A stretch of 64,000 nucleotides of DNA from Eledone cirrhosa (taxonomy: Eukaryota): the NCBI GenBank assembly GCA_964016885.1, contig OZ024745.1:27466001-27530000 (forward strand), given 5' to 3'. The translations under genes and the position numbers were made by a program. The notes below the pieces were generated by a model that worked only from the letters and a program-made list of their open reading frames with translations, ran no database searches and was not told where the DNA came from. Shown here one piece after another: positions 1 through 64,000 of this stretch. Within the stretch, counting starts at the first letter, position 1. Each line of letters starts with the position of its first letter.

Positions 1-3000
1 ACACACAACAACAATAATGTAGCAATCTACACACAACAATAATGTAGCAATCTACACACAACAATAATGTAGCAATCTACACACAACAACAATAATGTAG
101 CTATCTACACACACAACAATAATGTAGCAATCTACACACAACAACAATAATGTAGCAATCTACACACAACTATAATGTAGCTATCTACACACAACAACAA
201 AATGTAGCAATCTACACACAACAACAATAATGTAGCAATCTACACACAACAACAATAATGTAGCTATCTACACACACAACAATAATGTAGCAATCTACAC
301 ACAACAACAATAATGTAGCAATCTACACACAACAATAATGTAGCAATCTACACACAACAATAATGTAGCTATCTACACACAACAACAATAATGTAGCAAT
401 CTACACACAACAATAATGTAGCTATCTACACACAACAATAATGTAGCAATCTACACACAACAATAATGTAGCAATCTACACACAACAATAATGTAGCAAT
501 CTACACACTACAATAATGTAGCAATCTACACACAACAACAATAATGTAGCAATCTACACACAACAATAATGTAGCAATCTACACACAACAATAATGTAGC
601 TATCTACACACAACAATAATGTAGCTATCTACACACAACAATAATGTAGCAATCTACACACAACAACAATAATGTAGCTATCTACACACAACAATAATAA
701 TGTAGCAATCTACACACAACAACAATAATGTAGCTATCTACACACAACAACAAAATGTAGCAATCTACACACAACAATAATGTAGCTATCTACACACAAC
801 AATAATGTAGCAATCTACACACTACAATAATGTAGCAATCTACAAACAACAATAATGTAGCAATCTACACACAACAATAATGTAGCAATCTACACACAAC
901 AACAATAATGTAGCTATCTACACACAACAACAACAATGTAGCAATCTACACACAACAACAATAATGTAGCAATCTACACACAACAATAATAATGTAGCTA
1001 TCTACACACAACAACAATAATGTAGCTATCTACACACACAACAATAATGTAGCAATCTACACACAACAATAATGTAGCAATCTACACACAACAACAATAA
1101 TGTAGCTATCTACACACAACAATAATGTAGCAATCTACACACAACAATAATGTAGCAATCTACACACAACAACAATAATGTAGCTATCTACACACAACAA
1201 TAATGTAGCAATCTACACACAACAATAATGTAGCAATCTACACACAACAACAATAATGTAGCAATCTACACACAACAATAATGTAGCAATCTACACACAA
1301 CAACAATAATGTAGCAATCTACACACAACAATAATAATGTAGCAATCTACACACAACAATAATAATGTAGCAATCTACACACAACAACAATAATGTAGCT
1401 ATCTACACACAACAATAATGTAGCAATCTACACACAACAATAATAATGTAGCTATCTACACACAACAACAATAATGTAGCAATCTACACACAACAATAAT
1501 AATGTAGCAATCTACACACAACAACAATAATGTAGCAATCTACACACAACAACAATAATGTAGCAATCTACACACAACAACAATTATGTAGCTATCTACA
1601 CACAACAACAATAATGTAGCTATCTACACACAACAATAATGTAGCAATCTACACACAACAACAATAATGTAGCTATCTACACACAACAACAATAATGTAG
1701 CTATCTACACACAACAATAATGTAGCTATCTACACACAACAATAATGTAGCTATCTACACACAACAACAATTATGTAGCTATCTACACACAACAACAATA
1801 ATGTAGCTATCTACACACAACAATAATGTAGCTATCTACACACAACAATAATGTAGCTATCTACACACAACAACAATAATGTAGCAATCTACACACAACA
1901 ACAATAATGTAGCTATCTACACACAACAACAATAATGTAGCTATCTACACACACAACAATAATGTAGCAATCTACACACAACAACAATAATGTAGCTATC
2001 TACACACAACAACAATAATGTAGCAATCTACACACAACAACAATAATGTAGCTATCTACACACAACAACAATAATGTAGCTATCTACACACACAACAATA
2101 ATGTAGCAATCTACACACAACAACAATAATGTAGCTATCTACACACACAACAATAATGTAGCTATCTACACACAACAACAATAATGTAGCTATCTACACA
2201 CACAACAATAATGTAGCTATCTACACACACAACAATAATGTAGCTATCTACACACACAACAATAATGTAGCTATCTACACACAACAATAATGTAGCAATC
2301 TACACACAACAACAATAATGTAGCAATCTACACACAACAATAATAATGTAGCAATCTACACACAACAATAATGTAGCAATCTACACACAACAACAATTAT
2401 GTAGCTATCTACACACACAACAATAATGTAGCAATCTACACACAACAATAATAATGTAGCTATCTACACACAACAACAATAATGTAGCTATCTACACACA
2501 ACAATAATGTAGCTATCTACACACACAACAATAATGTAGCTATCTACACACAACAATAATGTAGCTATCTACACACAACAATAATGTAGCTATCTACACA
2601 CCAACAACAATAATGTAGCTATCTACACACAACAATAATAATGTAGCAATCTACACACAACAATAATAATGTAGCTATCTACACACAACAACAATAATGT
2701 AGCAATCTACACACAACAACAATAATGTAGCAATCTACACACAACAACAATAATGTAGCAATCTACACACAACAATAATAATGTAGCAATCTACACACAA
2801 CAATAATAATGTAGCTATCTACACACAACAACAATAATGTAGCTATCTACACACAACAATAATGTAGCTATCTACACACACAACAATAATGTAGCTATCT
2901 ACACACAACAATAATGTAGCTATCTACACACAACAATAATGTAGCAATCTACACACAACAACAATAATGTAGCAATCTACACACAACAATAATAATGTAG

Positions 3001-6000
3001 CAATCTACACACAACAATAATAATGTAGCAATCTACACACAACAACAATAATGTAGCAATCTACACACAACAACAATAATGTAGCAATCTACACACAACA
3101 ACAATAATGTAGCAATCTACACACAACAATAATGTAGCTATCTACACACAACAACAATAATGTAGCAATCTACACACAACAACAATAATGTAGCAATCTA
3201 CACACAACAACAATAATGTAGCAATCTACACACAACAATAATGTAGCTATCTACACACAACAATAATGTAGCTATCTACACACAACAACAATAATGTAGC
3301 AATCTACACACAACAACAATAATGTAGCAATCTACACACAACAATAATGTAGCTATCTACACACAACAATAATGTAGCAATCTACACACAACAACAATAA
3401 TGTAGCAATCTACACACAACAATAATGTAGCAATCTACACACAACAATAATGTAGCTATCTACAGACAACAACAATAATGTAGCTATCTACACACAACAA
3501 CAATAATGTAGCAATCTACACACAACAACAATAATGTAGCAATCTACACACAACAATAATGTAGCTATCTACACACAACAACAATAATGTAGCAATCTAC
3601 ACACAACAATAATAATGTAGCAATCTACACACAACAACAATAATGTAGCTATCTACACACAACAACAATAATGTAGCAATCTACACACAACAACAATAAT
3701 GTAGCTATCTACACACAACAACAATAATGTAGCTATCTACACACAACAATAATGTAGCAATCTACACACAACAATAATGTAGCAATCTACACACAACAAT
3801 AATGTAGCTATCTACACACAACAACAATAATGTAGCTATCTACACACAACAATAATGTAGCTATCTACACACAACAACAATAATGTAGCAATCTACATAC
3901 AACAACAATAATGTAGCTATCTACACACAACAACAATAATGTAGCTATCTACACACAACAATAATGTAGCAATCTACACACAACAATAATGTAGCTATCT
4001 ACACACAACAATAATGTAGCAATCTACACACAACAACAATAATGTAGCTATCTACACACAACAATAATGTAGCTATCTACACACAACAATAATGTAGCTA
4101 TCTACACACAACAACAATAATGTAGCAATCTACATACAACAACAATAATGTAGCTATCTACACACAACAATAATGTAGCAATCTACACACAACAATAATG
4201 TAGCTATCTACACACAACAATAATGTAGCTATCTACACACAACAATAATGTAGCAATCTACACACAACAATAATGTAGCTATCTACACACAACAATAATG
4301 TAGCTATCTACACACAACAATAATGTAGCAATCTACACACAACAACAATAATGTAGCTATCTACACACAACAATAATGTAGCTATCTACACACAACAATA
4401 ATGTAGCTATCTACACACAACAACAATAATGTAGCAATCTACATACAACAACAATAATGTAGCTATCTACACACAACAATAATGTAGCAATCTACACACA
4501 ACAATAATGTAGCTATCTACACACAACAATAATGTAGCTATCTACACACAACAATAATGTAGCTATCTACACACAACAATAATGTAGCTATCTACACACA
4601 ACAATAATGTAGCTATCTACACACAACAATAATGTAGCTATCTACACACAACAATAATGTAGCAATCTACACACAACAATAATGTAGCTATCTACACACA
4701 ACAATAATGTAGCAATCTACACACAACAATAATGTAGCAATCTACACACAACAATAATGTAGCTATCTACACACAACAACAATAATGTAGCAATCTACAC
4801 ACGACAATAATGTAGCAATCTACACACAACAACAATAATGTAGCAATCTACACACAACAATAATAATGTAGCAATCTACACACAACAATAATAATGTAGC
4901 AATCTACACACAACAATAATAATGTAGCAATCTACACACAACAACAATAATGTAGCAATCTACACACAACAATAATGTAGCTATCTACACACAACAACAA
5001 TAATGTAGCTATCTACACACACAACAATAATGTAGCAATCTACACACAACAATAATAATGTAGCAATCTACACACAACAATAATAATGTAGCAATCTACA
5101 CACAACAACAATAATGTAGCAATCTACACACAACAATAATGTAGCAATCTACACACAACAACAATAATGTAGCTATCTACACACACAACAATAATGTAGC
5201 AATCTACACACAACAACAATAATGTAGCAATCTACACACAACAATAATGTAGCAATCTACACACAACAACAATAATGTAGCTATCTACACACACAACAAT
5301 AATGTAGCAATCTACACACAACAACAATAATGTAGCAATCTACACACAACAATAATGTAGCTATCTACAGACAACAACAATAATGTAGCTATCTACACAC
5401 AACAATAATAATGTAGCAATCTACACACAACAACAATAATGTAGCAATCTACACACAACAATAATGTAGCAATCTACACACAACAACAATAATGTAGCAA
5501 TCTACACACAACAATAATGTAGCAATCTACACACAACAATAATGTAGCAATCTACACACAACAACAATAATGTAGCAATCTACACACAACAATAATGTAG
5601 CAATCTACACACAACAACAATAATGTAGCAATCTACACACAACAATAATGTAGCAATCTACACACAACAACAATAATGTAGCAATCTACACACAACAATA
5701 ATGTAGCAATCTACACACAACAATAATGTAGCAATCTACACACAACAACAATAATGTAGCTATCTACACACAACAATAATGTAGCAATCTACACACAACA
5801 ATAATGTAGCAATCTACACACAACAACAATAATGTAGCTATCTACACACAACAACAATAATGTAGCTATCTACACACAACAACAATAATGTAGCTATCTA
5901 CACACAACAACAATAATGTAGCTATCTACACACAACAACAATAATGTAGCAATCTACACACAACAATAATGTAGCAATCTACACACAACAACAATAATGT

Positions 6001-7370
6001 AGCAATCTACACACAACAACAATAATGTACCTATCTACACACAACAACAATAATGTAGCTATCTACACACAACAACAATAATGTAGCTATCTACACACAA
6101 CAACAATAATGTAGCTATCTACACACAACAACAATAATGTAGCTATCTACACACAACAACAATAATGTAGCAATCTACACACAACAATAATGTAGCAATC
6201 TACACACAACAACAATAATGTAGCAATCTACACACAACAACAATAATGTAGCTATCTACACACAACAATAATGTAGCAATCTACACACAACAACAATAAT
6301 GTAGCAATCTACACACAACAACAATAATGTAGCTATCTACACACAACAATAATGTAGCTATCTACACACAACAACAATAATGTAGCTATCTACACACAAC
6401 AACAATAATGTAGCTATCTACACACAACAACAATAATGTAGCTATCTACACACACAACAATAATGTAGCTATCTACACACAACAATAATGTAGCAATCTA
6501 CACACAACAACAATAATGTAGCTATCTACACACAACAACAATAATGTAGCTATCTACACACAACAACAATAATGTAGCTATCTACACACACAATAATAAT
6601 GTAGCTATCTACACACAACAACAATAATGTAGCAATCTACACACAACAATAATAATGTAGCTATCTACACACAACAACAATTATGTAGCTATCTACACAC
6701 AACAACAATTATGTAGCTATCTACACACACAACAATAATGTAGCAATCTACACACAACAATAATGTAGCAATCTACACACAACAACAATAATGTAGCTAT
6801 CTACACACACAACAATAATGTAGCAATCTACACACAACAACAATAATGTAGCTATCTACACACAACAACAATTATGTAGCTATCTACACACAACAACAAT
6901 TATGTAGCTATCTACACACAACAACAATAATGTAGCTATCTACACACAACAACAATAATGTAGCTATCTACACACAACAACAATTATGTAGCTATCTACA
7001 CACAACAACAATAATGTAGCTATCTACACACAACAACAATAATGTAGCTATCTACACACAACAACAATTATGTAGCTATCTACACACAACAACAATTATG
7101 TAGCTATCTACACACAACAACAATAATGTAGCTATCTACACACAACAACAATAATGTAGCTATCTACACACAACAACAATTATGTAGCAATCTACACACA
7201 ACAATAATAATGTAGCTATCTACACACAACAACAATAATGTAGCTATCTACACACAACAACAATTATGTAGCTATCTACACACAACAACAATAATGTAGC
7301 TATCTACACACAACAACAATAATGTAGCTATCTACACACCAACAACAATTATGTAGCTATCTACACACAA
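1..7370. repeat. Tandem minisatellite, unit CTACACAC(AAC)1-2AATAATGTAGC(A/T)AT, 25/27/28 bp; runs off the left edge
   Basis: Uninterrupted head-to-tail units, degenerating at ~7370-7430. Confidence 0.98.
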
Positions 7371-7602
7371 CAGATACAATAATGTATGTTATCTAAATAC
7401 AACAATGTAGTTATCTACACACCTACAACAGACCAGTGGCATATTGCTGGGGATGGAGCTACCCCTCTAAAAAATTGTTGTTGGTAAATTTAGTTTTCTC
7501 AAAAAATTCTTAAATTTTCAAAAAATATTGTATACTCGTTTATTTTAATTACATGAAACATAAAATATGTACAATACAATAATGAATAAAGATGTTATAA
7601 TA

Positions 7603-7770
7603 ACTGTTTCTACTATTGGCAGCAATTACCCAGTACATTACTGGTACTTTATTTTATCGACCCGTAAGGATAAAAGGCAAAGTTAACCTCGGCGGGATTT
7701 GAACTCAGAATGGCAAGGGCCGTAACTCTATATGTCAAAGCATGGCATCCGACCCTCTACCGGTACTGCC
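7603..7770 (-). mobile_element. tRNA-derived SINE, family B (Meta-domain-like)
   Basis: Reverse complement of the 15123-15315 and 17149-17325 copies; B-box GTTCAAATCC, then GCCTTTxATCC..GGGTCGATAAAAT..TACCAG. Confidence 0.75.
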
Positions 7771-8367
7771 ATGCATAAAACTGACCCTTGACCTTTTCTA
7801 TTATATACCTGTCATCTTATTTAACACATTTCTTGTTTTATACAAAAAATGCATAAAAATAATGACATTCGTATTCTACCTTATTATTATTTTCATTATT
7901 TTGAAATTGCCTTTTTAAAAAAAGTAATAAATTTGAAGTTTCAAAATAAGTTTGTATTTTTTCTCTTGTGGACTTCTTTTTATACCACTGTCAATATATT
8001 TATGTATATGTGTATATATACATAGTACACCCTATAAATTGTTAGTGTTGCTGCCTTCATAGAATATACCTCGATGAGTCTGTAAAGTGGTTGTGATGGT
8101 GTTGCAAAAAATGCACCCATTCTTTTTGTTGGAAGATTATGTACGTCTGCATCTCCAAAAACGATTGATTTTATTGGATACATTGCTGTTAAGAAATTGG
8201 TTTTCTGGTGTTGAGGTGATTGTTGTGTTGTTCTCAGTTACATAGTAGTTATTGTAAGGGTGAGCTCCATGGAATTTGTGGTACTTTACAGGGCAGTTTC
8301 TGTAATAGTGTGAGGTGGAGGAAATATGGTTCCACTTGTTATTGTAAATGAATTCTTCCAATCTACT

Positions 8368-8425
8368 GCATGAATACAGTAGTGAATAGCTAAGTCATTA
8401 CTTTGAGAGAATGATTTACCACATA
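8368..8425 (-). pseudogene. Frameshifted relic C2H2 finger downstream of the stop codon
   Basis: Shifted frame reads [19 protein letters not shown]. Confidence 0.8.
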
Positions 8426-9457
8426 TTAGTTATATTGCGTTTCTTCAGTGTGAATAGACTTGTGTCTAGTTAAGCTACTTATTTGAGAGAAGAATTTACC
8501 ACAGATATCACACTGATATGGTTTCTCTCCCGTATGAATGCGCGTGTGTCTAGTTAATTCACCATTTAGAGGAAAAGATTTACCACAGATATCACAGTGA
8601 TATGGTTTCTCTCCTGTATGAATACGTTTGTGTTTAGTTACAACACCACTTCCAGAGAATGATTTACCACAGATATCACACATATATGGTTTCTCCCCTG
8701 TATGAGTACGTTTGTGTTTTGTTAAATCACAATTTTGAGAGAATGATTTGCCACAAATATCACAGTGGTATGGTTTCTCCCCTGAATGAATGCGTGAGTG
8801 TCTATTTAAATGGCTTCCAGTAGAAAATGATTTACCACAAGTATCACAGTGATATGGTTTCTCTCCTGCATGAATGTATTTGTGTTTAGTTAATTGATCA
8901 TTTCCAGAGAATGATTTACCACAGACATCACAGATATATGGTTTCTCTTCTGTACAGGTGCATTTATGTTTCACTGCATCACTATTTCGAGAGAATGATT
9001 TACCACAGATATCGCAGTGATATGGTTTTTCTCCTGTATGAATACGTTTATGAATATTTACATCACCATTTCGAGAGAATGATTTACCACAGATATCACA
9101 CTGATATGGTTTTTCTCCAGTATGAATGCGTATGTGTTTTGTTAAATCAGAACTTTGAGAGAATGATCTATCACAGACATTACAATGATATGGTTTCTCT
9201 CCTGTATGAAAACGCTTGTGAATAGTTAACTCACCACTTTGACAGAATGACTTTCCACAGATCATGCAGTGATATGGTTTCTCTCCTGTGTGAGTACGTT
9301 TGTGAATAGTTAGGTGATCCTTTCGAGAAAATGTTTTTCCACAGATATCGCAGTCATATGGTGTTTTTCCTCTACGTTTCAGCTTTTCACCAGGAGAAAC
9401 AATTCTTTTTGATTGTTTTTTAAATTTAACCTTATTCTCACACAATTCAGTTTCCAT
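8426..9457 (-). CDS. C2H2 zinc-finger protein, 11 tandem fingers (ZNF-A)
   Basis: 343-aa ORF of CxxC-x12-HxxxH repeats with TGEKPY linkers; finger 5 ends HKCTC; short basic N-terminus. Confidence 0.93.
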
Positions 9458-9680
9458 ATTTTTCCTTCTTCAACTACACTACACAAATGCTTTTTTCTAT
9501 TTATTTTATTTCTAATAAAATATTTCTTCTGCAATATTTCCATCAACTGTGATCCTTGTCAATAACTAAAAATGTTGCAAATTCTGTTGTATTCCAAGGT
9601 TAAATAGAATACAAAATTATCTTGAAGATATTCCAGATAGTGTTGTTATTAATCTCAGTTCAGAAGAAATATTTCACAGT

Positions 9681-10000
9681 AGAGCATTGGCCTTGCAATC
9701 AAAAGGTTGTGAGTTCAATTCTCAGACCGGGTGATGTGTTGTTTCCCTGAGCAAGACACTTTATTTCACATTGCTCCAGTTTACTCAGCTGTAGAAATGA
9801 GATGATAGGGACTGGGGTCCCTATCAATCCACTGTAAAGTGGACGTGTAGGCGCCACGGAAAAAAAGCACCCAGCACTCACTGTAAATGAGGTTGGTGTT
9901 AGGAAGGGCATTCAACTGTAGAAATCATGCCAGAATCAGTTCCCGTTCCACCCTTGCAAGCAGGGAAAATCGGACGTAAAAGGAAATGATGATGATGATG
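9681..10000 (+). mobile_element. 5'-truncated tRNA-derived SINE, family A (CORE/V-like centre, RTE-like 3' end, (GAT)n tail)
   Basis: B-box GTTCAATTC, GAGCAAGACACTT core; absent at the paralogous site 21068/21069 (TTCACAGT|AATTCTAC). Confidence 0.9.
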
Positions 10001-10132
10001 AATTCTACAACAGATTTATATAAACAGGGTTATATCTGTTGTGTATAACATCTTTTAGTCTTTAAAAGATGACAAATATTGATGGTTTATCTGATGTAAA
10101 AAAACAGCTTTATGTCAATGTCATCCGATAAT

Positions 10133-10150
10133 CTGAAATAATAAAGAAAC
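10133..10150 (-). promoter_or_regulatory. Putative splice acceptor of the ZNF-A coding exon
   Basis: TTTCTTTATTATTTCAG on the minus strand, conserved in the paralog at 21200-21217. Confidence 0.6.
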
Positions 10151-10334
10151 AGTATATGATATAGAGGATACTTTGGAAATTATACTCCATTTCTACACTG
10201 ATAAACTGTAGATATAAACCTTTACCTAAATATTTGAACTTTATCTTTTAATTTATAATAATTACATCATACAATATTGTTTGAAGTCTGCATATTTGTT
10301 ACCTTACGACTAGACCTTCAGATTTTGTAACATT

Positions 10335-13300
10335 GTGAATGCAAGGACTCCTCCTCTTTATTTCGGCCGCGGATGGCCAACATAACCCCATCTCCCTCAC
10401 CCCTCCCTGCGCCCCACTGTTCCCACCCACCAAACGCAATCCAAAACTTCAGAGTTGGTACCCTGAATGTAGGCACCTTAAAAGGTCGCTCAAACGAGGT
10501 TGTAGAAATGCTTGAACGTAAGGAGGTTGATGTTTGTTGTATCCAAGAGACCAGGTGGAGGGGTGGGTCTGCTAGATTCATTGTAGGTAAAAAACGATGC
10601 TATAAGTTTTTCTGGTGGGAAATGACAATGGGCTGGGTGGAGTAGGAATCATGCTAGCAGAAAAATGGGCAGATAAGATAATAGACGTAAATAGAGTGAA
10701 CGACAGAATAATTAAAATAAGACTTGTCCTAAATAGAACTACTGTGACAATAATATCTGCGTACGCACCCCAATCCGGACTGCCTGGCGTTATAAAAGAC
10801 AGATTCTATGAGTCATTAATGCTCACTACCTCCCAAATAACCGACAGTGACTACATAATTATTGCTGGCGACCTAAATGGTCATGTTGGACAACATTGTG
10901 ACGGATATGACGGAATCCATGGAGGCTATGGGTTTGATACTTGAAATGAGGAAGGCTCCAGAATTCTGGAATTCTGTGACGCAAATAACCTAACTATCTG
11001 TAACACTAACTTAAAAAAATGAGACAATCACTTGATCACCTATAGATCAGGGGAACACGCCAGTCAGATAGATTATATCCTTACCAGGAGACGTGACAGA
11101 GTGTCTGTTGTAAACACTAAATCCCTCCCCCATGAAGAATGCACCTCGCAACATAAACTCATAGTTAGCGACCTCATAGTCAAGACGAGATGTACTCGAC
11201 AACAGAGGAGGAATATCCTCAGGAGAAAAATATGGAAGCTAAAGGACCCCACAGCCAGTAATAAATTTAAAAGCATATTACTTGATGCTTTTGACAGTAA
11301 GGAAGAGCAATTAGAGTCGTACAATATAGAGGAACAGTGGGAATTCCTGATAGCTAACCTGCTGAAGGCGACAGATGAAACATGTGGCTGGAGCAGACCT
11401 ATAGGCAGGAGTAGAGTAACTTGGTGGTGGAACAGTAAGGTGGAGGAGTCAATGAAGGCCAAAAAGCAGGCTTGGAAAGTATGGTGGGATGGGGGAAGTA
11501 GAGAAGACTATCAAGTGGCCAGGAGGGAAGCTAGGAGACAAGTGTACTTCGCAAGAAGGGAAGCAGAGGAAAGAAAGTTCAAGCATGTTCTACGACGCGA
11601 GGACCAAAAACGTGAGGTGTTCAGGATTGCTAGGCAATGTGTCAAGGAAAACCGTGATATTGTCGGGGAGAAGTGTGTCCTTAATGATGATGGTGTACTT
11701 GCCATCACTGACGCTGATAAGAAGGTAGCTTGGAAGTGTCACTACGAAAGGCTACTAAATGAGAATAAATGGGAGAAAGACAGTCTCCCCCACATCGATC
11801 CAATAGAGGGACCAGCGGTGCAAGTTGAAGGTAGTATAATAAGTAAGGCAATCAAAGATATGAAGACGGGCAAGGCGGCTGGGCCTTCGGAAATAGTTGC
11901 TGAAATGCTGAAAGCATCTGGAACGGTGGGACACACTATGGTCACCTGGATAGTAAACCAAGTCATACAGAATGGGGTTGTACCGAAGGACTGGTGTAGC
12001 AGCATCATCATTAACTGCTACAAGGGTAAAGGAGATGCCCTAGATAGGGGAAACTAGAGAGGCATTAAATTAATTGACCAGGTCATGAAGGTCACAGAAA
12101 AAGTAATAGCGCAACTAATCAGAGAGCGAATTGATCTAGATGAAATGCAGTTCGGGTTTGTGTCAGGTAAAAGTACCACAGACGCTCTTTTCATTGTACA
12201 ACTACAGGAGAAGTACCTAGCTAAAAGTAAACCCCTATACTTAGCTTTTTTTGACTTGGAGAAAGCCTTTGACAGAGTCTCATGCCCCATTATCTGGTGA
12301 GCTCTCAGAAAACTAGGTGTTGATGAATGGCTTGTGAGAACTATACAAGCCATGTATAAAGAAACAGTCAGCAAGGTTAGAATTAACAACGAATATAATG
12401 AAGAGTTTAGCGTAAAAGATGGTGTTCATCAGGGCTCCGTCCTTAGCCCCCTCCTATTTATTATTGCCCTTCAGGCTATAACAGACGAGTTCAAGACCGG
12501 CTGCCGATGGGAACTCCAAGACACAGATGATCTAACGCTCATAGATGAATCAATGGCTGAACTAGAGAAGAAATTCCAAACATGGAAGCATGGCCTAGAA
12601 TCAAAAGGCCTTAAAATTAACCTGTCTAAGACTAAAGTTCTAGTATGCAGGAAGGAAAATAGGGCACTGGTCCCATCTGGGAAATGGCCATGCTCAGTGT
12701 GTAGGAAAGGAGAAGGCAGAAACTCCATTTTATGTCCCAAATGCAAAGTATGGGTGCATAAAAGATGTAGTGGGATCACAGGTAAGCTAACTAAGAATAT
12801 AAATTTTTATATGTGGCCGGTGCTCAGGTGCAATAAGTAGCAGCAAGTGCCCATAGAATACTAGCTCATTCCATTGCACAGATGGTTCTATAGAAATAGT
12901 GGACACCTTCCATTACCTGGGTGACAAAATCAGCAGTGGTGGAGGGTGCTCTGAAAGTACAGTAGCTTGAGTCAGAACGGGATGGAAAAAGTTCAGAGAG
13001 CTTATACCACTATTGGCCGCTAAAGGTTTCTCTCTAAAAATGAAAGGCAGGCTGTATGATGCCTGCATACGAACAGCAATGTTACATGGCAGTGAGACTT
13101 GAGCATTGTGTGCAGAGTGGAGAGGAACGAAGCTTGCATGCTCCATTGGTATGGTCACGTGATGCGCATGAAAGACGACAGCTGTATAAAAAAGTGCAGG
13201 GCGATCAAAATAGAAGGTAGCCACGGAGTAGGCAGACCCAGAAAAACCTGGGACGACTTGATAAATTCCGACCTCACACACTTACACCTCTCCAAGACAA

Positions 13301-13725
13301 TGTCATTGGACCGAGATCTTTGGCAGAAGACAGAAGACCCACCTTGCAAAGCGAAACCTAGTCAGTAGGCACCTTTTAACCAAAATACACCCCCGTCCCA
13401 CTACCCCCACCCCATCCACACCAACCCTTTCGATGTAAAGTTATGTTGGTACCACAACATCCAGTCCTAAATAAATGAGGTTGTGTAGGTGTCACAACAA
13501 AAAAACACACAGTCCACGCTGTAATGTGGCCGTGTAGGTAACACGGTAAAAACTTCCCAGTCCACACTGTAAACGTGGTTGGTGTTAGGAAGGGCATCCA
13601 GCCGTAGAAAACCCGCCAGACAGTCCTATACGAGCAAGACAACCAATCTTGCCTCAAGTGGGAAAATTCCCGTCCAAACCCATGCTAGCGTGGAAGATGG
13701 ATGTTAAACGATGATGATGATGATG
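10335..13725 (+). mobile_element. Near full-length degraded RTE-clade LINE (APE endonuclease + RT with PHD-like insert), (GAT)n tail
   Basis: GTLNVGTL, CIQETRW, SAYAPQ, GDLNGHVG, SQIDYIL; QFGF, DLEKAFD, GVHQGSVLSPLLF, DTDD, FHYLG; several stops and frameshifts; imperfect TSD TGTAACATT/TGTATACATT; absent from the paralogous site ~21370. Confidence 0.93.
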
Positions 13726-13745
13726 TATACATTAAAGTAAAGAAC

Positions 13746-13930
13746 CATCATCATTTAACATCCGATTTCTGCTAGCAAGAGTTGGACGGCTTGTCACAGA
13801 GCAATTCTTTACTTAATTGAAGTTAGTGCCCTCTGTGATAGTTCAAACACTGCATGTTGTTTACATACATCCCCACACTCAAGTGAGTGCACTGGGTGTA
13901 GTTTATTGTGACACCAGCACTACAGAGGTT
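13746..13930 (-). mobile_element. Older RTE 3'-end fragment, tail-to-tail with the preceding LINE
   Basis: CATCATCATTTAACATCC...GCTAGCAAGAGTTGGACG is a diverged reverse complement of 13670-13720. Confidence 0.65.
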
Positions 13931-14286
13931 TTCATGTTTTTGAAGCAACCTCTCAAGCCTTTGTTTCACAACTTTACTATGGCTGGAGGCTTTTCCTATC
14001 ACCAACCACCTTACTCAGAGTACTGGGACCATTTTATGTCACTAACACTTGAGAAAGGTTTTTTGCCTCTTGACTCTTCATCTAGCAAATTTCCTATAGC
14101 TATATGCCCTCCCTATCACAAACCACCATTCAAGGTGTACTGGGAGCATTTCCTGTTAAAGGACTATAGCTAGTAGTTATTTTTCAACAAAACATTTACA
14201 GATGTCGGTAAATTCACAGAAAGACACCCACACTGATTCCAGTTGGAAATATTTTTTTTCTGCAGTTTTTCGTGTGTTATTTAAAC

Positions 14287-14476
14287 CAGGCATGTTAAAC
14301 TGAGGGTCCCCGAAGGGCCACATATGTTTTGTCTGAGGGCCACACATGACAACTAATTGCGCACATTACAACTATTTTTTTAAATTCTATATTACGAAGA
14401 TAAAACATGCTCACGCTGTAAAAACCTTTGTGGGCGACAGGTGTGCTTGTATGGGGGTTCATGTTTGACATGCCTG
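14287..14476. mobile_element. hAT (Charlie-like) MITE, 190 bp
   Basis: TIRs CAGGCATGTTAAAC / GTTTGACATGCCTG; perfect 8-bp TSD ATTTAAAC at 14279-14286 and 14477-14484. Confidence 0.9.
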
Positions 14477-15122
14477 ATTTAAACTACCTCCTAATATGTT
14501 ACTAAGAGTTTTCCCCTTAGAAAAAGGAGGGGGAGAGCTACATTTTTCACCCTTAGCCAGAGTTTTCTTTACCATTTTCCTCCTCTGTTTATTTGTGTGC
14601 TACCAACTAATCTTTCGGATATGCCGCTGAGGAATTTTCCCCCGGAAAACGGAGGAGGAAGAGGAACCTCGGAACTGTCCGCCTCCTGGACTTTTCTTAA
14701 GTTCCTAACCTCAAGATTAGTTTGTAGCGCACGAAAAAAAAAACGATAGAAAAAATAGTAAAGAAAACTCCTAGTGAAAGGTGGAGCGTCCTGAGTGTGC
14801 CTCCCCACCTCCCTTTTCCGGGGAAGAATCCTTCGCTCCATATTAAAAGGTAAGTTTAACTGATAGTATACGAAAAAAAACAAAAAACAAAGAGAAAACT
14901 GATTTTCCACTGAAATCGGTGGAGGGTGTCTTCCTATAACACCCAGATGTCAACCAACATGACTTTAGTAACAGCTAAATATCCCTCTACAATTATAAAT
15001 TTGGTGAAATAGCAGCACAAACCCTTCAACATTAAAGATGCTAGAAATAGCAGCCATTTAAGCAAGAAATATTAAAAGAAAGACCCAATGGTTAAAAATT
15101 ATGAATTGATTTACGTAACATT

Positions 15123-15315
15123 CAGTATCGGTAGAGCGTCGGACATGCTTTATGCCATAGAGTTACGCCCCTTTACAATCTGAGTTCAAATCCTGCCGAG
15201 GTTAGCTTTGCCTTTCATCTCTACGGGGTCGATAAAATAAAATACCAGTCATGCACCGAGGTCGATTTAATCACCCCTTCTAATTACCGATCTTGCACCT
15301 AAAGTAGAAACAATT
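15123..15315 (+). mobile_element. tRNA-derived SINE, family B
   Basis: TATCGGTAGAGCG...GAGTTCAAATCC...GCCTTTCATC...GGGGTCGATAAAAT. Confidence 0.75.
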
Positions 15316-15460
15316 ATATTAAATTGCAAAGATTTTGTCCGTTAGAACATTATTTTTCTGTGAATCCGACCGACGAGGGAAATCTAAAAACAACTCTCAA
15401 ACGATATCTAGTCAATGATTCTCCAAATTAATTTTATTTTAAATATACATGTATTACAAA

Positions 15461-15536
15461 ACAAAACATTTCCTGTATTTACAAATATCCATACTAAAAC
15501 GAAACTTATTCGTTTCGATTGTTCAAGACAACCAAG
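15461..15536. promoter_or_regulatory. Conserved non-coding block upstream of ZNF-A
   Basis: Aligns closely to 22989-23065 upstream of ZNF-B. Confidence 0.5.
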
Positions 15537-17148
15537 TTATTTTTACATTCCTCATTATCGTTAATTTTGTTTACATAGTCAATGGACAAGATTACCCAAT
15601 TCCTTATGTTGTTATATTTTTACTTCGATATAATTAGTATATCGTCCAAGTAGAACATAATTCCATTATTTACTAAGTTCCATGGCTTAAGAATTTTAGC
15701 AGAGTCAAATATTTTCGAAATTAAGAATTTTAACAGAAAGTTACTTGGGTTCTAAAACACTATATAGTATTTAGCAGTAAAATAAGCTTCCGGGACCCCC
15801 GGCTAGAGTTACGTCCCTTTGGCGTTTACCGGTAAATTAAGCTTTAAAAGCATTTTTTGTCTATTTTGCTGGGACCAGCTACGTAGCCTATTCTTAAATT
15901 ATTACGAAGTAAATCTTTATCAACTTACCGATTCCACTTGTAAAATGTAAAGCAAGTGCTCGATAAATTAATGGTAAAGTTGTTCCCCTTTACATTTATT
16001 ATTTAGTGACTTATGCAGTAGAGAGTTCCAAAGTGGAGATAATTATTGTTAGAAATTTCCTTGATAAATTTATTTCACATACACACACACACATATATAT
16101 ATATAACTAATAAAAGAAAAGGAAGAGGGTTGGGGAACATCGAATGATAAAACAAACAAAAAAGTGGTGTGTTGGATAAAGACCTAAACACTCAATCACA
16201 CTCCACAACATGGGTCACAGGAGTTTCCCTCTAATAATTTTTGAGGCCTGCTAACACACTTGTAGTATTGCTGTGTGTGATAGCAAGGCCAAGACGCTGG
16301 AATACGCAAAGCACTCTTGTGGTAATGCAAGCAGCCTACAGTGACAGGAACTACTTTGTCAGCGACCCAGCACCAAACATTTCAAATACCACAAGCTGAA
16401 AATATAATTTGCCATTCATTCTTGGCTTCTGATGCAGTAACCTATATCTTTAGTGCAGCATCCAGGATGTGGAAAGGAGTAAAAGGGTCGTTAACTGTGA
16501 TGTCTTAAATGAAATATCTTACTTCTTATCCTGGACAATCCAACTAGCTCCAGAATAGAGGGGATACTGACTCAAGACAGGACATACTTGATAATCAGTT
16601 TCTGCTCTGTATGTCAAGTGAAGTGACCTGCACTCAGGTGGCATGACTACCCATAAAGACCTGTGGAGTCAAGGAACCTGCCACATTATGGAAGTTATGT
16701 TAAGATATTCAATGACCAATATATTGAAATTTGACCTTCTGAGGTCATCTCACATTTTTTTCATAATCCCAGTATATAATACTTACGACATGTAAGTATT
16801 ATAGGAATCAACATTAAAGCTTGAAAAAAAAAAAAAAGTATCCTGCCAAATACTCTGGTAAAATTGTGCACAAGTTTGTCAAACTTCATGCATCATAGGT
16901 GAATTTCCAATATTTGCTTTCTCATCACACATTTTGACAAAATTTCCAGCATTTTAGAAGTTCCCCTCCTTTATATTTAGTTCCACTCCACACTTCTTTT
17001 ATTTGGACAGTCTTCTAGCTTATTCCAAAGTCAATAAAAAAACCCCGTTGTTTTGGAGTTAAACAGGACACCCTTTTGTTGTTGTACAAACTATCTAGAG
17101 ACCATTTAAACAAAAACCAAAGTGGAATAGATTATTTCCAACACTATT

Positions 17149-17325
17149 GGCAGTATCGGTAGAGGGTCAGACGCCATGCTTTCCAGCATAGTTACGTCCC
17201 TTTACGGTCTGAGTTCAAATCTTGTCGAGGTTAACTTCGCCTTTCATCCTTAGGAGGTGGATAAAATAATGTACCAGTAATGCACTGGGTAATTGCTGGC
17301 CTTGTGCCAAAAGTAGAAACAACTA
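17149..17325 (+). mobile_element. tRNA-derived SINE, family B
   Basis: Same head, B-box and core as 15123-15315. Confidence 0.75.
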
Positions 17326-18384
17326 TTATATAGAAATCTGATTATTTATTATAAAGTTAAAATTATTCAATGTAAGTATAATTTATAAACATTGGTAAAA
17401 ACATCCATAATATTACAAAAGAAGACCAAAAAGACCAGTGGTTCTCATAAACCCAGGTCACATCCATCAACTTGCAATCCCAAGTTTCTCCAATTTCTCC
17501 ATCATTTTGAATTATCATTTAAGAATTTTGTTACCATTATACTTTTAAAGTGTTAATCATTGAATGAAATTACTTTATTAATTGAAATCATTTGAAAAAA
17601 AAAAAATTGCTGATTTCCACACATTCTAAAACTTCTATTTAAGTTAATCTCCAAATATGCTGGTAGAAATGTCAAAACACCTTATTAAGTACTAGTAATA
17701 GAAAAAAAGAAGGTAATAACAGATTTCTCACAACATTAAACTTCTATTTGATTTAATGCCAACTTCGAGTTGTGTACAGAGAAGCTAAACTAGAAATCTG
17801 AGGAAGAAATCCAGTAAGTTTTACTCAAAGGTACTGCATTCACAAAGGTTGAGGATAGGAATCTGGAATTAAAGTGACTGTCTGAAATATTACTAAATGT
17901 TCATTGGTTTCTCCACTAAATGTTTTTTCAGCCTTCACCATATCTTAATGGTCTTTCTACCATATCGTCAAGTATGAAATTTGTAGAAAAAAAAAAAACA
18001 AATTTCTACAAATTTCATATAGATATCAACCTTGATAGCTGGTCCTTCTGTTGGATCTATTTGAAGTAGTCCATTTCTTTGTCTGTCACACATCACACAT
18101 TCTCCTCATTCAGTAACTTCTTACTATAACATTTTCATTTTTCTTTTCAACATCAATAATAGCAATTGTGCCACTATCACGCCATAAATATTTTCACTGA
18201 CAATATCATTGTGATTTCAATGGGTGGAGTAGGCCATTTGTCTTCTGTGTAGTACTGTTTCTGGCATGATTGCACCTCTATTGTATGGCCTGAGATAGTA
18301 TTCTTGAATATGTGGGTACATTTATTATTATATTAGATACCTTTTTCAGGGAATCTATTTAGTCAATGATATTGTCACTTTTCT

Positions 18385-18540
18385 TTATGAATACATATAT
18401 GTATTAAGTGAATTTTTCGAGAAAATGATTTACCACAGATATCACAGTCATCTGGTATGAATCCATTTATGATTATTTAATTCACTACTATCAGAGAACG
18501 ATTTACCACAGATATCACACTGATATGTTTTCTCTTGACA
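18385..18540 (-). pseudogene. Two relic C2H2 fingers, detached tail of the ZNF-B array
   Basis: [26 protein letters not shown] followed by frameshifted [20 protein letters not shown]. Confidence 0.8.
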
Positions 18541-18805
18541 TGCATAGACTGGAGAGAAATGAAGCAGCCATGCTTTGTTGGATATGCAATGTAAATGTGA
18601 GAGAAAGGCAGAGCTTGGATGAACTGAGAGAGAAACTGGGTTTAAGAGGAATCCGAGGTGGTGTGCAAGAGAGAAGACTGCTTTGGTAGAGAGAAGCTGC
18701 AGTAGAGGTAGACCAAAGAACACCTGGGCAGGGGTGGTGAGAACTGATCTCAAATCGCTGAGGCATACAGAGGAGATGAGCTTCAGGACATTGCTTCTGA
18801 TGATA
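18540..18805 (+). mobile_element. RTE 3' coding fragment
   Basis: RLERNEAAMLCWICNVNVRERQSLDELREKLGLRGIR...QERRL and GRPKNTW; matches 58404-58649 and the end of the 10.3-kb LINE. Confidence 0.75.
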
Positions 18806-18809
18806 CACA

Positions 18810-19670
18810 TTATAGGAACTAGTTTAGCAGATTTCCATAGGTCGATGATTTTCTTAGTTCGAGTAGTTTGTGGTTTGTCATGAACCTCATAAAAGGACTC
18901 AATTTTACTAATCATGGATGATGCCCAGTTCAATTATTCAAGACCATAAAGGACGACAGGTTGGACATATGAGTAATATTTGGAACCATTAAAAGCTGCT
19001 TAGCCTAAGTTTATTTTGTGACAAACTACAACAGAACCATCATTTGTGCTTGACAGTTTATGGCCTAGATAAACAAATTCTGACACAGTTGTATGGATTT
19101 ATCATATATTGTAAGGTGCAACCAATAGAGAATCTTGAGTTGCATTCTGCTTCTGTTTTCAAGATTATGAGAATACAGAAGAGTAAAGTCGAAAGGATGT
19201 CACCTTGATTTACACCTTTCAGGAGAAACCTTGCCTTATTATATCTTTTCAATCAATACTAATCACAGGTGCAATAGCTCAAGCTTGTAAAGAAGCACTT
19301 ATAGTGGTTATCTATGGAGGATTATGGCAATTACTGTCCAATCAGCCTCCTAAGTAATGTTTGTAAACTGTTTATTAGCATCATTGCTTCATGTGTTAAG
19401 GACGATCTCTTTACATCTTTTCCTGCATCTAAAGCAGCATATCAACCTGGTAGAGGTAATGTTGAATAAATAATTACTGTGGAGCAAATTATTGAAAAAT
19501 TAATTGAATTTAACAACCTAGTGTATATATCCTTAATCAATTTCACAAAAGCTTTTGATAGTGTGAAACTCCTTGATAACATACACCTCAACAAGAGATA
19601 CATAAGTCTCTAAAGACAAACATATGAAAAGTCTACAGCAGCAATAAAAACAAACATTGACATCTCCAGG
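18810..19670 (-). mobile_element. Degraded non-LTR RT fragment with inverted 5' part
   Basis: Plus strand 19260-19670: NYCPISLL, AAYQPGRG, FTKAFDSV...IDISR; minus strand from 19231: RFLLKGVNQGDILSTLLF. Confidence 0.75.
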
Positions 19671-19727
19671 CATGAATACAGTAGTGAATAGCTAAGTCAT
19701 TACTTTGAGAGAATGGTTTACCACATA
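19671..19727 (-). pseudogene. Frameshifted relic C2H2 finger downstream of the stop codon
   Basis: Nearly identical to 8368-8425. Confidence 0.8.
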
Positions 19728-20843
19728 TTAGTTATTTGGCTTTACTTCTGTGTGAATAGATTTGTGTCTAGTTAAGCTACTTATTTGAGAGAATAATTTA
19801 CCACAGATATCACACTGATATGGTTTCTCTCCTGTATGAATGCGTATGTGTCTAGTTAATTCACCGTTTAGAGGAAAAGATTTATCACAGATATCACAGT
19901 GATATGGTTTCTCCCCTGTATGAATACGTTTGTGCTTAGTTACAACACCACTTCCAGAGAATGATTTACCACAGATATCACACATATAAGGTTTCTCCCC
20001 TGTATGAGTACGTTTGTGTTTTGTTAAATCACAATTTTGAGAGAATGATTTGCCACAGATATCACAATGATATGGTTTCTCTCCTGTATGAATGCGGTTG
20101 TGTTTAGTTAAGTGACTTCCCGTAGAAAATGATTTACCACAAGTATCACAGCGAAATGGTTTCTCTCCTGTATGAATGAATTTGTGTTTAATTAAGTGAT
20201 CATTTCCAGAGAATGATTTACCACAGACATCACAGATATATGGTTTCTCTCCTGTGTGGATGCGTTTATGTTTTACTGTATCACTATTTCGAGAGAATGA
20301 TATACCACAGATATCACAGTGATATGGTTTTTCTCCTGTATGAATACGTTTATGAATATTTACATCACTATTTCGAGAGAATGATTTACCACAGATATCA
20401 CACTGATATGGTTTTTCTCCTGTATGAATGCGTTTATGAGTAGTTAATTGGCTAGTCACAGAGAATGATGTACCACAGATATCACAGTAATATGGTTTCT
20501 CTCCTGTATGAATACGTATGTGTTTTGTTAAATCAGTACTTTGAGAGAATGATTTATCACAGACATTACAATGATATGGTTTTTCTCCTGTATGAATACG
20601 TTTGTGAGTAGTTAACTCACCACTTTGACAGAATGATTTTCCACAGATAATGCAGTGATATGGTTTCTCTCCTGTGTGAGTACGTTTGTGACTAGTCAGG
20701 TTATCCTTTCGAGAAAATATTTTTCCACAGATATCGCAGTCATATGATATTTTTCTTTTCTCTTTCTTCATACCAACAGGAGAATCAATCCTTTTTGATT
20801 GTTTTTTAAATTTAACCTTATTTTCACACAATCCAGTTTCCAT
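19728..20843 (-). CDS. C2H2 zinc-finger protein, 12 tandem fingers (ZNF-B)
   Basis: 371-aa intact ORF; paralog of ZNF-A with one additional 28-aa finger. Confidence 0.93.
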   Translation of the reverse strand: METGLCENKVKFKKQSKRIDSPVGMKKEKRKISYDCDICGKIFSRKDNLTSHKRTHTGEKPYHCIICGKSFCQSGELTTHKRIHTGEKPYHCNVCDKSFSQSTDLTKHIRIHTGEKPYYCDICGTSFSVTSQLTTHKRIHTGEKPYQCDICGKSFSRNSDVNIHKRIHTGEKPYHCDICGISFSRNSDTVKHKRIHTGEKPYICDVCGKSFSGNDHLIKHKFIHTGEKPFRCDTCGKSFSTGSHLTKHNRIHTGEKPYHCDICGKSFSQNCDLTKHKRTHTGEKPYMCDICGKSFSGSGVVTKHKRIHTGEKPYHCDICDKSFPLNGELTRHIRIHTGEKPYQCDICGKLFSQISSLTRHKSIHTEVKPNN

Positions 20844-21374
20844 ATTTTTCCTTCTTCAACTACACTACACAAATGCTTTTTTTTAAATTTATTTTATTCC
20901 TAATAAAATATTTCTTCTGCATTATTTCCATCTTTGTGTTTATCTAAAAATGTTGCAAATTCTGTTGTAATCCAAGGTTAAATAGAATACAAAATTATCT
21001 TGAAGATATTCCAGAGAGTGAATTAGAGAAATGTTATTAATCTCAGTTCAGAAGAAATATTTCACAGTAATTCTACAACAGATTTATATAAACAGGGTTA
21101 TATCTGTTGTGTATAACATCTTTTAGTCTTTAAAAGATGACAAATATTGTTGGTCTAACTGATGTAAAAAACAGCTCCATGTCAATGTCATGTGATAACC
21201 TGAAATAATAAAGAAACAGTATAAGATATAGAGGATACTTATATTGTAAAGATACAACAGTGGAAAACTATTTGAACTTTACTTTTTAATTTATAAAAAT
21301 TACAATATACAATCTTGCGTGAAGTCTACTTATTTGTTACACTACAGCTACACCTTCAGATTGTGTAACAAACA

Positions 21375-22640
21375 TGAGCATTAACTTACATCCACTTTTC
21401 ATGCTTGCATGGGTTGGATGGGTTGTCACAGTCCGAGACTGACATGTTGGAGATATTGGAGGTTTAGTGGCATGTTGCTCACACGTTCCATATTTGGAAT
21501 GATTTCTACAACTGGGTGCTGTTTCTCACTTCAATTTTTTACATAGTGTACTACGAGCATTTTGTTGTGGCACCCCAGCATTACTACTTTACTGAGTGTA
21601 TTGGCTATATATACTACATGGCACTACTACAACTACTTTACAGAGTGTACAGGGTGCAGTTTATTGTGGCACTAGCACTACTAATTTACAGAATATACTG
21701 GATGCATTTTCTGTGACACCAGCACTACCACTTACAGAGTGTATTGAGTACATTTTATTGTGACACTACTGCTACTATAGAGGTGTGTGTAAGCTCAGCA
21801 GGGTAGAGGGAGGCAGTAAAAGAGTAAGGTTAGAGGAGTGTATGACAGAAGAGAGTCTATGGAGGGAGCAATGGTCACTTTGTTACTGAGAGAGAGCTAG
21901 AAGGTAGGGAGGAATATAGGAGAGCAAGAGCAGGTGCAATGTACGAGGGTCAGCTAAAAAGTTCATAGGCTGACCAAGATACTCTCATGGAATGACCAAA
22001 TGAGGTTTATTTTTCAACATGCATTGGTTAATCTTGCATGCATTAATTTCAATTCTTCTTATTAATAACTGCATTGTTTCTTTCTAGGGATTATGTTGAA
22101 AGATTAATCTCATTTAGTCATTCCTTGACAGTATATTGGTCAGCCTATGAACTTTTCAGCTAATCCTTGTACAACTCACATTGTATGTCTAAACCAGTGC
22201 AACTGATGTCTCTTTTCTCTTATATCATCTATGCTCTTTATTAATGCACACTAACATAACATATCCAGCAGAGTATTTCTTTCTAGCTGCCTCAGATCTG
22301 CATTCAAAGACACAGTCTCACTGCCCTGCAACATTGCAGTTCATACATAAACATCTTATAGTCTGTTGTTCATTCTGAGAGAAAAACTTTTTGTTACCAA
22401 CAACAGCAACCGCTCTCTAAAATTTTTCTAACTGATTCTGATCATAGTTACTATGCTTTTGGTGCACCTCATTCCAATACTAATGAGATTACCTAGGTAG
22501 CAGAAGCTACCAACTATTTCTAATATGCCCCCAGAGCACAGGAAGGGAGTTACTCTGTGTGTGTATGTGTTTATTGCTAATTGCTGTAGTACATCTACCA
22601 CAATGATGTTTATTTTTACTGTCAGTCTGTCTTATGAGTC
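21375..22640 (-). mobile_element. Degraded RTE 3' portion of the PHD-insert family
   Basis: Reverse-complement tail and 3'UTR subrepeats at 21375-21780; coding remnants (HCGRCT, FCYLG, MLQGSET) at 22190-22640. Confidence 0.7.
21944..22169. mobile_element. Mariner-type MITE
   Basis: TA|CGAGGGTCAGCTAAAAAGTTCATAGGCTGACCAA ... TTGGTCAGCCTATGAACTTTTCAGCTAATCCTTG|TA. Confidence 0.85.
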
Positions 22641-22988
22641 TATATATTAAAATGCAGAACAATGGATGATAATATTCTCCTCTTCCCAGAAACATCATTG
22701 TTTAGTGTTAGGTCAGCCTTCACTAAACAGAGCTATGATCAAAGACATTCCAGCCAAGGGAATCACATCCGATGGTATCCTCCAGCTTCCCTTCCGTTTT
22801 CCGAAAACAAAACAAAACAAAAAAAGGGTCAATTGCGGCACATATGCGGGGATCAGATTATTTCCTACCACGCGATAAAAACGAGGAAAAAATATTTCCC
22901 ACTGAAATTGAGAGGGGTGTTATATCTATAAATTTACCAAAAATAACTACTTTCAAAGTACATATATTACATAAACAAAGAGAAAGCC

Positions 22989-23065
22989 AAAACATTTCAC
23001 CTGTATTTACAAATATCCACACTAAAACGAAACTTAGTCGTTTCGATTATACAAGACAACCAAAT
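22989..23065. promoter_or_regulatory. Conserved non-coding block upstream of ZNF-B
   Basis: Aligns to 15461-15536; followed by a CpG-richer stretch at 23120-23460. Confidence 0.5.
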
Positions 23066-23653
23066 TGTTTATTATTTTCGTTTTTGCTAACCCTCTTTTT
23101 CTTTCTTTCTTCGAATAAACTATGTAGCCGGTAAACCCTAAAGGGATGCAACACACATCGCTATAGCGTTTCACCAGCCCTTTCCTTCTGTTGTCTGTAT
23201 GTTTATGTATTTACATGTAAATGTGCCTGTAACTAAAGCGTAACGTGCTTTACGAATGGACGACTAAATGATTTTAACTTGTTTTTTAACAAGTGATGGT
23301 GGAGAAGATTTCAAATTGTCTTAACTCTGGCCGCAACTCATGTTGTCTGACACTTTTACCGGCTACATAAACTTTTCGGCGCTACAACGCTATTAGCTGT
23401 CAGTCGAAGCAGCCGATGAAAGCAAAACATCGTTTATTTCTGTATTACTACCACGCGTAAGTGGAGTTACTTAAATGAACTTTTTTTTTTTTTTTTCACG
23501 CGTTTTTATTTTTTTTAAGCATATAGATGTAAGTGGAGTTACCTAAATGAAAATATAGGTGGCACTTAAAAGGGCCAAATTAGAATATACCGCTGCGTTT
23601 TTACAGTTTTACTAGTTACACATACACACACACACACACATATATATATATAC

Positions 23654-23734
23654 ACACGGTGTCCCCTCCAAAATATATACACACTTTGATTACTTGGCTG
23701 TTGAAGTGTGTATACATTTTTTGGGACACTGTGT
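23654..23734. mobile_element. ~80-bp Tc1/mariner-like MITE within a TA microsatellite
   Basis: ACACGGTGTCCC..AAAATATATACACACTT / AAGTGTGTATACATTTTTTGGGACACTGTGT. Confidence 0.6.
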
Positions 23735-23735
23735 T

Positions 23736-23779
<44 letters not shown>

Positions 23780-25025
23780 GGGAAGGGAGACATTTTTGGA
23801 TGCTATACCTGACATAATAAAAAAACCAAAATACACCCCTAACGTTTGTCGGAATATCAATCACGAGAGTAGATAAATAAATATATAAATACATAAATAA
23901 GAAATGATAGAAAAGGAAAAGAAAATCCCTACATTATGTAATATTCCTAGTCACCCCTAAATGTTCCCTAAATTTCAAAACCGGGAGGGAAAAGTCAGAG
24001 GGTTAAAATCCCAAAGGATGGTACCTCAAATACTAGTGTATCCCTTCGCATTACAGTTTAAAGCAATACACATGATCGCTTTGATGACTCTTATTAGTTT
24101 CTAAGGGTCTCGTTTTTTCCTCTTCTTTCTATCATATCTATATCTATATATATATATATGTCAAAATCTTTCACTCTATCTATCTCTTTCCCTCTCTGTC
24201 TATCTTTTGCCATAAAGACGATAATGATAATCAATTCAATTAAGAAATATATATATATATATATATTATTAGTATTATTATTAAAATTAAATACCATTTA
24301 TTCTGCGGCAGAGAGCTTCATCTTCTCCATCATTCGCTCCTCCAGAATCGTAATACTCGTCGTTATTGTATGTGTGTGTTTCTGCGTATATATATATATA
24401 TGGTGTGTATGTGTTTGTGTGTATATGTATATATGTCTGCGATCGCCACTCTCGCCCTTCGTGAGGAGAATGCTGTGTACGTATGTATATATATATGTGT
24501 GTGTATGTGTGTGCTTGGAATATTTACCAATGGTTGGTATATCGATGAACCTCTGATAGGCTTATACAAAATTAATGGATCTCGTCTCGGTTCCTTTCGT
24601 TCGATCACCAAGAACTACCCACACATTTGAATTTATAATGTAAATGGTTAAATGTTTCACATACACTTGTACTCGCTTACTTTAACATACCCCTCCCCCA
24701 TATGCACATACTATGTGGGCACTCAGTTTGCTAGAAATAACAGCCAATTCTTTCCACCCACCTTAAAAAAAATATTAAGAAAGAACACGATGTCCGATAA
24801 TGTACGTATTAGATAGACCTAAAACGACGGGATGGTCGTGGCTGGAATACCGTTGATCATAATGGAATTCTGTGGTTTAGTCAAGGTTGACCTAGGGCTA
24901 AACAACAACAATAACGTAATCCCCAAGCAGAATCTATAAACAGACTAAAAAACAGCTTGTAAAAAAAAAAAGGATATTTATCTGATAAAGAGGTAGGATG
25001 CAGCTAGTATTGATATACAACAGGG

Positions 25026-25063
<38 letters not shown>

Positions 25064-25108
25064 GTTATTCCGGGTTGAATCGGAGGTAACCACAGTAAGT
25101 AAGGTACT

Positions 25109-25168
<60 letters not shown>

Positions 25169-25720
25169 TGTTGGTTGCTGATGTGTATTGAATTATGATA
25201 ACAGACTTGTCGAGCACGAAATTAACCAGGTTCTTGTTTGAGAAAATGTATCGTTGCAGGTTTTACCTTTGCCCCTCAGGTGAAGGGGCCTTACTAACAT
25301 GGAACAGGAATATTGTGATGGGACCCGACTTTTCCCCGCCCCCTCGGTCTAGCCCCGCAGGTACAGTCGAGTCCGCTTAAAAGTATACCCTCGGGAATGG
25401 AAAATAGTATACTCTTAACCGGACTAAGTAAAAATATTCCATAGTATTATTATTTTGAGTCTTTCAATGATTAATAATCGCTTTATTATCGTTTAAAATG
25501 CAAGTCCACAAAACTCTCTTGCAACATTGTAGAGTGAATGTAAAATGTTATAAGCTTCAGCTTTGAGGGACTACTCTCACGATTTTCCATCGATACTGGA
25601 AGTGTGAAAAGGATGCTCAATGCACTAGCATCATTTGAGTAATATAAAAAATGTTCACGATTTTAGAATTATTCCAGTTTATCATTTTTCCGAACTTACA
25701 AGGAAAAAATACGTATATAC

Positions 25721-25902
25721 GAGAAAAATGGCGCCAAACTTTTCCTTTTGAAAGAATAATGTGATTTGTCACGTGATATAACCTCTAAATATGTGTATAC
25801 CTATATGCGTATACACATATTTAGAGGTAATATCACGTGAACACATTCACGTGACAAATCACATTATTCTTTCAAAAGGAAAAGTTCGGCGCCATTTTTC
25901 TC
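25721..25902. repeat. 182-bp near-perfect palindrome (foldback)
   Basis: GAGAAAAATGGCGCC...ATGTGTATAC mirrored by GTATACACAT...GGCGCCATTTTTCTC. Confidence 0.9.
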
Positions 25903-26077
25903 CAGAGAAGAGCGCAAATGTGAACAAACGCAAGAGAAATGAAGAAACAGTAAAAGGAAAAGATAAGAAAGTGGTAAGTAATATCAAATAATTATTAAAA
26001 ACGTTAGAGGAGTCGCATTACACGAAAAATTAAGTTTCATACATACATATATATATATGTGTGTATGTATGTATATA

Positions 26078-27633
26078 AAGTGGTGGAAATAAGTATAAGA
26101 CACCCCATTAAATTGTTAATAATTTTCTTATTACTGCACAAATTCCTTTGAAAATGTGTGTGTTTAACATAGATCCTATGGGAATCGGTATACATATTCG
26201 ATTTTATAAAAAATTTCCACGAAAAAAATTTCTTAACAAAACTACGTTTTAGAGGATGGAAATAAATATAAGACAGTTTAGAAAATATGTATTTAGCAAC
26301 AAAATGGTACAAATTTTAGTATTTACATTTATTCCCTTTCAATTGCAATACTTCAACACACCTGTTTTGCATTGAACCAATAAGATTTCTAAGAGTTTCG
26401 TTATGAATTTCATTCATATACTGTTTAATGCAAGACTTTAACGTTTCTCTATCTTCAAATTGATGTCCATTGTTGTACAACCTTCTTGCCAAAATTCCCC
26501 ACAAATTTTCTATTGGGTTTAAGTCTGGAGACTTCGCGGGCCAGTCCAAAACTTCGATGTTTTTTGTTTTAAACCAGTCTTTCGTGAGCATAGAGGTGTG
26601 TATGGCTGCGTTGTCCTGTTGAAAAATGGCATTATTGTTGTCTGGATGATTCATAAATGGGACAAGCCTTTCTTCCAACACATTGATGTACCGAGCAGAG
26701 TTTTGTTTCCCTTCCATCACTCCTAAATCAGCCTTTCCAGATGCAGAAAAAGCTCCCCAAATCATAAGAGATCCTCCTCCAAATGGTCTTTTTGAAAACA
26801 GCTGCGCCTCCTTTCTTAAATCATGCCAATAACACTGGGAACCGTCGGGCCCATCCAAATTAAACTTTTTCTCGTCAGAAAACACCACGGTTTCCAATTT
26901 ATCCTTTACCCATGTTACTTTCTCCTTTACCCAATCTACACGCTTCTTCTTGTGTTCAGCAGTTAAAGCCATCTTCCTCTTTCGATATATGAAATGTGGC
27001 GAATCATGAAGAACTCTTCTTGGAGACAAGGGCAAATTCTGAGATTGTTGCAGGTCTCTTGAGCTTGACTGTCCCTTAGAAGCTTCTCGAAAAAGTCGAC
27101 GTCTGGTTGCATCTGTAATTTTAGGTGGACGGCCTAGTCGTTTTTTGGTGCCATACGATTCAGTGTCCTTTAGATAATTTCTCACAACTGTTCGGGACCT
27201 CGACAGTTCTCTTACAATGAAACTAATAGATTTTCCTTCCAAGTTATAGGCAGAAATTTGCCCCTTTTCATTTTCATTAAGGTGAGAGTTCCTCGGCATT
27301 TGCAGTGACTTTATACAATGTTTAATTAGGAATCACGTGGCTTGTAATCACGATAAGAGTTGTTTACAATCGGCGCATGCACTTATTCTTTCTTTGGCAC
27401 TCAAAAGTAATCCGGAAATACGAATTTTCTAAACTGTCTTATACTTATTTCCACCCTCGAAAACGTAGTTTTGTTAAGAACTTTTTTTTCGTGGAAAATT
27501 TTTATAAAATCGAATATGTATACCGATTCCCATAGGATCTATGTTCCACACACAAAATTTCAAAGGAATTTGTGCAGTAATAAGAAAATTATTAACAATT
27601 TAATGGGGTGTCTTATACTTATTTCCACCACTT
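26078..27633 (-). mobile_element. Tc1/Tc3-like DNA transposon with ~210-bp IR/DR-type TIRs and TA TSD
   Basis: TIRs 26078-~26286 and ~27424-27633; TA at 26076-77 and 27634-35; TGGAAATAAGTATAAGACA-like repeat at both ends of each TIR. Confidence 0.95.
26316..27299 (-). CDS. DD34E Tc1-family transposase (327 aa)
   Basis: HTH with GRPPK; FSDEKKFNLDGPDG; FQQDNAAIH; SPDLNPIENLW; 34 residues between the second D and E. Confidence 0.92.
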   Translation of the reverse strand: MPRNSHLNENEKGQISAYNLEGKSISFIVRELSRSRTVVRNYLKDTESYGTKKRLGRPPKITDATRRRLFREASKGQSSSRDLQQSQNLPLSPRRVLHDSPHFIYRKRKMALTAEHKKKRVDWVKEKVTWVKDKLETVVFSDEKKFNLDGPDGSQCYWHDLRKEAQLFSKRPFGGGSLMIWGAFSASGKADLGVMEGKQNSARYINVLEERLVPFMNHPDNNNAIFQQDNAAIHTSMLTKDWFKTKNIEVLDWPAKSPDLNPIENLWGILARRLYNNGHQFEDRETLKSCIKQYMNEIHNETLRNLIGSMQNRCVEVLQLKGNKCKY

Positions 27634-27636
27634 TAT

Positions 27637-29959
27637 ATGTATTTTATCTGATGAAAGCGGTGGCCCTTGAAATATGTATAAAATAAATATGGTTTTATAA
27701 ATATAGTTTCTATATATATGTTATCTCTTTCTCTTAATTTCGAGTATATTTTTTTGACCGGCCATCTGGCTTAAGAAGTATAGCCTATCCACATCACCAT
27801 TGATGTTAAAGTTCCCAGTAACACTGAGAAGTTTGCGAGTTCTAACATCCGTCTCACTTAGTTCTTGCAATGACCAGATGGTTCTAGCTATCCCATCGTG
27901 TCTCATGGGGAGGTAGTAGTGAGATGACATTTTTTCGCAGCTGGAAACAATGTGGCTTACATCCTCGATCTTTGTTTTACATTGCCTACATTTATTGTCA
28001 GCTGCTGGCCCTCCCCTTGTGTGCAGCAGATATTTGGTAGGGAGTTCTTGTTCCTGTATTGCATAGAGATATCCCTCAAGGTGTGATGTCATAAACTTGT
28101 CGGAACTCCATGCCAGGCTTTTTGAGTGGTTTATCCCCTCTATGGTCTGTGTTTTACGTCTCAAGTATCCATGCACAATTTTTTCTGTGAATTGGTCAAT
28201 TTTTTTATCTTGTTTGAACATTGAATAGGATCTTCCGATTTCTCTGGGTGAGAGATTTATATCAGGCTTTATTCCACATCTCTCCTCCAGATCAATCGCT
28301 ATTCTAATGATATTTTTTTTTCATGCTCATAACTCTGGGCAAGATGGTTGCCAACCTTTTTCCTCTGTTGAAGGTGTTGCTTCACTGTTACTATCCGGGT
28401 CTCATATTTTGTTAATATTGATTTTAGACCCCGGCCACCTTCCTTGCGTGAGAAGTATAGCCTATCCACATCACCATTGATGTAAAAGTTCCCAGTAACA
28501 CTGAGAAGTTTGCGAGTTCTAACATCCATCTCACTTAGTTCTTGCAATGACCAGTTCAGCAGTCCAAATGTTGGCGTTAGAATTGGCACAGCATAAGTAT
28601 TGTGGGCAATGTATTTGTTGTACGCTGACAGTTCTGATGACCATATTTTCTTTACCCTTCTGAGGTATTCAGTTCTGGTTCTCTCCTTATTTATGGGTCC
28701 ATCATATCTGACATTCTCATCCTGTCCAAGATATCTGTAGTTGTCACCTGACTGTAGAGGTTGTATTGTTAGGCCGTTCATCTCTAGATTTCTAGAGGAG
28801 GGCACAGCTCTTCCACGTTTTACTGCCAAATATGCACACTTGGACTCATCAAATTTCATTTTGATGTCTGTTGAAAATTGTGTAATGAGGTCCAATTGTT
28901 TCTTGATGTCATTGATATTTGGCCCATACAACTTCAGGTCATCAACAAAGAAAAGATGGGAGATACTACTGGACCCACTTCTTTGTCCACCTTGTTTCCT
29001 GAGTAGGTAAGATAGTGGATTCAGTGAGAGAACGAAGAGTAGCACTGACAAGCTATCACCGTGAAAGATGCCCTTCTGGTAATGTATCTTATCAGTCTTA
29101 ACCTGCTCCTTCTCACCTCTAAGGATCAAATTGGTGTACCAGTTCTTGGCCAGGCATTCAACAGCAGCTACCAATGGTTGTGGGACTTTGGCTAACTGTA
29201 AAGCCTTAATAATCCACCCATGAGGTACACTATCAAATGCTTTTTGATAGTCCAGCCACACCACAGTCATGTTTCTGCGATTCTTTGTTGTTTTTTCCTG
29301 AATCATTTTATTAGTTAGTAGGTGATCTATGCAACCCCACACCTCCCTCTTTCCACCAGCCTGCTCAGGTGTTATGATGTTGTTGGTAGCACAGTGATCC
29401 TGTAAGAACAGGTTAAGGCACCCAGTATATAATTTATACATGATGTTTTGGCAGGCTATTGGGCGGTAATTTTTAGCAAGGGTGGTTTGGCTATTTTTGG
29501 GAATGAGGAGAGTAGTGGCAGTTGATAACCATCTGGGCAGTTCTTGTGTGCCTTTAATGGTTTCTGTAAACAGCCGTATGAGATCTTGCCGATAGAAAGT
29601 GAAATTCTTCAACCAGTATCCTGTAATGAGGTCTGGGCCTGGCGATTTCCTATTCGACATTTTCTGTAGAGCTGTTTCCAGTATTGACCCATCTATGTCA
29701 TATTGTTTTGTCTGGACATGTTGGCAGTAGTCCTGTTCCAGTTCTTTTAGCCAATTAGTTTGTCTGTTGAATCTGTCATCCGTTTCCCATACAGATCTCC
29801 AGTCGCTCTCAACCTGTTCTTTTGAAGGGGTGTCATTTACAGGGATTGAGCTTTTGCCACCGAAGCTGCGATAAACTGATTTAGGATCTCTGGCAAACAA
29901 TCTATTTAGCACTTGTCGTTTATGTGCTGTTGACTTATATTTTTAGTCTTTCTGTTGTA
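27637..29959 (-). mobile_element. R4/Dong-like RLE retrotransposon, copy B (5'-truncated, endonuclease lost)
   Basis: 537-aa RT ORF 28299-29912 (KSPGPD, NYRPIAC, DYQKAFDSVPH, IFHGDSLS, FFVDDLK, YRYLG); CCHC in 27721-28221; same 3'UTR as copy A. Confidence 0.9.
27640..27685 (+). ncRNA. Putative minimal type I hammerhead ribozyme, antisense to the LINE
   Basis: TATTTTAT-CTGATGA-AAGCGGTGGCCCTT-GAAA-TATG-TA-TAAAATA. Confidence 0.55.
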
Positions 29960-32900
29960 ATGTATTTTATCTGATGAAAGCGGTGGTCCTTGAAATATGT
30001 ATAAAATAAATATGGTTTTATAAATATAGTTTCCATTTATTAATATATTGTATATATATATATATATGTTATCTCTTTCTCTTAATTTCGAGTATATTTT
30101 TTTGACCAGCCACCTTCCTGGTGGCAAGGTTGTAAAAAAAAAGAAATTGTCATCCCTTGAATCGCAAGAATGTTTTGCAAATTTTGAAGGTGCCAGCTAT
30201 CGCAGCCATTTGTAGACTATGAATTAGGGAGCTGCGCTTTTTGTCCGCAAATCCAAGTTCAGTCATACTTTGGTCCAAGCGGGTTGGTATATAACCCGTA
30301 GCTCCAATAATGATGGGTATGAAGCTAAAGGTGTATCTTGGATACTGGATTTGTAAACTCCTCATCAATGGTCCGTAGATGTCCTCCTTCTCCTGTATTT
30401 TTCTGACAACGTTTACATCAAGTGGGCAGCTGATCTCCACAACAGAACACGTTTTCAATGTGTGGTCCCAAACAACAATATCAGGCCGGTTGTGCTTTAA
30501 TTTGATGGCAGTTTTTATTTTCAGGTTCCACCAGTATTCCTTAGTGCCATCTGTCTCAATATTTCTTCCTCGTTTGTTGTTAATTTTGTTTTCCGAAGTG
30601 CATTCCAGATGGTTCTAGCTATCCCATCGTGTCTCATGGGGAGGTAGTAGCGAGATGACATTTTTTCGCAGCTGGAAACAATGTGGCTTACATCCTCGAT
30701 CTTTGTTTTACATTGCCTACATTTATTGTCAGCTGCTGGCCCTCCCCTTGTGTGCAGCAGATATTTGGTAGGGAGTTCTTGTTCCTGTATTGCATAGAGA
30801 TATCCCTCAAGGTGTGATGTCAAAAACTTGTCGGAACTCCATGCCAGGCTTTTTGAGTGGTTTATCCCCTCTATGGTCTGTGTTTTACGTCTCAAGTATC
30901 CATGCACAACTTTTTCTGTAAATTGGTTAATTTTTTCATCTTGTTTGAACATTGAATAGGATCTTCCGATTTCTCTAGGTGAGAGATTTATATCAGGCTT
31001 TATTCCATATCTCTCCTCCAGATGAATCGCTATTCTAATGATATTTTTTTTTTCATGCTCATAACCCTGGGCAAGATGGTTGCCAACCTTTTTCCTCTGT
31101 TGAAGGTGTTCCTTCACTGTTACTATCCGGGTCTCATATTTTGTTAATATTGATTTTAGACCCCGGCCACCTTCCTTGCGTGAGAAGTATAGCCTATCCA
31201 CATCACCATTGATGTAAAAGTTCCCAGTAACACTGAGAAGTTTGCGAGTTCTAACATCCATCTCACTTAGTTCTTGCAATGACCAGTTCAGCAGTCCAAA
31301 TGTTGGTGTTAGAATTGGCACAGCATAAGTATTGTGGGCAATGTATTTGTTGTACGCTGACAGTTCTGATGACCATATTTTCTTTACCCTTCTGAGGTAG
31401 TCAGTTCTGGTTCTCTCCTTATTTATGGGTCCATCATATCTGACATTCTCATCCTGTCCAAGATATCTGTAGTTGTCACCTGACTGTAGAGGTTGTATTG
31501 TTAGGCCGTTCATCTCTAGATTTCTAGAGGAGGGCACAGCTCTTCCACGTTTTACTGCCAAATATGCACACTTGGACTCATCAAATTTCATTTTGATGTC
31601 TGTTGAAAATTGTGTAATGAGGTCCAATTGTTTCTTGATGTCATTGATATTTGGCCCATACAACTTCAGGTCATCAACAAAGAAAAGATGGGAGATACTA
31701 CTGGACCCACTTCTTTGTCCACCTTGTTTCCTGAGTAGGTAAGATAGTGGATTCAGTGAGAGAACGAAGAGTAGCACTGACAAGCGTGAAAGATGCCCTT
31801 CTGGTAATGTATCTTATCAGTCTTAACCTGCTCCTTCTCACCTCTAAGGATCAAATTGATGTACCAGTTCTTGGTCAGGCATTCAACAGCAGCTACCAAT
31901 GGTTGTGGGATTTTGGCTAACTGTAAAGTCTTAATAATCCACCCATGAGGTACACTGTCAAATGCTTTTGGATAGTCCAGCCAAACCACAGTCGTGTTTC
32001 TGCAATTCTTTGTTGTTTTTTCCTGAATCATTTTATTAGTTACTAGGTGATCTATGCAACCCCACACCTCCCTCTTTCTACCAGCCTGCTCAGGTGTTAT
32101 GATGTTGTTGGTAGCACAGTGATCCTGTAAGAACAGGTTAAGGCACCTAGTATATAATTTATACATGATGTTTTGGCAGGCTATTGGGCGGTAATTTTTA
32201 GCAAGGGTGGTTTGGCTATTTTTGGGAATGAGGAGAGTAGTGGCAGTTGATAACCATCTGGGCAGTTCTTGTGTGCCTTTAATGGTTTCTGTAAACAGCC
32301 GTATGAGATCCTGCCGATAGAAAGTGAAATTCTTCAACCAGTATCCTGTAATGAAGTCTGGGCCTGGCGATTTCCTATTCGACATTTTCTGTAGAGCTGT
32401 TTCCAGTATTGACCCATCTATGTCATATTGTTTTGTCTGGACATGTTGGCAGTAGTCCTGTTCCAGTTCTTTTAGCCAATTAGTTTGTCTGTTGAATCCG
32501 TCATCCGTTTCCCATACAGATCTCCAGTAGCTCTCAACCTGTTCTTTTGAAGGGGTACGATAAACTGATTTAGGATCTCTGGCAAACAATGTATTTAGCA
32601 CTTGTCGTTTATTTGCTGTTAACTTATATTTTAGTCTTTCTGTTGTAGCTGTGAGTTGTTTCAACTGGTGTAATTTGGAGTTCAAAGTTTTAAATTTTGT
32701 ATCTCCAAATCGTCTCTCTAACTTTTTTTTTAGGTCTTCCTGGTGTCGTGTAAAGTTGCTCTCTATGTTGCATTTCATAACGACTGCGATGTGTGAGATA
32801 CTTCGTCACAGGAGAAAATTTTGCTTTTTAAATTTCGCATCCACGCTGGTTCAGGCTTTCTGTTTGTATCTTGATTGCGTGGTTTTAGATGTGTGTTATA

Positions 32901-33969
32901 TGATAGCAATGTGACAGCTGAAACATATAACAAAATATTAAGCGTTTCAAATGTCGTTTCTACATCTTTAGATCGTATAGCCTTCAGATAATTGCCAGCT
33001 ATTTCGTTCACCGCTTCAAATTCCAATTTAGTGGGTTCTTTACTGATTCTGGTGTTGTATGATCTGTCACTCACATTAAGGCTGTGTATCTCTTGAAACA
33101 TATCGTCCCATATCACTTGTAAGGTGTACAAGTTTTTGGTGTTCTGTTTGTACAGTAGAGTCATGAATTTCAGCCTCGTTGTTGATGTGGTGACAATTGC
33201 TACTAGAGTTAGCTGACCTTTCTCGCTGTTCTTCAGTGGAAGTGGGATGGATTTCAACAAAATTGTTGGTGAGCTGTTCACTGTTAGATTTAGCTGGCCA
33301 TTCTCTTTGTCTGTCAGTGGAGGTGGGGTGGTTGTCTACAAGGGCTGTATTTGTAGTATCACTCAATTCCGTTAGATGTATCAATTTACATCTAATGGTA
33401 TGTTTTGCCTGTTCATTTAAATGCTTTGGAGAAAAGTCTAATTCCATAAAGTTTTTAGCCTTTGCATAAAACCGAACTTTTGGGGTTCAGATTGTTTGTA
33501 TGCTGCATATAATTCTTTGTTAAGCTCGTAGCTCCACTGTATACAACGGTTGTAGTTGCGATTTGGTCGAAGGAGACTTGTACTTTTTGCCATGATGAGT
33601 TCGTCTATTCACTAATATTTCGTATTTATTTTTCAAAATAGTCGATGATCTTCTTTAAAGGTTTCGACAAAGTTCTGTCAGAATCAAATTTAAAGTTATT
33701 CACAGCTTGGGTAATATTTCTTTTCAGTTAGTTTTTAATTCTACAACTGTGTTTTAAACGTTGTTCTTGAATCGTTTGAATCGAGAACAAAAAGAACCGT
33801 TACTTAGTATATTTCTTTATGAATGTAATATAATATAACAACGCTGTATTTATATGTTAAAGTTTATGTATCATTCATATAAATAGGTGTTCTACAACTT
33901 ATTCACAACATATTCACAGTTCAAACAACTATGTTTTTGTTTCTGAATCGAAAACGTTATTTGTATATT

Positions 33970-33970
<1 letters not shown>
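29960..33970 (-). mobile_element. R4/Dong-like RLE retrotransposon, copy A (near full length, frameshifted)
   Basis: ORF start ~33593 (QWSYELNKELY, Myb-like); RT pieces 32778-30521; CCHC CRQC..H..SSC; RLE RPDIVVWD/VEISCP/KEDIY ending 30150. Confidence 0.9.
29963..30008 (+). ncRNA. Putative minimal type I hammerhead ribozyme, second copy
   Basis: Same motif as 27640-27685 with one C>T in stem II that retains a G-U pair. Confidence 0.55.
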
Positions 33971-34002
<32 letters not shown>

Positions 34003-34011
34003 ATGTCTGTA

Positions 34012-34042
<31 letters not shown>

Positions 34043-34070
34043 ATGTATGTATGTATGCATGTATGTATGT
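33971..34070. repeat. (CTGT)n/(ATGT)n microsatellite
   Basis: Seen directly. Confidence 0.95.
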
Positions 34071-34203
34071 AAAAAATTATCAGCAATTAAATGTATTAAA
34101 CTTCTGTAATACATTGAGCCTTTTCTCCTACCGGTAACTGGCTAGTACTTAGTACTACCATCCATATTTATAATCATATATAAGTATAAATATTATTACT
34201 ATG

Positions 34204-34278
<75 letters not shown>

Positions 34279-34317
34279 ATATATATTTATTTTATTATAC
34301 TTATTTCAAAGACATAT

Positions 34318-34450
34318 GTCATTTGTATAATATCTGCCCTGTGTTTTCTTTCGACAAAAATCCATGCAAGATGTAAATATCCGTTGATATGAGATATTCG
34401 TAGATATCCGTTGATATGAGAACACGTAGGGCAGATGTTATACAAATGAA
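34318..34450. repeat. Short foldback with internal 18-bp direct repeat
   Basis: CATTTGTATAATATCTGCCCT / AGGGCAGATGTTATACAAATG; ATATCCGTTGATATGAGA twice. Confidence 0.6.
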
Positions 34451-34496
34451 ATGGGCAAATGATACCGTCTTTCTTGTTTATTATTATAACCCGCCG

Positions 34497-34590
34497 TTGT
34501 TAACTTTGCCTTTCATCCTTATGGGGTCGATAAAATAAAGTACCAGTAATACACTGGGTAATTGCTGGCCTTGTGCCAAAGTAGAAACGA
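34497..34590 (+). mobile_element. SINE family B, 3' half
   Basis: GTTAACTTTGCCTTTCATCCTTATGGGGTCGATAAAATAAAGTACCAG. Confidence 0.7.
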
Positions 34591-34974
34591 TTATTATAAT
34601 AAAACTCCGGATAAACATAAACTGTTGAGTGTTTGTCATCTCTTATGAAACAGTCAGCAGATTTTCAATCAACCAACTTTCCTTAGTTGAATAAATATAT
34701 GTATGTATATATATACGTATATTTTCTTTAATATTGCAACATTAAAGGAATATATCCTTCTGAAAGAATCGCGAGCAATTTATAATGTTATTTAAGCATT
34801 TGTAATGTTATTTATGTATATATTTAAAACATATTTGCTGTTATTCTACTGTAAATTTATTTATATGCTTTGTATATATTATATATACACAAATAATGAA
34901 TCTGTATATTAAAACATCGTTTGTATTATTCAATCCGTTTATTGAACAACTAGAAAGCTCATCGTCAAGTACTT

Positions 34975-34976
34975 TA

Positions 34977-35049
<73 letters not shown>

Positions 35050-35560
35050 GTGTGTATGTATGAATCTATATATATGTATGTATATCTATATATATATGTG
35101 TGTGTATGTATATATATGTATGTATATCTATATATATGTGTGTGTGTATGTATATATATGTGTGTATGTATATATGTGTGTATGTATATATATATATATG
35201 TGTATGTATATATATATGTGTGTATGTATATATATGTGTGTATGCATATATGTGTGTGTATGCATATATGTGTGTGTATGCATATGTGTGTGTGTATGTA
35301 TATATATGTGTGTGTGTATGTATATATATGTGTGTATGTATATATATATATGAAGATAAATTAACGGAGCCATAGTCGCGTTATTCCCTGTAAATTATGT
35401 GCTCAAAGGGAAAGGAATCCTATACATATTGTATATGTATATATGCATGTATATGTGTATTTGTATATATGTATATGTGTGTATATATATGAATGTATAT
35501 ATATATATATATGTGTATTTGTATATGTGTGTATGTATGTATGTGTATATATATATATAT
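34975..35560. repeat. Compound (TA)n/(TG)n microsatellites
   Basis: Seen directly; similar tracts at 23625-23776, 25029-25167 and 34200-34285. Confidence 0.95.
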
Positions 35561-35593
35561 AGATGTAATCTGAATTTTATAGATGTAATCTGA

Positions 35594-35973
35594 ATAGTAT
35601 GGTAGAATATTAAGTATGAAATGTTAATTTAACAAGTACTTTCATGCTTTCGCAATCTTCGGGTTCATATTCTGTGGTGACAGTCAAGTTTGTAATTTTC
35701 AACTGTAATGAGATGGGTAAATTTTGTGACTTATATACAGTGAAAAGCAGCTACAGAATGCTAAATTTTGCAAATTGTATTTCGACCAATTGGTGTGTAG
35801 TTTCACTGGATTACTGAAGAAGATTGGTTTAGGCGTCATGGTTGGTTGAAAATTTACCCATCTCATTACAGTTGAAAATTGTAAACTTGACTGTCACCAC
35901 AGAATATGAACCTGAAGATTGCGAAAGCATGAAAGTACTTGTTCAATTAACACTTAATATTCTACCATACTAT
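35594..35973. mobile_element. Foldback/MITE with ~125-bp inverted arms
   Basis: ATAGTATGGTAGAATATTAAGT...GATGGGTAAATTTT mirrored by AAAATTTACCCATC...ATTCTACCATACTAT. Confidence 0.8.
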
Positions 35974-36769
35974 TTCATTCTAATACCATTATAATTTTAA
36001 AGGGTTGTAAATAAAACGAGTAAATCAGTTGGAGTTCCTTTTATTAATATAATCTTCTATACACAATCATACACACCCGTGTATATTTATATATATATAT
36101 ATATATATACATATATAGCTTTTAAGCTATTTTGTAGTATCTCTGTTCAGGAACACACCACTTATATTAAATTTATCTCCCTGGAGTTTTGTAAAAGTCT
36201 GAGAGATTGGCTACATATGTTTTATATATATATTTTTTTTGTTTAGATGGAAGACAAAACAAAGAAGATGAATACAAAGATGAAGATAAAGATAAAGATG
36301 AAGAACCACACTGCACTGCACAACACTGCACTGCACAACACCACACCGCACCACATAAAAACACACCACACTACTCAACACCACACACACCACATAACAC
36401 CCAAAATTTTTTCATCATCTTTTTTTCATGTGTTATCAACTAATCCGAACTCTAAGATGTTTGTTATTGACTCTCTCTTCATGGAAAACTTAGGTGGATG
36501 AACTTCTCTCATTTAACCCCAGAGTTTTCTCATGTTATCAACGAATATGACCTCCAAACCAGTTGGAAATGATGAGTTGTTCTAGGAAAAAGGAGGGGTA
36601 AAGCAGGTGGAAAAACCATTGTCGTTTTGTAGATATATACCCTAATGATTTTTCTTCGGTCTCCTTTTGAGTGCTATCAACTAATCTGACCTTTTAGTTG
36701 CTCTGATTCAATTTTTTTTTCTGGGATTTGGAAACTAAATTAAACATAAAATTAAATCTAGCCCCAACC

Positions 36770-37197
36770 CTAAACTATAAATCTAAACCAAACCAAGCTA
36801 AATCTAAATATAAACATTATCCCAACCCTTAAACTAAACGCTAAACTATACCTCAACCATAAAACTAAACCCTAAACATTACCCCAGCCCTAAACTTTAA
36901 CCCAAACCTAAAGCTAAACCCTAAACTTTACCCCAAACCTAAAACGAAACCCTAAACTTTACCCCAACCCTAAAAATAGACCCTAAACATTACCCCAATC
37001 CTAAAACTATACCCTAAACTTTACCCCAACCCTAAAGCTAAACCCTAAACTTTACCCCAAACCTAAAATAAACCCTAAACTTTACCCCAAACCTAAAATA
37101 AACCCTAAACTTTACCCCAACCCTAAAACTAAACCCTAAATTTACCCCAACCCTAAAACTAAACCCTAAACATTACCCCAACCCTAAACCTAACCCA
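36770..37197. repeat. 30-31 bp CCCTAAA-containing telomere-like minisatellite
   Basis: TTTACCCCAA(A/C)CCTAAAA(C)TAAACCCTAAAC; shorter array at 48985-49240. Confidence 0.85.
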
Positions 37198-37611
37198 GGG
37201 AAATAAGTTGATTGGAAGCATCTAGGAGGTCAGATTAATTAATAGCACACGAAATAGCATAGGAAATAGCATAGAAAATAGCATAGGAAATAGCATAGGA
37301 AATAGCACAGGAAATTAATAGCACAGGAAATATACCGAAAATGATTAAGTCCCACAACATGTGAGTAGGGTGTAGATCTGCAAAACTCTCCTCTTTCTCC
37401 AAAGCTAGTTGTTTTCGACTCGTTTGGAAGTCATATTCACTGATAACGCATGAAAATAGAATCAAAGAGAAAATTCCGAGTAAGCAGGGGTTATCCGGGT
37501 GAAGGGGGAACCACCTCATCCCGCCGTTTTCCTGGGGGGAAAAAGTCAGTTTCAAGCATCTTGGAGATTGGATTAGTTGATAGCACATGAAAAATAGGAT
37601 GAAAAAATTTT

Positions 37612-37930
37612 GCATCACATCACATCACACCACATCTCGTCTCATTTCACCACGCCACGCCACATTTCATCACATCACATTTCACCACGCCACGCCACAT
37701 TTCATCACATCACATCACATTTCACCACGCTACATCACATCACATGACACCGCATGCTACCACACTACATCCCACCACACTCCACTACACCATATCCCCC
37801 ACCCTACATTGAACCACACTCCACTCCACCACACCACTGTCCACTATACTATACCACACTCCACTACACCACACCACTGTCCACTACACTAAACCACACT
37901 CCACTACACTACACCACACCACACCACACC
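37612..37930. repeat. CACCA/CATCA pentamer low-complexity tract
   Basis: Seen directly; paralog 49608-49875. Confidence 0.8.
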
Positions 37931-38296
37931 ACTGTCTATTCGACTGTTTTCTATTTCGTAGGTATGTCCAGTTACAGTAAGAGAAAGAAAGTTATTTCAA
38001 AGGATTTGAGTAAGTAAACACTTCATTGACCATCATTGTAAGCAGAATCTCGGTGTAGTTTTAAATTGACCTTTTCATATGATTACACCTCAGTCTTAAC
38101 TTAATCACCTGGAGATGGATGCTACATGTAATGTTAAAATTAGTTAAACACTGTTTCCCCCTTCTCATCACATGTGGATGCTACATGTGTATTGTTAACA
38201 TTAATCTAACGTTGTCCCACCCCCCGCCTCACCATATCACACCACACCACATCACACCATGTTGTACCACACCAGACCACATAACACCATGCTATA

Positions 38297-38339
<43 letters not shown>

Positions 38340-38654
38340 CTCCCCACTCGTTATATTAACTGTATATCCTCGGTGTTTCATGAAAGTCTGAGAGATCAGC
38401 TATATATTTGTAGATACAATCTATTTAGGTTTAACTTAAACATTCAAAGATATTTGTATATACTTTTGTTGATGTTTGACATTGTTTTTTAGTTATGAAA
38501 TAGCTTATAAGCTACATTATAGGATCACAGTGCATGAGCACACTGCTCTTTAAATTAACTTTATCTCCTCAGCACTTTGTAAAGTCTGAGAGATAGGCAA
38601 CATATTTGTTTTACATTCTTTGTTTTTGGTATTTAGATGGCAGAGGAGAAGATA

Positions 38655-38830
38655 AAGACACAGAAGAAGTCAAAGGCACAGAAGAAGTCAAAGGCACAGA
38701 AGAAATCAAAGGCACAGAAGAAATCAAGGGCACAGAAGAAATCAAAGGCACAGAAGAAATCAAAGGCACAGAAGAAATCAAAGGCACAGAAGAAATCAAA
38801 GGCACAGAAGAAGTCAAAGGCACAGAAGAA
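38655..38830 (+). repeat. 18-bp minisatellite AAAGGCACAGAAGAA(G/A)TC, ~10 copies
   Basis: About 8 copies at 50765-50905. Confidence 0.9.
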
Positions 38831-39249
38831 GACAAAGAAAATGAACAAGAAGAACAATTATTATTACTATTATTATTGTTATTATTATTTGTATTATTAT
38901 AATCAAACTAAGCCACACTACATCAACCTATACCATACCACACCACACTGACAAACATTATACCATACCACATTATCCAACACCACACTATGAAACACTG
39001 TACGACCTCACATCAGACCATGCTATGAAACAATATACCATACTACATTATACAACAACAGACAGCACCACACAAGACTATGAAACACTATACTTTACCA
39101 CACTATATCACACCACTCAAGTTAGAGAGGATCAACTTTTTTCCTGGAAAATAGAAAACCTAACTTTAAGCTAAAAACGAACTTTAAAAATAACACTTAC
39201 CCTAACACTTGCACTCACACATGCTCTAACAGTGAACTTAGCGCTAACA

Positions 39250-41250
39250 TGAAAACTAACACAAACACAAAATCTGAAAACTCACATTAAATAGAAAATG
39301 AACACAAACACTAACCTGAACACTAACACTAAAACTGACACTAACACTAACCTAAAACTAACACTACTGTAAACACTAACACTAACCTGAACACTTACAC
39401 TAAAACTAGCACTAAAACTAACACTACCATAAACACTAACACTGACCTGAGCACTAACACTAAAACTAACTCTAACACAAACACTAATCTGAAAACTGAT
39501 ACTAACCAGAAAACTAAGCTAACATTAACTTCAACACTAAAACAAACACTAACGCTAACAGAGATACTAACACAAATATTAACACAAAAACAAACACTAA
39601 CACAATCTCTAACTCTAACCTTAACACTAACACTAAAACTAACATTAACTTGAACACTAACTCTAACCTGAAAACTAAGCTAACATTAACCTGAACACTA
39701 ACATAAACACTAATGCTAACACTAACAGAAATACTAATGCTAACATTAACGCTAACCTTAACACAAAAACAAAGATTAACGCTAACACAATCACTAACAC
39801 TAATGGAAACATCAAACACTAATGCTAACACAAAAACAAATACTAATACTAACACAATCTCTAACACTAACCTTAACACTAAAACTAACATTAACTTTAA
39901 CACTAACCTGAACACTTACACTACAACTAACACTAACAGAAATACTAACACAAATATTAACACAAAAACAAACACTAACACAATCTCTAACACTAAAACT
40001 AACATTAACTTGAACACTAACACTAACCTGAAAACTAAGCTAACATTAACTAACACAAACACTCATGCTAACACTAACAGAAATACTAATGCTAACATTA
40101 ACGCTAACCTTAACACAAAAACAAAGACTAACGCAAACACAATCACTAACAGTAATGGAAACATCAAACACTAATGCTAACAGAGATACTAACACAAACA
40201 TTAACACAAAAACAAATACTAACACTAACACAAACATTAACACAAAAACAAATACTAACACTAACACAATCTCTAACACTAACCTTAACACTAAAACTAA
40301 CATTAACTTGAACACTAACACTAACCTGAACACTTACACTAAAACTAACACTAACCTGAACACTTACACTAAAACTAACACTAACAGAGATACTAACACA
40401 AATATTAACACAAAAACAAACACTAACACAATCTCTAACACTAAAACTAACATTAACTTGAACACTAACACTAACCTGAAAACTAAGCTAACATTAACCT
40501 GAACACTAACACAAACACTCATGCTAACACTAACAGAAATACTAATGCTAACATTAACACAAAAACAAAGACTAACGCTAACACAATCACTAACACTAAT
40601 GGAAACATCAGTCACTAATGCTAACAGAGATACTAACACAAATATTAACACAAAAACAAACACTAACACAATCTCTAACACTAACCTTAACACTAACATT
40701 AACACTTACACTAAAACTAACGCTACCATAAACAGTAACACAAACACTAACACTGATCTGAGCACTAACAGTAACACTAACACTACCATAAAAACTAACA
40801 CTAAAAAAAACACTAACACTAACCTGAACACTAACACTAAAACTAACACGAAAACTGATACTAACCAGAAAACTAAGCTAACATTAACCTCAACACTAAA
40901 ACCAACACTAACATTAACAGAAAAACAAAGACTAGCACTAACACTAATGGAAACACTAACACAAACATTAACACAAAATAAAACACTAACACTAATGGAA
41001 AAAATAACACTAACACTAAAACGAACACTAACACTAAAACTGACATTAACACGAACATTAACCTGAACACTATCACTAAAGCTAACACTACCATAAACCA
41101 CTAACCTGAGCACTAACACTAAAAGTAACACGAGCCCTAACCTGAAAACTAACACTAACCAGAAAACTAAGTCAACATTAACCTGAACTCTAACGCAAAC
41201 AAAAATGCTAACACTAATACAAAATCAAACACTAACACGAACACTACTGG
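39250..41250. repeat. ACTAAC-based hexamer array with 325-490 bp higher-order units
   Basis: ATGCTAACACTAACAGAAATAC recurs at 39713, 40065, 40521 and 52022, 52508, 52874, 53199. Confidence 0.88.
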
Positions 41251-43100
41251 AAACACTAACGCCAATGCTGACACTGAAGAAGATGGCTATGCTGGCACAA
41301 ATGCTAGAGCAAATGTTGACACAATCGCTTATGCTGACACAAACACTCACGTGAATACTGATGCAGGTGCAAAGGCGAATCCTGACAAAGATTCTGACGC
41401 ACACGCTGATGTAAATGCTACACAGACTCTAACGCTGATGTGGACACTGACACAGATGCTCATGCTGATATAAAAAAAGCAAATGCAGACATTAATGCAA
41501 ACACAGACGCAAATGTTGATGCAGATGTTAAAGCAAACGCAAATGCTGACGCAAACGATGACAGCGATGCTAATGTGAACCTTAACGCAGACGTAAACAT
41601 TGACGTAGAAGCTAAAGGAAACACTAATGCAAACACTAATGAAAATGCTGACGCAGACGCTGACACACGTTAACACAGATGCTAACGTAAACACTGATAC
41701 AGATGCTAACACACGTTGACACAGACGCTAACGGAAACGATGACGCAGACGCTAACGTAAACGATGATGTAGAAGCTAACGTAAGCGCTGACACAGATGC
41801 AAATGTAGATGTAAATACAGACACTGACACAGACGCTGACGTAGAAGCTAACACAAACGCTGACACAGACACTAATGTAAGCGCTGACGTAGAAGCTAAT
41901 GTAGATGCTGACGTAGAAGCTAACGTAAATGATGACGTAGATGTTAATGTAGACGCTGACGTAGAAGCTAACGTAGATGCTGATGTAGAAGCTAACGTAA
42001 ACGCTGACGTAGAAGCTAACAAAACTCTGACGTAGTTGTTACGTAGAAGCAGGCGTAGAAGTTAGCGTTTACCCTTACCGCCGAAGCTGATCTCCAAAAC
42101 GCAATTGCTGATGCGGATTGCTGAAGCCAAAGCCAAGCTAACGCTGACGCAAATGTTGAGGCAGTATTGCCGGGCGCTGACGTGTATGCTGACGCTAATG
42201 CAAATGCTGATGCGGACGCTAGGGCTAAGGCTAATGCTTACGCTAGGGCTAAGGCTAACGCTGACGCAAATGCTGAAGTTAACGCTTACATGGGATATGC
42301 AGACGCTGCAATGATGCGGACGCCACAGGAAAGGTTAATGGAAACGCCAATGCTAACGGAAAACGCTGACGCAGACGTTACGGAAACGCTGACGTAGAAG
42401 CTAACGTAAATGCTGACACAGACTCTAACGTAAACGCTGACACAGATGCTAACGTAAACACTGACGTTAACTGAAACGCTGACGCTGATGTAGATGTAAA
42501 TACTGATGCTGACACAGACGCGGTCGGAAACGCTGACGTAGAAGCTAACGGAAACACTGACAGAGATGCTAACGGAAACGCTGACATAGAAGTTACGTAC
42601 ACACAGACACAGACACTAACGGAAATGCTGACAAAGACGTTAAAGGAAACGCTGTCGCAAACGCTAATGCTAATGTGAATGCTGATGCAGATGCTGACGC
42701 AAATGCTAACCACTACACAAATGCAAACACTGACTCAAACACTAATGCAAATGCTGACGTTCACGCTGATGAAACCGCTGACACTGACAGAAGTGCTGAC
42801 GCGGACGCTAATGATAATGCTGACTCAGAAGCTGACGTAGACGCAGGCACTGAAACAAACACTAATGTTGACTCAGACGCTAAGGGAAATGCTGATACAA
42901 TCACTATCTATCACCAGTGCAGACGCTGACGCAAATGCTGACACTTACGCAAACACTAACGCAGATGCTAACACCAGTCTACATAGACACTAACACAAAA
43001 GCTTACATAGACGCTTATGCAAATGCTAACGCTGATGCAGACAGTAACGCAAACAGTAACTGTAAGAGTTACAGTAACGCTAACAGTGACAGTAATGCTA
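41250..43100. repeat. GCTGAC/GCTAAC-based CpG-rich hexamer array (copy 1 only)
   Basis: Includes a 24-bp unit GCTGACGTAGAAGCTAACGTA(A/G)A(C/T) at ~41880-42020. Confidence 0.85.
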
Positions 43101-43549
43101 ACAGTAACACAATCACTAACAATAAACTTACCATTAACAGTAAAACTTACCGTAACACTAACCCTAAATCTAACATTAATCCAGAGAAAAAAGTCATCTT
43201 AAGATATAGAAGATAGGCATTACATTTTAATGATTTTAATTTAAAGAGAAGCACGCTATACGATGCAACACAATAACACACCCCACCACACCACACTAAC
43301 CTACACTACACCAAACCAGATTATACCATACCTTGGTAAATTTATGATAGGTTTCCATGTTATAACTACACCAAACCAAACCACACCATAACAAACTACA
43401 CCATACTACATCACACCATGCTATTGAACTCAGTGTGAAAAATTTTCTTCCTGCTTTTTTTGTGTTTGTGCTTACCACCCAATCTGACATTAAAAGTGTT
43501 CGCAATTAACTATTTTTTGCACATATTATCAATGAAGACTTTGAAACCC

Positions 43550-46500
43550 GTTGAAAATGACTAGCTTTGTAGAAAAAAGAGGGAGGATGTGGGTGGAAAT
43601 ACCATTTACAAAGCTAGTCATTTTTGATTGCAGCGGAAGTCATATTTTTTGTTAATATGCTAAAACCATAGTACACTGCAAGCATCTTGGAAGTTGTATT
43701 AGTTGATAGCACATGCAAAAGTGAAGGAAACATTTTTTTCTTACATAAATCAAAGTGGAAATTTAATTCCTTACTTATAACAAAGCACACCACACCACAC
43801 CACATTAATCTACCCCAAACCACACCATATCAAACAGCACCATATTATGGTAAATTTATTACAGAACACCTACTCTTATCATTTACATCACACCATGGTA
43901 TGGATATCAATGTGACAAATTTGCTACCTGCTATTTTTTTTTGTGGTTACCACCCAAACTAACATCAAAGGTGCTTGCAAATGACTATTTTCCCACCTTA
44001 TCAATGAATATGACATGGGAATCTATCGTTTAGAATTGGTTTCCATTTCATAACTTAACCAAACCACACCACACCACACCATACTACATCACACCAAGCT
44101 ATTGATCATGGTGTGAACATTTTTTTCCCATTTCCTTTTTTTTTTCTGTGTGCTTACCACCCAATCTGACATGAAAGGTGCTCCCAATTTACTTTTTTTT
44201 TCACATATCAATAATAATGACATGGAAACCTGTCGAAAATGACTATCTATGTAGAAACTTCACCAAACCACACCATACTACATCACACCAAGATATTGAT
44301 TTTGGTGTGACAAATTTTCATCTGGCATTTTTTTTTTTTTTTTTTTTTTGTGCTTACGACGCAATTTGACAAAAGGTGCTCGCAAATTACTATTTTATGC
44401 ACATATTATCAATGGTTATGACATGGAAACCTGATGAAAATGACTAGCTTTGTAGAAAAAAGAGGGAGGATGTGGGTGGAAATACCATTTACAAAGCTAG
44501 TCATTTTTTATTGCAGCGGAAGTCATATTTTTTGTTAATATGCTAAAACCATAGTACACTGCAAGCATCTTGGAAGTTGTATTAGTTGATAGCACATGCA
44601 AAAGTGAAGGAAAAATTTTTTTCTTACATAAATCAAAGTGGAAATTTAATTCCTTACTTATAACAAAGCACACCACACCACACCACATTAATCTACCCCA
44701 AACCACACCATATCAAACAGCACCATATTATGGTAAATTTATTACAGAACACCTCTTATCATTTACATCACACCATGGTATGGATATCAATGTGACAAAT
44801 TTGCTACCTGCTATTTTTTTTTTTGTGGTTACCACCCAAACTAACATCAAAGGTGCTTGCAAATGACTATTTTCCCACATTATCAATGAATATGACATGG
44901 GAATCTATCGTTTAGAATTGGTTTCCATTTCATAACTTCACCAAACCAAACCAAACCACACCACACCACACCATACTACATCACACCAAGCTATTGATCA
45001 TGGTGTGAACATTTTTTTCCCATTTCCTTTTTTTTTTCTGTGTGCTTACCACCCAATCTGACATGAAAGGTGCTCCCAATTTACTTTTTTTTTCACATAT
45101 CAATAATAATGACATGGAAACCTGTCGAAAATGACTATCTATGTAGAAACTTCACCAAACCACACCATACTACATCACACCAAGATATTGATTTTGGTGT
45201 GACAAATTTTCATCTGGCATTTTTTTTTTTTTTTTTTTTTTGTGCTTACGACGCAATTTGACAAAAGGTGCTCGCAAATTACTATTTTATGCACATATTA
45301 TCAATGGTTATGACATGGAAACCTGATGAAAATGACTAGCTTTGTAGAAAAAAGAGGGAGGATGTGGGTGGAAATACCATTTACAAAGCTAGTCATTTTT
45401 GATTGCAGCGGAAGTCATATTTTTTGTTAATATGCTAAAACCATAGTACACTGCAAGCATCTTGGAAGTTGTATTAGTTGATAGCACATGCAAAAGTGAA
45501 GGAAAAATTTTTTTCTTACATAAATCAAAGTGGAAATTTAATTCCTTACTTATAACAAAGCACACCACACCACACCACATTAATCTACCCCAAACCACAC
45601 CATATCAAACAGCACCATATTATGGTAAATTTATTACAGAACACCTCTTATCATTTACATCACACCATGGTATGGATATCAATGTGACAAATTTGCTACC
45701 TGCTATTTTTTTTTTTGTGGTTACCACCCAAACTAACATCAAAGGTGCTTGCAAATGACTATTTTCCCACATTATCAATGAATATGACATGGGAATCTAT
45801 CGTTTAGAATTGGTTTCCATTTCATAACTTCACCAAACCAAACCAAACCACACCACACCACACCATACTACATCACACCAAGCTATTGATCATGGTGTGA
45901 ACATTTTTTTCCCATTTCCTTTTTTTTTTCTGTGTGCTTACCACCCAATCTGACATGAAAGGTGCTCCCAATTTACTTTTTTTTTCACATACCAATAATA
46001 ATGACATGGAAACCTGTCGAAAATGACTATCTATGTAGAAACTTCACCAAACCACACCATACTACATCACACCAAGATATTGATTTTGGTGTGACAAATT
46101 TTCATCTGGCATTTTTTTTTTTTTTTTTTTTTTGTGCTTACGACGCAATTTGACAAAAGGTGCTCGCAAATTACTATTTTATGCACATATTATCAATGGT
46201 TATGACATGGAAACCTGATGAAAATGACTAGCTTTGTAGAAAAAAGAGGGAGGATGTGGGTGGAAATACCATTTACAAAGCTAGTCATTTTTGATTGCAG
46301 CGGAAGTCATATTTTTTGTTAATATGCTAAAACCATAGTACACTGCAAGCATCTTGGAAGTTGTATTAGTTGATAGCACATGCAAAAGTGAAGGAAAAAT
46401 TTTTTTCTTACATAAATCAAAGTGGAAATTTAATTCCTTACTTATAACAAAGCACACCACACCACACCACATTAATCTACCCCAAACCACACCATATCAA

Positions 46501-46998
46501 ACAGCACCATATTATGGTAAATTTATTACAGAACACCTCTTATCATTTACATCACACCATGGTATGGATATCAATGTGACAAATTTGCTACCTGCTATTT
46601 TTTTTTTTGTGGTTACCACCCAAACTAACATCAAAGGTGCTTGCAAATGACTATTTTCCCACATTATCAATGAATATGACATGGGAATCTATCGTTTAGA
46701 ATTGGTTTCCATTTCATAACTTCACCAAACCAAACCACACCACACCACACCACACCATACATCACACCAAGCTATTGATCATGGTGTGAACATTTTTTTC
46801 CCATTTCCTTTTTTTTTTCTGTGTGCTTACCACCCAATCTGACATGAAAGGTGCTCCCAATTTACTTTTTTTTTCACATATCAATAATAATAACATGGAA
46901 ACCTGTCGAAAATGACTATCTTTGTAGAAACTTCATCAAACCACACCATACTACATCACACCAAGATATTGATTTTGGTATGACAAATTTTCATCTGG

Positions 46999-47031
<33 letters not shown>

Positions 47032-48600
47032 TGCTTACGACCCAATTTGACAAAAGGTGCTCGCAAATTACTATTTTATGCACATATTATCAATGGTTAT
47101 GACATGGAAACCTGATGAAAATGACTAGCTTTGTAGAAAAAAGAGGGAGGATGTGGGTGGAAATACCATTTACAAAGCTAGTCATTTTTTATTGCAGCAG
47201 AAGTCATATTTTTTGTTAATATGCTAAAACCATAGTACACTGCAAGCATCTTGGAAGTTGTATTAGTTGATAGCACATGCAAAAGTGAAGGAAACATTTT
47301 TTTCTTACATATATCAAAGTGGAAATTTAATTCCTTACTTATAACAAAGCACACCACACCACACCACATTAATCTACCCCAAACCACACCATATCAAACA
47401 GCACCATATTATGGTAAATTTATTACAGAACACCTACTCTTATCATTTACATCACACCATGGTATGGATATCAATGTGACAAATTTGCTACCTGCTATTT
47501 TTTTTTTGTGGTTACCACCCAAACTAACATCAAAGGTGCTTGCAAATGACTATTTTCCCACCTTATCAATGAATATGACATGGGAATCTATCGTTTAGAA
47601 TTGGTTTCCATTTCATAACTTAACCAAACCACACCACACCACACCATACTACATCATACCAAGCTATTGATCATGGGTGTGAACATTTTTTTCCCATTTC
47701 CTTTTTTTTTTTCTGTGTGCTTACCACCCAATCTGACATTAAAGGTGCTCCAATTTACTTTTTTTTTCACATATCAATAATAATGACATGGAAACCTGTC
47801 GAAAATGACTATCTTTGTAGAAACTTCACCAAACCACACCATACTACATCACACCAAGATATTGATTTTGGTGTGACAAATTTTCATCTGGCATTTTTTC
47901 TTTTTTTCTTGTGCTTACCACCGAATTTGACATAAAAGGTGCTCGCAAATTACTATTTTATGCACATATTATCAATGGTCATGACATGGAAACCTGATGA
48001 AAATGACTAGCTTTGTAGAAAAAAGAGGGAGGATGTGGGTGGAAATACCATTTACAAAGCTAGCCATTTTTTATTGCAGCGGAAGTCATATTTTTTGTTA
48101 ATATGCTAAAACCATAGTACACTGCGAGCTTCTTGGAAGTTGATAGCACATGCAAAAATGAAGGAAAAATTTTTTTTCTAACATCAAAGTGGAAATCTAA
48201 ATCCTCACCTATAACAAAGCACACCACACCACATTAATCTACCCCAATCCACACCATATTAAACAGCACCATATTATGGTAAATTTATTACAGAACACCT
48301 ACTCTTATCATTTACATCACACCATGGTACGGACATCAATGTGACAAATTTGCTACCTGCTTTTTTTTTTTTTTTGTGGTTACCACCTCAAACTAACATC
48401 AAAGGTGCTTGCAAATGACTATTTTCCCACACATTATCAATGAATATGACATGGGAATCTATCGTTTACAATTGGTTTCCATTTCATAACTTCACCAAAC
48501 CAAACCACACCATACCAAGTTACACCATACTACATCGCACCAAGCTATTGATCTTGGTGTGAAACATTTTCTTCCCGTTTCTTTTTTTTTTTTCGTGTGA
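43550..48600. repeat. ~890-bp tandem satellite, ~5.7 copies
   Basis: Equivalent positions 43614, 44497, 45389, 46281, 47178, ~48058. Confidence 0.95.
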
Positions 48601-48616
48601 CAAAATCTGACATTAA

Positions 48617-51600
48617 CATAACACCCAAAATATTTTCCTCATCTTTTTTTCATGTGTTATCAACTTATCCGAACTCCAAGATGTTTGTTATTGACTCTCT
48701 CATCATGGAAAACTTAGGTCGATGCACTTCTCTCATTTAACCCCAGAGTTTTCTCATGTTATCAACGAATATGACCTCCAAACCAGTTGGAAATGATTAG
48801 TTGTTCTATGAAAAAGGAGGTGTAAAGTAGGTGGAAAAACCATTGTCGTTTTGTAGATATATACCCTAATGATTTTTCTTCGGTCTCCTTTTGAGTGCTA
48901 TCAACTAATCTGACCTTTTAGTTGATCTGAATCAATTTTTTTTTTCTAGGATTTGTAAACTAAATTAAACATAAAATTAAATCTAGCCCCAGCCCTAAAC
49001 TCTAAATCTAAACCAAACCAAGCTAAATCTAAATATAAACATTACCCCAACCCCTAAAATTTACCCAAACCCTAAAACTAGACCCTAAACATTACCCCAA
49101 CCCTAAAACTAAACCCTAAACTTTACCCCAACCCTAAAGCTAAACCCTAAACTTTACCCCAAACCTAAAATAAACCCTAAACTTTACCCCAACCCTAAAA
49201 CTAGACCCTAAACATTACCCCAACCCTAAACCTAACCCATGGAAATAAGTTGATTGGAAGCATCTAGGAGGTCAGATTAATTAATAGCACACAAAATAGC
49301 ATAGGAAATAGCACAGGAAATATACCGAAAATGATTAAGTCCCACAACATGTGAGTGGGGTGTAGATCTGCAAAACTCTTTCCCTCTCCTCTTTCTCCAA
49401 AGCTAGTTGTTTTCGACTCGTTTGGAAGTCATATTCACTGATAACGCATGAAAATAGAATCAAAGAGAAAATTCCGAGTAAGCAGGGGTTATCCGGGTGA
49501 AGGGGGAACCACCTCATCCCGCCGTTTTCCTGGGTGGAAAAAGTCAGTTTCAAGCATCTTGGAGATTGGATTAGTTGATAGCACATGAAAAATAGGATGA
49601 AAAAATTTCACATCACATCACATCACGTCTCGTCTCGTCTCATTTCACCACGCCATGCCACATTTCATCACATCACATCACATTTCACCATGCCACACCA
49701 CATCACATTTCACCACGCCACATCACATCACATGCCATCACACCACATGCTACCACACTACATCCCACCACACTCCACTACACCATATCCCCCACCCTAC
49801 ATTGAACCACACCACTGTCCACTACACTAAACCACACTCCACGACACGACACCACACCACACTACACCACACCACTGTCTATTCGACTGTTTTCTATTTC
49901 GTAGGTATGTCCAGTTACAGTAAGAGAAAGAAAGTTATTTCAAAGGATCTGAGTAAGTAAACACTTCATTGACCATCATTTTAAGCAGAATCTCGGTGTA
50001 GTTTTAAATTGACCTTTTCATATGATTACACCTCAGTCTTAACTTAATCACCTGGAGATGGATGCTACATGTAATGTTAAAATTAGTTAAACACTGTTTC
50101 CCCCTTCTCATCACATGTGGATGCTAGATGTGTATTGTTAACATTAATCTAACGTTGTCCCCCCCCCCCCCGCCTCACCATATCATACCACACCACATCA
50201 CACCATGTTGTACCACACCAGACAACATAACACCATGCTATACCATATATATATGAGCTCCCCACTCGTTATATTAACTGTATCTCCTCGGTGTTTCGTG
50301 AAAGTCTGAGAGATCAGCTATATATTTGTTTACAATTTTTTTTTATATTTAGATGGAAAAGAAGAAAAAGACGACGAAGCAGACGACTAAAATGAAAATG
50401 ACAACAAAGACAAAGAAGACACGGGAAACGAAGATGACGAAAAGAAGAAAGTATGATCTCAGTTCAGTCTAAACCTAATGATTTATAGATATGATCTTAG
50501 TTCAGCCTTAACCTAATGACCTGTAGATACGATCTATTTAGGTTTAACTTAAACATTCAAAGATATTTGTATATACTTTTGTTAATGTTTGACATTGTTT
50601 TTTAGTTATGAAATAGCTTATAAGCTACATTATAGGATCACAATGCATGAGCACACTGCTCTTTAAATTAACTTTATCTCCTCAGCACTTTGTAAAGTCT
50701 GGGAGATAAGCAACATATGTTTTACATTCTTTGTTTTTGGTATTTAGATGGCAGAGGAGAAGATAAAGACACAGAAGAAGTCAAAGGCACAGAAGAAGTC
50801 AAAAGCACAGAAGAAGTCAAAAGCACAGAAGAAGTCAAAGGCACAGAAGAAGTCAAAAGCACAGAAGAAGTCAAAAGCACAGAAGCAGTCAAAAGCACAG
50901 AAGAAAACAAAGAAAATGAACAAGAAGAACAATTATTATTACTATTATTATTGTTATTATTATTTGTATTATTATAATCAAACTAAGCCACACTACATCA
51001 ACCTATACCATACCACACCACACTGACAAACATTATACCATACCACATTATCCAACACCACACTACGAAACACTGTACGACCTCACATCAGACCATGCTA
51101 TGAAACAATATACCATACTACACTATACAACAATAGACAACACCACACAAGACTATGAAACACTATACTTTACCACACTATATCACACCACTCAAGTTAG
51201 AGAGGATCAACTTTTTTCCTGGAAAGTAGAAAACCTAACTTTAAGCTAAAACCAAACTTTAAAAATAACACTTACCCTAACACTTGCACTCACACATGCT
51301 CTAACAGTGAACTTAGCGCTAACATGAAAACTAACACAAACACAAAATCTGAAAACTCACATTAAATAGAAAACTAACACAAACACTAACCTGAACACTA
51401 ACACTAAAACTGACACTAACACTAACCTGAACACCAACACCAAAACTAACACTACTGTAAACACTAACACTAACCTGAACACTAGCACTAAAACTAACAC
51501 TACCATAAACACTAACACTGACCTGAGCACTAACACTAACACTAACACAAAAGTAACACTAGCACAAACACTAATCTGAAAACTGATACTAACCAGAAAA

Positions 51601-54600
51601 CTAAGCTAACATTAACTTCAACACTAAAACAAACACTAATGCTAACAGAGATACTAACACAAATATTAACACAAAAACAAATACTAACACTCACACAATC
51701 TCCAACACTAACCTTAACACTAAAACTAACATTAACTTGAATACTTACACTAAAACTAACACTAACAGAGATACTAACACAAATATTAACACAAAAACAA
51801 ATACTAACACTAACACAATCTCTAACACTAACCTTAACACTAAAACTAACATTAACTTGAACAATTACACTAAAACTAACACTAACAGAGATACTAACAC
51901 AAATATTAACACAAAAACAAACACGAACACAATCTCTAACACTAAAACTAACATTAACTTGAACACTAACACTAACCTGAAAACTAAGCTAATATTAACC
52001 TGAACACTAACACAAACACTCATGCTAACACTAACAGAAATACTAATGCTAACATTAACGCTAACCTTAACACAAAAACAAAGACTAACGCAATCACTAA
52101 CACTAATGGAAACATCAAACACTAATGCTAACAGAGATACTAACACAAATATTAACACAAAAACAAATACTAATACTCACACAATCTCCAACACTAACCT
52201 TAACACTAAAACTAACATTAACTTGAATACTTACACTAAAACTAACACTAACAGAGATACTAACACAAATATTAACACAAAAACAAATACTAACACTAAC
52301 ACAATCTCTAACACTAACCTTAACACTAAAACTAACATTAACTTGAACACTTACACTAAAACTAACACTAACAGAGATACTAACACAAATATTAACACAA
52401 AAACAAACACGAACACAATCTCTAACACTAAAACTAACATTAACTTGAACACTAACACTAACCTGAAAACTAAGCTAATATTAACCTGAACACTAACACA
52501 AACACTCATGCTAACACTAACAGAAATACTAATGCTAACATTAACGCTAACCTTAACACAAAAACAAAGACTAACGCTAACGCAATCACTAACACTAATG
52601 GAAACATCAAACACTAATGCTAACAGAGATACTAACACAAATATTAACACAAAAACATATACTAACACTAACACAATCTCTAACACTAACCTTAACACTA
52701 AAACTAACATTAACTTGAACACTTACACTAAAACTAACACTAACAGAGATACTAACACAAATATTAACACAAAAACAAACACGAACACAATCTCTAACAC
52801 TAAAACTAACATTAACTTGAACACTAACCTGAAAACTAAGCTAACATTAACCTGAACACTAACACAAACACTCATGCTAACACTAACAGAAATACTAATG
52901 CTAACATTAACGCTAACCTTAACACAAAAACAAAGACTAACGCTAACGCAATCACTAACACTAATGGAAACATCAAACACTAATGCTAACAGAGATACTA
53001 ACACAAATATTAACACAAAAACATATACCAACACTAACACAATCTCTAACACTCACCTTAACACTAAAACTAACATTAACTTGAACACTAACCTGAACAC
53101 TAACAGAGATACTAACACAAATATTAACACAAAAACAAACACTAACACAATCTCTAACACTAAAACTAACATTAATCTGAACACTAACACAAACACTCAT
53201 GCTAACACTAACAGAAATACTAATGCTATCATTAACACAAAAACAAAGACTAACGCTAACGCAATCACTAACACTAATGGAAACATCAATCACTAATGCT
53301 AACAGAGATACTAACACAAATATTAACACAAATATTAACCCAAAAACAAACACTAACACAATCTCTAACACTAACCTTAACACTAAAACTAACATTAACA
53401 CTTACACTAAAACTAACAAAAATTCAGAGAAAAAAGTCATCTTAAGATATAGAAGATAGGCATTACATTTTAATGATTTTAATTTAAAGAGAAGCATGCT
53501 ATACGATGCAACACAATAACACACCACACTAACCTACACTACACCAAACCAGATTATACCATACCTTGGTAAATTTATGATAGGTTTCTATGTTATAACT
53601 ACACCAAAGCAAACCACACCAAAGCAAACCACACCATAACAAACTACACCATACTACATCACACCATGCTATTGAACTCAGTGTGAAAAATTTTCTTCCT
53701 GCTTTTTTTGTCTTTTTTTGTGTTTGTGCTTACCACCCAATCTGACCTTAAAAGTGTTCGCAATTAACTATTTTTTGCACATATTATCAATGAAGACTTT
53801 GAAACCTGTTGAAAATGACTAGCTTTGTAGAAAAAAGAGGGCGGAAAGTGGGTGGAAATACCATTCACAAAGCTTGTCATTTTTGATTGCAGTGAAAGTC
53901 ATATTTGTTGTTAATATGGTAATGGAGGTACATGGCTTAGTGGTTAGAGCATTGGCCTTGCAATCGAAAGGTTGTGAGTTCAATTCTCAGACCAGGTGGT
54001 GTGTTGTTTCCTTGAGCAAGACACTTTATTTCACATTGCTCCAGTTTACTCAGCTGTAGAAATGAGATAATAGGGACCCCAGTCCCTATCATTCCACTGC
54101 AAAGTGGTCGTGTAGGTGCCACGGCAAAAACCACCCAGCACACACTGTAAATGAGGTTGGTGTTAGGAAGGGCATCCAGCTGTAGAAATCCAGCCAGAAT
54201 CAGTTCCCGTCCCACCCTTGCAAGCAGGGAAAAGTGGACGTAAAATGATGATGATGGTAAAAGCATAGTCGGCTGTGAGCATGTTGGAGGTTGGAAAACC
54301 ATACCACATTAAACTACACCATACCAAACTACACCATACTACATCACACCATGCTATTAATATCAGTGAGAACATTTTTCTTCCTGTTTTTTTTTTTTTC
54401 TGTATGGGTGGTAAGCACACACACACACAATCTGATATCAAAGGTGCTCACAAATGACTATTTTTTTACACATTATCAATGTATATAACATGGAAACCTA
54501 TCATTTGCAATAGGTTCCCATGTCATAACTACAACAATCCAAACTACACCATTCTACATCACACCATGCTTTTGATCTCAGTGTGAAAAATTTTCTTCCT

Positions 54601-56160
54601 GTTTTTTTTTTTTTTTTTTGTGTGTGTGTTCTTACCACCCAATCTGACATCAAAGGTGCTGCAATTGACTATTTTTCGCACATATTATCAATAATTATGA
54701 CATGGAAGACTGTCTAAAATGACGAGCTTTGTAGAAAAAAGAGGGAGGATGTGGGTGGAAATACCATTTACAAAGCTAGTCATTTTTTATTGCAGCGGAA
54801 GTCATATTTTTTGTTAATATGCTAAAAGCATAGTCCACTGCGAGCATCTTGGAAGTTGTATTAGTTGATAACACATGCAAAAGTGAAGGAAAAAAATTTT
54901 TTCTTACATAAATCAGAGTGGAAATTTAATTCCTTACTTATATCAAAGCACACCACACCACATTATCCTACTCCAAACCACACCATATCAAACAGCACCA
55001 TATTATGGTAAATTTATTACAGAACACCTACTCTTATCATTTACATCACACCATGGTATGGACATCAATGTGACAAATTTGCTACCTGCTTATTTTTTTT
55101 TTTTTTGTGGTTACCACCCAAACTAACATCAAAGGTACTTGCAAATGACTATTTTCCCACATTATCAATGAATATGACATGGGAATCTATCGTTTAGAAT
55201 TGGTTTCCATTTCATAACTTCACCAAACCAAACCACACCATACCAAGTTACACCATACTACATCACACCAAGCTATTGATCTTGGTGTGAACATTTTTTT
55301 CCTGTTTCCTTTTTTTTTTTCTGTGTGCTTACCACCCAATCTGACATTAAAGGTGCTCCCAATTTACTTTTTTTTTCACATATCAATAATAATGACATGG
55401 AAATCTGTCGAAAATGACTCTTTGTAGAAACTTCACCAAACCACACCATACTACATCACACCAAGATATTGATTTTGGTGTGACAAATTTTCATCTGGCA
55501 TTTTTTTTTTTTTTTTTTTTTTTTGTGCTTACCACCGAATTTGACATAAAAGGTGCTCGCAAATTACTATTTTATGCACATATTATCAATGGTTATGACA
55601 TGGAAACCTGATGAAAATGACTAGCTTTGTAGAAAAAAGAGGGAGGATGTGGGTGGAAATACCATTTACAAAGCTAGCCATTTTTTATTGCAGCGGAAGT
55701 CATATTTTTTGTTAATATGCTAAAAGCATAGGCCACTGCGAGCTTCTTGGAAGTTGATAGCAGATGCAAAAATGAAGAAAAATTTTTTTTCTAACAAATC
55801 AAAGTGGAAATTTAAATCCTCACTTATAACATAGCACACCACAGCACATTAATCTACCCCAATCCACACCATAACCATACTTCACTATATGGTAAATTTA
55901 TTACAAAACACCTACTCCTACCATTTACATTACACCAATGCTCGCAGTTGACTATTTTTTTCACATATTATGAATGAATATAACTTTGAAACTTATCGCC
56001 AATGATTAGCTTTGTAGAAAAATGAAGGCAGAAAGTGGGTGGAAAAACCATTCACAAAGCTAGTCATTTTTAATTGCAGTGGAAATCATATTTGTTGTTA
56101 ATATGCTAAAAAAATAGTCAATTGCAAGCATTTTGGAGGTCGGATTAGTTGATAGGACAT
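48617..56160 (+). repeat. Segmental tandem duplication, copy 2 (lacks the GCTGAC array, fewer 890-bp units, extra SINE)
   Basis: Colinear with 36393-48616. Confidence 0.85.
53923..54253 (+). mobile_element. Full-length SINE family A with 7-bp TSD
   Basis: A-box TGGCTTAGTGG, B-box GTTCAATTC, (ATG)n tail; TSD ATGGTAA at 53916-22 and 54254-60. Confidence 0.92.
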
Positions 56161-56314
56161 AAAAAAACAAAGGAAAACAAATATTGTCTATATGTTCCTG
56201 TGGAAAGTCAGGTCTTCTGTATTACTGTGTGACGCCAGAGGTTATGGTCATGTGTCATTGCCCTTGAGAGGTGCAATTGGGAAAGGTTGGCTTAGAAAAT
56301 TTACTTCTGCGTTC

Positions 56315-56394
56315 ACAGATTGATTTTTTTTTTAGTTTCAGAAGATCCCATTCAGGGTGAAAGCAACCGATTCTTTGCTTAAACTTTAATCTGT
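56315..56394 (+). ncRNA. Putative type I hammerhead ribozyme with variant core CAGAAGA
   Basis: Stem I ACAGATTGA[T10]AGTTT / AAACT-TTAATCTGT; stem II CCC/GGG; GAAA; stem III GCAA/TTGC; predicted cut after 56380. Confidence 0.62.
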
Positions 56395-56669
56395 TATTTT
56401 AATAAATATTTGCTCTATGGTTCTTATATATTTGATATATATTTATCCTTATCGAGCCCTCTTTGGATGTTAGTCTTCAAATTTATTATTATTACTATTT
56501 GGCTCCCTTGACTTATATTCATCATGAAGAAACATCTGAATATTTCTACAAAGAACATACCCGTACCAAGCAGGAAGAAATACCTAAAACTACGTCTCTA
56601 CGAACCAAAGTATCGCCTTCCTGTCTTCCTTCGGTTGCAACGTTTTTTGAAATATTTACTTCTGCGTTC

Positions 56670-56750
56670 ACAGATTGATTTTTTTTTTTAGTTTCAGAAG
56701 ATCCCATTAAGGGTGAAAGCAGCCGATTCTTTGCTTAAACTTTAATCTGT
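56670..56750 (+). ncRNA. Putative type I hammerhead ribozyme, second copy
   Basis: Same fold; differences only in loop II, bulge length and an A-U to G-U pair in stem III; predicted cut after 56736. Confidence 0.62.
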
Positions 56751-56875
56751 TATTTTAATAAATATTTGCTACGGTTCTTATATAATTGATATATATTTAT
56801 CCCTATCGAGCCCTCTTTGGATTTTAGTCTTTATATGTATTATTATTACTATATATGTGTGTGTGTATATATATT

Positions 56876-57245
56876 GAGAGCATTGGCCTTGCAATCGAAA
56901 GGTTGTGAGTTCAATTCGCACACCGGGTGATGTGTTGTTTCCTTGAGCAAGACACTTTATTTCACATTGCTCCAGTTTACTCAGCTGTCGAAATGAGATG
57001 ATAGGACTGGGGTCCCTATCATTCCACTGCAAAGTGGTCGTGGAGGTGCCACGGCAAAAAAGCACCCAGCCCACACTGTAAAGTGGATGTGGAGGTGCCA
57101 CGGGAAAAAAGCACCCAGCACTCACTGTAAATGAGGTTGGTGTTAGGAAGGGCATCCAGCTGTAGAAATCAAGCCAGAATCAGTTCCCGTCCCACCCTTG
57201 CAAGCAGGGAAAAAGTGGACGTAAAATGAAATGATGATGATGATG
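56876..57245 (+). mobile_element. SINE family A (5'-truncated, internal subrepeat duplicated)
   Basis: Matches 9681-10000 and 53923-54253; (GAT)n tail. Confidence 0.9.
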
Positions 57246-57247
57246 AA

Positions 57248-57570
57248 TGCTCCCAGCTGTGGTCACCCCATAGTATCAAACTAACCATGGAGCTTGAAGC
57301 AATCCAATGAAGCTACACCAAGAAGGTTGCCACGATGAAGGAGATAAACTACTGGGAGAGTCTAAAAGAACTGAAACTCTACTCCTCGGAATGAAGACGG
57401 GAGAGATATGCAATGATATACATATGGAAAATCCTGGAGGGACTAAGACCAAACTTTCGCATTGAGAGCTGGACCAATTCTCGAACAGGACGTCACTGTG
57501 TGGTACCAAAGGTCCCGTCTTCCACATCTAGAATCAGGAGCAGCTATTGCAATAGCCTGGGGTTTGGCCC
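57248..57570 (+). mobile_element. CR1-group LINE 3' fragment
   Basis: Homologous to 60434-60985 (YWESLKELKLYS, IYIWKILEGL, YCNSLGF). Confidence 0.7.
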
Positions 57571-57647
57571 TCAACTTGGTTTTCAAAATTTAAATTTGTG
57601 TTTCCTATTCATCAATGCTTCAAGCAAGCTATAAAACTGTTATATTT

Positions 57648-58018
57648 CATCATCATCATTTTATGTCAGTTCTTCTACGCTAGCATGGGTTGTCCTGTTG
57701 TGGGCAGTGTCCAGTTGGCTGACCTTGTCTTGCTCATACGGGAACTGATTCTGTCTTGATTTCTACAGCTGGCTGCCCTTCCTAACACCAACCTCATTTA
57801 CAGTGAGTGCTGGGTGTTTTTTTTTTTTTTTTTTTTTTTTTCCAGTGGAATTATAGGGACCCCAGTCCTATCATCTCATCTCATTTCTACAGTTGAGTAA
57901 ACTGGAGCAATGTGAAATAAAGTGTCTTGCTCAAGGAAACAACACATCACCCGGTCCGGGAATTAAACTCACAACCTTTCAATTGCAAGCCCAATGCTCT
58001 AACCACTGAACCATGTGC
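57648..58018 (-). mobile_element. SINE family A in inverted orientation, with an RTE-type tail
   Basis: Reverse-complement head at 57850-58018, AGGAAGGGCA motif ~57775, (CAT)n at 57648. Confidence 0.8.
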
Positions 58019-58019
58019 C

Positions 58020-59005
58020 TTCTATTGTTGGCAATGTTAGGTCAGGTGACCATGTCTTGCTCATAAAGAACTGATTTTGGCTTGGTTTCTACAGCTGGAT
58101 GCCCTTCCTAATGCCAAGCTCATGAGTACTGGGTGTTTTTTGTTGTGATTCCTCCACGACTACTTTACAGTGTAGACTGGGTGTTTTTTACCGTGTCACC
58201 ATCACGACCACTTTACAGTGTTTCGGCCTGTTCTCATGAAAGATATATTGGCGGGTGGGATGGGGTGGTGCATACTGTATGTATGTTTCAGCCTTGGCCT
58301 GGGCCCGTGGGAAGTTGAGGTTTCTGTATTACCTCATAACGCCAGAGATCTTGGTGCTGTGTCATTGCCTTTCAGGGGTGCAACTGGGCAAGGTCGGCTT
58401 TTATCACTTCATCTGGGACTTTATGTCGCTGTCATCCTTCATATGCATCACATGTCCATACCAATGTAATCTCCTCTCTTGCACACAGCATTTAATTCCT
58501 CTTATGCCTAGTTTCTCTTTCAGTTTGTTTATGCTTTGCTGTTCGCGTATATTACTATTACACATCCATCGGAACATACAAGCTTCATTCCTTTCTAATC
58601 TACGCAAGTCTTCTACACACAGCGCCCAGCTCTCACTACCATGTAACATTGCCGTTCATATGCACACATCATACAGTCTACCTTTTATTCTGAGGGAAAA
58701 GCCTTTTGTATCCAGCTGTGGCAGTAGCTCCCTCAACTTCTTCCATCCCGTTCTTTCAGAACCCCCCCCCCCCCCCCCCCCCCCTCCGCTGCTAATTCGG
58801 TATTGTTTTTACCAAGTCCTCTCAGACTTTGATGTCACTTGTTTTCAGTGATTGTTTGCTGCTTACTGTCCTGGTGCAACTGCTACATGTAAAGCCTACA
58901 TTCTTAATTAAACTTCCTGAGATCCCACTACATCTCTTGTGTACCCATAGTTTGCATATGGGGCAGAGGATGGAGTTTCTACCTACACCTCTCCTACATA
59001 ATGAG
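58020..59005 (-). mobile_element. RTE 3' fragment of the PHD-insert family
   Basis: CSLCRRGVGRNSILCPICKLWVHKRC...FTCSSC; MLHGSESW...RLERNEA...RRLHWYGHV; 3'UTR. Confidence 0.85.
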
Positions 59006-59057
59006 CACACACACACACACACACATATATATACACACACTCACATATATATATATA

Positions 59058-60130
59058 CTAGCCGAATTACCAGCGCCTTGCTGCGTTTCACACATTTTTT
59101 TGTAAGAAAATGATGATTGATTTTAAATCAGTGATATAATTTATGGAGAAAAACTCAATATTGCTCAATGTAAAATTTAATGCATGAAAAATAGGAAAAC
59201 ATTATTTTTTGTAATATATCAAATCAAAATTGCATTATTAAATCTTATTCTTATTTTGTTTCTTGTAAATAATTTTTTTCAAAATATCAATTGAAAACTT
59301 TTGTGAATAGGCATCATATCTTCTCATTTACCTATGGTTTAAGTTTCATATAAATCGAAAGGGAAAAGTTTTCAGCGGGGGGTTTGTACCCCCGGGAACC
59401 CTAATAGGGGGTTTAACCACCATTAAGGTGTCTTATAGTATTGAAATTTTGTGAATAGGCATCATATCTCTTCATTTATCTATGGTTTAAATTGCATATA
59501 AATCTAACCAAAAATTTTCAGCGGGGATTTTGTGCCCCCTGGTGAACCCTAATAGGGGGTTTAACCCCCATCAGGGTATTGTAATTTTATTGAACTTTGC
59601 TGAAATGATGTGAATAGGCATCATATCTTGTTTACCTATGGTTTAAATTGCATATAAATCGAAGGGAAAACATTTTCAGCAGGGGTTTGTGCCACCGGTG
59701 AACCCTAATAGGGGGTTTAACCCCCATTAGGGTATTTTAATTTTATTGAAATTTGCTGAAATTTTGTGAATAAGCATCATATCTTGTCATTTACCTATGG
59801 TTTAAATTTCATATAAATCGAAGGTAAAGTTTCAGTGGCGGTTTTGTGACCCCGATGAACCCTTTGATTAAAATGAAATATACTTATACAAGTACCCTGG
59901 GCAATGTAGTTTCAGAATATATATGGTTATGGGGGTCTATCTCCAAAACCATAGGAGGAGTTCGTAAAATCTTGTTCCATTTATTGGCCAAACTTTTCAC
60001 GATAGGGAGTTTAACCCCCATTAGGGTGTCTTAATATTATTGAAATTTGCACACACACATCACACATATATATATATACACACAAACACACACACATATA
60101 TATATGTACACACACACACATATTTATATC
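59058..60130 (-). mobile_element. Non-autonomous Helitron-like element with ~150-160 bp internal tandem repeat
   Basis: Minus strand ends with hairpin CAGC-AAGGC-GCTG, ~9 nt, then CTAG|T; four subunits at ~59302, 59450, 59610, 59765. Confidence 0.6.
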
Positions 60131-60433
60131 TTTTAGCAGAGCATTTTAATATTGCCACTCAATGAAAACCATTTGTTTGGAATAAATGAATCTTAAAAAA
60201 TAGGAGTGTTTGTCTACTTAGCACCAATTTACTACCCTCCCCTACCACCAGAAAATGTATAAATACCACCATATTACTTTGACAGTTGGCTTTTCTGATG
60301 ATTTCCCCCGAATGAAACAGTTCTAGTCCTGTTGAAGCCATTTCTATATTAAATATATATATATATACTCTTTTAGCTGTTCCAGCCATCTGGCTGAGAC
60401 CATGATTGGGCACTGCCCTTGTTGCTACATATT

Positions 60434-60985
60434 CTATCTCCAGCCTGTGTTGGCTGGCCATTGATGTAAGAGGGAGTTCGTTGCTGCTGCCCTTAGGTTA
60501 CCTTTGTACCGTGATGTGGGCTCATCCAGGATCCTGGATAACAGGGTGTCGAAAAGTTTCTTGAAAATATCCACGGCCACACCATGTAGATCTCTCAAAT
60601 CCCTCGGCAGTTTGTTGAAGAGTTGAGGGCCTTTGAACCCCAGTCTATTGCAATATCTGCTTCTTGTTCTAGATGTGGAAGACGGGACCTTTGTCACCAC
60701 ACAGTGACGTCCTGTTCGGAGGTTGGTCCCGCTCTCAATACCAAAGTTTGGCGCTAGTCTCTTCAGGATTTTCCATATGTATATCACTGCGTATTTCTCC
60801 CGTCTTCGTTCCAAGGAGTAGAGTTTCAGTTCTTTTAGCCTCTCCCAGTAGCTCATCTCCTTCATCGTGCAATCCTCTTGGTGTAGCTTCGTTGGATTGT
60901 CTCAAGTTCCGTGGTTAGTTTGATACTATGGGGTGACCACAGCTGGGAGCAATAGTCCAGGCGGCTTAGGACAAATGGCCTTCAT
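60434..60985 (-). mobile_element. CR1-group LINE 3' fragment
   Basis: MSYWERLKELKLYSLERRRE...GPQLFNKLP...RAAATNSL. Confidence 0.75.
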
Positions 60986-61214
60986 AGTATCAACATGGTC
61001 TCCCAGTCTCTTATATAGAAAACCTCAAGTAAAAAGTCAAGATTTGTTTCGATTTAACAGAGCAGAAAGAATTCGCGTCAGAATATTCCAACCAATCCAG
61101 CCTATATCAGCTGAATAAATATGTATATGGAGATATATATATACACACCCACATGCACATATATATATATACACACACGCACACACACATATATATACAT
61201 ACACACATACATAC

Positions 61215-61840
61215 ATGATGGCTGCCCCCTCGTTATCGAGTATGGCCATTGCACGATATACCATTATTAATAATTATTAATTAATTCTATCGTGCAATGC
61301 CTGTGCATGAAGATATTTTTTTAAATGAGGAAAGACTGTGCACTGAGCCAATCCCACTCTCTGAGCAACAGTAGCTATAACCCGAAAAGAAGAAAATATC
61401 AATATCATCGGTAACTACTGAGCCGCAGGTTTTATATCGGAGTTATCCCAGTTTCCTGAGTTGCCTTCTCCTAGAAGAATGCCCTGACAAAGGCTAGGGG
61501 TCCTTCACTCCCAGTGGTTTAACCGCGCAATCGGGTGTCCAGCCCGATTATTTCTATGTCCCCGCGCATGTACATACACATGCACCCATGTATATACACA
61601 TATACATATACATACATATGTACATGTGTATATACATATTTACACACTTTTGGATGGCCGTTGACTCTTATGAGATCTTCTGCCCTTTGTCAGGTTTTGT
61701 CTTTTGTCCTGCAGGGTGTCCAAAATCACCCCCCTCACCAAGTAAACTTGGTGGGGTTGCCGGGTTAGTCGCCGACGACCCGACCATGCGACAGGTTGTA
61801 CTGGGTTACATGTTACCAATAGCACTCAAGAGTGACCCGA
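61215..61840 (-). mobile_element. Putative non-autonomous RTE derivative (5'UTR-like part plus 3' end), split by a microsatellite
   Basis: Minus strand has CTAGGAGAAGGCAACTC (RTE 5' motif) and a 3' end ATGGCCATACTCGATAACGAGGGGGCAGCCATCAT resembling the end of the adjacent LINE. Confidence 0.5.
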
Positions 61841-61862
61841 CATACATACATACATACTACAT

Positions 61863-64000
61863 AATGGCTGCAAACTCGTGTTCAAGTATTGCCATCGCCC
61901 GATAAAATGTTCAAAAATGTGACTCTTTAAACCAGCGAAATACTTGCACCCTCTGGCACACACATGGCAACTTTAGGTTCCCCTGAAACCTTCCATTGCT
62001 TTGTTCTGGCTGTATGTTCACATGTATCTTTTAAGACCTCCCATGCTTGTACATTTCTTGCACCTTTTCAGATCATGATCTACATGAGGTCTACTGATAT
62101 GACTTTGTTCATGTCTAATCAAACCAGCTTTGCTCAGGCTGACTCGACCACAGTGCTGGCAAACCAGATGATGTTCAACAGCAGGCAGTTCAGAACAGTC
62201 TCAATCCTCACCTTCTTTTTCAGTGTTAGGTGTTCTCTCTGACGAGTTTCAAAGTGTTCATCACCTGACTTGATCAAACGTCTCCACTTCACACGCTCGT
62301 CAGCCATTTTCTTCCATTCGTCAGATGAAATTCTAGCAGAAACCAAGGTGCCTCTGATACAGTCATGGTACCGCCTTTTTGGTTTATGTGGTGGTCGCCT
62401 TCCTTCACACAGTTCTCCATAGAGAAGTTGCTTTGGAATACGATCATCAGACATCCGGACCACGTGACTGCACCACCTCAACCAATACCGAAAGATTTTG
62501 CTCTCTATAGTCATGCACCTGCTCCGTTCTAGAACTTCCAAATCACTGGAGGACATTTTCCACCTCACCCCAAGTAACTTATGAAGAGATTGTTGGTGAA
62601 ATCTCTCCAGATCCTTGAGGTGCTTTCTGTATGTGACCCACGTTTCACAAACATAAAGTAAAGAGGAGACGACACAAGTCAGATACACTTTCACCTTGGT
62701 TTCGATAGTGATACCTCGTCTGGACCATAAACGTTGATGCAGCCGTCCAAAAGCATCACTGGCTTTCTTGATTCTTAAGGATATTTCATTATCATGTGTG
62801 CATGAAGTGTTCAAGGTAAACAAACTTGTCAGCAACTTTTAGCCTCTTTCCGTACACGTACACACTTGGTGCAGTGTACTCGTTTCCAGGTACTGGATGA
62901 TACATCTCAACAGTCTTTTCCAAGCTTATTGTGACGCCCAAAGTGCTGCAAGCTGCAGAAAAAGAGTTCATAATATGCTGCATGTCACTTTGTGAGTGTG
63001 CAAAAAGATCGCAGTCGTCTGCATACAAAAACTCTCGGATTATAGATGTTAATACCTTTGTGCTTGTACCAAAGTGCCTGGTGTTGAACAACCTTCCTGA
63101 AGTGCAATACCTGATATAAACCCCATGAGAACAATATTTGAATGCCATGAGAAACACTATCGTAAAATATGAGGAAAACAGAGTTGGAGCCGGAATGTCT
63201 CCCTGCTTTACTCCATTTTCAACTGATATTGGTTCAGAGATGCTACCACCAATACTGACCAAAGCCTTCATGTCATCATGGAAAAGATGCAGAATCTTCT
63301 ACCCTACCTTGGATTTTTTTCCCACAAAGCAGTTCGATTGACAGTGTCAAAGGCCTTTGTCAAGTCAACAAAGACCTGGTAAAGGTCCATATATTGTTCG
63401 ATACACTTTTCTTGCAGCTGCCGAGCAAAAACGATCATATCCACTGTTCCTCTTTCGTTTCTGAACCCACACTGCGACTCAGGCAACACATTCAGAGCAA
63501 CTCTTGGGACCAATCTATCCATCAATATTTGACACGACTTTACCAACTACTGAAAGAAGGGATATGACATGATAATTGCCACATTTGTCCTTGCCGTCCT
63601 TTCCTTTATGTAGAATCACCATGAGCGCATCCTTCTTGTGGGACATTCTCATCTTCCCACACCATTTTCATGAGGTCAGTCAGGCGCTGCGTGAAGTTTT
63701 CACCACCACACTTCAAAACCGCTCCACTCAGACCATCCATACCAGGAGACGTACCACAGTTCAGCTTATGCACAACAGAAGTCCCCTCTGCAAGAGAAGA
63801 TACATTAGCCATCTCATATGCTTCACTGGTTCAATAGGAATGGAACAAATGAAATCATCATCAACCTGGGATGGTTGGTTTAAGAGCTCGTCAAAGTGAT
63901 CTCTTATCTGTCGAGTGTCTTTTGGGTCGCGCAGTAATTGCTTGCCATCTTTCGATCTCAAAGGGGCCACTGGAGAGCTGAAAGGGCCTTACACCTCTGT
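61863..64000 (-). mobile_element. RTE/BovB-like LINE, degraded, running off the right edge
   Basis: LPESQCGFR, FVDLTKAFD, GVKQGD, LYADD, RMSDDRIPKQLLYGEL; C-terminal C2H2 remnants; (TATG)n tail. Confidence 0.9.

Follow-up and report, generated by a model that had tools for sequence, protein, structure and literature searches.

A Penelope-like remnant with paired A4 hammerhead motifs, carried inside a large TIR transposon in Eledone cirrhosa

The role of hammerheads in Penelope-like elements (PLEs) is an open question. One PLE hammerhead acted with the help of protein and could be dispensed with for in vitro insertion (PMC11167929), PLE hammerhead motifs cleave at low rates in vitro (PMC4209133), and PLE promoters are internal, lying within the pLTR (PMC2377424, PMC6765202). 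In the Hydra clade (PMC8557442; Hydra-1_aJap, Penelope-n_HM, Hydra-1_Obim), a single ORF of ~700 aa has RWK-like and DKT motifs together with a CxCX5C linker and a C-terminal endonuclease with CxxC and CxH, insertion is in (TA)n, and the pLTR hammerhead often has U10.1-U11.1. Metazoan non-LTR retrozymes have a ~350-nt period, low GC (PMC7229834; Li et al. 2026) and one type I hammerhead per unit, their circles are described as highly self-paired (PMC7229834), and their link to pLTRs is already published (10.64898/2026.07.22.740005; PMC7229834). Within the catalytic core, U4 contacts the A6-N7 phosphate (PMC3088659). Single mutants of CUGA showed low activity in a pairwise scan, where no rescue was found within CUGA except by a C3-G8 swap (PMC9901934). 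In a viroid, the U4C variant has weak activity in vitro and is nevertheless sufficient in vivo (PMC3088659).

We analyzed a 64,000-nt stretch of the Eledone cirrhosa genome (contig OZ024745.1, positions 27,466,001 to 27,530,000; hereafter the window), in which a sequence-only reading had proposed a 356-nt retrozyme-like unit derived from a PLE and bounded by two hammerheads with a CAGAAGA core. That the unit originated as a PLE remnant and is carried in a DNA transposon is, in our estimate, very probable. The full reading that we favor, with some reserve, is of a passive remnant in its carrier, whose A4 hammerhead is selected, likely still folds, and has probably been weakened in its cutting rather than made inactive. 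The features concerned are as follows.

23378..23404 (+): left 27-bp TIR of the carrier, preceded by an 8-bp target duplication (7/8 match)
23378..64000 (+): carrier, a non-autonomous, Merlin-like TIR transposon, 42,332 bp here, later LINE and Tc1 insertions included (from the shared block and TIRs)
56297..56498 (+): upstream pLTR copy of a Hydra-clade PLE, 5'-truncated (from the repeat comparison)
56315..56394 (+): first of the two type I hammerhead motifs (core 56339-56345, with A4 at 56340), cleavage predicted after 56380
56334 (+): base equivalent to the precise 5' end of many free copies, the predicted capped start, 5 nt before the core
56499..56523 (+): short PLE 5' UTR, from the pLTR tail to the ATG
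56524..56591 (+): first 22-23 codons of the PLE RT-endonuclease ORF
56591..56592 (+): junction between ORF start and 3' UTR, with about 2.9 kb of the parent absent; the same in all carrier copies
56592..56852 (+): downstream pLTR copy with long tail and (TA)n end
56670..56750 (+): second type I hammerhead motif (core 56695-56701, with A4 at 56696), cleavage predicted after 56736

At first inspection the unit has the parts that had been described for it. Two direct repeats of ~200 nt (about 56297-56498 and 56653-56852) each contain a CAGAAGA core, at 56339 and 56695, and a CUU cut site (NUH); the two H17 positions, 56380 and 56736, are separated by 356 nt. In both motifs, stem I consists of 5+9 bp with a one-sided T10/T11 bulge, as claimed, and stem II is CCC/GGG with a closing U10.1-U11.1 mismatch, followed by GAAA and stem III. 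The type I three-stem junction is present with C3-G8, G5, A6, A9, GAAA, U16.1 and H17; only position 4 departs from it, being A at 56340 and at 56696, while every other core base is canonical. The replacement of U4 in both motifs is thus real. The order of parts is pLTR, a 25-nt UTR, 22-23 codons, the single junction 56591/56592, and pLTR. From the ATG at 56524 the peptide is identical to the parent ORF described below at 20 of 22 residues, which bears out the PLE-like N-terminus that had been proposed; the frame continues into non-coding pLTR and stops at 56689-56691. Pfam gave no match for the 55-aa window peptide, for the pieces of the parent ORF or for two of its homologues.

Of the complete hammerhead fold that had been claimed, the sequence elements are all there; the minimum-energy structure is a different one. 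In ViennaRNA, the hammerhead conformer of the window repeats lies ~4.5 kcal/mol above the minimum, in which the U-tract is predicted to pair with the core, and the proximal part of stem I has a pairing probability of 0.05-0.10. Natural U4 copies fold alike, so that the penalty is not specific to A4. An Rfam scan of 55500-57700, a check proposed with the original claim, returned no hammerhead family even at E<=5. The suggested contact between the U-rich bulge and the A-rich loop II found no support, since the length of the bulge varies freely and the bulge would be missing from RNAs starting at the mapped 5' end.

Comparison with sibling copies showed that the unit does not end where it seemed to. 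The limits 56300..56851 had been taken for element ends; both flanks are common to sibling loci over many kilobases, and ten of ten 20-kb loci match the window over ~55-60 kb. The shared block terminates sharply in a 27-bp inverted repeat. We extended eight loci leftward: in the window and at four of these, both ends were found, with 27-bp TIRs and 8-bp duplications in 5/5 carriers (three perfect, two with one mismatch), and the remaining four showed no paired left end in the sequence retrieved. The right TIR of the window copy lies outside the window, ending 1,709 nt beyond it (C5:27531709). The other carriers lie at C4:185.19-185.22 Mb, C1:392.48-392.50 Mb, C2:36.34-36.37 Mb and C3:72.92-72.95 Mb, and lengths range from 23.6 to 42.3 kb. 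A segmental duplication as the carrier is ruled out by the TIRs and target duplications. Merlin elements have TIRs of 24-462 bp starting with GG and target duplications of 8-9 bp (PMC8101967), and, judged by its ends only, the carrier appears Merlin-like; no Pfam match to DDE_Tnp_IS1595 was found in 27 ORFs of the window or adjacent to it.

The cargo, 89-94% identical among copies, comprises satellites, SINEs, LINE pieces and the PLE remnant. This carrier copy alone has further insertions at window 26316-27332 and 27721-33335 (-), with a Tc3-like transposase ORF and LINE RT fragments. The satellite arrays have units of about 890 bp and of 12-18 bp. Also inside the carrier, at window 35907-35963 (+), is a canonical CTGAAGA Hydra-type hammerhead of another family, with an inverted partial copy near 35640-35670. 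Outside it are two ORFs with C2H2 zinc-finger arrays (window 8426-9469 and 19728-20855, -); these arrays and the SINEs have an octopus-like appearance. Window 1-8000, of low GC and strong skew, is probably a satellite array.

A DNA search of the 3.0-Gb genome with the window unit gave 3,451 candidates, of which 40 were scored. For the flank analysis of 40 loci, eight overlapping duplicates were dropped and four near-identical C5 loci kept. A strict left-flank test was passed by 38 of the 40 loci, and the other two passed a second flank test. Shared carrier flanks at all 40 examined loci indicate that the unit spread as DNA cargo. From a subtype-specific pattern with 166 matches (69 loci among the first 100), we estimate that the carrier is present at roughly 115 or more loci.

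This result bears directly on the proposal that the unit is an independently mobile miniature non-LTR retrozyme, with a 356-nt monomer that circularizes and spreads through RNA. Its size and tandem layout do fit such retrozymes (PMC7229834), which have been proposed to derive from pLTRs (10.64898/2026.07.22.740005). Short units in tandem, with a type I hammerhead in each, are present in 37 of 40 loci, as 2-4 motifs at 334-417 nt spacing, with 3-4 motifs at 10/40, and mini-units with different junctions occur outside the carrier at seven other loci (L074, L075, L076, L082, L100, L122, L273). However, every examined copy with the 56591/56592-type junction shares the carrier flanks, none of 85 sampled free copies of the family is of the carrier subtype, and the arrays retain the layout of truncated repeat and tail, with a maximum of four motifs. 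The differences between copies had been said to spare the pairing; across 66 sibling copies, substitutions are about equally frequent in the core (8/723), stems II/III (15/924) and loop II (6/330), the even pattern of carrier copies decaying neutrally. Moreover, the 356-nt monomer circle has no folding advantage over shuffled sequences (z -0.36) and is 48% paired, unlike the highly self-paired monomer of a retrozyme. We regard independent mobility as the least probable of the readings weighed here. What stands of the retrozyme-like miniature PLE derivative is its origin from PLE pLTRs; at the examined loci the unit sits inside a TIR transposon and did not move on its own.

The parent family could be read from longer copies. 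At L066-L069, two pLTRs ~3.26 kb apart surround decayed ORF pieces in a partial tandem (pLTR-ORF-pLTR), and the ORF begins with the sequence of the window peptide. The motifs RWR, DKT and YRDDG are present in the ORF pieces of L067, L068 and L071, with RWK/DKT in homologues; the CxCX5C linker, CxxC and CxH of a C-terminal GIY-YIG-type endonuclease were located by eye in L068 and L069 and are invariant in a protein alignment. There are 102 database protein homologues of ~700 aa, with 33-44% identity to the parent ORF. Nearly all of the 85 sampled free copies end in (TA)n. Judged by these sequences, the parent is a Hydra-clade PLE with RT and GIY-YIG-type endonuclease motifs, inserted in (TA)n; the Penelope derivation that had been proposed for the unit holds, the parent motifs matching the description of that clade. 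The family comprises tens of thousands of independent copies: the 24-mer just past the cut site has 39,443 exact matches genome-wide. Inverted truncated-copy junctions are common among them.

Most PLE copies retain an intron in the 3' UTR, with donors seen in L067; in L256, L281 and L409, copies spliced in the 3' UTR show two GT donors and one AG acceptor. We considered the U-tract beside the core as a 3' splice site and rejected it: the acceptor lies ~143 nt upstream of the cut in these three copies. The same genome has four or more further repeat families whose hammerheads have canonical cores (L066 1100, L076 3067, L074 5731, L053 9296).

The definitive question for the core is whether A4 belongs to the family or to one copy. 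Exact-pattern matches genome-wide numbered 23,390 for A4 and 115 for U4, and the reversed control gave 0, which places the motif far beyond chance. At the free position N7, a slightly shorter pattern gave 335 matches for the three other bases, ~112 each; the U4 count is therefore that of the random-mutation background. A4 was also present in 63/63 free copies with intact upstream context in our 85-copy sample (85 distinct copies from 90 stretches that together cover the majority of the first 100 C1 matches, after removal of identical contexts). CAGAAGA is thus the family consensus, as the genome-wide search suggested by the sequence-only reading was to establish, and beyond that background the other copies do not carry CTGAAGA. 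A private mutation of one passenger copy is ruled out by the same 23,390 versus 115. Nor do the 115 CTGA matches represent a canonical parent family: of the 20 inspected, one old-subfamily copy (L092/L105) is a true U4, and the rest are palindromic inversion junctions or scattered point changes. At position 4, no letter besides A reached the 10% level in two sequencing runs of one study, which do not amount to independent support. The A4 pattern had 0 matches in viral contigs.

Of 35 aligned rows of an older subfamily, ~80% identical, 20 have A at this position and nine have T. One of these T rows is a clear U4; inversion junctions, a truncated copy or a misassigned young copy account for the rest. 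In a single comparison of column majorities (35 old and 22 young copies, found by motif similarity), both subfamilies are A4 and differ at 0/38 core and stem positions. In contrast, they differ at 6/13 loop and N7 positions (Fisher p=1e-4 against core and stem) and at 11/61 downstream positions (p=0.006). The changed motif positions are N7, loop II and loop III; the 11 other core bases and H17 are constant. These differences argue that the fold was selected while carrying A4. In an alignment of 21 sequences, 90% of cells are paired and two pairs show double changes, a number reached by 109 of 500 shuffles, so the argument for selection rests on conservation and not on covariation.

Outside the family, 77 metagenomic Hydra-type loci yielded the motif in 39: 37 U4, one C4, one G4 and no A4. 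All 26 Hydra rows of File S2 in PMC8557442 are CTGA, none A4. Present in both subfamilies and absent from these metagenomic and published Hydra hammerheads, A4 is derived and old within the lineage, and by the sequence comparison it is carried by source elements whose fold is under selection. Among the metagenomic Hydra-type loci, L212, L225, L186, L197 and L202 show the variant cores C4, G4, G3-C8 and U3-A8, as single copies that are possibly mutations. In the literature searched, figures and some supplements aside, we found no natural A4 hammerhead, and a prior report may exist.

Selection on the fold need not be selection on cleavage. With the same origin and carriage, the A4 motif might be catalytically dead and kept as a promoter or protein-binding fold at the RNA 5' end. 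The lost U4 contact (PMC3088659) and the low activity of CUGA mutants (PMC9901934) both point that way, as does insertion in vitro without cleavage (PMC11167929), and Naiads thrive without canonical hammerheads. Furthermore, the predicted transcript would have the hammerhead at +6 to +51, and the promoters of PLEs lie internally (PMC2377424); the conserved stretch is the first 50 nt of that transcript, and promoter or protein-binding constraint could explain part of the conservation. However, changes between the subfamilies fall only where a hammerhead is free, at N7, loop II and loop III, and a DNA promoter is not expected to follow the hammerhead's map of free positions. We consider a dead motif unlikely, though deserving of serious weight.

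The ends of free copies bear on how the RNA is used. In the 85-copy sample, seven copies start precisely at the A that lies 5 nt upstream of the core, ~25 within -37 to -50 of the cut, and one at the cut. Genome-wide, G precedes AGTTT in at least 1,451 matches and A or C in 1,155, where the template has T. On inspection, 30/30 matches with the extra G and 13/15 with A or C were true 5' ends, with varied upstream sequence. We take the AGTTT context to resemble an initiator. With this context, the extra-G ends, the location of PLE promoters in pLTRs and the analogy to LINE-1 and SVA, a capped transcription start is likely at the A of AGTTT, five bases upstream of the core and 46 nt upstream of the scissile bond. 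In those two families, an extra, untemplated G in front of a full-length 5' end has been interpreted as a copy of the cap (PMC4859970). The extra G could instead be an untemplated addition at a strong RT stop. Copies with the precise 5' end were in any case made from uncut RNA. At L346-L390 there are many head-to-head pairs of short copies, both starting at the predicted start site and separated by one to three bases, extra G included. At the other end, free copies stop at two tail positions, ~25 and 120 nt past the cut (equivalent to window 56409 and 56498); two RT start sites have likewise been described for the anole PLE.

A pile-up of 5' ends at the cut site was sought and not found: the T preceding the cut is missing from 795 of the 39,443 matches, and of 30 inspected ~18 were point changes and most others microhomology joins. 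The result is uninformative, as a canonical-core family in the same genome has cut-site starts in 0/27 copies; missing cut-site starts thus do not show weak activity.

Opposite to the dead motif is a fully compensated, fast A4 ribozyme, whose cleavage would be a regulated step, for example a brake that decaps most transcripts. Purifying selection on the fold is what it would predict, a stable stem III of 4-5 bp would allow monomeric activity, and C4 and G4 each occur singly among Hydra relatives. Yet no compensating change is visible, pairwise mutagenesis argues against rescue within CUGA by anything except the C3-G8 swap (PMC9901934), and the RNA templates of thousands of copies had retained the 5' end along with an uncut motif. 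A fast ribozyme is in our judgment highly improbable. From the published mutant, viroid and PLE data, the A4 hammerhead is predicted to cut slowly or only with protein help.

The history of the remnant reads as follows. One PLE copy lost about 2.9 kb, by either a DNA deletion or an RT template jump, and was left with two pLTRs 350-400 nt apart in a TIR element of 24-42 kb. The unit multiplied as DNA along with its carrier and at some loci expanded to 3-4 motifs. The parent, for its part, would be transcribed by Pol II from the capped start 5 nt before the core; RT would begin at one or the other of the two tail sites, which lie past the scissile bond, and would copy uncut RNA, often back to the cap. 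Since a fast ribozyme cutting at +46 would strip the cap, a weakened A4 core may have been tolerated or even favored, its fold being kept by selection. A bolder version, which we put forward tentatively and would not be surprised to see fail, holds that a cephalopod-type Hydra PLE lineage tuned its hammerhead down by U4A, with the ribozyme 46 nt from the cap and A4 both active and selected, and that tens of thousands of such motifs are missed by Rfam and CUGANGA descriptors. If this were true, hammerhead counts and the "invariant core" would both be wrong for such genomes.

The A4 family offers a natural test of what PLE hammerheads do: a core change damaging in vitro has become fixed in an element that ranks among the most successful of this genome, and the rest of the fold remains conserved. 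Naturally occurring U4 copies can serve for comparison, and the start site can be read from genomic fossils. It would also broaden the known hammerhead core and the descriptors used to search for it. For tandem-hammerhead screens there is a caution, in that a passive pLTR remnant can be mistaken for a retrozyme. The carrier, a TIR transposon of 24-42 kb that is non-autonomous and occurs at around a hundred loci, is a separate lead.

Known classes account for the locus throughout: a Hydra PLE, a type I hammerhead and Merlin-like ends. The parent family shares with the Hydra-clade PLEs of PMC8557442 the single ORF, RT and endonuclease motifs, (TA)n insertion and U10.1-U11.1 listed at the outset. 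It differs in having CAGA where the File S2 rows have CTGA, in a long stem III with a 7-8 nt loop, in a 1-kb 3' UTR with an intron, and in its tens of thousands of copies; Hydra-1_Obim as printed differs from it, in a by-eye comparison, in both N-terminus and hammerhead. With the non-LTR retrozymes of PMC7229834 and Li et al. 2026, the window unit has in common the ~350-nt period, low GC, one type I hammerhead per unit and a pLTR origin. Unlike the retrozymes described in PMC7229834, it has no independent insertions, keeps an ORF start, spread inside a DNA transposon, and has a non-canonical core and an unstructured monomer. The carrier shares GG-starting 27-bp TIRs and 8-bp target duplications with Merlin/IS1016 (PMC8101967), and unlike those elements as described there it is 24-42 kb long, non-autonomous, and packed with satellites and retroelement debris. 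The natural core variants named in the text of PMC3088659 and PMC4209133 are rare tolerated changes (U3-A8, A6C, U4C, U10.1-U11.1); A4 is not named among them, and here it is fixed across subfamilies in more than 23,000 copies. As far as our searches reach, the new elements are a natural A4 core throughout a family, its place just behind a likely cap, and a giant carrier.
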